DNA of 64,000 bases from Macrostomum lignano (taxonomy: Eukaryota), in assembly GCA_002269645.1 (NCBI GenBank), contig NIVC01000052.1, positions 744,001 through 808,000 of the forward strand, given 5' to 3'. Both the position numbers and the translations under genes were made by a program. This document shows, in pieces, positions 1-64,000 of the stretch. Positions within the stretch are counted from its first letter, which is position 1, and each line of letters starts with the position of its first letter. The notes beneath the pieces were generated by a model. It was not told the origin of the DNA, searched no databases, and was given only the letters and a program-made list of their open reading frames with translations.

Positions 1-732
1 AGGCGGCGTGGGGATAGATAAATAGGGGATTTCCGATCAAGCAAAGACGCATCACATTCGCCGGGGGAAGGGGGGGGCAGTATAGAAGCCACAGCCGCTT
101 GGTTCGTCATCATGGAAGCGACCGTTGCTGCCGACCCCCTCTCAGCTCCCTGTTCCGTTCCACTTCGCGATGTACGCCAATGTGTATGCAGAGAGAGAGA
201 GAGTACATAGGGTTCAATAAGTATACGACCCCTACCGGAGGGCCACCTACCGCAGTTTAAAATCTGGCTTTCTTAGAAAATAAAATGCACTAAAAGGAAG
301 GCAGGAGAGCGTATTTTAACACAGGGCATCACTGCACTGGCCTGCATGCAGCAGAGCACTCGAAGCGGATAGCTAGGGGGGGGGGGGTAAAAGATGGCGG
401 AGGCAGAGAAGAGGAGGCCAGAGGAGAGACGCAGGGAAAGGCGGGAAGCACCAACAAAACAGGAGGCAGTTGGAAACCAGATGAGGATAAATTATTCCCT
501 ATTATCTGTATAGCCCATCGTTACACTTTATAACCAAACGAAATATTGCATAGAGCCCCAGCACTCGTTTCTCTGCATTCCTGATATTCATATGCACTGT
601 CTCCTGACAAATGCATATTCAGATAGAAAAATTTACTGATGAAGATGGGGCTTGGGGAATTGCGAAAATGAAATGAAAGCGCATACTCAGAATGCATTAC
701 TTACACTAGTAGTAACTCTTGATACAGTTCGT

Positions 733-1811
733 ATGAATGCATCCCTACATCTATCAATGCTAGCACTGAATGCATCCCTACATCTATCAATGCTAGCACT
801 GAATGCATCCCTACATCTATCAATGCTACTCACTGAATGCATCCCTACATCTATCAATGCTACTCACTGAATGCATCCCTACATCTATCAATGCTAGCAC
901 TGAATGCATCCCTACATCTATCAATGCTACTCACTGAATGCATCCCTACATCTATCAATGCTACTCACTGAATGCATCCCTACATCTATCAATGCTACTC
1001 ACTGAATGCATCCCTACATCTATCAATGCTACTCACTGAATGCATCCCTACATCCATCAATGCTACTCACTGAATGCATCCCTACATCTATCAATGCTAC
1101 TCACTGAATGCATCCCTACATCTATCAATGCTACTCACTGAATGCATCCCTACATCTATCAATGCTAGCACTGAATGCATCCCTACATCTATCAATGCTA
1201 CTCACTGAATGCATCCCTACATCCATCAATGCTACTCACTGAATGCATCCCTACATCTATCAATGCTACTCACTGAATGCATCCCTACATCTATCAATGC
1301 TAGCACTGAATGCATCCCTACATCTATCAATGCTACTCACTGAATGCATCCCTACATCTATCAATGCTACTCACTGAATGCATCCCTACATCTATCAATG
1401 CTAGCACTGAATGCATCCCTACATCTATCAATGCTAGCACTGAATGCATCCCTACATCTATCAATGCTACTCACTGAATGCATCCCTACATCTATCAATG
1501 CTAGCACTGAATGCATCCCTACATCTATCAATGCTAGCACTGAATGCATCCCTACATCTATCAATGCTACTCACTGAATGCATCCCTACATCTATTAATA
1601 CTACTCACTGAATGCATCCCTACATCTATCAATACTACTCACTGAATGCATCCCTACATCTATCAATGCTAGCACTGAATGCATCCCTACATCTATCAAT
1701 GCTAGCACTGAATGCATCCCTACATCTATCAATGCTAGCACTGAATGCATCCCTACATCTATCAATGCTAGCACTGAATGCATCCCTACATCTATCAATG
1801 CTACTCACTGA
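733..1811. repeat. 33/34-bp two-variant minisatellite (TGAATGCATCCCTACATCTATCAATGCTAGCAC / ...GCTACTCAC)
   Basis: Directly visible tandem array of about 32 units with two length variants. Confidence 0.95.
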
Positions 1812-2819
1812 AGTGGCGGGTGAAAGCCTGCTTGAGCATGGTGCCTTTATCAACCTGTTCGTGTGCATCTTCGCTACCAGCCCATGTAGCCATGCTGATA
1901 TACTGCTCAAACTACTTATTTAATGCGCGATAAAAACTGTCGGAGGGGATAATTCCGCGATGGAAAATGAGTGAGTGGCATATTGTTAGGGTGAAAATTC
2001 GAGTCGAAGGCCTGAATCCGTTTCGGAAATTCGCACATTTCGTCACGCAAGCCACTAGAAAGACTTAGAAGAGAGAAAGAGAGAAGGGGACAGGGTGAAT
2101 CAACACTCGGGATACAACAACACAGCAGCCCCAGGAAGTCGCACAGGAAGGACTCAGGTGGGGCGGCAATATCCTGCAGGCCCACTTAAGCATCCGGGAT
2201 TCCGGATACGCAATCCAGCTTGGAGAGCGGTGTGGAGAAGGCGCTCAAACTACGTCGTATTAACTATTAATTCGAAGCAACGAGAAAATCAGACCAGAAA
2301 ACAGCATCAACAAACTGACAGAGCGCAAATTTGAAATTCATAATTCATAACTCAACAACTGGTGCTCAGGTTAGTCAAGTCAGCCCAGCCAGCCTCACAG
2401 CACCATCACTCATTCGCAGTTTTGCCGTTAGGTGGCGACGAAGAGCGGATAGCGATTCAATGATTGAACAGCCTCCAGAACAGATGCGGGCGGTGAGAGA
2501 TATCGGACAAGAAAACAAAGCAATTGGGTTGCGCAAGGAAAGCGAACAAAGTGGACAAAGAACAACAAGTTAAAAATTTGCTGTCCTCTCTGCAGCTCAT
2601 CTATATTTAAGCAGCACTCTGGCTGATTAGACCTCGGCAGCATTGCCAACACTGACCCCCAGCAGACAGACAAAGTTAAAAAGGGAATGCGATTGAGCAA
2701 GCGAAGGAATACGAGTGGCTTGAGGAGAGAAAGCAAAATAGAGAGTGAAAAAGAGAGAAGTATGGAGAGGATAAAGAAGAAGTGAGAAAGGGAGAGAGAG
2801 AGGGTGAATGAGGGGTGAG

Positions 2820-3548
2820 AGGGAGAGATTGAGTGAGAGAGGCAGGGAGAGAGGGAGGGAGAGGCAGGGAGATGCAGGGAGAGAGGCAGGGAGAGGCAGG
2901 GAGAGAGGCGGGGAGACAGGGAGAGGCAGGGAGAGAGGCAAGGAGAGGCAGGGAGAGAGACAGGGAGAGAGGCAGGGAGAGGCAGGGAGAGAGGCAGGGA
3001 GAGGCAGGGAGAGGCAGGGAGAGAGGCAGGGAGAGGCAGGGAGAGAGGCAGGGAGAGGCAGGGAGAGAGGCGGGGAGACAGGGAGAGGCAGGGAGAGAGG
3101 CAAGGAGAGGCAGGGAGAGAGACAGGGAGAGAGGCAGGGAGAGGCAGGGAGAGAGGCAGGGAGAGGCAGGGAGAGGCAGGGAGAGAGGCAGGGAGAGGCA
3201 GGGAGAGAGGCAGAGAGAGACAGGGAGAGAGGCAGAGAGAGGCAGGGAGAGGCAGGGAGAGAGGCAGGGAGAGGCAGAGAGAGAGGCAGAGAGAGACAGG
3301 GAGAGGCAGAGAGAGACAGGGAGAGAGGCAGAGAGAGGCAGAGAGAGATGCAGAGAGAGAGGCAGGGAGAGACAGGGAGAGAGGCAGGGAGAGAGGCAGG
3401 GAGAGAGGCAGGGAGAGACAGAGAGAGAGACAGGGAGAGAGGCAGAGAGAGGCAGGGAGAGAGGAAGGGAGAGAGGCAGAGAGAGACAGGGAGAGAGGCA
3501 GGCAGAGAGGCAGGCAGAGAGGCAGGCAGAGAGGCAGATAGAGGCAGG
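2820..3548. repeat. Purine-rich AGGGAGAGGC-type micro/minisatellite
   Basis: Tandem 10-12-bp purine units; generates the artefactual RERG/SLPL ORFs. Confidence 0.95.
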
Positions 3549-4139
3549 GAGATACTTCGGCAGCCACAGCAGAGGCAGAACAGAGGAAAAATGGTAGTCA
3601 GTATTCAGGGAGGTCAAAGATGAGGCGGACAAATCTCAGCAGCCATTTGACAGCCCGCATTATTAAGCTGGCACGAACCGATCGAAGAGGACATGAGAAG
3701 CGAGTACGAAACCGACGGAAAAAAAGCCAAAAATCTCACCGAGAACATTTTTGAGAACAGCTGGGAATTGGAAGTGGCAGGTCGAGTTTTCCCAAATAGC
3801 CTTTGGTAGACAGGCTTGCCGCTTGTCACTGCAGGGTTTGGGAATAAAAAATCCGCCTTCCTTAGACAGGGAACTGCAGCACCGGAGAGACGGGAGACCA
3901 GCCAATGGCCGCTGCGACGACTTCAAGCAAAACTGATTGGCCGCCGCTCGAATAACGGTGCAAATGTACTTTAAGATGCCTTAGTTAAAACACTTTCTGA
4001 TGTTTTATAAAATGTAAAGAGAATTAACGGCGTAGCCGCGCCAGCAAAAGCTGCGTGACATTTTAAAACATAGCCCCATATTTTATTATGCAAAATGCTA
4101 GAGTAGCTTAAAAACGGAATAGTTCGACTCTCACACACG

Positions 4140-4697
<558 letters not shown>

Positions 4698-5492
4698 GGT
4701 GTGAAAGGGAGATAGAGATAAGCGAGAGGCACAAGGACAATCAGGCAGGAGAGCGGGTAAAAAGGTGAAGACATGTGAATGAACACACTAGAACCAAGCG
4801 AAAGTGATACTAGTTATAACAGTAAGCAAGACAGATGAGGGCAGATAAGCAATACTTCGAGCGCAGCTGAACAAACACCCAAAGCGATAAAAGCTACAGG
4901 GGGTTGGGAGTGAAGGGAATAACACAGATGCAAGAGCAGCAGAGAGCTGAGCACCTGCGAAAATACGAAAACGATAAAAACGGAAGTAGCAACAGAGAGA
5001 GAGACGGGATGGATAGAGAATAGAGGAGCCTGGCGGCAGCGGGCATGACTATACAGTGCAGTTCAGGATGGATAAGGTTCGGACAAGGGTGCAGTGTTTG
5101 CATAAATATGCATCGGCCAGTGGTCGCCCTGCTGTCCTTTGCAGGCAAATAGTAAAATCTGAGTTAAAACAATGTCTGCTGCTGCTGCTGATGCCAGAAA
5201 CAGAACCAGCTGCTGCTGCTGGCTGGCCAGAGCCACGGAGTCTAATGCTTCATCGCATCAAGCCAGCCAGCTTCCATCCACCTAGGCAGATCCTCCCTCC
5301 TAAAATTTGCAGATTCCGAATCCCCAAAGCCCAAACACAAACCAGATTTAAGCTGGCAGCGGAGCGTGACTGACATCCCAAAGCCGGCCTGTCCATGTCC
5401 AGTGTAGGGATACAGTGCACTGTTAGATAATGATAAGCTTTGATCTTTTATGGTAAACTGTGCCCTGACTTGCAAATTCCAAGTCAGTAGAC

Positions 5493-6006
5493 GGAGAGTA
5501 GATGATGGGGAGAAGGAGGGGAGAGTAGATGATGGGGAGTGAGAGGGGAGAGCAGATGATGGGGAGTAGGAGAGTAGATAATGGGGAGTAGGAGGGGAGA
5601 GTAGATGATGGGGAGCAGGAGGGGAGAGTAGGTGATGGGGAGTAGGAGGGGAGAGTAGATGATGGGGAGTAGGAGGAGAGAGTAGATGATGGGGAGTAGG
5701 AGGGGAGAGTAGATGATGGGGAGTAGGAGGGGAGAGTAGATGATGGGGAGTAGGAGGGGAGAGTAGATGATGGGGAGTAGGAGGGGAGAGTAGATGATGG
5801 GGAGTAGGAGGGGAGAGTAGATGATGGGGAGTAGGAGGGGAGAGTAGATGATGGGGAGTGAGAGGGGAGAGCAGATGATGGGGAGTAGGAGAGTAGATAA
5901 TGGGGAGTAGGAGGGGAGAGTAGATGATGGGGAGCAGGAGGGGAGAGTAGGTGATGGGGAGTAGGGGGGGGAGTAGATGATGGGGAGTAGGAGGGGAGAG
6001 TAGATG
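5493..6006. repeat. 27-bp minisatellite GAGTAGATGATGGGGAGTAGGAGGGGA
   Basis: Direct tandem repeats, G-rich on the + strand. Confidence 0.9.
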
Positions 6007-6689
6007 AAACTACAAAGGGGTTGTGGGCAAAGGGTTACTAGGCAGGTAAACTACTTAGCATTGGAATCGGCAATCGAGATTCCAACATGGAGGACGAAGC
6101 TAGTTGATGGAGCATATTAATCAATGCCCACCCAATATGAGCAGAATGTAGCAATCCTAAGAGTAGCCCAGAATCAGAGTTCCCGAGTTGCAATACATTA
6201 CGGACCAATCTCTCTCTCACTCACTCTCTTTCAGTACGCGCATTGATCCCAGGGAGGCAAAAGGTAAAAATAGGAGGGAGCAGAACTCGCAATGTCCCAG
6301 CTTAGAAGTTCGATGCCAAGCCCCGTAAGCCGGGCAGGCTGCAGCTATACTATAGCGCTCCGGCAGCAGGCAGACAGACAGAGCTAACAAAGAGATCGAT
6401 GGTCCCGGGGGGATTTAGATTGCATATAATGGCATATGAGATCCCGGGGCAGCGCGTTACAAAGCAGTGCAACTTCTTTTTTATCTGAACTCAACCTGTT
6501 TGAGTAGGAGATGAAAGCAAATGAGGATGCTGACATTTCTTTAACACGGTTGCTTCATCACTTTTTGCTTGCATGCAACAATTCCTCTTTAATATAACGG
6601 GTTAAGGCTCGCTACCAAAGTCACCAGCTTATTGAACTCAAACTTTTCTTACTCACGAACTACTTTATTCTCAACTTTAGCTTGAGCTT

Positions 6690-6990
6690 AGTATGACCTC
6701 ACATCACTCTCATTCTCATCCCCATCATTCTCACTATCATCCCTCTCTCACTCTCATCATTATCTCACTCACTCTCACCCATATCTCGCTATCACTCACT
6801 TTCATCCCCATGATTCTCACTCTCATCCCTACCGCTCACTCCCACTCTCATCCTTCTTTCACTCTAATGTCTATCTCACTCTCACCCCTCTTTCACTCTC
6901 ACCCCCATCCCACTATCACTCTCATTAATCTCAATCTCATTCTCAGTCTCAGTCTCATCCCTATCTAACTGTCAATCTCACCTCATATAC
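6690..6990. repeat. Degenerate CT/CTCA-rich low-complexity tract
   Basis: Repeated CTCTCA/CTCATC motifs. Confidence 0.7.
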
Positions 6991-7289
6991 CCACCTAACC
7001 ATTCAAAATGCAGTGACACAATTTCACCTTCAATGAACCACAGCGAATCAACACTCTGCTTGATTTCCTACGCCAGGGCGGTATCAATCTCACGCTGAAA
7101 TTCGCGTTATCTCACCCATGCATTAGGCACATCATTAATCTACTAAGATAACTCGCTTATCGAGAACACTGGTCTAAAGAAAAAATTTCTAAGCCATTAT
7201 GATTTTGATTAGTTTCAGCGCATCATTCGATACAATAAATCATTGCGAGACTTCAATTATCTCGAGTAATACTAAATGGCAGCATAAGA

Positions 7290-8590
7290 GGTTGAGGGAC
7301 GGAGAGGAGGGTGAGGGAAGGAGGAGGGTGAGAGAAGGAGAGGAGGGTAAGGGAAGGAGAGGAGAGTGAGGGACGGAGAGGAGGGTGAGGGACGGAGAGG
7401 AGGGTGAGGGACGGAGAGGAGGGTAAGGGAAGAAGAGAGTGTGGTGGGGAGGAGGGTGAGAGGAGAGGAGGGTAAGGGAAGGAGAGGAGAGTGAGGGACG
7501 GAGAGGAGGGTGAGGGACGGAGAGGAGGGTGAGGGACGGAGAGGAGGGTAAGGGAAGAAGAGAGTGTGGTGGGGAGGAGGGTGAGAGGAGAGGAGGGTAA
7601 GGGAAGGAGAGGAGAGTGAGGGACGGAGAGGAGGGTGAGGGACGGAGAGGAGGGTAAGGGAAGGAGAGGAGAGTGAGGGACGGAGAGGAGGGTGAGGGAC
7701 GGAGAGGAGGGTAAGGGAAGGAGAGGAGAGTGAGGGACAGAGAGGAGGGTGAGGGACGGAGAGGAGGGTAAGGGAAGGAGAGGAGAGTGAGGGACGGAGA
7801 GGAGGGTGAGGGACGGAGAGGAGGGTAAGGGAAGGAGAGGAGAGTGAGGGACGGAGAGGAGAGTGAGGGAAGGAGAGGAGGGTGAGGGACGGAGAGGAGG
7901 GTGAGGGACGGAGAGGAGGGTGAGGGACGGAGAGGAGGGTGAGGGACGGAGAGGAGGGTAAGGGAAGAAGAGAGTGTGGTGGGGAGGAGGGTGAGAGGAG
8001 AGGAGGGTAAGGGAAGGAGAGGAGAGTGAGGGACGGAGAGGAGGGTGAGGGACGGAGAGGAGGGTAAGGGAAGGAGAGGAGAGTGAGGGACGGAGAGGAG
8101 GGTGAGGGACGGAGAGGAGGGTAAGGGAAGGAGAGGAGAGTGAGGGACGGAGAGGAGGGTGAGGGACGGAGAGGAGGGTAAGGGAAGGAGAGGAGAGTGA
8201 GGGACGGAGAGGAGAGTGAGGGAAGGAGAGGAGGGTGAGGGACGGAGAGGAGGGTGAGGGACGGAGAGGAGGGTGAGGGACGGAGAGGAGGGTGAGGGAC
8301 GGAGAGGAGGGTAAGGGAAGAAGAGAGTGTGGTGGGGAGGAGGGTGAGAGGAGAGGAGGGTAAGGGAAGGAGAGGAGAGTGAGGGACGGAGAGGGTGAGG
8401 GACGGAGAGGAGGGTAAGGGAAGGAGAGGAGAGTGAGCGACGGAGAGGAGAGTGAGGGAAGGAGAGGAGGGTGAGGGACGGAGAGGAGGGTAAGGGAAGG
8501 AGAGGAGAGTGAGGGACGGAGAGGAGGGTGATAGGAGAGGAGGGTAAGGGAAGAAGAGAGTGTGGGGAGGAGGGTGAGAGAAGAGGAAAG
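7290..8590. repeat. Purine-rich 19-bp-based minisatellite (GAGGGACGGAGAGGAGGGT) with higher-order variants
   Basis: Tandem units with a recurring GAAGAGAGTGTGGTGGGG variant block. Confidence 0.95.
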
Positions 8591-9496
8591 GAGGCTGATT
8601 GGGCAGGCGGACATGCTACAGACACACAGACAGTCATCAACCAGCAGAAGGCATGTCTCGCGCACACAAACGCACACAAAGCAAACGCAGGCCTAACAAC
8701 ATACGAAGTAACTGTAGGAGTCATCACTACAGAGCCATGGAGGCGGTGAGCTCAGCCAGCTGTTAAATCCGTATTAGTTAATCAAGTTTCGCACCGTGTC
8801 TACACATGCACTAATCCGCTTAATAATACAAAACAGAAAACTCGAGCCCTAGCAATAGATATGGCCATTCATTCGGATTGCCGTTGATAGCTAATTGAAT
8901 CTTCGTCAACTAAATAGATTTATCCAATATAACCTACAGGACAGGAAGACAGACAGGCACACGCGATTAATTAAAAGAAAACGCGAATATTTGGCAGGAA
9001 AATAAAATCACAGAATTAGACTTGACTCAACCGCGCTGCTCCCGAGTAAAAAGAACTGTTTGCGTCAGCTCCGAGGCCGAGCGCTGAGCCTTCATCTCCG
9101 CCTGCCCCCCCCCTCCCCCTGTCAATCCCCTGTAACAAAAGCCGTGTGTTCAGCATGGGAAACGGGTGAGCCATCGCTCAGGCTCGCTGGACTGAATCAG
9201 TCCCGATGAGAGCTAGGGAGAGCTGAATAGGCCTACAGTGCAGGAAGAAAGGCAAGAGCATTGAAACAGAGGATCGAGAAACTGGGCCGGCAACTGGAAA
9301 CCAAATCAAAGCCTCATCAATAGGCGCTCAAAAACCATTCATTAAAATTCTGCTAGCGGGTCGAAAATAAAGTTTAATTATGATTTAACAGAGCTTTAAA
9401 GGCCAGCTTCCAAGCAGATTTCGTGCTTCAGAGGATCAGCAGATATTCTTCATGCCCTGCCGCACTTTAGTAACGGGAACGGGGTAGAAGCTCCAG

Positions 9497-9499
9497 ACC

Positions 9500-9541
<42 letters not shown>

Positions 9542-9543
9542 GC

Positions 9544-9616
<73 letters not shown>

Positions 9617-9617
9617 C

Positions 9618-9661
<44 letters not shown>

Positions 9662-9663
9662 GC

Positions 9664-9696
<33 letters not shown>

Positions 9697-9753
9697 CACA
9701 GACGGACAGACAGACACACAGACAGACAGACAGACACACAGACAGACAGACAC

Positions 9754-9827
<74 letters not shown>

Positions 9828-9887
9828 GCACAGACAGACAGACAGACACACAGACAGACAGACAGACAGACAGACACAGACAGACAG

Positions 9888-9938
<51 letters not shown>

Positions 9939-9941
9939 GGC

Positions 9942-10018
<77 letters not shown>

Positions 10019-10033
10019 CAGACAGACAGACAG
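9497..10033. repeat. (GACA)n microsatellite
   Basis: Direct observation. Confidence 0.98.
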
Positions 10034-10325
10034 CACACAAAACAGTCAGGAAAGCAGTCCACTTATTAGCAGCAGAGGAACAGATTATAAAGCTAGCAGA
10101 ATCCAGCGCCCCTAGACAAATGGAAAGCATCGCAAAGCAAGCCAGCGGTAATGCAAAACTGCGGTTTAAAAAAATCAAACATTATTGGCAAAACATGGAA
10201 CTTTGCAGTACAAATTTGTCACTCAATTTAATTAAGCGCCTGGCAAATTCATATTGCTCTACTCGAGCGAGAGGCTGGGAATACACGAGGGTACAATTAA
10301 GCACCTAATCACAATCTGGCAACAG

Positions 10326-12509
10326 TTAGAGCGGAGAAATTAAGCGGAAATTAACAGCTATTGAAAAGCCTGGGTTGCCATGGTGACAACTATCTCCAAG
10401 CCAACTGGCAAAAAGCTTTGATAGTTGGACATTGAGAGTGGGTTTGTGTAACTTAATGTGCAGAGCTTCAAGAATGTTAAGTTTATGCTCATTTTTGCTG
10501 TTGTCTATGACCTTGAAATGAGAGGTTATGTCTGGCTCATCACAACAACCATGGCATTGCAGCAAATGTTCATGAATCGGAGAGTTTCGTTGCCTATGTT
10601 CCTTGGCTCTCGTGAGTAGGTGTCGCTTGGTTTTACCAATGTAGGTAATGCTCTGGTCAACAGAGCAACGAAAACGATAGATGACACCTGCCTTGAGAGC
10701 ACATGGAACACGAGACTTTAAACTCCCAACAAATTGACTGACTTTATGAGTACGGAACACTACATGAATCTTAGTCTTAAAGAATTTTTGGCAAGTTTTG
10801 CGAATTTGCCTCTTAAACACAATCGAAGAGTTGCCCAAAAAAGGAAGAGTCAAGATTGGTTCTCCTGGTTCTCTATCTGGCCGCTTAGGTTTAAGCTTTT
10901 TTTCAATTTTTTCATCTAAGAAATTACCAATAACCTTCATGATGTAGTTGATAGGGTATCCATTGGCAGTGAGAATATTGATAATGTTGGTAAACTCGTT
11001 GTGCAGCAACGACCAAGAGCAACATACTGTATAGGCACGATGAAGCAGACAACGAATGACTCCCGTCTTCCATTCCCTGGGGCACAACGCCTGGAAATTA
11101 AGCATCAATTTAGTGAATGTGGGCTTGCGATACACTTCGGTCTCAATAGCGCAGTCCTTCAGATGGATCTCGATGTCAAGAAACGGTAGTTTCTTTCCAC
11201 CATATTCCACGGTGAATTTAATGTTAGGATGGGTGGCGTTTATTGTGTTGAAAAATTGCAGAAAGTCTTCCTCGTTATCAAAAATAGCGCATGTGTCATC
11301 GACATACCGTTTGTAAAATTTTGGAGCACAGCTTTTTTCCATCCAGGTTTTCTCCCAATGTGACATGCAAACGTTAGCAAGAGTGGGGGCAAGAGGGCTG
11401 CCCATAGCGCAGCCGTCAATTTGCTGGAAATACTTATCGCCGAATTGGAATATCCCAGACGTGGCAATAACCAACAATTTCTTAAACACTTTCTCCGGGA
11501 TTGGTGGCGCTGGGTTGTCTTTGAAGACCAAATTGGTAGCAATGTCGATCGCCAGATTCAGCGGAACATTGGTAAATAGAGAGGTGACATCGAAGCTATA
11601 CAATTGATCTTCGCGAGATGGGGTGTAATTGCTGATGGCTGTTATGAATTCCCTATTGGACCGCAAACTGAATTCCTGAGGGATGCATGGCTTGATAAAT
11701 GAGTCTAGAAATTTAGCCAGCTCATATTCAGCCGTGTTCAGCATAGACACAATGGGTCTCAATGGTTTGTCTTCCTTATGGACCTTGCACGAGCCATAGA
11801 GTTGGCCAGGTTGACTCCCACACGGCATAATCTTCTTGTACACATGGTCACTTATGTGCGGTCTGACATAGGTTCTAATATAGTTTTGAATAGAGCGTTC
11901 AGATTTAAGAACAGGGTGTGACACGGTAACCCTTTCATCGGCAGGTCCTAAGCATTTAAATTTGGTTTTGTCTTGAATTAAGTTGGTCATTTTGGCCTCA
12001 TATTCAGCACTGTCTAAAATAGCAACGCCATAGCCCTTGTCAAAGCTCAAAATTTTGATTTGTTCATTATTACGGATGTCCTTAAGGGTTCTGTGAAAAA
12101 ACTTGTTCTGTTTATTGTTGATGGACATGAGAGCACGGGAGCAGAAGTGATCAGTGTCAGAGATAATTCTGTTCTTGCAACCATCGGGAAGGAAGTGCGC
12201 GTCACGGCTACCGGTATTACTAAGAGGTCGAGTACACTTACCAATGGCATTCTCTAACTCAGAGAAGAGGTGAAACTTGTTGAGCTTGGAAGGAAGAATC
12301 GGGTGTTTCAAACCAAATTGCAGTGCATGTAGCTCATTTAGAGAAAGCTCATGCCGGGAAAGGTTGACAACAGCGTTCGGAATTGGAGAGGCGAATTGCT
12401 TCTCGATCCAGAGACTCTTCAGCTTATTGTCCAGTTTCACCTTGGCAACGTCAGCTTGTTCTTTGGACCTTTTTGAGACAAGTTGACACAGCGTGACGAA
12501 AGAAATCAC
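10326..12509 (-). CDS. Penelope-like RT + GIY-YIG endonuclease ORF, inverted copy (5'-truncated at 12487; C-terminal tail reads into host flank)
   Basis: RT motifs SFDVTSLFTNVP, GCAMGSPLAP, RYVDD, LPFLDI, YRKPT; GIY-YIG VIYRFRC...YIGKT...RAKEH...IHEH; ends KPTLNVQ. Confidence 0.9.
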   Translation of the reverse strand: MISFVTLCQLVSKRSKEQADVAKVKLDNKLKSLWIEKQFASPIPNAVVNLSRHELSLNELHALQFGLKHPILPSKLNKFHLFSELENAIGKCTRPLSNTGSRDAHFLPDGCKNRIISDTDHFCSRALMSINNKQNKFFHRTLKDIRNNEQIKILSFDKGYGVAILDSAEYEAKMTNLIQDKTKFKCLGPADERVTVSHPVLKSERSIQNYIRTYVRPHISDHVYKKIMPCGSQPGQLYGSCKVHKEDKPLRPIVSMLNTAEYELAKFLDSFIKPCIPQEFSLRSNREFITAISNYTPSREDQLYSFDVTSLFTNVPLNLAIDIATNLVFKDNPAPPIPEKVFKKLLVIATSGIFQFGDKYFQQIDGCAMGSPLAPTLANVCMSHWEKTWMEKSCAPKFYKRYVDDTCAIFDNEEDFLQFFNTINATHPNIKFTVEYGGKKLPFLDIEIHLKDCAIETEVYRKPTFTKLMLNFQALCPREWKTGVIRCLLHRAYTVCCSWSLLHNEFTNIINILTANGYPINYIMKVIGNFLDEKIEKKLKPKRPDREPGEPILTLPFLGNSSIVFKRQIRKTCQKFFKTKIHVVFRTHKVSQFVGSLKSRVPCALKAGVIYRFRCSVDQSITYIGKTKRHLLTRAKEHRQRNSPIHEHLLQCHGCCDEPDITSHFKVIDNSKNEHKLNILEALHIKLHKPTLNVQLSKLFASWLGDSCHHGNPGFSIAVNFRLISPL
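10374..10387 (-). promoter_or_regulatory. RFX X-box-like motif GTCACCATGGCAAC
   Basis: The minus strand matches the X-box consensus GTHNYY-AT-RRNAAC. Function is untested. Confidence 0.35.
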
Positions 12510-14688
12510 AATTCTGCCTGAAGATGGCTAGTTTTAGCCGAAACGCGTCGCAAATAATATTGAGTTTTGTCTTACTATTATCTGTTAAGAGTGCTTCTCT
12601 ACCGCAATTCTATTTCGATATCAACAAGCGCTACTTGAGACAAGTCAACTTGTCTCAAAAAGGTCCAAAGAACAAGCTGACGTTGCCAAGGTGAAACTGG
12701 ACAATAAGCTGAAGAGTCTCTGGATCGAGAAGCAATTCGCCTCTCCAATTCCGAACGCTGTTGTCAACCTTTCCCGGCATGAGCTTTCTCTAAATGAGCT
12801 ACATGCACTGCAATTTGGTTTGAAACACCCGATTCTTCCTTCCAAGCTCAACAAGTTTCACCTCTTCTCTGAGTTAGAGAATGCCATTGGTAAGTGTACT
12901 CGACCTCTTAGTAATACCGGTAGCCGTGACGCGCACTTCCTTCCCGATGGTTGCAAGAACAGAATTATCTCTGACACTGATCACTTCTGCTCCCGTGCTC
13001 TCATGTCCATCAACAATAAACAGAACAAGTTTTTTCACAGAACCCTTAAGGACATCCGTAATAATGAACAAATCAAAATTTTGAGCTTTGACAAGGGCTA
13101 TGGCGTTGCTATTTTAGACAGTGCTGAATATGAGGCCAAAATGACCAACTTAATTCAAGACAAAACCAAATTTAAATGCTTAGGACCTGCCGATGAAAGG
13201 GTTACCGTGTCACACCCTGTTCTTAAATCTGAACGCTCTATTCAAAACTATATTAGAACCTATGTCAGACCGCACATAAGTGACCATGTGTACAAGAAGA
13301 TTATGCCGTGTGGGAGTCAACCTGGCCAACTCTATGGCTCGTGCAAGGTCCATAAGGAAGACAAACCATTGAGACCCATTGTGTCTATGCTGAACACGGC
13401 TGAATATGAGCTGGCTAAATTTCTAGACTCATTTATCAAGCCATGCATCCCTCAGGAATTCAGTTTGCGGTCCAATAGGGAATTCATAACAGCCATCAGC
13501 AATTACACCCCATCTCGCGAAGATCAATTGTATAGCTTCGATGTCACCTCTCTATTTACCAATGTTCCGCTGAATCTGGCGATCGACATTGCTACCAATT
13601 TGGTCTTCAAAGACAACCCAGCGCCACCAATCCCGGAGAAAGTGTTTAAGAAATTGTTGGTTATTGCCACGTCTGGGATATTCCAATTCGGCGATAAGTA
13701 TTTCCAGCAAATTGACGGCTGCGCTATGGGCAGCCCTCTTGCCCCCACTCTTGCTAACGTTTGCATGTCACATTGGGAGAAAACCTGGATGGAAAAAAGC
13801 TGTGCTCCAAAATTTTACAAACGGTATGTCGATGACACATGCGCTATTTTTGATAACGAGGAAGACTTTCTGCAATTTTTCAACACAATAAACGCCACCC
13901 ATCCTAACATTAAATTCACCGTGGAATATGGTGGAAAGAAACTACCGTTTCTTGACATCGAGATCCATCTGAAGGACTGCGCTATTGAGACCGAAGTGTA
14001 TCGCAAGCCCACATTCACTAAATTGATGCTTAATTTCCAGGCGTTGTGCCCCAGGGAATGGAAGACGGGAGTCATTCGTTGTCTGCTTCATCGTGCCTAT
14101 ACAGTATGTTGCTCTTGGTCGTTGCTGCACAACGAGTTTACCAACATTATCAATATTCTCACTGCCAATGGATACCCTATCAACTACATCATGAAGGTTA
14201 TTGGTAATTTCTTAGATGAAAAAATTGAAAAAAAGCTTAAACCTAAGCGGCCAGATAGAGAACCAGGAGAACCAATCTTGACTCTTCCTTTTTTGGGCAA
14301 CTCTTCGATTGTGTTTAAGAGGCAAATTCGCAAAACTTGCCAAAAATTCTTTAAGACTAAGATTCATGTAGTGTTCCGTACTCATAAAGTCAGTCAATTT
14401 GTTGGGAGTTTAAAGTCTCGTGTTCCATGTGCTCTCAAGGCAGGTGTCATCTATCGTTTTCGTTGCTCTGTTGACCAGAGCATTACCTACATTGGTAAAA
14501 CCAAGCGACACCTACTCACGAGAGCCAAGGAACATAGGCAACGAAACTCTCCGATTCATGAACATTTGCTGCAATGCCATGGTTGTTGTGATGAGCCAGA
14601 CATAACCTCTCATTTCAAGGTCATAGACAACAGCAAAAATGAGCATAAACTTAACATTCTTGAAGCTCTGCACATTAAGTTACACAAA
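10422..14688. mobile_element. Penelope-like retroelement (Penelope/Poseidon type, C-terminal GIY-YIG) as an inverted dimer with 5' ends facing inward
   Basis: Arms 10443-12487 and 12644-14688 are reverse complements (coordinate sum 25131; identical translations in the ORF track). The insert is flanked by the direct repeat CAAAAAGCTTTGA at 10409-10421 and 14685-14697. Confidence 0.95.
12511..12560 (+). ncRNA. Minimal type I hammerhead ribozyme of the PLE pseudo-LTR
   Basis: Core CTGAAGA (12518-12524), stem II GGCTA/TAGCC with a GTTT loop, GAAAC, palindromic stem III ACGCGT, cleavage triplet GTC (cut after 12549), short stem I TGC/GCA. Matches the minimal HHRs established for PLEs. Confidence 0.85.
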
Positions 14689-14697
14689 AAGCTTTGA
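12589..14697 (+). CDS. Penelope-like RT + GIY-YIG endonuclease ORF, sense copy
   Basis: Same motifs as the inverted copy. The frame is open from 12589 (track start GTG 12691), the first in-frame ATG is only at 13003, and the C-terminus is truncated (LHKKL*) at the insertion junction. Confidence 0.92.
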   Translation, partial: ECFSTAILFRYQQALLETSQLVSKRSKEQADVAKVKLDNKLKSLWIEKQFASPIPNAVVNLSRHELSLNELHALQFGLKHPILPSKLNKFHLFSELENAIGKCTRPLSNTGSRDAHFLPDGCKNRIISDTDHFCSRALMSINNKQNKFFHRTLKDIRNNEQIKILSFDKGYGVAILDSAEYEAKMTNLIQDKTKFKCLGPADERVTVSHPVLKSERSIQNYIRTYVRPHISDHVYKKIMPCGSQPGQLYGSCKVHKEDKPLRPIVSMLNTAEYELAKFLDSFIKPCIPQEFSLRSNREFITAISNYTPSREDQLYSFDVTSLFTNVPLNLAIDIATNLVFKDNPAPPIPEKVFKKLLVIATSGIFQFGDKYFQQIDGCAMGSPLAPTLANVCMSHWEKTWMEKSCAPKFYKRYVDDTCAIFDNEEDFLQFFNTINATHPNIKFTVEYGGKKLPFLDIEIHLKDCAIETEVYRKPTFTKLMLNFQALCPREWKTGVIRCLLHRAYTVCCSWSLLHNEFTNIINILTANGYPINYIMKVIGNFLDEKIEKKLKPKRPDREPGEPILTLPFLGNSSIVFKRQIRKTCQKFFKTKIHVVFRTHKVSQFVGSLKSRVPCALKAGVIYRFRCSVDQSITYIGKTKRHLLTRAKEHRQRNSPIHEHLLQCHGCCDEPDITSHFKVIDNSKNEHKLNILEALHIKLHKKL

Positions 14698-14765
14698 ATT
14701 TCCACTCTTGTCCAAGGCGGAGCGGCCTGACACGGGTTAACGGATAACACGCAAACACACTTTAC

Positions 14766-14885
14766 CTGACCATACTTCTCCGGCAACGAGGCCCATAGGG
14801 CTGTGATCTTTTTTAAGCTGACTTTTCGTCTCAGCCTACTGCCAACAGTAGCAGTAGCAGTAGTATCAGCAGCGGCTGCGGTACT
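14766..14885 (-). CDS. PDZ gene exon 8 (STAAAADTTATATVGSRLRRKVSLKKITALWASLPEKYGQ)
   Basis: CGCAG acceptor, CAG|GTAAAG donor, 120 nt, phase 0/0 matching exon 7. Exons further downstream are not resolved. Confidence 0.6.
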
Positions 14886-16131
14886 CTGCGATTTTTATAG
14901 GAAATTTGTTGAAAATTCTGAAAAAAATTGGCCGGACGCTTGTCGTGTGCGATTCACAGCCGTGAGGGCCAGCCGTCACGATCTCTTTATCTAATAAAGA
15001 GATTTAGCGGACAAAGCGACATGGTATATACATGAACTAATAGCTAACGCATGTACCCCTGTATGTATATAGAGATAAAACCTATTTGATATGCAGTTAC
15101 CATCGAAACGATTTTGATCGGGAAAATCTCTAGTAGTTATACTAAGCATTGGGGGGGGGGCAATGCAGACAGAATCTGCCTGAAAAAAGCATCGCGGGCA
15201 AACCTCGGCAAAGAAACTCCCCAGAGTCGTTGCAGGTAGACACAGGTAAAATAGGAAACAAATAGAATTTTTAGTATCTAGACTAGACTAGTTGCCAAAG
15301 TGTCATTTTGAGGTGTTTTAGTCTTTGTGATTCTTAAAAAAACGACTCTGCGATGCTTCTATAATGACGCTGGGGCCGTACAGTCGCATCTAAAGCACAT
15401 TTGCGTCCCTCGATGAATTAGAATCCCATTTCGCATTTCTAACAGCTCTATCTAGTCTATACTTGAGTTTGTAGATGGTTAAACGCTAACACAAACTCAT
15501 GAGCGACTTTTTAGCGATTCTACAGCTCACGTGATTCTCGGCCGCATTGCATTGATTTGATGCTCCAGAGTTACTGCTGATTTGTCTTCAATGACTTTTT
15601 AGCGATTCTTGTCACGGTGCCGCCTGACATGCAAATCTCTGTCAGTAGTAATTAGTACTTAGAGTAGCTACTGCCACATTCTAACGCAAGTTGTAAAACA
15701 CGGATGCAAGCTCAGCAATAGATAAATCAAACAGGGCACGGAAAAATAAATGCAATAAATATGCAATAGAGGAGACTAGCAACTAATCGCAAACAGATTA
15801 ACGGGATGCAGAGGGATTAGGGATTAGGCAACGCAGAGAAGATAACCGATGCGGATAATACATGCGATAGGAAAGAACACAGTGTGGCAAAAATTAGTGA
15901 CTTGAATTGCGCTTCCTCTAAGCAGAGCAGCCGAAGAAGACGAAGAACCGAAGGGTAAGAGGAGCAGAAAAAAAGATTAGAGGCGGGAGGCTTGAGCATC
16001 CTCAGGAGGCGGGCTCGGGTGTATAAATATAGCCGCCTCCATTCCTAGGCTTCGGCGTGAACGCGCGGCATGAGGAAAAAAATTGCAAGCGCGAGCAGGG
16101 GCTACGCACGAGGGGGAGGCGCAGGACTTAC

Positions 16132-16262
16132 ATCAACTGCTGGAGAGCCGCAGTTGCCGGCTATTCTGGGCTGCTGATGCAGCCGCCGGTGTGTTGGGCT
16201 GGGGCCCGAGCTGGGCGACTCGCACTGGCTGCTGCCGCTGCCCAGCCTGAGGTCGGCGGAGT
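16132..16262 (-). CDS. PDZ gene exon 7 (Ser/Gly/Pro-rich)
   Basis: CCCGCAG acceptor, GAT|GTAAGT donor, 131 nt, phase 1/0, open frame. Confidence 0.65.
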
Positions 16263-16284
16263 CTGCGGGATGCAGATTTATATA

Positions 16285-16382
16285 TAGATATAGATAGATA
16301 GATAGATAGATATATGATATATAGATTAGATAGATAGATGGATAGACAGGTAGATATATAGATAGAGAGATGATAGATAGAT

Positions 16383-16435
<53 letters not shown>

Positions 16436-16577
16436 GGTAGATAGATTAGATAGATAGATGGATAGACAGGTAGATAGATGGATAGACAGATAGATAGATA
16501 GACAGATAGATAGATAGATAGATATATAGATTAGATTAGATAGATAGATAGATGGATAGATAGATAGATAGATAGAC

Positions 16578-16618
<41 letters not shown>

Positions 16619-16640
16619 TATAGATAGATGATAGATAGAT

Positions 16641-16689
<49 letters not shown>

Positions 16690-16690
16690 G

Positions 16691-16756
<66 letters not shown>

Positions 16757-16757
16757 C
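16285..16757. repeat. Interrupted (GATA)n microsatellite
   Basis: Direct observation. Confidence 0.97.
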
Positions 16758-16992
16758 TAGCAATCTAGCGCCCCCCTTCGGGGTGGCCAATAAGCAAGGG
16801 ACGAATCCTTTAAAATGAAAAAAAATTCTTAGGGAGGGGGGCTAGGAATCGATTTCTCATTTTAATTCCAGGCTTATGTACCAATAAAACATGTTTGTGC
16901 AGAATTTTATAACAGACATTGAAATTCAACCATACTTGCCTTCTTTCAGAGCTACTTCTACCAGTATGCTTCAGTACGCTACCAGTACCCGT

Positions 16993-17098
16993 GTAAGCCT
17001 TGACATGTCAGCAATCCCCCCCCACAAGCCTTAACATATCAACTCCCCCCTTGACATCTCAGCGATGCTCCCATAAGCCTTGAAATCTTAAAAAATCT
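16993..17098 (+). repeat. Short interspersed repeat (copy 1), with three internal AAGCCTT(G/A)A motifs
   Basis: Near-identical to 62426-62528. Confidence 0.8.
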
Positions 17099-17107
17099 GT
17101 CTACTTT

Positions 17108-17128
17108 CTAACCCTAACCCTAACCCTA
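17108..17128. repeat. Interstitial telomeric repeat (CCCTAA)3
   Basis: TAACCCTAACCCTAACCCTAA, i.e. TTAGGG on the minus strand. Confidence 0.6.
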
Positions 17129-17149
17129 ATTTTTTTTTGTCTTGGCGTT

Positions 17150-17244
17150 AAAAAGCTTTAATTAAAAAAACTCTACTCTCTAAAAATTCGAACCATCGTC
17201 CCTGCATTTAGCAGTTTAGTCTGTTTACCTCTAGGCTAGCTCTC
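17150..17244 (-). mobile_element. tRNA-derived SINE family A (tRNA-Ser(GCT)-like head), copy 1
   Basis: Minus strand GAGAGCTAGCCTAGAGG...CTGCTAAATGCAGGGACGATGGTTCGAATT, with A-box- and B-box-like motifs; homologous to 21944-22049. Confidence 0.6.
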
Positions 17245-17505
17245 ATGAATTTTAGTCATTACCCCTAAATAGAAAATATTCCCAAGACAGCAAGCATCCC
17301 CCAGTAGCAAGCATCCCCTAATACTCCTAGCAAGCATCCACCCAGATAGCAAGCATCTTGCAGATAGCAAGCATACCCCAAATAATGTAGAAGCATCCTT
17401 CCAGATAGCAAGCATCCTGCACATAGCAAGAATCCCTAAATAGCAAGCATCCCTGGATAGAAATAATCCTATACATGTAGCCAAGCTTATCAAGCGCAGT
17501 AATCC

Positions 17506-20500
17506 TTGGCTATCGAGTGCAGTAATCCTTGGTTTATTAATAGCAAAAATCCATGGCTTATCGAGTGCAGTAATCCTTGGTTTATTAATAGCAATAATCC
17601 TTGGCTTATCGAGTGCAGTAATCCTTGGTTTATTAATAGCAATAATCCTTGGCTTATCGAGTGCAGTAATCCTTGGTTTATTAATAGCAATAATCCTTGG
17701 CTTATCGAGTGCAGTAATCCTTGGTTTATTAATAGCAATAATCCTTGGCTTATCGAGTGCAGTAATCCTTGGTTTATTAATAGCAATAATCCTTGGCTTA
17801 TCGAGTGCAGCAATCCTTGGTTTATTAATAGCAATAATCCTTGGCTTATCGAGTGCAGCAATCCTTGGTTTATTAATAGCAATAATCCATGGCTTATCGA
17901 GTGCAGTAATCCTTGGTTTATTAATAGCAATAATCCTTGGCTTATCGAGTGCAGCAATCCTTGGTTTATTAATAGCAATAATCCTTGGCTTATCGAGTGC
18001 AGCAATCCTTGGTTTATTAATAGCAATAATCCTTGATAAATTAAGTGCAGTAATCCTTGGTTTATTAATAGCAATAATCCTTGGCTTATCGAGTGCAGTA
18101 ATCCTTGGTTTATTAATAGCAATAATCCTTGGCTTATCGAGTGCAGTAATCCTTGGTTTATTAATAGCAATAATCCTTGGCTTATCGAGTGCAGCAATCC
18201 TTGGTTTATTAATAGCAATAATCCTTGGCTTATCGAGTGCAGCAATCCTTGGTTTATTAATAGCAATAATCCTTGGCTTATCGAGTGCAGTAATCCTTGG
18301 TTTATTAATAGCAATAATCCTTGGCTTATCGAGTGCAGCAATCCTTGGTTTATTAATAGCAATAATCCTTGGCTTATCGAGTGCAGTAATCCTTGGTTTA
18401 TTAATAGCAATAATCCTTGGCTTATCGAGTGCAGCAATCCTTGGTTTATTAATAGCAATAATCCTTGGCTTATCGAGTGCAGTAATCCTTGGTTTATTAA
18501 TAGCAATAATCCATGGCTTATGAGTGCAGTAATCCTTGGTTTATTAATAGCAATAATCCTTGGCTTATCGAGTGCAGCAATCCTTGGTTTATTAATAGCA
18601 ATAATCCATGGCTTATCGAGTGCAGTAATCCTTGGTTTGCCAAGAGCAATAGTCCTTGGTTTATTGAGTGCAGTAATCCTTGGTTTATTAATAGCAATAA
18701 TCCTTGGCTTATCGAGTGCAGTAATCCTTGGTTTGCCAAGAGCAATAGTCCTTGGTTTATTGAGTGCAGTAATCCTTGGTTTATTAATAGCAATAATCCT
18801 TGGCTTATCGAGTGCAGTAATCCTTGGTTTATTAATAGCAATAATCCTTGGCTTATCGAGTGCAGTAATCCTTGGTTTGCCAAGAGCAATAGTCCTTGGT
18901 TTATTGAGTGCAGTAATCCTTGGTTTATTAATAGCAATAATCCTTGGCTTATCGAGTGCAGTAATCCTTGGTTTATTAATAGCAATAATCCTTGGCTTAT
19001 CGAGTGCAGTAATCCTTGGTTTATTAATAGCAATAGTCCTTGGTTTATCGAGTGCAGTAATCCTTGGTTTGCCAAGAGCAATAATCCTTGGCTTATCGAG
19101 TGCAGTAATCCTTGGTTTATTAATAGCAATAATCCTTGGCTTATCGAGTGCAGTAATCCTTGGTTTATTAATAGCAATAATCCATGGCTTATCGAGTGCA
19201 GTAATCCTTGGTTTATTAATAGCAATAATCCTTGGCTTATCGAGTGCAGTAAGCCTTGGTTTATTAATAGCAATAATCCTTGGCTTATCGAGTGCAGTAA
19301 TCCTTGGTTTATTAATAGCAATAATCCTTGGCTTATCGAGTGCAGTAATCCTTGGTTTATTAATAGCAATAATCCTTGGCTTATCGAGTGCAGTAATCCT
19401 TGGTTTATTAATAGCAATAATCCTTGGCTTATCGAGTGCAGCAATCCTTGGTTTATTAATAGCAATAATCCTTGGCTTATCGAGTGCAGCAATCCTTGGT
19501 TTATTAATAGCAATAATCCATGGCTTATCGAGTGCAGTAATCCTTGGTTTATTAATAGCAATAATCCTTGGCTTATCGAGTGCAGCAATCCTTGGTTTAT
19601 TAATAGCAATAATCCTTGGCTTATCGAGTGCAGCAATCCTTGGTTTATTAATAGCAATAATCCTTGGCTTATCGAGTGCAGTAATCCTTGGTTTATTAAT
19701 AGCAATAATCCTTGGCTTATCGAGTGCAGTAATCCTTGGTTTATTAATAGCAATAATCCATGGCTTATCGAGTGCAGTAATCCTTGGTTTATTAATAGCA
19801 ATAATCCTTGGCTTATCGAGTGCAGCAATCCTTGGTTTATTAATAGCAATAATCCTTGGCTTATCGAGTGCAGCAATCCTTGGTTTATTAATAGCAATAA
19901 TCCTTGGCTTATCGAGTGCAGTAATCCTTGGTTTATTAATAGCAATAATCCTTGGCTTATCGAGTGCAGCAATCCTTGGTTTATTAATAGCAATAATCCT
20001 TGGCTTATCGAGTGCAGTAATCCTTGGTTTATTAATAGCAATAATCCTTGGCTTATCGAGTGCAGCAATCCTTGGTTTATTAATAGCAATAATCCTTGGC
20101 TTATCGAGTGCAGTAATCCTTGGTTTATTAATAGCAATAATCCATGGCTTATGAGTGCAGTAATCCTTGGTTTATTAATAGCAATAATCCTTGGCTTATC
20201 GAGTGCAGCAATCCTTGGTTTATTAATAGCAATAATCCTTGGCTTATCGAGTGCAGTAATCCTTGGTTTGCCAAGAGCAATAGTCCTTGGTTTATTGAGT
20301 GCAGTAATCCTTGGTTTATTAATAGCAATAATCCTTGGCTTATCGAGTGCAGTAATCCTTGGTTTGCCAAGAGCAATAGTCCTTGGTTTATTGAGTGCAG
20401 TAATCCTTGGTTTATTAATAGCAATAATCCTTGGCTTATCGAGTGCAGTAATCCTTGGTTTATTAATAGCAATAATCCTTGGCTTATCGAGTGCAGTAAT

Positions 20501-21918
20501 CCTTGGTTTGCCAAGAGCAATAGTCCTTGGTTTATTAAGTGCAGTAATCCTTGGTTTATTAATAGCAATAATCCTTGGCTTATCGAGTGCAGTAATCCTT
20601 GGTTTATTAATAGCAATAATCCTTGGCTTATCGAGTGCAGTAATCCTTGGTTTATTAATAGCAATAGTCCTTGGTTTATCGAGTGCAGTAATCCTTGGTT
20701 TGCCAAGAGCAATAATCCTTGGCTTATCGAGTGCAGTAATCCTTGGTTTATTAATAGCAATAATCCTTGGCTTATCGAGTGCAGTAATCCTTGGTTTATT
20801 AATAGCAATAATCCTTGGCTTATCGAGTGCAGTAATCCTTGGTTTATTAATAGCAATAATCCTTGGCTTATCGAGTGCAGTAATCCTTGGTTTATTAATA
20901 GCAATAATCCATGGCTTATCGAGTGCAGTAATCCTTGGTTTATTAATAGCAATAATCCTTGATTAATAAAGTGCATTAATCCTTGGTTTATTAATAGCAA
21001 TAATCCTTGGCTTCTTGAGTGCAGTAATCCTTGGTTTATTAATAGCAATAATCCTTGGCTTATTGAGTGCAGTAATCCTTGGTTTGCCAGGAGCAATAGT
21101 CCTTGGTTTATCGAGTGCAGTAATCCTTGGTTTATTAATAGCAATAATCCTTGATTAATCAAGTGCATTAATCCTTGGTTTATTAATAGCAATAATCCTT
21201 GGCTTATTGAGTGCAGTAATCCTTGGTTTATTAATAGCAATAATCCTTGATAAATTAAGTGCAGTAATCCTTGGTTTATTAATAGCAATAATCCTTGGCT
21301 TATCGAGTGCAGTAATCCTTGGTTTATTAATAGCAATAATCCTTGGCTTATCGAGTGCAGTAATCCTTGGTTTATTAATAGCAATAATCCATGGCTTATC
21401 GAGTGCAGTAATCCTTGGTTTGCCAAGAGCAGTAATCCTTGGCTTATCGAGTGCAGTAATCCTTGGTTTGCCAAGAGCAGTAGTCCTTGGTTTATTGAGT
21501 GCAGTAATCCTTGGTTTATTAATAGCAATAGTCCTTGGTTTATTGAGTGCAGTAATCCTTGGTTTATTAATAGCAATAATCCTTGGCTTATCGAGTGCAG
21601 TAATCCTTGGTTTGCCAAGAGCAGTAATCCTTGGTTTATCAAGTGCAATAATCCTTGGTTTATCAAGTGCAATAATCCTTGGTTTATCGAGTGCAGTAAT
21701 CCTTGGTTTGCCAAGAGCAATAATCCTAAGTTTATCGAGTGCAGTAATCCTTAGTTTTCCAAGTGCAGTAATCCTTGGTTTATTAAGAGCAATAATCCTT
21801 GGCTTATCGAGTGTAGTAATCCTTGGTTTGCCAAGAGCAATAATCCTTGGCTTATCGAGTGCAGTATTCCTTGGTTTGCCAAGAGCAATAATCCTTAGCT
21901 TATCGAGTGCAGTAATCT
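17506..21918. repeat. 48-bp satellite (dimer of diverged 24-bp monomers) with higher-order block duplication
   Basis: GAGTGCAGTAATCCTTGGTTTATT + AATAGCAATAATCCTTGGCTTATC; degenerates at the right end. Confidence 0.98.
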
Positions 21919-21943
21919 AAGTGTTTTTATTTAGTCCTTTAAT

Positions 21944-22049
21944 AAAAGCTTTTAATAAAAAATTTTACACTACTACTTTTAAACTACTTAGATTCGAACC
22001 CAGGTCGCTGCATTAGCAGTCTGGTCTGCTCAGCTCTAGGCTAGCTCTC
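21944..22049 (-). mobile_element. tRNA-derived SINE family A, copy 2
   Basis: Minus strand GAGAGCTAGCCTAGAGCTGAGCAGACCAGACTGCTAATGCAGCGACCTGGGTTCGAATC: CTGCTAA is the Ser(GCT) anticodon loop and GGTTCGAATC is a B-box. Confidence 0.65.
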
Positions 22050-22479
22050 ATTGAAGTTATCATTGAATTTGTACCACTTATATAATTCAACACTCACACC
22101 AAGTCAGGTAGAGTAAAAAGTCACGCGAAGCAGTTATGACATAATCAATTTCTTAGGCAAGTCAGTACCAGTGTCTATGAAAGCTAACAATATGGTTACG
22201 TAATATAAATTCAGTACTGCACTATACTTTCACACTCAAAGCTGTGACGCAATTCAATTGAGTGTCAAATTCAGCCAGTACACAGACGATAAATAAAGTG
22301 TATTGTGATGCAATCTATTTCAGAATCAGAATTCAACCAGTCAGTTTTTTCTCTAGCATTTTTACAGTGCGTTTCAAGTCGAAATAGCTGCTTGACCTTT
22401 GCAAAAAAGCATGTTTTTCGAATATTTAATCCCTTTAGCATCGAGCAATTTCTTAGCCACGATGCATGTACCGTCACGG

Positions 22480-22577
22480 AAAATTTTCTGATCGAATGGT
22501 GCAAGTTCGAATAAAATCGGTTGAGCCGTTTTTGCTAAAATCGATCACACACATACCAACAGACCATTTTTAGTATA

Positions 22578-22580
<3 letters not shown>
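22480..22580 (+). mobile_element. Possible non-autonomous Helitron-like 3' end running into (GATA)n
   Basis: TGCAAGTTCGAATAAAATCGGTTGAGCCGTTT...CACACACATAC...TTTTAGTATAT resembles, from memory, the 3' ends of small invertebrate rolling-circle elements. Confidence 0.3.
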
Positions 22581-23966
<1,386 letters not shown>

Positions 23967-24206
23967 AAGCTAGGTGAAAACCCCACAGAAATGTAGCAAT
24001 ATGCGAGCGCACCCAGGACGCAGCAATAAAGTGGAATAATGAATGCGCGCTCAGTCTCCCCGATGCCCCGCCCAGCATCCCCTCCCTGCTTTCAGCCCTG
24101 GAATCCGGTGGGGGGGGGGGGTTTGGACAGCCAGACTGGCAGCAGTTGCAGCTCAATCGGAGCAGAGCTCAGACAGAGCGGCAGGTCCGCATCCCCACCT
24201 ACCTAC

Positions 24207-24311
24207 CCACCCGCCCAGCCGTGGGAACTCGTGAATAATTCCGAAATCGGCAGTCAGGCAGGATGTAAACAGACTCCCCGGGCCCAGGCCGCACACACCC
24301 GTGAAGGGAAT
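24207..24311 (-). CDS. PDZ gene exon 6 (DSLHGCVRPGPGESVYILPDCRFRNYSRVPTAGRV)
   Basis: TTGCACAG acceptor, G|GTAGGT donor, 105 nt, phase 1/1 matching both neighbours. Confidence 0.55.
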
Positions 24312-24586
24312 CTGTGCAAATCCCAGCAGCTTAGGCCCCGGGCGGAGGCTCCTCCGTACCAATGCAGGCAAATTTACAGCTATGCAAATGCGAAAAAAGC
24401 AAATCCCGCTGACATGAGCGAAGGGAGACCGAAGCAGACGGGAAGTGATGAAGTGTGCTATTGTTTGCCTCTCAAAAAGTATTGCATTGCAGTGAGCGTT
24501 CATGCGGACTGCGTTGATGCATTAGTCCCTACCCAGCTCCCACTGCATGCCCTGGCCTAAGCCTCTACCAATAACACTGGCGGTTG

Positions 24587-26327
24587 CTATCTCACCCTCA
24601 TCTGTAATCCTCTCTATCTCACCCTCATCTGTAATCCTCTCTATCTCACCCTCATCTGTAATCCTCTCTATCTCACCCTCATCTGTAATCCTCTCTATCT
24701 CACCCTCATCTGTAATCCTCTCTATCTCACCCTCATCTGTAATCCTCTCTATCTCACCCTCATCTGTAATCCTCTCTATCTCACCCTCATCTGTAATCCT
24801 CTCTATCTCACCCTCATCTGTAATCCTCTCTATCTCACCATCATCTGTAATCCTCTCTATCTCACCCTCATCTGTAATCCTCTCTATCTCACCCTCATCT
24901 GTAATCCTCTCTATCTCACCCTCATCTGTAATCCTCTCTATCTCACCCTCATCTGTAATCCTCTCTATCTCACCCTCATCTGTAATCCTCTCTATCTCAC
25001 CCTCATCTGTAATCCTCTCTATCTCACCCTCATCTGTAATCCTCTCTATCTCACCCTCATCTGTAATCCTCTCTATCTCACCCTCATCTGTAATCCTCTC
25101 TATCTCACCCTCATCTGTAATCCTCTCTATCTCACCCTCATCTGTAATCCTCTTTATCTCACCCTCATCTGTAATCCTCTTTATCTCACCCTCATCTGTA
25201 ATCCTCTCTATCTCACCCTCATCTGTAATCCTCTCTATCTCACCCTCATCTGTAATCCTCTCTATCTCACCCTCATCTGTAATCCTCTCTATCTCACCCT
25301 CATCTGTAATCCTCTCTATCTCTCCCTCATCTGTAATCCTCTTTATCTCAGCCTCATCTATAATCCTCTCTATCTCACCCTCATCTGTAATCTTCTCTAT
25401 CTCATTCCTAATCCTCTCAATCTCATCCATAATCCTGTCAATCTCATTTCTAATCCTGTCACTTTCATCCCTAATCCTGTCAATCTCACCCCTAATCCTG
25501 TCTATCTCACTCTCATCCCTAGTCAACTCTATCATTGTCATCCCCTATCTCACCCTCATCTGTAATCCTCTCTATCTCACCCTCATCTGTAATCCTCTCT
25601 ATCTCACCCTCATCTGTAATCCTCTCTATCTCACCCTCATCTGTAATCCTCTCTATCTCACCCTCATCTGTAATCCTCTCTATCTCACCCTCATCTGTAA
25701 TCCTCTCTATCTCACCCTCATCTGTAATCCTCTCTATCTCACCCTCATCTGTAATCCTCTCTATCTCACCCTCATCTGTAATCCTCTCTATCTCACCATC
25801 ATCTGTAATCCTCTCTATCTCACCCTCATCTGTAATCCTCTCTATCTCACCCTCATCTGTAATCCTCTCTATCTCACCCTCATCTGTAATCCTCTCTATC
25901 TCACCCTCATCTGTAATCCTCTCTATCTCACCCTCATCTGTAATCCTCTCTATCTCACCCTCATCTGTAATCCTCTCTATCTCACCCTCATCTGTAATCC
26001 TCTCTATCTCACCCTCATCTGTAATCCTCTCTATCTCACCCTCATCTGTAATCCTCTCTATCTCACCCTCATCTGTAATCCTCTCTATCTCTCCCTCATC
26101 TGTAATCCTCTTTATCTCAGCCTCATCTATAATCCTCTCTATCTCACCCTCATCTGTAATCTTCTCTATCTCATTCCTAATCCTCTCAATCTCATCCATA
26201 ATCCTGCCAATCTCATTTCTAATCCTGTCACTTTCATCCCTAATCCTGTCAATCTCACCCCTAATCCTGTCTATCTCACTCTCATCCCTAGTCAACTCTA
26301 TCATTGTCATCCCCTATCTCACCCTCA
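24587..26327. repeat. 27-bp minisatellite (CTATCTCACCCTCATCTGTAATCCTCT) in two duplicated blocks, each with a degenerate tail
   Basis: Blocks 24587-25544 and 25545-26313. Confidence 0.95.
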
Positions 26328-26513
26328 ATCGCATCCTTGAGAGCATTTGTTTTCGCCTTCCACTTATTTAAAAAGCACAACGTACTATGAAGAGCAGCAC
26401 AAAACTAAAAAGTAACGCCTCCACAACCCATAAATTAAGCTTCAATGCCCTACCTCTAACCAGAAAGCTATGATTAGGAGTGGCTTAGGAGGGAGTTAAC
26501 ACGCAACGCTCAC

Positions 26514-27092
26514 CAGGAACGGTGGAGAACAGAAACACAGGCACGGGGGAGGCCGACCCGATGGCCGAGCCGGTGGCCGCTCGCTGCCGCATGCCAACCA
26601 ACGGCGTCTGCGGCGACGGCGACATCGAAAGGGACGAGTCCTCGCCGCTCAGCCGGCCAAACACAGAGGAGGCGGACGGCGAGGCCAGCTGGGACTTCGC
26701 TGGCGAGGACTGCACAGACCGGGGCGACCAAGGCGGCGCCAGCTGCTCCAGCTGCTGATGCTGAGGCGACCGGGGATAGCCGCGCCTCAAGTGCACCCGC
26801 GGGGAGGTCGGCCCGGCAGCGGCGGCGGACGTCAACGACGAAGGCGAGGACAGACCGCGCTCCGGCGTGCAGCGTCGTTTCTCTCGACGGGTGACCCGCG
26901 GCCCGTCGGCGCCATCGCAGGATTGACTCAGGGGCGAGTCCATTGTGGCAAAGGCTTCCTCTTCGTCGCTGGGGAACAGCTCTGCTCGGTCTTCCACCGC
27001 GCTGGCGTCTTCTGCTTTTGCAACAGTAGGCGACGCCAATGACAGCACCGTCAGCGCGATCCGATTCACGCGGCTGCGAGGGCAACGGTGAA
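26514..27092 (-). CDS. PDZ gene exon 5 (large Ser/Pro-rich exon)
   Basis: GC-rich unique sequence with an open frame (unique part of track ORF 26485-27741); CTAG acceptor, G|GTGAGC donor, 579 nt, phase 1/1. Confidence 0.75.
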
Positions 27093-28257
27093 CTAGACTA
27101 GCAATCCACTCTATTCCTGCATCCGTGTTATTGACTAGGCTAGCAATCCACTCTATTCCTGCATCCGTGTTATTGACTAGGCTAGCAATCCACTCTATTC
27201 TTGCACCCGTGATGTTGGCTAGACTAGCAATCCACTCTATTCCTGCATCCGTGATGTTGGCTAGACTAGCAATCCACTCTATTCCTGCAACCGTGATGTT
27301 GGCTAGACTAGCAATCCACTCTATTCCTGCACCCGTGATGTTGGCTAGACTAGCAATCCACTCTATTCCTGCATCCGTGTTATTGACTAGGCTAGCAATC
27401 CACTCTATTCTTGCACCCGTGATGTTGGCTAGACTAGCAATCCACTCTATTCCTGCATCTGTGATGTTGGCTAGACTAGCAATCCACTCTATTCCTGCAC
27501 CCGTGATGTTGGCTAGACTAGCAATCCACTCTATTCCTGCACCCGTGATGTTGGCTAGACTAGCAATCCACTCTATTCCTGCACCCGTGATGTTGGCTAG
27601 ACTAGCAATCCACTCTATTCCTGCATCCGTGTTATTGACTAGGCTAGCAATCCACTCTATTCCTGCACCCGTGATGTTGGCTAGACTAGCAATCCACTCT
27701 ATTCCTGCACCCGTGATGTTGACTAGACTATAGCAATCCACTCTATTCCTGCACCCGTGATGTTGGCTAGACTAGCAATCCACTCTATTCCTGCACCCGT
27801 GATGTTGGCTAGACTAGCAATCCACTCTATTCCTGCACCCGTGATGTTGACTAGACTATAGCAATCCACTCTATTCCTGCACCCGTGATGTTGACTAGAC
27901 TATAGCAATCCACTCTATTCCTGCACCCGTGATGTTGGCTAGACTAGCAATCCACTCTATTCCTGCACCCGTGATGTTGACTAGACTATAGCAATCCACT
28001 CTATTCCTGCACCCGTGATGTTGGCTAGACTAGCAATCCACTCTATTCCTGCACCCGTGATGTTGGCTAGACTAGCAATCCACTCTATTCCTGCACCCGT
28101 GATGTTGACTAGACTATAGCAATCCACTCTATTCCTGCACCCGTGATGTTGACTAGACTATAGCAATCCACTCTATTCCTGCACCCGTGATGTTGACTAG
28201 ACTAGCAATCCACTCTATTCCTGCACCCGTGATGTTGACTAGACTAGCAATCCATTC
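27093..28257. repeat. 42-bp minisatellite (CTAGACTAGCAATCCACTCTATTCCTGCACCCGTGATGTTGG) with a 44-bp variant
   Basis: Direct tandem array abutting the exon 5 acceptor. Confidence 0.97.
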
Positions 28258-28875
28258 TGGCCCCTACTTCTACTAGAGCATAGCAGCAATCACACTATCT
28301 CACTATAAACAAAAATGAATGATGATGCAAAGTCTACTAGACTGCTGCAACCCATCAGTAAATAGAGAAAATGCAGACCTTTTAACAAATAAAAGTGCAT
28401 TCAAACTAATCCAATTTAAACTGAATTATAACGCAAAGAAACTAATCGCTGTCACCTGTGCAAACAAATCAATTTTAAATGGTTCAAGCTGTCTACACAA
28501 AGTTTAGGCACATGTCTACAATCTACTAAATTCTTTAATTCTGTTATTTTACATTTTGTGCCAAAAATACTATCGCGCATGCTTTACAACAGACTTTTTA
28601 CAGAATTTTTGTTAGTTTTAACGACTATAAATGTTAATTAAAGGAAAAATAACGAATATTGGTGCACCAATCTAGTAGCTAAACCAAAACAGCCTCATGA
28701 GGAACTACATGTGCACCTACAAAGTTTTTATTCTACACAAAATAGTTGCTATGTCAATGAGCAGTGATGCATTAAATAGGGAAAGTTAAGGAGAAACAAG
28801 GATGGAAAGACAATGTATACATTAAGACGAAAATAAAAAGTACTCGGCAACACTTAAGCAGGTGCGCGCACATAC

Positions 28876-29095
28876 CCTGGCTGCGGTCTGCGGGCGGCCC
28901 GGCTGACAGGCAAGTGGCGCTGGCCTGCAGGACAACGCGCAGCAGTTTTGGGGAAATTGGCGTTATTGTGGGGTTCACTGCCGCTGGCAACTGGGCGGCA
29001 ACGGCCCGACGGACACCGCTTGTGGGGTGGGCATTGCGCAAATGGATAGGCGGAGATTGGTGGGCACAGAAAGACAGAATAAGACGGACAGAAAG
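28876..29095 (-). CDS. PDZ gene exon 4 (LSVRLILSFCAHQ...VRRAVAAQLPAAV...LLRVVLQASATCL...)
   Basis: TGTCAG acceptor directly after (TCTG)n, AGG|GTATGT donor, 220 nt, phase 0/1. Confidence 0.65.
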
Positions 29096-29096
29096 C

Positions 29097-29698
<602 letters not shown>

Positions 29699-29894
29699 GC
29701 ACATGGAAAGGCAGAGGAATGGACAGGCAAAACGTGACAAAAGCCGCATAAAATGCGCACCTTTTTAATATAAAAAATGAATCAAAAGCAAAACTCAGGA
29801 AGACAGCGCTGCAACAACGGTAAAAAGGTGAGGAAATGATGTAGAATTTCGAAACAGGCCAGCGCATAAATTTGGAAGCCCCAAAAACACTTGC

Positions 29895-30036
29895 CTCTGA
29901 ACAGGGACAGGTATACAAAATCACAGGAGGATTTGCAGCGGTATCGCGTGCTCCGCTTGCCAAGTCCGGAACCGAGTCCTGGATTCTCAATCTCCGCCCG
30001 GCTGGCTGTCCTGTGCTACTGAGTTCGATAGTAGAC
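29895..30036 (-). CDS. PDZ gene exon 3 (end of PDZ, STIEL...; ends at a GC donor)
   Basis: CCGTAG acceptor, GAG|GCAAGT donor, 142 nt, phase 2/0; completes the last PDZ strand. Confidence 0.7.
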
Positions 30037-30611
30037 CTACGGCTGGCGAGAGAGTTGCTGGGCCCGCGCTATTTATCCACCCGCCGGATGGGGAGGGGCT
30101 GAGGGAGGGCGAGGCCTCAGTCAAAAGCCAATCCAGCTTGCATGCCATCAGATCCGGCTAAGGATGAAGCGCAGGCATGAGGATATCGGGGAGGGAGACT
30201 CAGGAAATAAATAGTTCCTGGGAGAATTTAGGAGACAAGGCGGCCCTGTGGCTTCTTCTGTTACACGCTTAATCTGCTGGCCGGCCGTGTAGGACTCGCA
30301 AACTAAAAGTACACAGCCGCGTGCGCCTGACAGAGGAGTCATCAACGTCAAATTATGGGCTAGGCTAGGCTAGAGTTTTTTTATTAACCCACAGGGGCCC
30401 GGGTTAGTGATCCCAGATCATTTATAAGATTGCCCATCCACTCGCAATCACATAATACAGCCGCTATAACGTCAACTCCAGTGAGTTCACTTCTCAAAGC
30501 AAATTAATACTTTTTTGAGGAAAAATACTCGAACTTGAAGTGTTTACATGCTATGCAAAAGTACACGGAGTTAAAAATGGAAAGGAAAGTGATGGATAGA
30601 AGAGGAGAGAA

Positions 30612-31725
30612 GGGAGACCCGTTGAGTGAGGGAGAGACAGGAGAGTGAGAGAAGGGAGACCAGTGGAGTGAGAAAGACACGACAGGGAAGGGAGACCAGT
30701 GGAGTGAGACACGACAGGGAGAGAAGGGAGACCAGTGGAGTGAGAGAGACACGACAGGGAAGGGAGACCAGTGGAGTGAGAGAGACACGACAGGGAGAGA
30801 AGGGAGACCAGTGGAGTGAGACACGACAGGGAGAGAAGGGAGTCCAGTGGAGTGAGAGAGACACGACAGGGAGAGAAGGGAGACCAGTGGAGTGAGAGAG
30901 ACACGACAGGGAGAGAAGGGAGACCAGTGGAGTGAGAGAGACACGACAGGGAGAGAAGGGAGACCAGTGGAGTGAGAGACACGACAGGGAGAGAAGGGAG
31001 ACCAGTGGAGTGAGAGAGACACGACAGGGAGAGAAGGGAGACCAGTGGAGTGAGAGAGACACGACAGGGAGAGAAGGGAGACCAGTGGAGTGAGAGAGAC
31101 ACGACAGGGAGAGAAGGGAGACCAGTGGAGTGAGAGAGACACGACAGGGAGGGAAGGGAGTCCAGTGGAGTGGGAGAGACACGACAGGGAGAGAAGGGAG
31201 ACCAGTGGAGTGAGAGAGACACGACAGGGAGAGAAGGGAGACCAGTGGAGTGAGAGACACGACAGGGAGAGAAGGGAGACCAGTGGAGTGAGAGAGACAC
31301 GACAGGGAGAGAAGGGAGACCAGTGGAGTGAGAGAGACACGACAGGGAGAGAAGGGAGACCAGTGGAGTGAGAGAGACACGACAGGGAGAGAAGGGAGAC
31401 CAGTGGAGTGAGAGAGACACGAGAGTGAGAGAAGGGAGACCAGTGGAGTGAGGGAGAGACACGACAGGGAAGGGAGACCAGTGGAGTGAGAGAGACACGA
31501 CAGGGAGAGAAGGGAGACCAGTGGAGTGAGAGAGACACGACAGGGAGAGAAGGGAGACCAGTGGAGTGAGAGAGACACGACAGGGAAGGGAGACCAGTGG
31601 AGTGAGAGAGACACGACAGGGAGAGAAGGGAGACCAGTGGAGTTAGAGAGACACGACAGGGAGAGAAGGGAGACCAGTGGAGTGAGAGAGACACGAAAGG
31701 GAGAGAAGGGAGACCAGTGGTGGAG
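30612..31725. repeat. ~40-bp purine-rich minisatellite (GAGAGAGACACGACAGGGAGAGAAGGGAGACCAGTGGAGT)
   Basis: Direct tandem array with GA slippage variants. Confidence 0.95.
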
Positions 31726-32499
31726 ACACGAGAGAGTCGAAGTTGCAAATAGCGGAGCTAAGAATTCCAATTGGTTCCATAACTACTTTTAAATTTACTT
31801 CATAATTCTATTTTTATCGTAATTATTTTGCTCGCATAGTATACCGCGGGACACAGCACCACTGCAGGGGGTCTGATGGTGGCTTGAAGGCAGAGGGAAT
31901 TCGAAGCCCCAACTGCCCCGATATTACTTGGCCAAATCGGCCTACCGGCCACTTGTTCCAGCGCCCAGAGGGGAGCAGATGGCCGAGGTGCGGCACAGCA
32001 AGTGCAATTTTCGTACTAGTAAATAATATAGTTTTATGGTACCATACAGATAAATAGTAAAAGCCAAGTCTCTCAGTCCCAATACAGACATTTAACTGTG
32101 GCGCTGGCTGGAATCCAGCCAGAGTTAATTGATGAAGTTATCGCGGCAATATAAGATACTTGGAGTCAACTTTCACTTTTTTATGTGGCTGCCAGCCAGT
32201 TTAAAGTGCAAATATAACGCTCTGTTAATGAGATTTCTCTGTATCTCTCTGAGTCTGCCAAGTTTCTGCAGAGCCGAATTCTATCCGTTGGAACCCGATG
32301 ACTGCTCAGGCAATTGAGCAAAAAATGCATTTCTTGTACAGCCCCCGTTCTCTAAGAATAGCAAAAGCATTTGTTTAAGAATTTCCTAACAATCTTAATT
32401 CTTTCTACAAAACAATCGCATAAAACGTTTTTTTTGCGAATCGAATCCCAGCAACCTAGAATGTGATTCTACTTCACAAATATCGAATATTTATTTTCC

Positions 32500-32720
32500 A
32501 AGATTCGAACTCCAGTTTTCTTGGAATTGAATCCGATTTTCCAGGAATCAAATCCTACTTTCCAGGAATTGAATTAGACTTTCAAGGAATTAAATTCGAC
32601 TTTCCAGGAATCAAATCCTACTTTCCAGGAATTGAATTAGACTTTCAAGGAATTAAATTCGACTTTCCAGGAATCAAATCCTACTTTCCAGGAATTGAAT
32701 TCGACTTTCCAGGAATTGAA
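32500..32720. repeat. Degenerate 21-bp repeat (TTTCCAGGAAT core) with a 63-bp exact duplication
   Basis: Direct observation. Confidence 0.8.
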
Positions 32721-33061
32721 TCCAATTTTAGAGAAAATAAACCCCATTTTTCATGAACTGATTCTCATTTTCCTGGAATCGAATTACATTTTCTAAGAAT
32801 AGAATTTCATTTTGCAAGAATCTCATACAGAAAAGCTGCATATTTTCTGAGCCAATAGCCATTACATAGACATGGAAGCCAAAATTATTAAGATTAGCAT
32901 AATTATTAAGCTCCTGAGACTGTGGGATGGTCGCAACTCTCCCAGTGACTGCTTCAAAGGATGATGGCAAAGAAGCCTAGCTGGTTGCGTACTAACCTCG
33001 GCCAACTCAACTTAACTAAGAAGTCATATTGTTAGTTGCATTGCACGCATTAAGAGCTCAC

Positions 33062-33212
33062 CGATTCTCCAGCAGATTGCGCAGCGCCTCCTCGCTGAAG
33101 CGGCTCAGCGGGGTGCCGTTGATGGCGGAGATTCGGTCACCGCGGCGGAGCCCGGCGCGGGCGGACGGACCTCCAGGAGCGACCTCGGTGACAGGGACGA
33201 CCGCGTTGCGAG
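33062..33212 (-). CDS. PDZ gene exon 2 (RNAVVPVTEVAPGGPSARAGLRRGDRISAINGTPLSRFSEEALRNLLEN)
   Basis: Classic PDZ signature V..V.PGGP..RAGL..GD.I..ING; GGACAG acceptor, CG|GTGAGC donor, 151 nt, phase 1/2. Confidence 0.9.
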
Positions 33213-33411
33213 CTGTCCGGGACAGTCGGGAAGAGAGACCGAGGGTTTGGATTTGAATGCAAAGTTCTGCACTATTGAGACTTTTACAGTAGAAATTCGA
33301 CAGCAGAAAATGCCTTTGACACTACTTATAGCGACCAGATGGAGTGTAAAAACTCTACAAGCATAGACATTAAACACAAAAATACCCACACACATTTTAG
33401 TATGTAAAAAA

Positions 33412-34070
33412 TAAGCCAGACACTCAATCAGCCCCACACATTCTGCGAACATTCCCTATTTAGCATGTAAAATATAAGCCAGACACTCAATCAGCAGACA
33501 TTCTGCGAACATTCCCTATTTAGCATGTAAAATATAAGCCAGACACTCAATCAGCAGACATTCTGCGAACATTCCCTATTTAGCATGTAAAATATAAGCC
33601 AGACACTCAATCAGCAGACATTCTGCGAGCATTCCCTATTTAGTATGTGAAATAAGCCAGACACTCAATCAGCAGACATTCTGCGAACATTCCCTATTTA
33701 GCATGTAAAATATAAGCCATACACTCAATCAGCAGACATTCTGCGAACATTCCCTATTTAGTATGTGAAATAAGCCAGACACTCAATCAGCAGACATTCT
33801 GCGAACATTCCCTATTTAGTATGTGAAATAAGCCAGACACTCAATCAGCACACATTCTGCGAACATTCCCTATTTAGTATGTGAAATAAGCCAGACACTC
33901 AATCAGCACACATTCTGCGAACATTCCCTATTTAGTATGTGAAATAAGCCAGACACTCAATCAGCAGACATTCTGCGAACATTCCCTATTTAGTATGTGA
34001 AATAAGCCAGACACTCAATCAGCAGACATTCTGCGAACATTCCCTATTTAGCATGTAAAATAAGCCAGAC
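33412..34070. repeat. 58-60-bp minisatellite (TAAGCCAGACACTCAATCAGCAGACATTCTGCGAACATTCCCTATTTAG...)
   Basis: About 11 tandem units filling intron 1 of the PDZ gene. Confidence 0.95.
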
Positions 34071-34338
34071 AGAATACACTATCTGATGCAAATGCGCAAT
34101 CAGCGTCCCCTAAAAATAAGCAAGTGTTACCGAATATTCTGCTGAACAAAACAGTGTGGATTTTGTCGGCATATCGGCAGAACTGCGCAGAATTACTAAT
34201 AAATAATTTATTGTCATATTGCCTGCAAAATTCTTATCGCCTTCCAGACCTCAAGTACTGTGTTCGCAGAAGGCACAACCTGAAACAGATTTAGTAAATT
34301 CGCATGAAAGCAAAAACTTTGCAGCGAAATCAGCTTAC

Positions 34339-34417
34339 ACTGGTCTGTGGCAAAGCTGATCGAGATGCCATAGCCTGGATCATCCGGATTGCGCAATACA
34401 ATGACTGTCCTGTCCAT
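34339..34417 (-). CDS. PDZ gene first recognisable coding exon (MDRTVIVLRNPDDPGYGISISFATDQ)
   Basis: PDZ first strand plus a GYGI carboxylate-binding loop; T|GTAAGC donor in phase 1 joins exon 2 in frame. The ATG assignment is tentative. Confidence 0.8.
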
Positions 34418-34547
34418 TGCGGCCGCCTCTGCTGCATGCAGAATCGCTGTGAATAAAATGATGCATGGCATAGACTACAGTCCTGTTATTCCAACAAAAC
34501 TAGGAACTGTTTGTACTTTTCATTTTTATAAAACAACTACTATTCGA

Positions 34548-34732
34548 TGGGAGGCTGTTGGGAGGTCCAGCACGGCACTCTTATGCGCAAGAAGCCCAGG
34601 CATAAGTGCAGTCATAAATTAGGGGGCTAAATCGGAATCTTGGCTTGGCTCTGCTCGTGAAGTTTATGCCCTTCAGGGCCAACCCCCAAGGTATAGTAAA
34701 GCGCCCGAGTACATGCTAAACAATAAATAAAG
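34548..34732 (+). mobile_element. tRNA-derived SINE family B, decayed copy
   Basis: AAGTGCAGTCA...GGGGCT.AAT.GGAATCT.GGCTTGGCTCTGCTCGTG...GCCAACCCCCAAGG is shared with the reverse complement of 58428-58615. Confidence 0.7.
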
Positions 34733-36394
34733 TTGTTCTTTGCAAACTTTTAAGAAACGAATATCAAAATAATATTTAGTACATACACACCCTAAGAATT
34801 CCCTCTGTGAGAGGTCTGCACATGAGAATGAGTTATTAGAATCTGAATGGGACTCAACTTATTGGGAACTAAGAAAGTACTACTTGGGGCTAAGGTTAGT
34901 CAGATGTGAGAGGCCTGCTATTGTCTATATAGATACATGACAGATGGCTGACCCAGCTGATTCAGCCAGGTGACCCCATGCTCAAGGCAGTAGGCAATTA
35001 CAAATTGCAAAACCAATCAATCACACACAAAAAATAGTAAGGGGTACACATGACAAACATAAGCAAAAAAATTAGACAAAAATGTTTGCGGAATACATTT
35101 AAAAAGCAATCAGCACTACCTCTTTGATTTTAATGAAATAAATCAATATAGACAAATGCAAAAGCATAATATATAAGTTGAGAACAATTGTGTCTCATAA
35201 AGCAATATTAGATGCTTTCAAATCTCTAAGAATGCTCTGACAACATACATGCACAACAGCTGGCCGAGTTGGCCAATCCGGCCGACCGATTTTGGCGGCC
35301 AACCAAGGTAAGTTGCAAAAATGCCCACCCGAATAAATACCCAAGTAGTACTAAGTAGATAACGAGGCACTTTGCCTTAGTAAGACAATTATATTTACTC
35401 CTGCCGTTTACCCAAAGTTGTGTTAATTTTGCTTTAAGGTTTCTTTCACATGTAAGTCGCATTTTTGGCCAAAAACAGCGTCACATTTTTGTTAAAACTA
35501 AGTCAAAGGGCCGACCGAATTTTGGAGGTAACACATGTATGTCTGACAATTTCTTCTACTTTTCTATTCAAGCAGTGTAGGATAAAGCTCTACTTGCTAA
35601 ATTCTTCATTTGTTATATCCAAGCTTATCTAATGAAATCTGTTATTTCTAAGGTGATTCTACCAGGCCTAACATATATAAAATTATGGCCTACCTTATAT
35701 TTTTTAAATGTTGCTTTTTAACTTAAATTGTAGTAGACCAAGGGTAAGTTGCAAAAATGCCTATCCAAAATAATATAGATATAGTACTAACTAGATGACA
35801 AAGCATTTAGCCTTAATAAGACAGTTATAGTTGCTTTTCCCAAAATTAGGTTAATTTTTACTTTAGGGTTTCTTTTACAAATAAGTCATATTCTGGTCAA
35901 AAGTGCACGCGAAGGCGTATTCAGCATGCCAGTGAAGTATGAGACAGACTAGGCCTACGAGCTAAGGTCTGCGATGCTTCACGCCTGCCCCCATCTTCAG
36001 CAGGTCAAGGCTGGTGGGAGGTCTGCACCCTCTATTTGCCTCTGGCAGCCGCAGACTCCCCCACGCTGTCTCGCAAGTCGACCCAGGGGTACTCGTCCCC
36101 GCGTGTGTTCAAGGCAGACCCTAGGGCTGCTGGACAGACTGGGCTCCGGCGCTGGCGACCCTATCCAGTGGCTTCGGCCGAATTTGGGTATGCGGGTCTG
36201 GCTCACCAGCCTGCAGGCCGTGGTACTGCTTAACGTACCCTCTAATGCCTAAGGTGTTTGACCGTGCCGATGGGCTGGAAGGCCGGGGAGTAGTCCGGTC
36301 GCTAGCGGTCCTTTTTTCAAACCGGCTGGCTTGAGGTGTCGGCCAGTCGGGTACTCAACTCGCATAACGAGTAGCCCTCCCCCGCTTTTCAGCT

Positions 36395-37924
36395 ATGGCC
36401 ACTAACGCCACCATCCCTAAAGAAACTGACCCGGTCGCCTCTGGCTCACCGGGATCAGCCGCTCCGGTAGCTACCACTGGTAGCACCAACGCCCAACCTG
36501 GTCCAACCGGGCCAGCTGACGCTGCCGCCGATCACCCTGGCCGCCAGTCTAGCCGACCGCGCACGGCCGAGTCTCGACGACAGCGGAACATCCGCCGCAA
36601 CCGTAAGCGGCAGGAGAAGCGGGCTGCTGCTGCGTCTGAGGAGGGCACGCAAGCCGCGGTGAGGCCTTCGGGAGCCACCGCAGCGGGGAGGCCCTCTGGG
36701 GAGTCCGGTGGCGCGGCTGGGCCGTCAGGAACCGCCGTGTCCTCGGGCTCTCAGGGGGGCAACCCTGCCGGCCTACCGCCTTCCAAAGACAAAGCGGCCC
36801 CGCTCAAGACCTCCGAGTCCTACGCGTCCAAGGTCAAGCAGCCGCTGCAACCCGCCGTGATGATCCTCGGCGGGGATTTCGACCTGACGCCCGAGCAGCT
36901 CGACGTCGCGTGGCGTACCATCGACGAGGGCTTGCTCAATCTAACCCTGGAGGGCGTCTTCGTGGACATCGTCAAGTCCACCAAGGCGAACGGGTGCATC
37001 CTACTGTGGTGCAAATCCGAGGAGAGCACCCAGCTCCTGCGGGATCAGCTGCCCAAGTTCGACTGGCACAGCGACCTGGGCCAGCTGACCTTCGCCTTGG
37101 AGAGCGAGCGGCCGAAGACCATCCGCCATCGGATTTGGGTCCCGGCCGACAGTGCAATCAAGTCCGGGGAGCAGCTGCGGCAGCTCCTGCTCAAGCGGCA
37201 CCCGGATCTCGACGCCAGTGGTCTTGTGTACCACAGCACGGTCCGCAAGGGCACGACCGGGGCCACAGTCATCCTCGGCCTGACGGAGGGATGGGCCAAG
37301 CGGCTACCGCACGGCACAAACCTCCACCTTGGTCTCCATCAACTGACCATCCTCCGCTGTGAGGAGGGCAAGGTGGAGACCAAGAAAGACGGGAAGCGCG
37401 CCGCTCCCGGAGCTGGGGCTCATGCCCCGCCGGCCAAGCGGCAGCAGCAACCCGATCCCGAGCCTAACAAGGCTATTCGCGCTGCTGAGTCCGCCTCGCG
37501 CGGACGTAGACCCGCCCGCAGTAGCCGGCGGTCCGGTCTAATCCAGCGCGCACTTGACGAAGCTCAGTCTCTGAGACTTCACCTCGAGCAGACTCGTGCC
37601 GCTCGAAAAAACACTGAAAGCCAGCCGAGGGAACTGGACGACGGCACGGCTCAGCCTTCCAACTGGTGGGATTACCACCAGGAGGACGCTGCCGGCCGAG
37701 CTCAGACTCCCGACGGCGGGGCGCAAGGCGAAGGCAGCAGCCGTACCCCAGTCGCTGGGGAGGAGGGCGGTGTAGCGCGGCTAGGTGACTCACCTGCCGT
37801 GGGCGCCGTGTCCGCCTCCGCGGCGGCTGGGGAGGCGGCTGAGCCTGAGCCAATGGAAATTGGCGACTCAACTCTCACCGATGAGGCTGAGAATGAGTTG
37901 CTTTTCTCCTCCCCTGGACAGTAG
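36395..37924 (+). CDS. ORF1 (gag-like nucleic-acid chaperone; basic N-terminus, DUF4780-like middle, no CCHC knuckle)
   Basis: 509-aa ATG ORF ending 2 nt before the ORF2 ATG; SYASKVK...LTPEQL...GCILLWC segment. Confidence 0.8.
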   Translation: MATNATIPKETDPVASGSPGSAAPVATTGSTNAQPGPTGPADAAADHPGRQSSRPRTAESRRQRNIRRNRKRQEKRAAAASEEGTQAAVRPSGATAAGRPSGESGGAAGPSGTAVSSGSQGGNPAGLPPSKDKAAPLKTSESYASKVKQPLQPAVMILGGDFDLTPEQLDVAWRTIDEGLLNLTLEGVFVDIVKSTKANGCILLWCKSEESTQLLRDQLPKFDWHSDLGQLTFALESERPKTIRHRIWVPADSAIKSGEQLRQLLLKRHPDLDASGLVYHSTVRKGTTGATVILGLTEGWAKRLPHGTNLHLGLHQLTILRCEEGKVETKKDGKRAAPGAGAHAPPAKRQQQPDPEPNKAIRAAESASRGRRPARSSRRSGLIQRALDEAQSLRLHLEQTRAARKNTESQPRELDDGTAQPSNWWDYHQEDAAGRAQTPDGGAQGEGSSRTPVAGEEGGVARLGDSPAVGAVSASAAAGEAAEPEPMEIGDSTLTDEAENELLFSSPGQ

Positions 37925-37926
37925 AC

Positions 37927-40900
37927 ATGACTGTCTCCCAGGGCATCCACTGCTTGCAGGTCAACCTGCAGCACAGCATTGCTGCTTCAGTCAACCTCTT
38001 GAAGCACACTGACCAATACGTGCCAGGGATTATCCTTATCCAGGAACCTTGGACGCTTAGGGGCAGCCCCCAACATGTCCCCACCGGCTACCAGTGTTTA
38101 ACCGCTGGTACCCGGGAGGGAAACCTGGCACCAAGATCCTGCATCATGGTGTCCAGTTCTATTAACGCATGGCTCAGATCAGACCTGTCCACCAGGGACA
38201 TCTGTGTCATCCAGTCTGAAGACATACTCCCTGGGAGGACTACCCTCATCGCCTCGGTTTACCTACCGGGCGACGGCGAGATGATCCCAGTAGAGCTTGT
38301 CACACTGGTCGAGCTCTGCTCCACCAGAAACTATGAGCTGCTCGTGGCAGGTGACATCAATGCCCACCACACCCACTGGGGCAGTTCTGATATAAACCAG
38401 AGAGGTGAAGACTTCCTGGCTTATATTGCTACTACAACCCTTGAGTTCTGTAACTCGGGTAGTACCCCTACCTTCAATAACGGACGCCGATCGGAGGTGC
38501 TGGATGCCACCCTCGCCACGCCCAGGCTCTTCCAGAGCACTAGGGAATGGCGGGTGCTTCCTGAGGCGTCCCTCTCCGATCACAAGTTCGTCTCTTTCAC
38601 GCTGGCCAGCGCCCGTAACGCAGGCCAGCTTTACTGGAAACGGAATGCTAGGAATACCGACTGGACCGCCTTCAGGCTTGCCCTGGAGGAGACCTATCGT
38701 TGCACTAGCGCTCCAGTCTCCATCAACACCTGCGAAGAAGCAGATGAATTTGCGGCCGCACTTACGGACTCGCTCACTGCTGCCTTCGAAGCCTCATGCC
38801 CACTAAAGGCATATAAAGGCAAACAGTCGGCCCCATGGTGGAACCCGCAGCTTGGCGACCTCCGTCGCAGAGCCAAAAGGCTTCACCGCAGGGCCCAAAA
38901 AACTAAAAACCCGGCCGACCAAACCGCCTACCTGAACTCTATCCACGAGTTCAAGAGGCAGGTTAGGAACGCCAAAACCAACAAGTGGCGCGAATACTGT
39001 GAGGAACTTGAGGGCTCCCGCCCCACCTCCAGAATCGTTAAAGCCCTCACCCTGGACAAAATGTCCAAACTCTCCTCAGTCAAGAGAGCCGACGGCTCGC
39101 TCACTGAGAACCCAGGAGAAACACTGGAAGCGATGCTAACAGCGTTTTTCCCGAACGAGCCAGCTAGGCCCGGCCCCCCTGACCACTCAGTGGGCGGACA
39201 CGTACTGGCTGACTCAATCATCACGGAGGACCGCGTTACTAAAGCTGTCTCCTCCTTCAAACCCTTCAAATCCCCAGGACCGGACGGCGTTGTGCCAGCC
39301 TTCCTGCGGGAGGCGGTGAAATGCACCGGTTTCCTGCGGAACCTTTGCCGGCTTCTGAAAGCCTGCATTGTGCTCGGCTTTGTTCCGAAATCCTGGACCG
39401 AGGCCAAGGTGGTCTTTATCCCCAAGCCTGGCCGACCGGACTACCGGTCCATTAAATCCTTCAGACCAATTAGCCTCACCTCCTCATTGGTGAAGCTGTT
39501 AGAGAGACTGGTGCTCTGGCGCCTCCTCTCTGTGGAACTGAAGAACAAGCCGCTCAGTGAGAACCAGCATGCCTTTCGGGCAGGCAGGTCCACGGAGAGC
39601 GCGCTTCACGTTCTGGTTGACATGCTGGAGAAAGCCGTTCTTGGTAATGGCTACGCTCTCGCTGTCTTCCTCGACATTGTTGGAGCCTTCGATAATGTCC
39701 TCTTTGAGGCCTTTGACAGAGCTCTACGTGCTAGAGGAACCCACTCGCACCTCACCCGGTGGATCATGTATATGATCAGCCACCGTACTGCCACCGCACA
39801 CCTGTTGGGCCACCAACGGACGGTAACCGTCTGCAAAGGCAGCCCCCAGGGCGGTGTCCTCTCTCCAGTTCTCTGGAACATGGTCATCGATGAGCTCCTC
39901 CAGGACAGCCATCTTGACCCCATCCTCAAGGTCGGTTACGCCGATGATGTCACAGCCGTGGCATCCGGACCGTCACCTGAAACCCTTAGAGATCTTTTGC
40001 AAAACTTCATTCGCTCTGCTGAACGTTGGGCGGACAGGTGCGGCCTCAGGCTCTCCGAGACCAAAACTGTCGCGATCATGTTCACCAGCAGGGTAAACTG
40101 GCGTATTCGCCCACTAAAGCTTTACGGGGTGGAAATTCCATCCTGCAAGCAAACCAAGTGTCTCGGCGTTACGCTGGACCACCGGCTGAGCTGGTCCACC
40201 CACGTCCAGGCCAAAACCAAAAAAGCCCTCGCGATTCTTGCGCAGCTGCGCAGAGCCGTCGGCACCACCTGGGGCCTCACCCCAAAGCGTCTCTGGTGGA
40301 TCTATACCGCAATGGTCCGACCGGCCGTTACATACGCCGGCCTGGTCTGGACCAGCGCCTTGCAGATTAAAACCTGCCACGAAGCCCTCAAAAAGGTGCA
40401 GGGACGTGCGTGCCGCATGATCCTGAATGCCCCGCTCTCTGCTCCCTTTGACGGCCTCAACGCCTTTCTCTGCCTCCCGCCTCTGGACATCTTTGTCCGT
40501 CGCGAGGCTGCTAAAACCACCCGCCGGCTCATCGAGGCTGGTGTTAGCTTCAAGCCACAAAGAGCGATGGCGAAGCGCAAGCTCCTGCCGCACTCTGACC
40601 TGTGCCTTAAAGTTCTGGAGGAGAGTGGGAGTGCGGCTGTCCTTTCGGACGCTGAACCGCGCTCCCTCAACCTCTACCAACGCTTCAAGGTCACGATCCC
40701 CTCCAGGGAGAACGCCAACGACAGCTGGGCCCCTCAGGAGGTTCACTGCTTCACTGACGGATCCTCCAAAGACGGTTTATCCGGCTTTGGAGTCTGCATC
40801 CTTATCAACGGCCGCGTGATTGCTACTCACGCCCAACACACTGGCAGACTCTCCAGCGTCTTCCAGAATGAAGTCCTTGCCATCAGCTCCTGTGCAGCTG

Positions 40901-41630
40901 AGCTCCACCGCAAGGACTTCAAGGACAGAAGAATCTTCTTCCACTCTGACAGCCAGGCCGCTTTACAGGCCCTGTGTCACACCACTACGAACTCCCGAAC
41001 AGTCCGCGACTGTATCGGGCAGCTCAACAAGCTGGCTCGGAGGAACACCGTCCGGCTCACGTGGATCCCAGGACACGCCGGCTTCAAAGGTAACGAGCTC
41101 GCCGACTCCCTCGCTAAGGCGGGCTGTTCCGGCTCGCCCCTTGGCCCCGTGCCCCTGGCCCCCATCCCCGCCACAGTCATTAATCGTCAGATTAACGACT
41201 GGGCGGACATCCTGCACTTGCGCAGATGGGATGGTATCTCCAACTGCCGCCAATCTCGTGCGGCAGTGCCCAATCCGTCCCTCAAGCTGCGGAGAATCCT
41301 TTTGAATCAAAATCGAAAAGATATCCGCGCTCTCACTATGACCTTCACAGGTCACGGTTGCTTTGCCAGGCACTGCTTCCTCCGATGGTTCGCCGGAGTG
41401 AACTCTGCCCCTTCTGCAGCCTCGAGAATGAAGATGCCATGCACTTCGTCTGCTACTGCCCGGCCTTCAACCGAGACCGGCTCAACCACCTCGGGCCCAA
41501 CCCGTCCCTGGACGACGTTTGCCGGCCCGAGAACATCCCACGGCTCATCCGGTTCCTCCGGGCCACCAAGCGAGCCTCCGTCTTCCCCACCGAAGACAAC
41601 GCTGCAGACAGGACCGGCAGACCTCCCTGA
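37927..41630 (+). CDS. ORF2: APE endonuclease - reverse transcriptase - RNase H - CCHC zinc finger, with a 1-nt frameshift near 41375-41400
   Basis: APE motifs QVNLQH, IQEPW, GDINAHH, SDHKF; RT motifs KSPGPDG, RPISL, QHAFR, LDIVGAFD, GSPQGGVLSP, YADD; RNase H motifs FTDGS, VFQNE, SDSQAAL, WIPGHAG..GNELAD. The true C-terminus CPFC...HFVCYC lies in another frame (track ORF 41226-41630). Confidence 0.93.
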
Positions 41631-44600
41631 CCGGCCCCGCGCCCTAGCCTATGCGGGTCTTTCAGGGATTAGCGGAATGGGCGACGCTCGCCTCCCCGCT
41701 GCGTCTTCGGACCGCCCTGCAGCTAAGTCAAGTAAGTAAGTCAAGGTCAAAAAGTAAGTTGCATGGCCAGTATAGACCAAGGGAGTTGCACATGTATGAT
41801 CTTGAAAGTAGATAACACCTGTCCCATTGGCAATATTAGGCATCCCAGCATTGCATAGGAGGTAGTCTATGTATTAATGGGTTTGAGCCTAATCTTACCT
41901 AAATAAATAAGCCCTATAAGATAAACAACAGGATATCTTGAATACGTTAGAGGCAATAGCCCTTAGCCAAGATAAATAAATAAAGGAAAGAAGACTCCTA
42001 TGACAACTTTGATGATAGCAGTAGATAAAGCTTAGAATAAACAGCCTTATTATAAGTTTGTAATAGTGATTGAGATTTAAAGTAAGTCATCCCTACTTTA
42101 TAGTCTAGATCATGCTGGGTACACACCCCAAAAAAATTAAATAGTCACAAATGCATGCAAAAAAATAGTGTGCATGCCCATTCTCAAAACTATGCCGGTA
42201 TTATGTCAATAAATGACCTTTTCTGAATTGCATAATGAACCTTTTTGGCAAGTATTTTGGTTACTTTTTCTGCTTTTTCAGCTGTACTTTGTATAGTAGA
42301 AAATTAATGCATACAAAGATTTGTTTAAATGCTTTATTACGAGCTTTAAAAACCCAGAAAGCTTGAAATTTACACTTAAGAATGAACTTTTTTCATCTTT
42401 TTTTACTTCACAATAACTCTTCCATGTGATTCTATAAAGTGCATTCCAGGTGTACACGCACACTTTTTTCTTAGGAGTGATACACACCAACTGTGGACAC
42501 CTACTTTTGGCATGTATAGCCAATGCACGCCCAAATTTTTGGGCATAGCCTATGCTATATGATCTAGAATGTAGCCTTTACTACAATTTTTAAAAGCATT
42601 TAACAGAGATAAAATGAAAAGAACACTGACAACTTAGTAGCAATAGGCCTTAGTGAGATTTAAATTTGGGTCAGCCAGCCCTGTGATAATCATAATTTTT
42701 CACTTTTAATTTGTTGCTATCATATAATTATAAAAGACACTAAGGGTCAAAAATATATTCAAAGTGTGATTTTAAATTTTGATTTTAGCTAATTGATAAA
42801 GAACAAAGAATACAAATATAACTAATTCAACGGATTCATAACATACATTAAAGAATTAGGGAATAGTTCTTAAAGAAAGACTGGCTTTGGCTATTACATA
42901 ATGCTAATATATAATATAAAGCAAACTAGAATGGCTGCACCAAGACAATCAGTTCAAATATGTTCTGATCTAATATCAGGCCTATAGCTATATTTGGTTA
43001 GACTTCTTCTCAATTTTAGGTTGATATTGATAAATTAGTTACAGTTTTGAATCTTGATAGGATCATAATTTTGTTTGTATATGGTTTTGGATAATGCTCA
43101 TTTCCGATTTAAGTGTCTGGCAATAGTTTCAGAAAAAGGGAAAATCGGGATAATTTCATCGACCTAAACTTGAAGAAGTCCACTTGGGCTTAGCCTTTTT
43201 TCAGTCTCGAGTCTCAAACTTTATCTCAACTGACTAGTTAAAAATTATGACGATACAGAGACGCCACTTTATCTCAACTGACTAGTTTGACGATACAGTG
43301 ATGATAAGGGAACAATCTATTATTGATGTATTACTACCATTTACGATTAACTGAAAATCTGACAAGTCATCAAAAGGTTGACAATCAATCAATCAATGAA
43401 TCAATCAATCCGAGTTTTTTTAACTATACAATTATTTTAAATATACAGTTAGATTTTTTAAAAAATTTGCCATGCGACTTTCTTTAAAAAGAAATGCAAT
43501 ATTATGAAGCTATTGCTCAGAATTGTCCACAGTATTAATTAAAATAAATCACAATTGGTTTTCAAAAATATATTGCTGTCGAATAAATATTTAACCCATC
43601 TTATTCTTTGTTTTATAGAAATAAAAGCCGAGATCTTCTGGCAGCTTGCCATTCAGTCACAAAGTACCTTTCGGTACGCAATGAATTTCTAATTTGGAAA
43701 AAAGGATGCCAACTTCGGAATAGAGCCTGAAGTAAGGCTCCGGAGGATCGGAGCAAACGGACTGCAATAGACATGCAACCAAGGACCACTAGGATCGGAC
43801 CAGTTGGCTAAATCTGGAACTTTACTTCCGGCTACATATCTAGCTCCAACTGACCTATCCCGCCATTTCTTTCTCTCGAGTGATTTTCACTTTCCGACAG
43901 GATGCTGGAATTAAAACGAGAAATCTGTATTTACGAGGAAATTATGCGCAGTACATCGATCAATTGGTCGCATTAATTTTTTTATAGAAAAACATCAAGT
44001 ATCGGCCGGAAAGTTTTAATGATGGGCCAGGTCACCCCGATCGTAACTCCTACCCAAGGAGAGGAGACTCGGAAAAGGCTGCAGAGTCATGCAATTCAAG
44101 CGGGGTTGAAATAGCTAGCCAACACAACAAAAATAGTTTCAAAATCAAAACTCTGTGTTTGGATGTGTCACAGCCCTTTGGGCTCATGGCCCTTTATTCT
44201 TATACATGGCCCTTATTCTATACATTAGACATGTATAATAACACCAGGTTCCTGATTTTTTCGACAAGAGCAACTTCAATTCTTCCTAGGTTATGGCCGT
44301 CGGCTTTTGTGATGTAAAAAACATTGGGCTAGGGTTGCAGCGGCTGATCCCATCCACGTAAAAACATCCTTAAACCTACTCCTACATGCACAGTAAAAAG
44401 TAACTAGTGCGCCTGGGTTGTCTACATGGCATCCCAATCCCTATTTAATTTAAGCATCATATGCAGGCCGATTGTACAGGCCGACTTGATGTCACGCTTG
44501 TGTGAACATGCAGTCTCTGCTGTAAATGCATGGTTCTCCACGGACAATGGACTAGTCTCCAACAGTAATTAAACATGTTCGCCTCTAAGAGGCATATTGT

Positions 44601-47600
44601 AAAATGAATTTCAGCTAGGAGACGCTCTGACGGATATGTTTTCGGTAGAAAAATGCATGCTCTTTAACTAAAAAGGCCGCCTAATCTCCAAAAAGGTCGC
44701 TTTTTGAAAATTTCACAATGCGTAGTTTTTATTCTTATTTTCTGCATGCAAGAGAAATATTGATCGAATTATCGTATGACAGTTACTAGGAGATGAGAGG
44801 CCCAACAAGAGGATCTGATAGCTGGTAAGGATTTAGAAAAACTTGTCGTTGCACACATTGCATGCTTATGAGTATATGCATGCACAGGATCAGAGAGCCT
44901 TCTGATAGAAAAAGCAGTTTTCTAATTGAGTTTGCAGGCACTTTGACTATCGAATGCTTCTTCCATCTCAACAAGTTCTACAAGTTGTTTTGGCTAATTC
45001 ACTTTCTAACAAACAGTTGAAAATTGATTTAAAAATTTTGATAGAACAATGAACTTGGTTAGCTGGGTGTGTACTTTTACTTGCCCTGGGGCTTGTCAGT
45101 GCTTGCCCTGCTCCTCATGTGTTTCAAGAATCGCATGCACACCAAACTTTCATGGTTGGAATGGCCAGGATAAAGTGTGCCGCGAGAGATGGATCCTAAA
45201 TAGATTGAAAAAGCATCCGCGGCAATATTGATTAGCTAAACGCAGCTCTCATTTCTTTGTTGCAATTTATAGGCATACGTTATAGTGACAATGACTCTGC
45301 TAACCGAAACTCGCCCTGCATGATATTAAACCATTGATGCTATTAATACACGTACATATGTAATCTAACCATACTTTTATGTTCTTGTATAGAGGCATAA
45401 AGGGTTTTATCAAGTATTTTGGGGCGATCAAAGTCACCAGTCACCAGGGGGGGGAGGCATTGTATCGCCACGCTGTCGGCGAAACAAGCTAGACGACTCC
45501 ATCCACTGCGCCGAGTCGCTCTCCTCACAGCCGCTGTAGTAGCTGCTCTTTTCTTTCTTTTTTCAGGGCTCCACCGTTTCGTGGAGCCGCTCATGGAGTA
45601 GGTCACGTACCACTGGAAGGTGGTGGCCTTCCTGCACCATATGGTCCCTGCAAGAGGTGCTGCTGATGCTGCGGGCGCCCTATGACAGGGCCACGCACTC
45701 GGCTGACGTTTGCACCCAGGCCCTCAGACGCACATTAACTGTGGCCCTGATTTTATGACTGCAGATCATGGTGTCATTTATTGCTCAATTGTCTTCTATT
45801 TGAAATATCCGCAAAATATACAGTTTCCTTCTTGAGTACGGCCGTACGCGTGAGGCTTGGGAAGCATGAAACTGACTGGGTTTAGGTTGCTCGTCCTCTC
45901 TGCATGGCTAATTCCAATCCAACTCAGCATTAGCAGGCCAAACTGACAGACACTTTTAATAAAATAATTTTTAACGGTTCAACGGGTCTTTCAATTTTTC
46001 TGGCCGCGATGGGGAAAGCTGACAGCTCAGGAAAAACTGATTAATTTTCCTTTGGCTGAAACCTGGGTGTTGAAGCAGCTTTGGGGACTCAGACGGGGTA
46101 AAGGGGAAGGATTAAGCGGCCCAAATCGCGTCCGAATTTTTACTTTCGCTGGTGCCTTGACTTGTAGGCCTGGATGTCGCCGTGAATGCAACAGGAACGG
46201 GCCTACAGTGCCGTTTGCTCGGCAAAGGAGACTCAACATGCATGACCACAGTCGGCTTTGCGTGTCTGTTTGAAGAAGAAGGCTCAGGTAGGTGTGAAAA
46301 TATGGAAAAAGAAGCAAAGCAAATAATAAACTACATTTTTGGCGGGGAAATAGTTTACAAAGTTTATGGACTGAATCAAATATAGGCTGGATAACAATAT
46401 CATGTGACCATATTGCATCTAAAATCTTGCGCTATTTTTGCCGAAAAACAGAAGTTGCCAATATCGATTGTGTCGGCTAGGCAAAATGTACTTTTAAGAC
46501 TTCGGCATCGAGCCAGCTGACAACTACTGGTAGGGATTAACACCTTCTCTCAGACTCCTAATAAAATTTCCTGTGACCTGCCATTCAAGTAAATTTTATT
46601 GTTTGTCACGTGTTCCCCAGCAGGTGTGCAAGGCCCAAAGCACTGAAGTACTTCTGTGAAGGGTAGTTCTAGATGGATACTTGAACTGAATTTCTGAGCT
46701 CTGCAGTCTGTCAGTTTATAGGTAAAAATTTCTTATTTTTCAAAAAATGGCTGAGTGAAAAAATTTCAACTTGACAAACATTGGAGACAAAATGTGACAG
46801 ACGAATGATCGAGATGCTCTTGAGGGAATTGCGTAAATGCTAAGGCTCACAGAGGAACTGGTGAGATGTCAAGTGTTATTCCAGAATCGTTGGTAGGCCA
46901 AGCATCAAAGGGAGAGTTATGGTTATGACATGGCTTGCTTAAAGGGAGGCTTTGATGCCAAAGCTCACAGGGATGCTGATATCTTAGGCTAGACAGCTGC
47001 TGGCTTTCAGGGCTGATGCTATTTTGCAATTGAAACATCATTTTCCCTAGGATACTAACAATAGCGACTGTACAAAGTCAAAGCATACATGTAGTTTATC
47101 AAAAAAATGTTAATCCTTTCCTTGCTAGTTACACGAACTATTTCCTTGTAGATATTCCTTCGACACAATATTTTACAAAAAAATTGCTTTTTTTGTATTA
47201 GGATTTTCTTTTTTCGACACGGTACGAGTAGTTGCAAACCGAGCTACAGAACATTCTGACGTCACCATATTAAGCTGCTACGTGATGAGGATAGTTTGAG
47301 GATGAGCAACGGTTTGATGAAATCAATTCAGAAGAAGCTCATCAATATTGTCGCGCTCCTCTTATTAAAGGCCGTGCCTTTCATGTCACCATTTGGAGCT
47401 TACGCAGTATTTTAAAATGCAAGCGGTCACTGAACTAACTAGCAGAAGTGCGGCGAGGATGGAGGCAGAGAGGGGGCTCAGATGAGTCTGGAACTCGATG
47501 CAGGCATTATTTAATAGTCCCCAGAGGGGAGCGACTGGACAGCCTGCAGCGTCGAATCGCCTTCAGCGTCCTTGTAGCAGCATTCGATTCGAGCATTAGA

Positions 47601-49532
47601 GTGCTTGCTCAAGGATATAAACCCTTCGACTTGATTCTAGAACAACCGACTCGACAGCCTTTTTCAGCTGGTCTTGCCTCCCGCAGAAGGGAAGACTGGT
47701 CGGGGGAGGGGAATGGAAAAGCTGGTAAACTTCGACTTTTCTAACTCCGGTTGCGAGAAACCGCCTTAGGGCGAGTTAAGTGAACTCTCCATCTTCTTTC
47801 TTCTCTCGTCTCAGCTACTCAACGGAGCAGTTCTCCTTCCCTGTGCGATTTTTCTAATAAATAAGCTCCCGTGATCAAGCAGTCGTAACAGCCCAACAAA
47901 GCCTGGGGACCGAGGTCGCGGTGTCTTCAAACGATCCCCGAACAGTCAGTCCTTCCGTGCTTGATTTTCTAGCAATGACGGCACACAAAAAGCGAGTTTA
48001 TCCTTCGTCTCAAACTGCAGTCTCAAGAGACTGGCGCAATTCTGTCGATCCGAAAGTGCGTCGCCTCATTTGCATTTTAATTCAGCAGTGAATTTTCCGA
48101 CCTACCGCCCCTGTGTGCATTCAGAATGGTGAGCAGTACGGCGAATTTGATCCCGGTAGCGCAGCCGGCCGTTCTACTCCTGCGGTCATCAAGTTTCACT
48201 GGGCTCCCAGCGGCAGGCCGCTCAACAACTTGAGCCGATCGCGGGCACCGGACTCCGTGCAGCTCCAGACTCTCTCTTTAAATGCTTTGCAGATTACTTT
48301 GCCGCATTTTTACTGAAAGTTCTGTTTTGTTAGTCGAACAAACAGTAGTCCACCTCGTACAGCTTAATCAATGAGGCCTACAAGGCCACCTTCATGTCAA
48401 GGCTTCAGAGAGTAAGACGTTAATTAACCAGCTGGTGTGTTTAGTCTCAATCAAAATGGAGTTTGCCTGACAAGTGGATCAGCGTGATTTGCGTCAGCAA
48501 AAATACGAGCCTGCAACAATAGATGGACCGGAAAACCTGGTTGCCTCACAGAATTCTTAATAAAACTTTCGAAAGAGTTAATCAGGTACAAGAAGAGTTC
48601 GGAAGTTACTGAGCACTTCGCCCTTGAGTGCCTCGGCCAGATTATCCAGCTGAGCGAATCTGCAGCAGCACTGACTCCCATGTCTATTTGCTGCTTGCTT
48701 CCCTCTACTATAGAAAATATTCCGTGAAGGGTGTTTTTGTCCTTTTCAAGGGGCTATTCCAGACGAAATTTTGACATTAGCATAATTTTTCAATCTGATA
48801 TTTGATATCCTTGATTTCCTAAAATCTGAGAGTTAATTTGTAGAGCGCACGCTATCAGTGTGCGCTAGGAGACATGAATCGTCCCAGAGTACAATGATGT
48901 CGCTTCTTTTTCTGATCTCTAAATTGCAAATGAAGGGCGGGAATCTGCACAGCGCAAACCAATTTTATGTCTAATTGGATGAGCACTGAACGAACGGGCT
49001 CGGTTTTTTGGACCCTCGTTCAGAGAAATGAGTTCGAATCGGAACGTGTTGATCTGGTGCGCTATCAGAAATAAGATACAGTGCGAAAAAATTGTGCTCC
49101 TTGCACCATTTGCATGCATTCCATTAAATGTATGAAGTATAGTGAACCATGTTGAGATATGAGTAATCAATGCCAGCGTCAGCCATGTTCCAGCTAGTAC
49201 GAGCTAGCCAGAAAGCGTCCTAAAAGGCTATGCTTCCATTCTGTTTCTGTTCATCCGCAGCAACCAATTTCTTTTGTTCAAAGCATTCACCAGTTGTCTC
49301 CAGTTGATTTTGTCTAATTACGAGTCGGAACATGCGATGTGAGCTCTGCTGACGATTCATTAAGGCCTGAAACAGCTCCGACTCTGCGGAGGTGGGGACT
49401 GCGCTCCGTTAGCTAGCTTGATTTCCTTCCATTTACCAAAGCCCGCCGCCTGCCTGCAGCCAATGGGAATGTGAGAATGGCATGCGTAGGGATGAGGACG
49501 TTACTAGGGGGGGGGGGGGGTGGCATAGCGTC

Positions 49533-49539
49533 TATATAA
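49533..49539 (+). promoter_or_regulatory. TATA box (TATATAA) of the neuropeptide gene; CCAAT at ~49460
   Basis: 110 nt upstream of the ATG, preceded by GCCAAT and a G14 run. Confidence 0.7.
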
Positions 49540-49642
49540 CTGCCGCCTCCGTCTAAAGCTCATCCGCTGCTCACCGACTGCAAAGCATATTATCGTCGAA
49601 TTTTACAAGACATTGCAGAGAGCTGTGACTGCTACCTCAAAG

Positions 49643-50152
49643 ATGCCGGTTTCGTGCTGCGGATCCATTCGCTTGCTGGCCTCCGGGCTTCTGCTACTAA
49701 CCGTGGCAGCTACCGTCATGGCAGACGCCGCTCCCAGCGACTCCCATGCTGTTGAGCAACCCCACCATGAGCACCAAGACAGCAAGCGATTCTTCGGCGG
49801 CGACCGTTTCAAGAAGTTCTTTGGCGCCAACGACCGCTACAAGAAGTTCTTTGGCGCCAACGACCGCTACAAGAAGTTCTTTGGCGCCAACGACCGCTTC
49901 AAAAAGTTTCTAGAGAACAACGACCGTTACAAGAAGTTCTTCGAGAACAACGACCGTTACAAGAAGTTCTTCGAGAACAACGACCGCTTCAAGAAGTTCT
50001 TCGAGAACAACGACCGCTTCAAAAAGTTTCTTGAGAACAACGACCGTTACAAGAAGTTCTTCGAGAACAACGACCGTTACAAGAAGTTCTTCGAGAACAA
50101 CGACCGTTACAAGAAGTTCTTCAAGAACAACGACCGTTACAAACGCGCCTAA
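49643..50152 (+). CDS. Intronless neuropeptide precursor (169 aa) yielding 12 FF/FL-x-DRY/DRF peptides
   Basis: Signal peptide (RLLASGLLLLTVAATVMA), short His-rich spacer, then peptides separated by KK/KR; TATA upstream and AATAAA downstream. Confidence 0.9.
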   Translation: MPVSCCGSIRLLASGLLLLTVAATVMADAAPSDSHAVEQPHHEHQDSKRFFGGDRFKKFFGANDRYKKFFGANDRYKKFFGANDRFKKFLENNDRYKKFFENNDRYKKFFENNDRFKKFFENNDRFKKFLENNDRYKKFFENNDRYKKFFENNDRYKKFFKNNDRYKRA

Positions 50153-50293
50153 AATAATTTGGATTTGAAATGTGAATTGAAAGTGATCTAAATGCCACAG
50201 GCCCACAGTAGGTGCAAAATGATATATAACAGATAAGCATGACGATCCCCGTTGAGCATATAAGCTCGGAGTTAAATGCTGTGACAAACTTGC

Positions 50294-50329
50294 AATAAAC
50301 TAATTTTCAAGAACAGCTAGGCTAATAAA
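50294..50329 (+). terminator. Two polyadenylation signals AATAAA (50294, 50324)
   Basis: About 140-175 nt after the stop codon. Confidence 0.6.
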
Positions 50330-51210
50330 TCAGATTCTTTGTGTGCAGTTCCCTATTTTTATCGCATGCTTTACCGAGTTCGGACTGTAGTAAAACCGTT
50401 TTAGTTGGAAAAAATATATTTGATGTTTCTCACAGCTTTGAGATGAGTTTGTCCCGCACTAATCTTGCAAAATCAACGCAGCTTCGCGTACGTGTTAATA
50501 GTACGTACTGCCTGATCTCAGTTAAAGTGCAAAGACATAGGGCAAGAAAAAAAGAGCCGCCCCAACGATTATAACAATTCAAGTTCTGCATCAATTTTCT
50601 CAAGTTTAATTACACACTCTTAGCTTCTGGCCTGATGCGATCTGATTAGTTTCTCAAACCCCGCTTTCCTAGAAATGCCCGGTTCAGGAAAGGCTTGGAG
50701 CAGCGGCCGCTCTCCGAGCAGGAAGTCCAACGGATCAAAGCGGATTTCAATGAGTGATTGAAAGGAAGAAATCTGAGATTCGAGGATATTTCTCTAGCCG
50801 AGTCATATATGTCCAGCGTCCAGTGTTTGCCGTTTCGTAAGCTCAAAAGCAAAAAACAAATTTACTTATTGTTGCATCGAAGATAAAGCAGTCTGCGAGT
50901 TGAGCTGTACTATGAATTGAACTTCTGAATATCAATATATAGTTACTCTGTTCTTATGCATCGTGTGGAAAATTTATTGATTAACAGAATTCTTCACTTT
51001 CCAAAGTAGAAATTTCTGGATTAGCAATCATCAAATCATCAAACCGGTTTATCCAGATCCGGCTAGTCAATTTTTCTGTCAATTACCCACTACTGACGGG
51101 AGCAGAGCGCAGGTCGCGAGGCCCTATCGCAACATCAAGCAAAGAAACAGAGAGACGTTACCTGAAGGCTGCGCCCACCCCTCGCTAGCAGCAGAAGAGC
51201 TCGCGAGAGC

Positions 51211-52462
51211 ATGGCGTCTGTTAGTTTTGTGCAGTTGCTCAGCACATTGGCTGATGGTCATGACTACGGATTGAAAAACCGAGACATTCGCACCAAGATG
51301 GAGGCTCTCTGTTGCAGGATCGCCTCAACCTTATGGAAAATGGCTATATGAACTCGCCGTGCCCTCGCACAAGGATCCGTCAGTGAAGCAGTGAACGACC
51401 TGACTTCTCCAGTTCACGCCAACATCCAGTGGGGGTCTGCCTCACGGCGGGATGATGCACTTGAATACCTTCCTGACGATGAGCGAGGTGGGTTTACAGT
51501 CCACATGTAATTTCCGGTTTGTCCTGTTCCTGTTTATCCAGATCTGGTGTGCCCATTTCCGGTTTGCCCATTTCCAGTTTGTCCATTTTCGGTTTGTCCA
51601 TTTCTGGTTTGTCCATTTCCGGTTTGTCCATTTCCGGTTTGTCCATTTCCAGTTTGTCCGTTTTCGGCTTATCCAGATCCGTTTTGTCCGATTTCTTAGA
51701 GAACACGCTCAAATGTTTTTTGTTTATACTGGATGCCAATCGGGTGACTCTAAAGTCTGAACGCTCCATCAGGTTGGCTTGGTTGTTCCTGTGAAATCTG
51801 ATGAGATTAAGTTAGCACTGTATGGCAACTCAATTGCCAGACTAAAAACCCAGATTCAGTCGGACAATTCCAAGACACACATGATGCCGATTGATGCGCC
51901 ATCTCACAAGTATCAAATTCTTTCATCAATTCTTGGCAGTTTCAATCAGGCTACCAAGAAAATTACAAGACTTGGATTAGAATTTCAACTCAGCGAAATG
52001 GAAAAAATCTAGCATTCTTATTTGTTTCTTTCAAGAGACTCTCAAGTTGCTGCGCTCGCAGCGATTGCCTTAAAAATAATTCGTCTCAGATAAACAAAAA
52101 TTATCAGCTTTAAAGAAATGAACTCGATAGGCTTGCTGAGTTGCTTCTCAAATGATACTAGGAGAATAAAGGTACATTTTGCTGATCGTACAGGTGCTGC
52201 ATTTCTCAGTGAAAGGCCAAAAAGATGTCTCAGTGATTATGAGGTAGCTCGTATTTGTGGTCAAAGGGTATTGGGTACAGCTTTTGTCAGACAAATTAGA
52301 AATCAGACATCCAACGTTGAAATCCTATATGATAAAGGTGTGGGTTGGGCCATAGACAACGAGCACATTTCTGATAAATATTATCTATGGTCAACGTCTG
52401 TTTTTGATTCGCTGATGGGTAGAGAGTTGAGCCATAGACGAAAGTTCATGAGGGGAAAGTGA
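51211..52462 (+). pseudogene. Decayed coding-like region of unknown family, split by stops and a 15-bp repeat array
   Basis: Frame 51211-51510 has one internal TGA. Frame 51779-52462 stays in register through two stops (track ORFs 51779 and 52118 are in the same frame). Confidence 0.4.
51515..51690. repeat. 15-bp repeat array (ATTTCCGGTTTGTCC), similar to subterminal repeats of DNA transposons
   Basis: About 10 units; related TTTATCCAGATCCGG at ~51048. Confidence 0.75.
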
Positions 52463-53269
52463 GAGATAAATACTTGTTTACTTTAATCCGGGGAGGGAAA
52501 ATACAGAGTTTTGCCAAGTCTAGAAACTGTTGAACCTAAGTAATCCGCCTGACCAAACTGATCTCCGGCTTATTAACAGAAGAGCTGATTGGGTTATTTC
52601 TGAACCAGCAAGCCGTTATCTGGAAGGGCTAAGCAGCTGTTTTACTCGAAGACTTTGAAGGAAGAAATGCCGGACAAAAATGAATGAGCTGAGGCCTGAG
52701 ACAGCTTGAACAAGAAGAATTTTTCAAGTCTTCTGCAAAGCAGATGGACAGGGCTGCGACTTGGTTTCAATCGACTTCAATGGAAAATTCCAATGGAACG
52801 TTTCAAAACTGCACGTTCAATTTATCCAGTATATGTAAACAGTAGTTATTTAGATTGAGACTAACAGTTAAAATAAACTTCGATCCAAATTGACCATTTG
52901 TTCTGTTATACTAGCACGCCAATGTACTCAGCCGTTTGCTTCTATCAAATTGTTCACGTTTTTTTACAAAATACCTTCCTTCATCAAGATTATTGTCAGC
53001 AGCTTGAAAAAGTTAGTAACAATAGAGAAAATCGACTGTGATCGTCTGCGGCAGCAACAGAAACGCGGTTTCACTGCGTGTTGCGTTCCCGGATGTAACA
53101 GCACCGTATACAGCAGCCGAATCTAGAGGGGCCAACAGATTACACTGTAAAATGAACTCGTTTCCGCATTTCAAGAACAAATTTTCTTGAATGCAACCAA
53201 TCTGATGCAGTTTCACAACCACGCCGAGATCCGCTCTGAACCTGGGCACTTCGAAAATGTTCATGTCCA

Positions 53270-53795
53270 GACAGTCGACACCAAATACCTGGAAGCCGTG
53301 AATTGGTCTGGCTGCGGAATACTGTCAGATTGACTTAACGACAATTATTTGTAGGACATGGAAAAACATTGTTTTGCTAGCAAAAGTTATACTACGTATT
53401 ATAGCATTGCACAGTCAATTTGTCTGGGTTCTATGGCCAAAGTTGTTTATCTGTCCAATCGGTTTGATCCTACAAGCAGTCAATTTCGCACAAGCCATTT
53501 GAATTGTTGGAACATCAGTGCAAGCAAGCTTGTGCCAGCTTCAACTCCTGAGATGCTGTAGCTCTTGCTGCATCTGCCGATAGGCCAGCAAAGAGTTCTC
53601 TTCAAGAAGAGGAAGCAACGCTTGCACGTCTTCATCCTACAACTTCTTGTGACGTCTGCCGCCTTTTGGTGCAAGATCTCGGCGTCAAGTTGTCTCGTAC
53701 CGTCTTCTGACTAAGTAGACTGTCCGGATCTTCACATTCAGCCACTGAACCATTTCCCACGTTCCAAGTGCCCGTATGACCAAGAAGTACTTGTC
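53270..53795 (-). mobile_element. Decayed Tc1/IS630-like transposase relic
   Basis: Minus frame EMVQWLNVKIRTVYLVRRRYETT*RRDLAPKGGRRHKKL*DEDVQALLPLLEENSLLAYRQMQQEL is an HTH-linker-HTH pattern; resembles 63590-64000. Confidence 0.6.
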
Positions 53796-54293
53796 GTCGC
53801 AGAATCCGAGTGAAAAATTTTTTAGTAGTCCTTGGTGTGAATCCGAGTAGGATTAATTTGACTGCTCTCTGGATAAAATTTGACTGGAAAATGCTACTTA
53901 TGTATAATATCGCTTTTGTAAATCAAATTAAGATTTAAGGAATTCAATTTAAGAAAGAACTATCGTATTCTGGCTGCATAAAAAGTCTTGGCCATAGACA
54001 AAATTCTGCGCGTTAGAGAAGTCAAATTAAGGATTTAAAAAATCAATTCAAGGGAGCCATCGAATAGCTGAGGCCATAAAATTCTTCCTTCTTCTAAACT
54101 TCTTAACTTGATTCACGAAAGCGATATGTTTCCTAAGTACGAGCTAACTTTGCTTTTAAGAACACGTACCATAGACGAACTGCATAGGCGCTATGTATAA
54201 ATTGGGCTTTTTTGGATATTATAGTAGAAAAGCATTTATTATTGCAACACATTAGTTCATTTCTGTGATCGGATCAGCAGCCCCCTGCCAACT

Positions 54294-54401
54294 ATGGGTA
54301 AAACACTCATCTTAAGAAAAGTTGAAGAAGGAAATTGGGAAACTCATTTGCTTAAAGAAAACAAACAGAAAAAGGAGCTAACTCTTCGAATCTCGGTCCT
54401 T
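54294..54401 (+). CDS. Membrane-protein gene exon 1 (MGKTLILRKVEEGNWETHLLKENKQKKELTLRISVL)
   Basis: ATG-started 108-nt open frame ending at CTT|GTAAGT in phase 0. Confidence 0.55.
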
Positions 54402-54653
54402 GTAAGTACACTGGCACCGGTGTTTTGCATTATTATGGGGATACACATAATAAATGAACATTGAACAACTACCATGGTACACCTTTCCACGTCATGAAAG
54501 AATGAACAATCTCTTAATGCGTGTTGTACGAGGCCACACTAATTCTAGACAAGCATCTAGAGAAGCGTTCAAGAAGCAGCCTGTACCGGAGGCCACAAAG
54601 TACTAGAAAAGTCGTAGCAACCAACTGCCGTCTTTAACGCTCACAATTTGCAG

Positions 54654-54970
54654 GCATACAAGGCTTTCCTCGTGCTGCTATCTCTAGCGGGCCTCGCCGT
54701 GTACGCGGCAACGGTCGGCGCCATCTCCTGCCGCATGCTAGACATCATGATTCGCCGCGAGAACTGTCACGTGACTTCAAAGCCGTTCGCCAGCCTGTGG
54801 CGGGCGTCGATTTACGCGATGCTGGCCTTGAATGGAGCAGCCGCGGCCGTCTTTGTTCAGTGCCTGATGCTGACTTTCAGGCTGGGTGAAACTCGATCGG
54901 CCTGGCCGGGAGAAAAATTCCGCCAAAAGCTGAACATTTTCAGCGTCAATGAAATCGAGCGGTGCCATGT
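54654..54970 (+). CDS. Membrane-protein gene exon 2 (two predicted TM helices)
   Basis: TTTGCAG acceptor in phase 0, GT|GTAAGT donor in phase 2; hydrophobic segments AFLVLLSLAGLAVYAATVGAI and ASIYAMLALNGAAAAVFVQCLML. Confidence 0.75.
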
Positions 54971-55523
54971 GTAAGTTTCATTTGTGTAGATCGAACTATA
55001 GCTCAACGATTCGTGTCACACTGAAGCAGAATTTCTTGAATTGTCAACAAAATTTGAGACCGTCGAGAAATCCCAGCCATTTCTTCGGGAAGTGATAGGA
55101 TTTGCTCACTTTAACGAGCCTTTCGGATGCATTAAATTATCGGGCAGGATTCCTCACTTATGATGAAAATCAATGAATCTTCGTCTACCTCCGTGAACGC
55201 CCCCTTTTTCTAGGGCTGTCTCCATTTTTAAGCGCTCAAGTTCACTATAACAACGTGTAGAGTCGAAAGACCGTTGTTCAAACTCTTCACTAGAATATTT
55301 CGCCTTTATACAGCCATCTATATATATAAGTAATGTAAAGACTTCTTAACTAAAATAAAGCGCGAATTTTGCAGAATTTTATGCATTCTCAAGGATCACA
55401 GTATGTGTCATCAGTTTTTTGAACCTCAGTGTTATGACCCAGGTGGCATCAAGAGCAACAGTAATTCTGTTTAAAATTCTGTCTTAACCAGACTCTTGAA
55501 TTGCATGCATATTGTCACAGCTC

Positions 55524-55822
55524 TAAGGATGATGAAGTGTAAGGATGATGAAGTGTAAGAATGATGAAGTGTAAGGATGATGAAGTGTAAGGATGATGAA
55601 GTGTAAGGATGATGAAGTGTAAGGATGATGAAGTGTAAGGATGATGAAGTGTAAGGATGATGAAGTGTAAGGATGATGAAGTGTAAGGATGATGAAGTGT
55701 AAGGATGATGAAGTGTAAGGATGATGAAGTGTAAGGATGATGAAGTGTAAGGATGATGAAGTGTAAGGATAATGAAGTGTAAGGATGATGAAGTGTAAGG
55801 ATGATAAGTGTAAGGATGATGA
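55524..55822. repeat. 16-bp minisatellite (AAGTGTAAGGATGATG) in intron 2 of the membrane-protein gene
   Basis: Direct observation. Confidence 0.95.
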
Positions 55823-55921
55823 AGAATGATGGAGCACCTTCGTTACCAGAGACAATTTTAATTCAACAAAATTTGCACAGGTTTAATAAGCGACCGGCCA
55901 TTGCTCTCCATTGAATTGCAG

Positions 55922-56237
55922 ACACCAAGCAGACTTTGTACAAAAACTGACGTACCGGACTCGCTGCTGCGACGATGTCATAATTCGAACTCGATTCCCG
56001 GCTCAGCGGCCTTACTCCGAAACGATTCGGGGTTCGCAGACGCTCGACAGTGTGCAGTACGCGCCGAGGATGTCCGAGTCGCGACAGAGCACTCAGCTGG
56101 AACTGCGCAACCGGCGGAAAAGCAGCCGTCGTCAATCGCAGTCGGAGGAGGCGGCACAGCAGATTCCGATGGTAGTTACTCAGGGCAGCGTGCAGATCGA
56201 CGAATCCGGTCTAAGAAAAAACTTCTATGGCCGCTGA
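55922..56237 (+). CDS. Membrane-protein gene exon 3 (cytoplasmic tail, ends ...RKNFYGR*)
   Basis: TTGCAG acceptor in phase 2, joining exon 2 in frame (…ERCHV-HQADF…); total about 246 aa. Confidence 0.7.
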
Positions 56238-58427
56238 GCGTGATGATGCGACCATTTCGCTCCGATATGTAGATGGCCTTCGATGTATTCATAGTGACTA
56301 AACGAAGACACCAGCGTTACAGCTTTGATGATTCGGCGGGTCATTCTCGATTTTTGCATCGGCGATACACCATCCTACAGATTAATCAAGGAGCCGTATC
56401 TATCACGGAAAAAAATTCTTCGAGTGCCTCTCTGACTCTGACAAGGCATGGCTTAATGTTGATGTTGAGCTTCTCGGTCCAGCGCTGTACAATCGATGAC
56501 AGCAATCATGCATGCGTTGCATCGTGTGCTCCTGTTGTTACTTTCTCATAACTTTTTAGTTACATTGTACAATGTACAAAATTACCACATGATGAGTACG
56601 CTTGCACTCGTAAACGATACTTTACTGAAAAGTAACTAATGCATTTATTAAATATATACGAGCGTACAATATAATATGATCGAATCGTCAAGTGTGAGTG
56701 CAAATTCACCTGGTTGGATTTGTACCACACTATATACACGATAATTTTGACCACTCACTACCGTTGGTATAGCTTCCCGACAGTCCTCAGTGCATGCCGT
56801 CGGTGATTCAGAAATGTGCGAAGGTTGCCGCCGCCAGACGTCAACGCAAAGTAAGGCATAAAGGAACTGAAGGGGGAATTCGCACATTTAACAAGCAGTC
56901 AAAGTCTCTCCAGACAGATGCGATCGACGGGCGGTTCTGAATGCCTGGCAGCAGCTGCCTAAGAGCTCATCAACCGGCTGGTGATCAAGATGCCACGATG
57001 AGTGACGGCACATTTGCATGCTCAGAAGTGAAGGTCAGTAACAAACGAAGTCAGAGCTGATGCAGACAAGTGATCGACGTGCTGATGAAATTTGGAGGCT
57101 TGGCAAGGTTGCACTGAGGCGTAGTGCTGATTGGCGCACAGGGGTGTACTGAATACACTGGCGCTTATGGGAAAATCCGACCTTCTGGCAGAAGCGTCGA
57201 ATATCTCGACGGTCCGGAGGCGCCACCACCTCTTCCTGAGTTGGTCCTGGTCCTGGAGCCGGGCGCGGCGCCATGACAGACGGCGGGCTGGCGACTTGAT
57301 TCTGGTTTGAGAAGGCGCGCAACAAAAGTTAGCCCGTGTTCTTGAATTTCGTGTGCCTGCGTTGCTCCATTTCAGCGCAGCAAAAAATTTCGGGGTGTCC
57401 AAGTCCAAGCAATACGCGTTGCCGTGGTTTGTTTGAAAGCATTCTGCGCATGTGCAAGCAAAATGAAAGGCTTCTCTGAAGACAATAACGTTAATCAGTA
57501 AGACGGAGTTTCAAGAAAGAACTCAAGTATTTACCTAATCAAGAGCTGCATTCGTGTAATTATACATTAGCTCCTTCTGACAAAGTAAAGTGAATCCATT
57601 CTCTCTTAACAGTCGAAATTGCCGCGGCCTCGATAATTGCGTTGTATGTGTGCCTTGAGCGCCGCAACTCGGATGAAGTTGCCCCGATTGCACTACCTTA
57701 CCTTTAAGCTAATTGTAAACAGCTCTAGGTGCCACCTAGGGCTTTTATTAAACCTAATTTGCACTGACGACACTGACGCACAAAAAACTTATGCTACGAG
57801 ACTTTGGTGCGCTTGACAACAAAAATACTTTTGACATTCAATAAGCAAGTTGTCTAAACGTTTTCAAATAGTTTTATATAACCCATGGCCGTGATGATAA
57901 ATCTTTTTAGTTTTACCATTCAACAGAGCGGATGTGCAAGGAGTTTTGGCTAAAATTTCAGCACGTTTTGGACATCTGTTTTTTATGGATTATAGTCGTC
58001 CTAAATAGATTTTCTCAGCCTAGCTTGTTATTGGCATAACTATATAAGAGTGCACTAAACGATATGTATACAAAACCAATCTACCTGTAATATATTTAGA
58101 GAACAAGAAAACAACAGCTTTTTCCTACTAAATGAGACAATGGCATTTAAAATTGAAAACACACGAAAGAATGATAGACTTGGGTTTCATACAGAATGCA
58201 AATTTTCGTCTATGGTCTGTGGTCAATTAAGGAACTGGAGACTCCACCAGACAAATTCTTTTTTATTAGAGGCAGGGGGTTGTGTGCACCCTGGCGCACT
58301 TTAAGCGACATAGGCACACAACCGGCGAGAGGCATTACTGCCCATTCCGCCGACTCCCCTGAGCAGGCATACAAGCGCGCGGATACGTACGCAGGCACAC
58401 TCACACAGGAGTGTACAGCGGCCCTAA

Positions 58428-58615
58428 CTTTATATTATCGTTAGGCATGTACACTTCACTGCGCCTTGGGGGGTTGGCTCTCAAGGCCGTTAATTGCACG
58501 AGCAGAGCCAAGCCGAGATTCCAATTCAGCCCCAAATTAATGTGACTGCACTTGGAATCGAGCCTGGGTCGCTGGCACACCAGAGCAGCTGCGCTACCGC
58601 TGGGCTACGGCCCCC
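58428..58615 (-). mobile_element. tRNA-derived SINE family B with an intact-looking tRNA head
   Basis: Minus strand GGGGGCCGTAGCCCAGCGGTAGCGC...CCCAGGCTCGATTCC, with A-box TAGCCCAGCGG and B-box GGCTCGATTCC; body shared with 34603-34732. Confidence 0.7.
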
Positions 58616-61596
58616 CTTCCACCAGACGAAACCAATCTACAAGACTCCATGGTACTGCAGAGGATCGCGGAGTCAGGTGTGGATGCCATCACGGTTGCAG
58701 CCAAGAGTGCAGCCTGTTTTGCTCACAAAGCTGTGCTTCCTGACCCGCTGCTTGGCCCGTGAAAAGCACACATATTTAGTGACAGTTGCAGCTTTGACAA
58801 TTGTTCACCGCGTGCGTCACAAAATGCCATAGTTGTTTTATCACCTCGCTTTCTGCATTGCAAAATACACCATTTTGTCTAATGGTTAGGACTTTAAAGT
58901 GTGAATTTAACTGCTCGATAACTTAAATTCAGTTCTCTTCCCAAAAGACAATCGTCGAACCAAGTGTTGAATACGACGTTTTACGAGCGTAATGGTTGGA
59001 CGTGTCTTAAATTGAATTCTCGATTCGAAATTTTTAATGCTATAGTTACGGGTTTACAGGGAATTTTGTTAAATTTTATATATGGAAAACTTGTTGATCA
59101 ACATCAACTATAAAAGCACACTCCGGTACTCTCGTATCCATTTTGCAGCGAAAAAAATTGGTCTCGTCTCCATTGATTAGTAGCTTGAATTAGGCCGGAT
59201 TCGCAAGAGTGCAGCGCCATTCTACTATCAATTTTCAGACGTAGACATGCAGACGTAGGCTTTAATAGTTAAATTTAGACACTTATTGTTTGCAATATCA
59301 GCATTGCACAGATGGGACAATGGCCGGGGAAATATATTTTTCAATTCCAAACGATGAAGCTACGTGAAGCTGGCTGTTGCATCGCATCACCTGCCATAAT
59401 CAACCATCAGCAAGAAAAGGGAAGGACAGTAAACGTAAATGCTGAATTGCAGCAGCATTCAAATGAATAAATAAACACATTGCATGGCGCGCATACGGGG
59501 GCTGCTCATTATTCCTTCATTGCCGCTTTCGCTAATAAAATTTCTGTTATACAAGAGCATTTGAAGTAGAGAAACCGCTGAAATCCAAGAGGAAGACAAG
59601 GAGAAGAATGGCGGAGAAATTGCACCAGAAGTGTCCATTGGCTTCCTCCGCGAAAAGCTTAAAGAGACGACAAAAAGCGACTGGGAATGAAAATCCAAAG
59701 AAATGAATAAATTATCCCCCCGCACTGAATGAGCTGTCGCTTCAAAGAGCAGAAGTGGAACAGAAGTTGGCCGAAACGAAAAGCTTCTGCGTCGCAAAAT
59801 GAAGCGATGCATTTTAAATTTTTTTATACAAGAATAGTTAGCAAATTTTCACACTATAGACACAATGACAACTGGACACCATACTTGCAACTGCACCACG
59901 AAGCAATGCGAAATTAATTTAAAAAATTATCGAAACAAAAATGCGAACAGGTCGATAGATTTAATTTTTGGGTTGCCAATTTGTATTGTATATTTTGTCG
60001 AATAGCTTAACTCGAATAGCTAAATAATAGCAAACAATTAATGGAAGCAAAGGGCGGGAACTGCTTCTCAGATACAACACACACAAACAAAAATCATTGT
60101 CCGACATAATTTATCTACTTGTAGTAGCAAGCAAAAAATTTATGTTTAAAACACATTGATAAAAATGGATAGATGGATGAAATCAGATAAAATTGAAGAA
60201 AACTGCAATTAGTTGCAATTAGCAACATTACTCTGGTCGACTTTTACCCTGATTTACCACAATATAGTGGTAGAGAATGACCAAAAGGAACAGGGACACA
60301 CTCAACAGGTTAGCAAAGATTGCCAGTTGTATGTCCGTGATCATGCTGCAGGGGTCTGCATGAATTGAAAAAAATTAAAGAAATTAACCTAAATATGAAA
60401 TACAAATTTTTTATTGGCAGATCAGTTTAGTCAAACAGGCCAAGGGCCAAAAATCAAAGCTCTTCTCTTAAGTCACTTCCACAGATACTAAAATAACTAG
60501 ATGGGCCACTTGGAACATATACTTAGTAAAACAGTTTTCTACTTACAGTTCAGTAGCAAAGAAGAATACATAAGCTATTTTATAAAAATAAAGGCAGCTA
60601 AAATGACTTTGATAAAATTAGAAGCCCACAAGCAGGCGTAAACAACTTGCTAATTGGTTCAGCAAAAATGTACATTAGTCAGCCACTTAAATGTACATGG
60701 CAGCATTAAACTGGAATTCCAAGAAAGGCAATAAAAATTGGGGTGGGGCAGGGGTATAGCGTGGAAAGGCGCGGTTGGGGGGTTTAAGCTTGGGGGGTAA
60801 GAGCCAATAAATGAGCCTTGTCTTGTAAAATACATTAAAATGCTTCAGTTTAACTTACTTACTACTGAACTGAAAGTAGTTTGCATGAAAATATGCCCAT
60901 CTAGTTATTCCGTATCTGTGGTCACTTCTAAGCTAGTGTAGCAACTCATGTACTCTGTTGATGGTGTCTTGTTAAGGGTGTGTGTTACAGTTCACAGAAA
61001 TATAGAATTCAGAAAAAAAATTAGAAATGTACAGAAATATATCTTCTATGCTTCTTTCTAGGCATGTAAACTCTATGCTTTGAGGGGGTTGGCTTTCATA
61101 AGTGTGAATCACATAACCTTGGAAAATTTTGTTAAACAAGCCCCAAATGAATGTGGCCACACATTAAATCAAACCAAGGACTGTAGTGCAAGAGTCAGAT
61201 GCTAAGCTGCTCTGCCACCCAGCAGTAAATTTATATATACTTAGCTAGTTTAAGTAGCTATTCAGTTTGCTATGAGTGTCGATCTAGCCTAGGCAATGTT
61301 TCACTTACCCACTCTACTCTAGTTTGATAATTTGACTACAAATAAATATCTTTTTGAAAAGGAATGTTTATCTTTATCTTTATCTAGAATGGTTTATCTT
61401 ATTATTTATTGTCTTGCTTAAGCCTCAGCTCTATACAGTTTGATAGACAATTGGTCTCTTTATTTTCTATAGTACATTTTTGGTAGCAAAGTGTGGTTGG
61501 ACAAAGTCTAATTTATCACTGATGTGGCAAACAACATAGGCATACAGTGAAATGGAGTAGGATAGATAATGACAATACCAATTAGGGGAGCACGAG

Positions 61597-62237
61597 AAAT
61601 GCCTGCAGAAGATTTGCCTAAAGAGATTTGTAAACAGTGCATTTTGCCTGTGAGTAAATTGCCTGTGGAGATTTGCCTGCCGAGAATTGCCTGCCGAGAT
61701 TTGTTCGCAGTGCAATTTGCCCGCAATGAATTGCCCATGAGCGAGTTGCCTGAAGAGTTTTTTCCTGCCAAGGTTTGCCCACAATGCTTTTTTACTGCAG
61801 TAGATTTGGTAGCTAGATTCTGTCTGTATTGCCTGGCCCCCCAAAAATATGCATTTGATATGCAATTACTATCAAAAAGTTTTGGTGTAAATCTTTTTAC
61901 TAAGATGTATTACATATAATAAGCATTGGGAAGGCAATGCAGACAAAATCTGCAATAAAAAAGCATTGTAGGCAAACCACAATGGGAAAAACTCTACGGG
62001 CAACTCACTTGCAGGCAATCCACTTGAGGGCAAATTGTATTGCGGGCAAATCTCTATGGGCAATTTGCTCACAGGCAAAATGCACTGTGAACAAATCTCA
62101 ATAGGCAATTCTTGGCAGGCAAATCTCCACGGGCAATTCCCTCATAGGCAAAATGCACTGCAGGCAAATCTTGGCAGAAAAAGCCCATCTCCTATGGGCA
62201 AATCTTGGCAGGCAATTCATCTGCGGGCAATTCTCAT
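61597..62237. mobile_element. Foldback/MITE-like element: long imperfect inverted arms made of 15-bp subrepeats
   Basis: Arms about 61597-61833 and 61933-62237, e.g. GAGATTTGT..ACAGTGCATTTTGCCTGTGAG and its reverse complement; AT-rich spacer. Confidence 0.75.
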
Positions 62238-62425
62238 GGACCCACCAACTAGACAGCAGGATGCCCAAGATAATGCTAGCATGCTATGTTTAGAGAAGCT
62301 ATGCTTTAAGAAATCTAGAAGAAACTAGCAATCAGTGCCCCCCATTTGGGAGCCAAAAATGCAGTACAAGTTGGTTTAATAAACTACATGTAGCGTCTCT
62401 TTGCATTTTATCCTAGCAGTCCCTT

Positions 62426-62528
62426 GTAAGCTTTGACATGTCAGCAATTCCCCCCACAAGCCTTAATATATCAACTCCCCCTTGACATCTCAGCGATGCC
62501 CCCATAAGCCTTGAAATCTAAAAAATCT
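62426..62528 (+). repeat. Short interspersed repeat (copy 2)
   Basis: Near-identical to 16993-17098. Confidence 0.8.
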
Positions 62529-62722
62529 AATAATAGAGAAAAATAAATTAATAAAATCAGATGATTAAAATAAATGAATATGCTAAAAGAATGAGCAATC
62601 TTGCAATATATAGGCTCTTTTAGTGACTCCATCCATTTGTAGTTTTTATTTTCAGATGGTCTAGAGGTCTAACTCTAATCTTGATATATTTATTACAAGT
62701 AAAAAAATATTAGAATCAATAT

Positions 62723-62840
62723 CAGGTGCATAGCCAGGATTCATGTCAAGGGAGGGGGGACAAAGACATCAATCCATTTCCAATGTTAGCAATGGAAGCA
62801 TGCCCCTGGTGTCCGTGTACTCCCCTTGGCTACACCCCTG
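62723..62840. mobile_element. Decayed MITE with CAGG(G)GC(A/G)TAGCC-type TIRs (PIF/Harbinger-like)
   Basis: CAGGTGCATAGCCAG ... TTGGCTACACCCCTG imperfect terminal inverted repeats. Confidence 0.5.
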
Positions 62841-63589
62841 ATTAGTATCTAGGCCTAACTTCAATATTATAGGGCATAGTTTAAAATTAATGTGGATAAA
62901 ATAAAAGGCTAATGTACTTTTATACTCTATAGAAGAATATAGGCCTACTTATTCATATCATGTAATAATATTACATGAGAAATTTTAGAATACTGCACGA
63001 GCTGCGACCTGTGTCTGTGAGCATAATAGAAATAAACTTGCTGACTAAATTGCATGGGTGGGTTTTCTAGACAGATATTCAGGCAGGCATTATATCTAAA
63101 AGATCGTCTGTTTTCTAAAAATTATTGTAGATTATTTTAATTTTTTAAATGTTTCAAGGGAGATTAAATTTTACTCACGATGCTGTTTTTATGAGTAAAA
63201 CAAAAGAAGAACAAAACTAGAGCCCCATTCTTACGTGCACTATCTCCTATCTTCATTATTGTCATCTATTCATCGATGTTTAAAATTTTTCGTGTCAAAG
63301 CTCCGTGTCATCATTCGTCTAATAGCCAAAAGGGAGCGAGGCAGACAACCCCACTATATAATAGAATTCAACCCGCTGAACATTACTTACATAACATATA
63401 GCTTTTTGCAGCCCATTTAGGGTTACGCGCATTGAATTTAATCCAAGATATGTTTGTCAAAGCAATGGAGCTTTTGTCTATGGTAGCAAGGCTGGCACAG
63501 CGGCATTTAATTTGGTCCAACAAGCATCAATTTGGTCCATTTAGTTCATTTGCAGCTCAGTCCCAGAATTGTGGACCATATGCTAGGCT

Positions 63590-64000
63590 ATTGAACGAAT
63601 GTCATTGGCTTGTGATCGAAGCACTCGACGGAGGTGAACACCCAAAGGACATTGCAAGGTTGCTGAATGTGAAAGAAATGGTGGTTTACAGCATCTAGCA
63701 GCGCGTTGAAACTCTGCCGGCAGAGACTGCCTGCGAAAGGGTGGCAATCGCCAAGGAAAGTTGCTCGAGAGCCTCAGGTCCAACTGCTACTCGATGCAGT
63801 GGAGACGAACCCTTTGTTGACGTTGCCGAAATGCAGCAGAAGTTGAGGGAACAGCTCCAGTTGGTTATCAGATTTCGACTATCAGCAGAGCTCTGGAAAA
63901 GCAACTGAAAACTTTTGGTAAGAGACGCTGACATTCCAGCGGTGCGCAACAACCTGCAGACGGTTGCGAGAAGGCAAGAGTTTGTCCAATGGCTCACGAG
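63590..64000 (+). mobile_element. Decayed Tc1/IS630-like transposase relic (runs off the window)
   Basis: Frame-shifted pieces LVIEALDGGEHPKDIARLLNVKEMVVYSI, KGGNRQGKL, QVQLLLDAVETNPLLT, ISTISRAL, IPAVRNNLQTVARRQEFVQW. Confidence 0.65.

What the first reader, a model, noticed from the sequence alone, without database searches (positions are those of the whole stretch)
49460..50330. Candidate new neuropeptide family: 12 non-amidated FF/FL...DRY/DRF peptides from one intronless precursor
Seen in sequence: CCAAT, TATATAA (49533), ATG 49643, a signal peptide, a His-rich spacer, then KR-FFGGDRF-KK-FFGANDRY(x2)-KK-FFGANDRF-KK-FLENNDRY-KK-FFENNDRY-KK-FFENNDRF(x2)-KK-FLENNDRY-KK-FFENNDRY(x2)-KK-FFKNNDRY-KR-A*, then AATAAA x2. 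Established: dibasic KK/KR sites are prohormone-convertase sites, and C-terminal amidation needs a Gly before the basic pair. Every peptide ends in Arg-Phe or Arg-Tyr like RFamides/RYamides, but none has that Gly, so all are predicted free acids. Aromatic ends around an acidic/polar core also recall pedal-peptide/orcokinin-type peptides. Inference: an unassigned, possibly lineage-specific signalling peptide family whose receptor would be unknown. I do not recognise it, but I could not search databases.
Basis: partly seen in the sequence, partly recalled or inferred. Interest (0 to 1): 0.8.

Follow-up and report, generated by a model that had tools for sequence, protein, structure and literature searches.

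The report
Flatworm multi-copy secreted peptide precursor gene
A small gene in a Macrostomum flatworm genome encodes a secreted precursor that should be cut into twelve near-identical 7-8-residue peptides ending in Asp-Arg-Tyr/Phe. It belongs to a previously undescribed two-gene family, probably signalling peptides, but neither expression nor processing has been shown.

Summary
An ATG at 49643 opens a 169-codon ORF. It encodes a signal peptide, a His-rich spacer and a KR site, then 12 units F[FL]xxxDR[FY] separated by KK, ending KR-Ala-stop. A TATATAA lies 110 bp upstream and two AATAAA lie downstream.

Transposon proteins place the window in Macrostomum lignano or a sibling species. This genome is full of minisatellites, but this array is coding. 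It is the only 1 of 94 ATG-ORFs in the window with both a signal-like N-terminus and multiple dibasic sites. Phe1, Arg7 and Lys9 vary only synonymously, the final K-to-R change needs 3 nucleotide changes, and one unit is shorter by an in-frame codon.

A search of 1.84 billion representative proteins found one real relative. It is an M. lignano "hypothetical protein" present at two loci and encoding LFGTPDRY-KR repeats. It shares the 30-bp period, the uninterrupted ORF, the TATA position and a related signal peptide.

No Pfam family, planarian prohormone or paper in the library matches. Planarian mass spectrometry shows that flatworms cleave KK sites and make non-amidated peptides ending in an aromatic residue.

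Best reading: a lineage-restricted prohormone-type precursor. Neural expression, processing and any receptor remain untested.

The parts
49460..49464 (+). CCAAT-box-like motif, about 70 bp upstream of the TATA
   Evidence: Read directly from the sequence. Function not tested.
49533..49539 (+). TATATAA, the putative TATA box, 110 bp upstream of the ATG
   Evidence: The paralogue loci L001 and L002 also carry TATATAA about 105-115 bp upstream of their ATG.
49643..49723 (+). Signal-peptide coding part (aa 1-27, MPVSCCGSIRLLASGLLLLTVAATVMA; predicted cleavage VMA|DA)
   Evidence: It has the three-part signal-peptide layout: Arg10, a 15-residue hydrophobic core, and small residues at -3/-1. Best 12-residue Kyte-Doolittle mean is 2.46. 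It is similar to the paralogue's signal region; 8 of 2000 shuffles reach the observed score. SignalP was not available.
49724..49783 (+). Acidic, His-rich spacer propeptide DAAPSDSHAVEQPHHEHQDS
   Evidence: charge -4.9 at pH 7.
49784..49789 (+). First dibasic site (Lys48-Arg49) in front of the peptide array
49790..50146 (+). Array of 12 peptide units (one of 27 nt, eleven of 30 nt). Each unit is F-[FL]-x(1-3)-D-R-[FY] plus KK; the last unit ends in KR.
   Evidence: Phe1, Arg7 and Lys9 vary only synonymously. Asp6 is invariant. Position 8 is Tyr or Phe. The last Lys-to-Arg change is AAG to CGC.
50147..50152 (+). C-terminal Ala codon and TAA stop
50294..50299 (+). First AATAAA polyadenylation-signal-like hexamer
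50324..50329 (+). Second AATAAA hexamer

Best explanation
This is a real protein-coding gene of Macrostomum lignano (or a sibling species) with an uninterrupted coding sequence. It encodes a prohormone-type precursor, and the proposed pathway is as follows. The 27-residue signal peptide directs the protein into the secretory pathway. Subtilisin-like proprotein convertases (PC2 in neurons, or a furin-type enzyme) cut after KR49, after each of the 11 KK pairs and after the final KR; every site carries Arg at P4 (R-[YF]-K-[KR]). A carboxypeptidase E-like enzyme then trims the basic residues. The products would be 12 peptides with free C-termini: FFGGDRF, 2x FFGANDRY, FFGANDRF, 2x FLENNDRY, 3x FFENNDRY, 2x FFENNDRF and FFKNNDRY, plus an acidic spacer peptide. 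With no Gly donor, none can be amidated. The peptides most likely act as intercellular signals (neuropeptide or peptide hormone) on an unknown receptor. The gene belongs to a small family, so far seen only in Macrostomum, whose second member encodes LFGTPDRY-type peptides. The array grows and shrinks by unequal exchange of 30-bp and 120-bp units. Shown here: the ORF, its architecture, the signs of coding constraint, the paralogy and the absence of known relatives. Inferred: transcription of this copy, cleavage at KK, the free-acid products, neural expression and a signalling role.
For: Architecture and uniqueness in the window. Coding constraint inside the array: synonymous-only variation at Phe1, Arg7 and Lys9; invariant Asp6; a conservative Tyr/Phe alternation; a dibasic site kept through a 3-nucleotide change (AAG to CGC); and a 27-nt unit that keeps the frame. 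Paralogue: phmmer against 1.84 billion representative proteins gave 88 hits. The roughly 50 whose sequences I inspected, apart from the M. lignano relative, were unrelated 10-residue-period repeat proteins; two of them were EFLGamide-type peptide precursors matched only through the repeat period. The one real relative was PAA88951.1 from M. lignano. A profile search added a second locus. Both genomic ORFs are continuous and encode SLFGSPDRY-KR, six or seven LFGT[PT][DG]RY-KR units, LFGTPLDRF-RRRDAKR, LFGF[KE]QANRF-RR, FYRTGSYFDARPDRF-KR and FDE. They share the 30-bp period, and TATATAA sits about 110 bp upstream of the ATG. There is no DNA-level similarity between the two genes, while Arg is kept with different codons (CGY versus AGG), so conservation is at the protein level. 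The signal-plus-spacer similarity alone is reached by 8 of 2000 shuffles, and the in-register unit score by 0 of 20000. The paralogue's sites are canonical R-x-K-R and RR. The Mlig_3_7 gene models are purely transcript-based (PMC5730564), so the paralogue is transcribed. For flatworm processing, planarian MS data show cleavage at KK (PPP-1, SPP-1, SPP-12, SPP-13) and non-amidated peptides ending in an aromatic residue (SPP-12 ...QRF before KK; SPP-16 QFDPIMY), together with dependence on pc2 (PMC2953531). M. lignano has a PC2 homologue whose promoter drives expression throughout the nervous system (PMC12435804). AlphaFold gives no confident fold (pLDDT 50.8, pTM 0.22). The predicted peptides are neutral to acidic.
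Against: There is no transcript, peptide or expression evidence for this copy. Its product is not in the protein collection, neither as an exact sequence nor as a close variant, so it is unannotated in the public M. lignano proteomes. Counted over all changes, substitutions among units are not depleted in non-synonymous changes (about 4 synonymous against 13 non-synonymous events); constraint is seen only at particular positions. The two paralogue loci differ by 4 non-synonymous and 0 synonymous changes, one of which breaks a DRY motif (LFGTPGRY). KK is a weak convertase site in most animals. No relatives were found outside M. lignano. R-x-K-R sites would also allow processing in non-neural cells.
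Confidence: 0.55

Rival explanations
1. The precursor is processed as described, but in non-neural secretory cells such as prostate, shell/cement, pharyngeal, rhabdite or epidermal glands. The peptides would then be released to the outside or into a mating partner as a pheromone, a seminal-fluid allohormone or a defensive product, not used as a neuropeptide.
For: Every site has Arg at P4 (R-x-K-[KR]), which is the furin-type context used in constitutive secretion. The family is lineage-restricted. The paralogue copies differ only by non-synonymous changes and by copy number, a pattern also seen in fast-evolving reproductive or secreted genes. M. lignano gland and seminal-fluid genes are described as rapidly evolving and unannotatable (PMC4490696).
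Against: The peptides are 7-8 residues long and neutral to acidic, unlike cationic antimicrobial peptides. Strict conservation of the D-R-[FY] C-terminus across old paralogues with no DNA similarity looks like ligand-type constraint. The architecture equals that of MS-verified planarian neural prohormones. The paralogue IDs were absent from the supplementary files held as text for four M. lignano papers, one of them a comparative RNA-seq study of reproduction-related genes; this is weak evidence, since most tables may not be held.
Confidence: 0.25
2. The protein is secreted but not cut at the KK pairs. It would act intact as a ~15 kDa repetitive, Lys- and aromatic-rich protein, for example a component of an adhesive, coacervate, mucus or eggshell material.
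For: KK is the least efficiently cleaved dibasic pair in many taxa (general knowledge). The mature protein is basic (pI about 9.9) and rich in Phe, Tyr and Lys. It has a decapeptide repeat, as many secreted structural proteins do. AlphaFold draws short helices per unit, but at low confidence.
Against: The paralogue uses KR and RR at the equivalent positions, which are strong cleavage sites. The array is bracketed by KR on both sides. Basic character at the last site was kept through a 3-nucleotide change. KK is cleaved in planarian prohormones according to MS.
Confidence: 0.1
3. It is not a functional gene. On this reading it is one of the many minisatellites of this genome that happens to be open in frame behind an ATG, or a decaying unexpressed duplicate.
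For: Tandem and simple repeats make up 15% of the M. lignano genome and fill this window. The array is open in other frames as well. The product is missing from public protein sets. There is no overall deficit of non-synonymous changes.
Against: Many features coincide: TATA box, first ATG, signal peptide, spacer, KR, in-register units, KR-Ala-stop and two AATAAA. This is the only ORF of its kind among 94 in the window. It shows protein-level homology, without DNA similarity, to a transcribed paralogue of the same layout. Conserved positions show synonymous-only variation.
Confidence: 0.07

Closest known systems
Macrostomum lignano hypothetical proteins BOX15_Mlig016576g1 (PAA88951.1 / A0A267GSE9) and BOX15_Mlig015463g1
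   Same: Same species. Both have a signal peptide of related sequence, a short spacer, a first basic site, a 30-bp/10-residue tandem unit x-F-G-x-x-D-R-[YF] plus a dibasic pair, no Gly amidation donor, a continuous ORF, and TATATAA about 110 bp upstream.
   Different: No DNA similarity. The sites are KR/RR instead of KK. The core is LFGTPDRY instead of FF(GA/EN)NDR[YF]. The paralogue also has three longer divergent C-terminal peptides (LFGTPLDRF, LFGFKQANRF, FYRTGSYFDARPDRF). Its public gene models are 50 and 40 residues shorter than the genomic ORFs because repeat units were modelled as introns.
Planarian 'secreted peptide prohormones' with non-amidated products (Smed-SPP-12, SPP-16; Collins et al. 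2010, PMC2953531)
   Same: These are small flatworm prohormones with a signal peptide and peptides flanked by KR or KK. MS verified peptides with free C-termini ending in Phe or Tyr. SPP-12's NYMDFFGLNGDMQRF-KK even shares FFGxN...D..RF-KK.
   Different: BLASTP of SPP-12 against the window protein gives E = 0.07 and nothing against the paralogue. No planarian prohormone contains DRY or DRF. SPP-12 is single-copy rather than a 12-unit array.
FMRFamide-like / RFamide-RYamide peptide precursors (FLPs; Pfam FARP)
   Same: Many tandem copies of a short peptide ending Arg-Phe or Arg-Tyr, separated by dibasic sites.
   Different: The defining Gly that is converted to the C-terminal amide is absent from all 12 units and from every unit of the paralogue. 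There is no Pfam FARP match even at E = 10. An acidic residue precedes Arg.
Pedal peptide / orcokinin-type precursors (e.g. Smed-PPP-1/-2)
   Same: Multi-copy, non-amidated peptides with aromatic and acidic residues, flanked by KR or KK.
   Different: Flatworm pedal peptides are 11-12 residues long with x-Y-[YF]-D-x-I-G-x-x-L-L. The peptides here are 7-8 residues with no D-x-IG or GLL/GFGF motif, and no alignment is possible.

Membership tests
Prohormone / neuropeptide precursor (generic class) | N-terminal signal peptide | tested here: met
   Three-part signal-peptide layout, hydrophobic 12-residue window with KD mean 2.46, and V-M-A|D at -3/-1. This is a heuristic test; SignalP was not available.
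Prohormone / neuropeptide precursor (generic class) | Short peptides flanked on both sides by mono- or dibasic convertase sites, often in multiple copies | tested here: met
   12 units bounded by KR, 11 KK pairs and a final KR. The paralogue uses KR and RR. KK cleavage in flatworms is verified by MS.
Prohormone / neuropeptide precursor (generic class) | Expression in neurons or endocrine cells, and mature peptides detectable | not testable with these tools
   No transcriptome, in situ or peptidome data for M. lignano could be queried. The paralogue IDs were not found in the supplements of four papers.
FMRFamide-like / RFamide-RYamide peptides | C-terminal Arg-Phe or Arg-Tyr | tested here: met
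   All 12 units end in R-F or R-Y.
FMRFamide-like / RFamide-RYamide peptides | Gly immediately before the basic site (amide donor) | tested here: not met
   0 of 12 units here and 0 of all units in both paralogue loci.
FMRFamide-like / RFamide-RYamide peptides | Match to the Pfam FARP profile | tested here: not met
   No such hit at E up to 10.
Pedal peptide / orcokinin | 11-20-residue peptides with a conserved [FY]-D-x-[IL]-G core and a G/L-rich or GFGF C-terminus | tested here: not met
   Compared with MS-verified Smed-PPP-1/-2 peptides (GAYYDPIGGGLL, SYFDKIGSDLL). Neither length nor motif is shared.
Pedal peptide / orcokinin | Non-amidated, multi-copy precursor | tested here: met
   This feature is shared by many unrelated families.
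Macrostomum xFGxxDR[YF] precursor family (proposed here; Mlig016576/Mlig015463) | Homologous signal/spacer region plus in-register 10-residue unit x-F-[GE]-x-x-D-R-[YF]-basic-basic | tested here: met
   BLASTP E = 8e-13 for the single comparison. N-terminal region alone: 8 of 2000 shuffles reach the score. Unit in register: 0 of 20000. It was the only real hit among 1.84 billion representatives.
Planarian SPP-12 | Significant sequence similarity of precursor or peptide | tested here: inconclusive
   FFGxN..D..RF-KK is shared by eye, but BLASTP gives E = 0.07 against the window protein and no alignment against the paralogue.

The most novel reading that the evidence does not exclude
The family is a Macrostomum-specific signalling system descended from RFamide/RYamide-type peptides that lost amidation. 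On this reading, free-acid ...DRF-OH / ...DRY-OH octapeptides act on a co-evolved receptor (a GPCR or a peptide-gated channel). The many slightly different copies, and the copy-number differences between duplicated subgenomes, would tune a behaviour such as mating, adhesion or feeding.
Probability: 0.12. Interest if true: 0.6.

Novelty: new member of a known kind. Interest (0 to 1): 0.4.

Why it matters
If the peptides are real, they add an undescribed, non-amidated peptide family to the flatworm signalling repertoire. M. lignano is the one flatworm with stable transgenesis, so expression (a promoter-reporter built from about 600 bp upstream), function (RNAi) and processing (pc2 RNAi plus MS) are directly testable. 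The case also exposes a blind spot in annotation. Precursors built from near-identical 30-bp repeats are collapsed or dropped by short-read transcript assembly. The paralogue's public models lack 4-5 peptide copies, and this gene is absent from public protein sets. Beyond that, lineage-specific multi-copy precursors are found routinely by in-silico mining, so the find is useful but not surprising.

Tried and rejected
- A word-indexed homology search with the precursor found nothing. An exact look-up of the product, and of the LINE ORFs, found nothing on record.
- phmmer against 1.84 billion representative proteins gave 88 hits. The roughly 50 sequences I inspected were, apart from the M. lignano paralogue, unrelated proteins with 10-residue repeats. 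Two were EFLGamide-type precursors (P0141, P0128), matched only through the KK(R) periodicity.
- A profile search and a metagenome scan added nothing outside M. lignano.
- Pfam found no family, at E = 0.01 or at E = 10. The UbiD_N hit on the paralogue is a repeat artefact: a 23-residue piece matched three times.
- Rfam and tRNA scans of the window found nothing. The bacterial promoter/terminator scan is not applicable to this genome.
- Full-text searches for all peptide strings and for the paralogue IDs gave no relevant paper. McVeigh et al. 2009 (PMC2749192), which lists M. lignano EST-derived precursors, is not held. Koziol et al. 2016 could not be searched (one search failed on term length). 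A prior description in either paper cannot be fully excluded.
- Supplement searches for Mlig016576 and Mlig015463 in four M. lignano papers found nothing.
- The promoter alignment of the two genes shows only the TATATAA and a GATT(T)CCTTCC motif, which is not significant for windows of this size.
- The similarity to SPP-12 was rejected as unsupported.
- AlphaFold on the single sequence gave a low-confidence model, so no fold search was run.
- I considered that the window gene might be an allele of the paralogue. This was rejected because there is no DNA similarity in the flanks or the CDS.
- No further family members lie in the window or within 10 kb of the paralogues.
Full report
**What is in the sequence**

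- Upstream elements: CCAAT at 49460, a run of 14 G at 49507-49520, and TATATAA at 49533-49539.
- The first ATG downstream of the TATA is at 49643. It opens a 169-codon ORF that ends with TAA at 50150-50152.
- The ORF encodes MPVSCCGSIRLLASGLLLLTVAATVMA (signal-like), DAAPSDSHAVEQPHHEHQDS (spacer) and KR, followed by 12 units.
- The units are FFGGDRF, FFGANDRY x2, FFGANDRF, FLENNDRY, FFENNDRY, FFENNDRF x2, FLENNDRY, FFENNDRY x2 and FFKNNDRY.
- Eleven units are followed by KK and the last by KR-Ala-stop. No unit has a Gly before the basic pair.
- AATAAA occurs at 50294 and 50324.
- Tandem Repeats Finder sees a 30-bp period (11.4 copies) with a 120-bp, four-unit super-period. The unit pattern occurs 10 times against 0 expected in shuffles.

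**Which organism**

The window is eukaryotic and packed with micro- and minisatellites. It also carries a Penelope-like element (reverse transcriptase plus GIY-YIG) and an intact LINE (endonuclease, reverse transcriptase, RNase H). The LINE ORF2 matches Macrostomum lignano UniRef entries. One match is 100% identical over a third of the query and many others are 55-77% identical. The window therefore comes from M. lignano or a very close relative. The published genome is described as 15% simple and tandem repeats (PMC5730564), which fits this window.

**Is the array coding or just another minisatellite?**

ORF length is no argument here. The other arrays in the window also give long ORFs in several frames, and this array is itself open in other frames. 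The evidence for coding comes from elsewhere.
- Of 94 ATG-ORFs of at least 60 aa in the window, only this one combines a hydrophobic N-terminal segment with four or more dibasic sites.
- The codon table of the 12 units shows variation that is purely synonymous at Phe1 (TTC/TTT), Arg7 (CGT/CGC) and Lys9 (AAG/AAA).
- The same table shows Asp6 invariant, and position 8 alternating only between Tyr and Phe.
- The single Lys-to-Arg change at the last site is AAG to CGC. That is three nucleotide changes that keep the site dibasic.
- The first unit is 27 nt instead of 30 nt, which preserves the frame.
- Non-synonymous changes cluster at positions 2-5.

One qualification: counted over all events (about 4 synonymous against 13 non-synonymous) there is no global excess of synonymous change. 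The constraint is position-specific, not overall.

**Relatives**

- The word-indexed search found nothing, and the exact product is not on record.
- phmmer against 1.84 billion representative proteins gave 88 hits. The roughly 50 I inspected were, with one exception, unrelated proteins with a 10-residue repeat.
- The exception is P0140 (PAA88951.1), an M. lignano "hypothetical protein". A profile search added a second locus, P0165.
- At both loci of assembly GCA_002269645.1 the genomic ORF is continuous, at 174 and 184 aa.
- These ORFs encode a signal peptide, a spacer and SR-SLFGSPDRY-KR. Six or seven LFGTPDRY-KR units follow, with LFGTTDRY and LFGTPGRY variants at one locus.
- They end with LFGTPLDRF-RRRDAKR, LFGF[KE]QANRF-RR, FYRTGSYFDARPDRF-KR and FDE.
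- The deposited 124- and 144-aa models are shorter because repeat units were modelled as introns.

Both genes share a 30-bp/10-residue unit in the same register, x-F-G-x-x-D-R-[YF] plus two basic residues. Both lack a Gly donor, have an uninterrupted ORF, and carry TATATAA about 110 bp upstream of the ATG. There is no DNA-level similarity between them. Arg is encoded CGY in one gene and AGG in the other, so what is conserved is the protein. The signal-plus-spacer region alone scores above all but 8 of 2000 shuffles, and the in-register unit score is reached by 0 of 20000 shuffles. I conclude these are old paralogues and that a small gene family exists. Because the Mlig_3_7 annotation is built only from transcript evidence, the paralogue is transcribed. 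No such evidence exists for the window copy.

**How it most likely works**

The layout is that of a multi-copy prohormone, and the steps below are inferred from it.
- Signal peptidase cuts, probably at VMA|DA.
- A convertase cuts after KR49, after each KK and after the final KR.
- A carboxypeptidase trims the basic residues.
- Without Gly there is no amidation, so the products are 7-8-residue free acids, neutral to slightly acidic.

- KK is generally a poor cleavage site. However, planarian peptidomics verified KK cleavage by MS: PPP-1 ...DLRRF.KK and KK.YSYYDSIGSGLL; SPP-12 NYMDFFGLNGDMQRF.KK; also SPP-1 and SPP-13. The same study verified non-amidated peptides ending in Phe or Tyr, and dependence on pc2 (PMC2953531). 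M. lignano has a PC2 homologue whose promoter drives expression throughout the nervous system (PMC12435804).
- The invariant Arg lies at P4 of every site (R-[YF]-K-[KR]; R-Y-K-R in the paralogue). That is a furin-type context. Part of the D-R-[FY] conservation may therefore serve processing rather than receptor binding, and processing would also be possible in non-neural secretory cells.

AlphaFold gives no confident fold (pLDDT 50.8, pTM 0.22). This is consistent with a precursor rather than a folded domain, although a single-sequence model is weak evidence.

**Comparison with known families**

- Pfam: no match at E = 0.01 or at E = 10, including no FARP match.
- RFamide/RYamide-type peptides: the Arg-Phe/Arg-Tyr end is shared. 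The defining Gly amide donor is absent from every unit of both genes, so membership fails.
- Pedal peptide/orcokinin: real flatworm pedal peptides (GAYYDPIGGGLL, SYFDKIGSDLL) share neither length nor motif, so this is rejected.
- Planarian prohormones: none of the Schmidtea precursor sequences in Table S5 contains DRY or DRF.
- SPP-12: its FFGLNGDMQRF-KK looks similar by eye, but BLASTP gives E = 0.07 against this protein and nothing against the paralogue. This is a lead only.
- Literature: no paper in the library prints any of the peptide strings or the paralogue identifiers. McVeigh 2009 and Koziol 2016 could not be read, which is the main gap in the novelty claim.

**Rival readings**

- The same processing could happen in gland cells, giving a pheromone, allohormone or defensive product. 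I put this at about 0.25. It is favoured by the furin-type sites, by lineage restriction and by the non-synonymous-only differences between the two paralogue loci.
- The protein could stay unprocessed as a Lys- and aromatic-rich repetitive secreted protein, about 0.1. The KR/RR sites at the equivalent positions in the paralogue argue against this.
- It could be a non-functional minisatellite ORF, about 0.07. The coincidence of promoter, signal peptide, in-register units, stop and poly(A) signals argues against this, as does protein-level paralogy.

**Verdict**

This is a genuine, previously undescribed prohormone-type gene family, found so far only in M. lignano. That it is neuronal, processed and bioactive remains inference.
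- In kind it is ordinary, because lineage-specific multi-copy precursors are common in flatworms. As a family it is new. It is readily testable in this transgenic model.

Noticed in passing
L001:10001-10525 and L002:10001-10555 (GCA_002269645.1, NIVC01000169.1 and NIVC01001384.1): The public gene models of the paralogue (124 and 144 aa) are shorter than the continuous genomic ORFs (174 and 184 aa). Whole 30-bp repeat units were modelled as introns, probably because short-read transcripts collapse the repeats. The two loci also differ in unit number (6 vs 7 LFGTPDRY-type units) and by 4 non-synonymous and 0 synonymous changes.
   Followed up: yes
window 10443-12487 and 12644-14688: Two copies of a Penelope-like element (reverse transcriptase plus GIY-YIG endonuclease ORF, 668-727 aa) sit head to head as a 2045-nt, 100% complementary inverted repeat with a 156-nt gap. 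This is either a very recent insertion pair or an assembly artefact.
   Followed up: partly
window 36395-41739: An apparently intact LINE with ORF1 (509 aa, no Pfam hit) and ORF2 (1270 aa; endonuclease, RT, RNase H). It is GC-rich (57-65%) compared with its surroundings. Its C-terminal third is 100% identical to part of a UniRef M. lignano 'serine/threonine protein kinase' entry, and it matches other entries with LRR, ankyrin and peptidase domains. This suggests that transposon sequence is fused into public gene models.
   Followed up: partly
window 700-34100: The first half of the window is almost entirely tandem arrays with strong strand skews. Examples are a 48-bp unit x 91 copies (17496-21855), (GATA)n of 1.4 kb (22580-23966), (CAGA)n and (ACAG)n, and 27-, 34-, 40- and 42-bp minisatellites. 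All give long spurious ORFs in several frames.
   Followed up: no
window 49420-49430; L001 ~9806-9816: A GATT(T)CCTTCC motif lies about 90-110 bp upstream of the TATA box in both family members. A match of this length is not significant for 270-bp windows, but it could be a shared regulatory element.
   Followed up: partly
proteins P0141 and P0128 (hits): Two proteins of unknown origin in the representative library carry tandem RYSEFLGG-KK units. They are EFLGamide-type neuropeptide precursors and were picked up only because they share the 10-residue KK periodicity.
   Followed up: no
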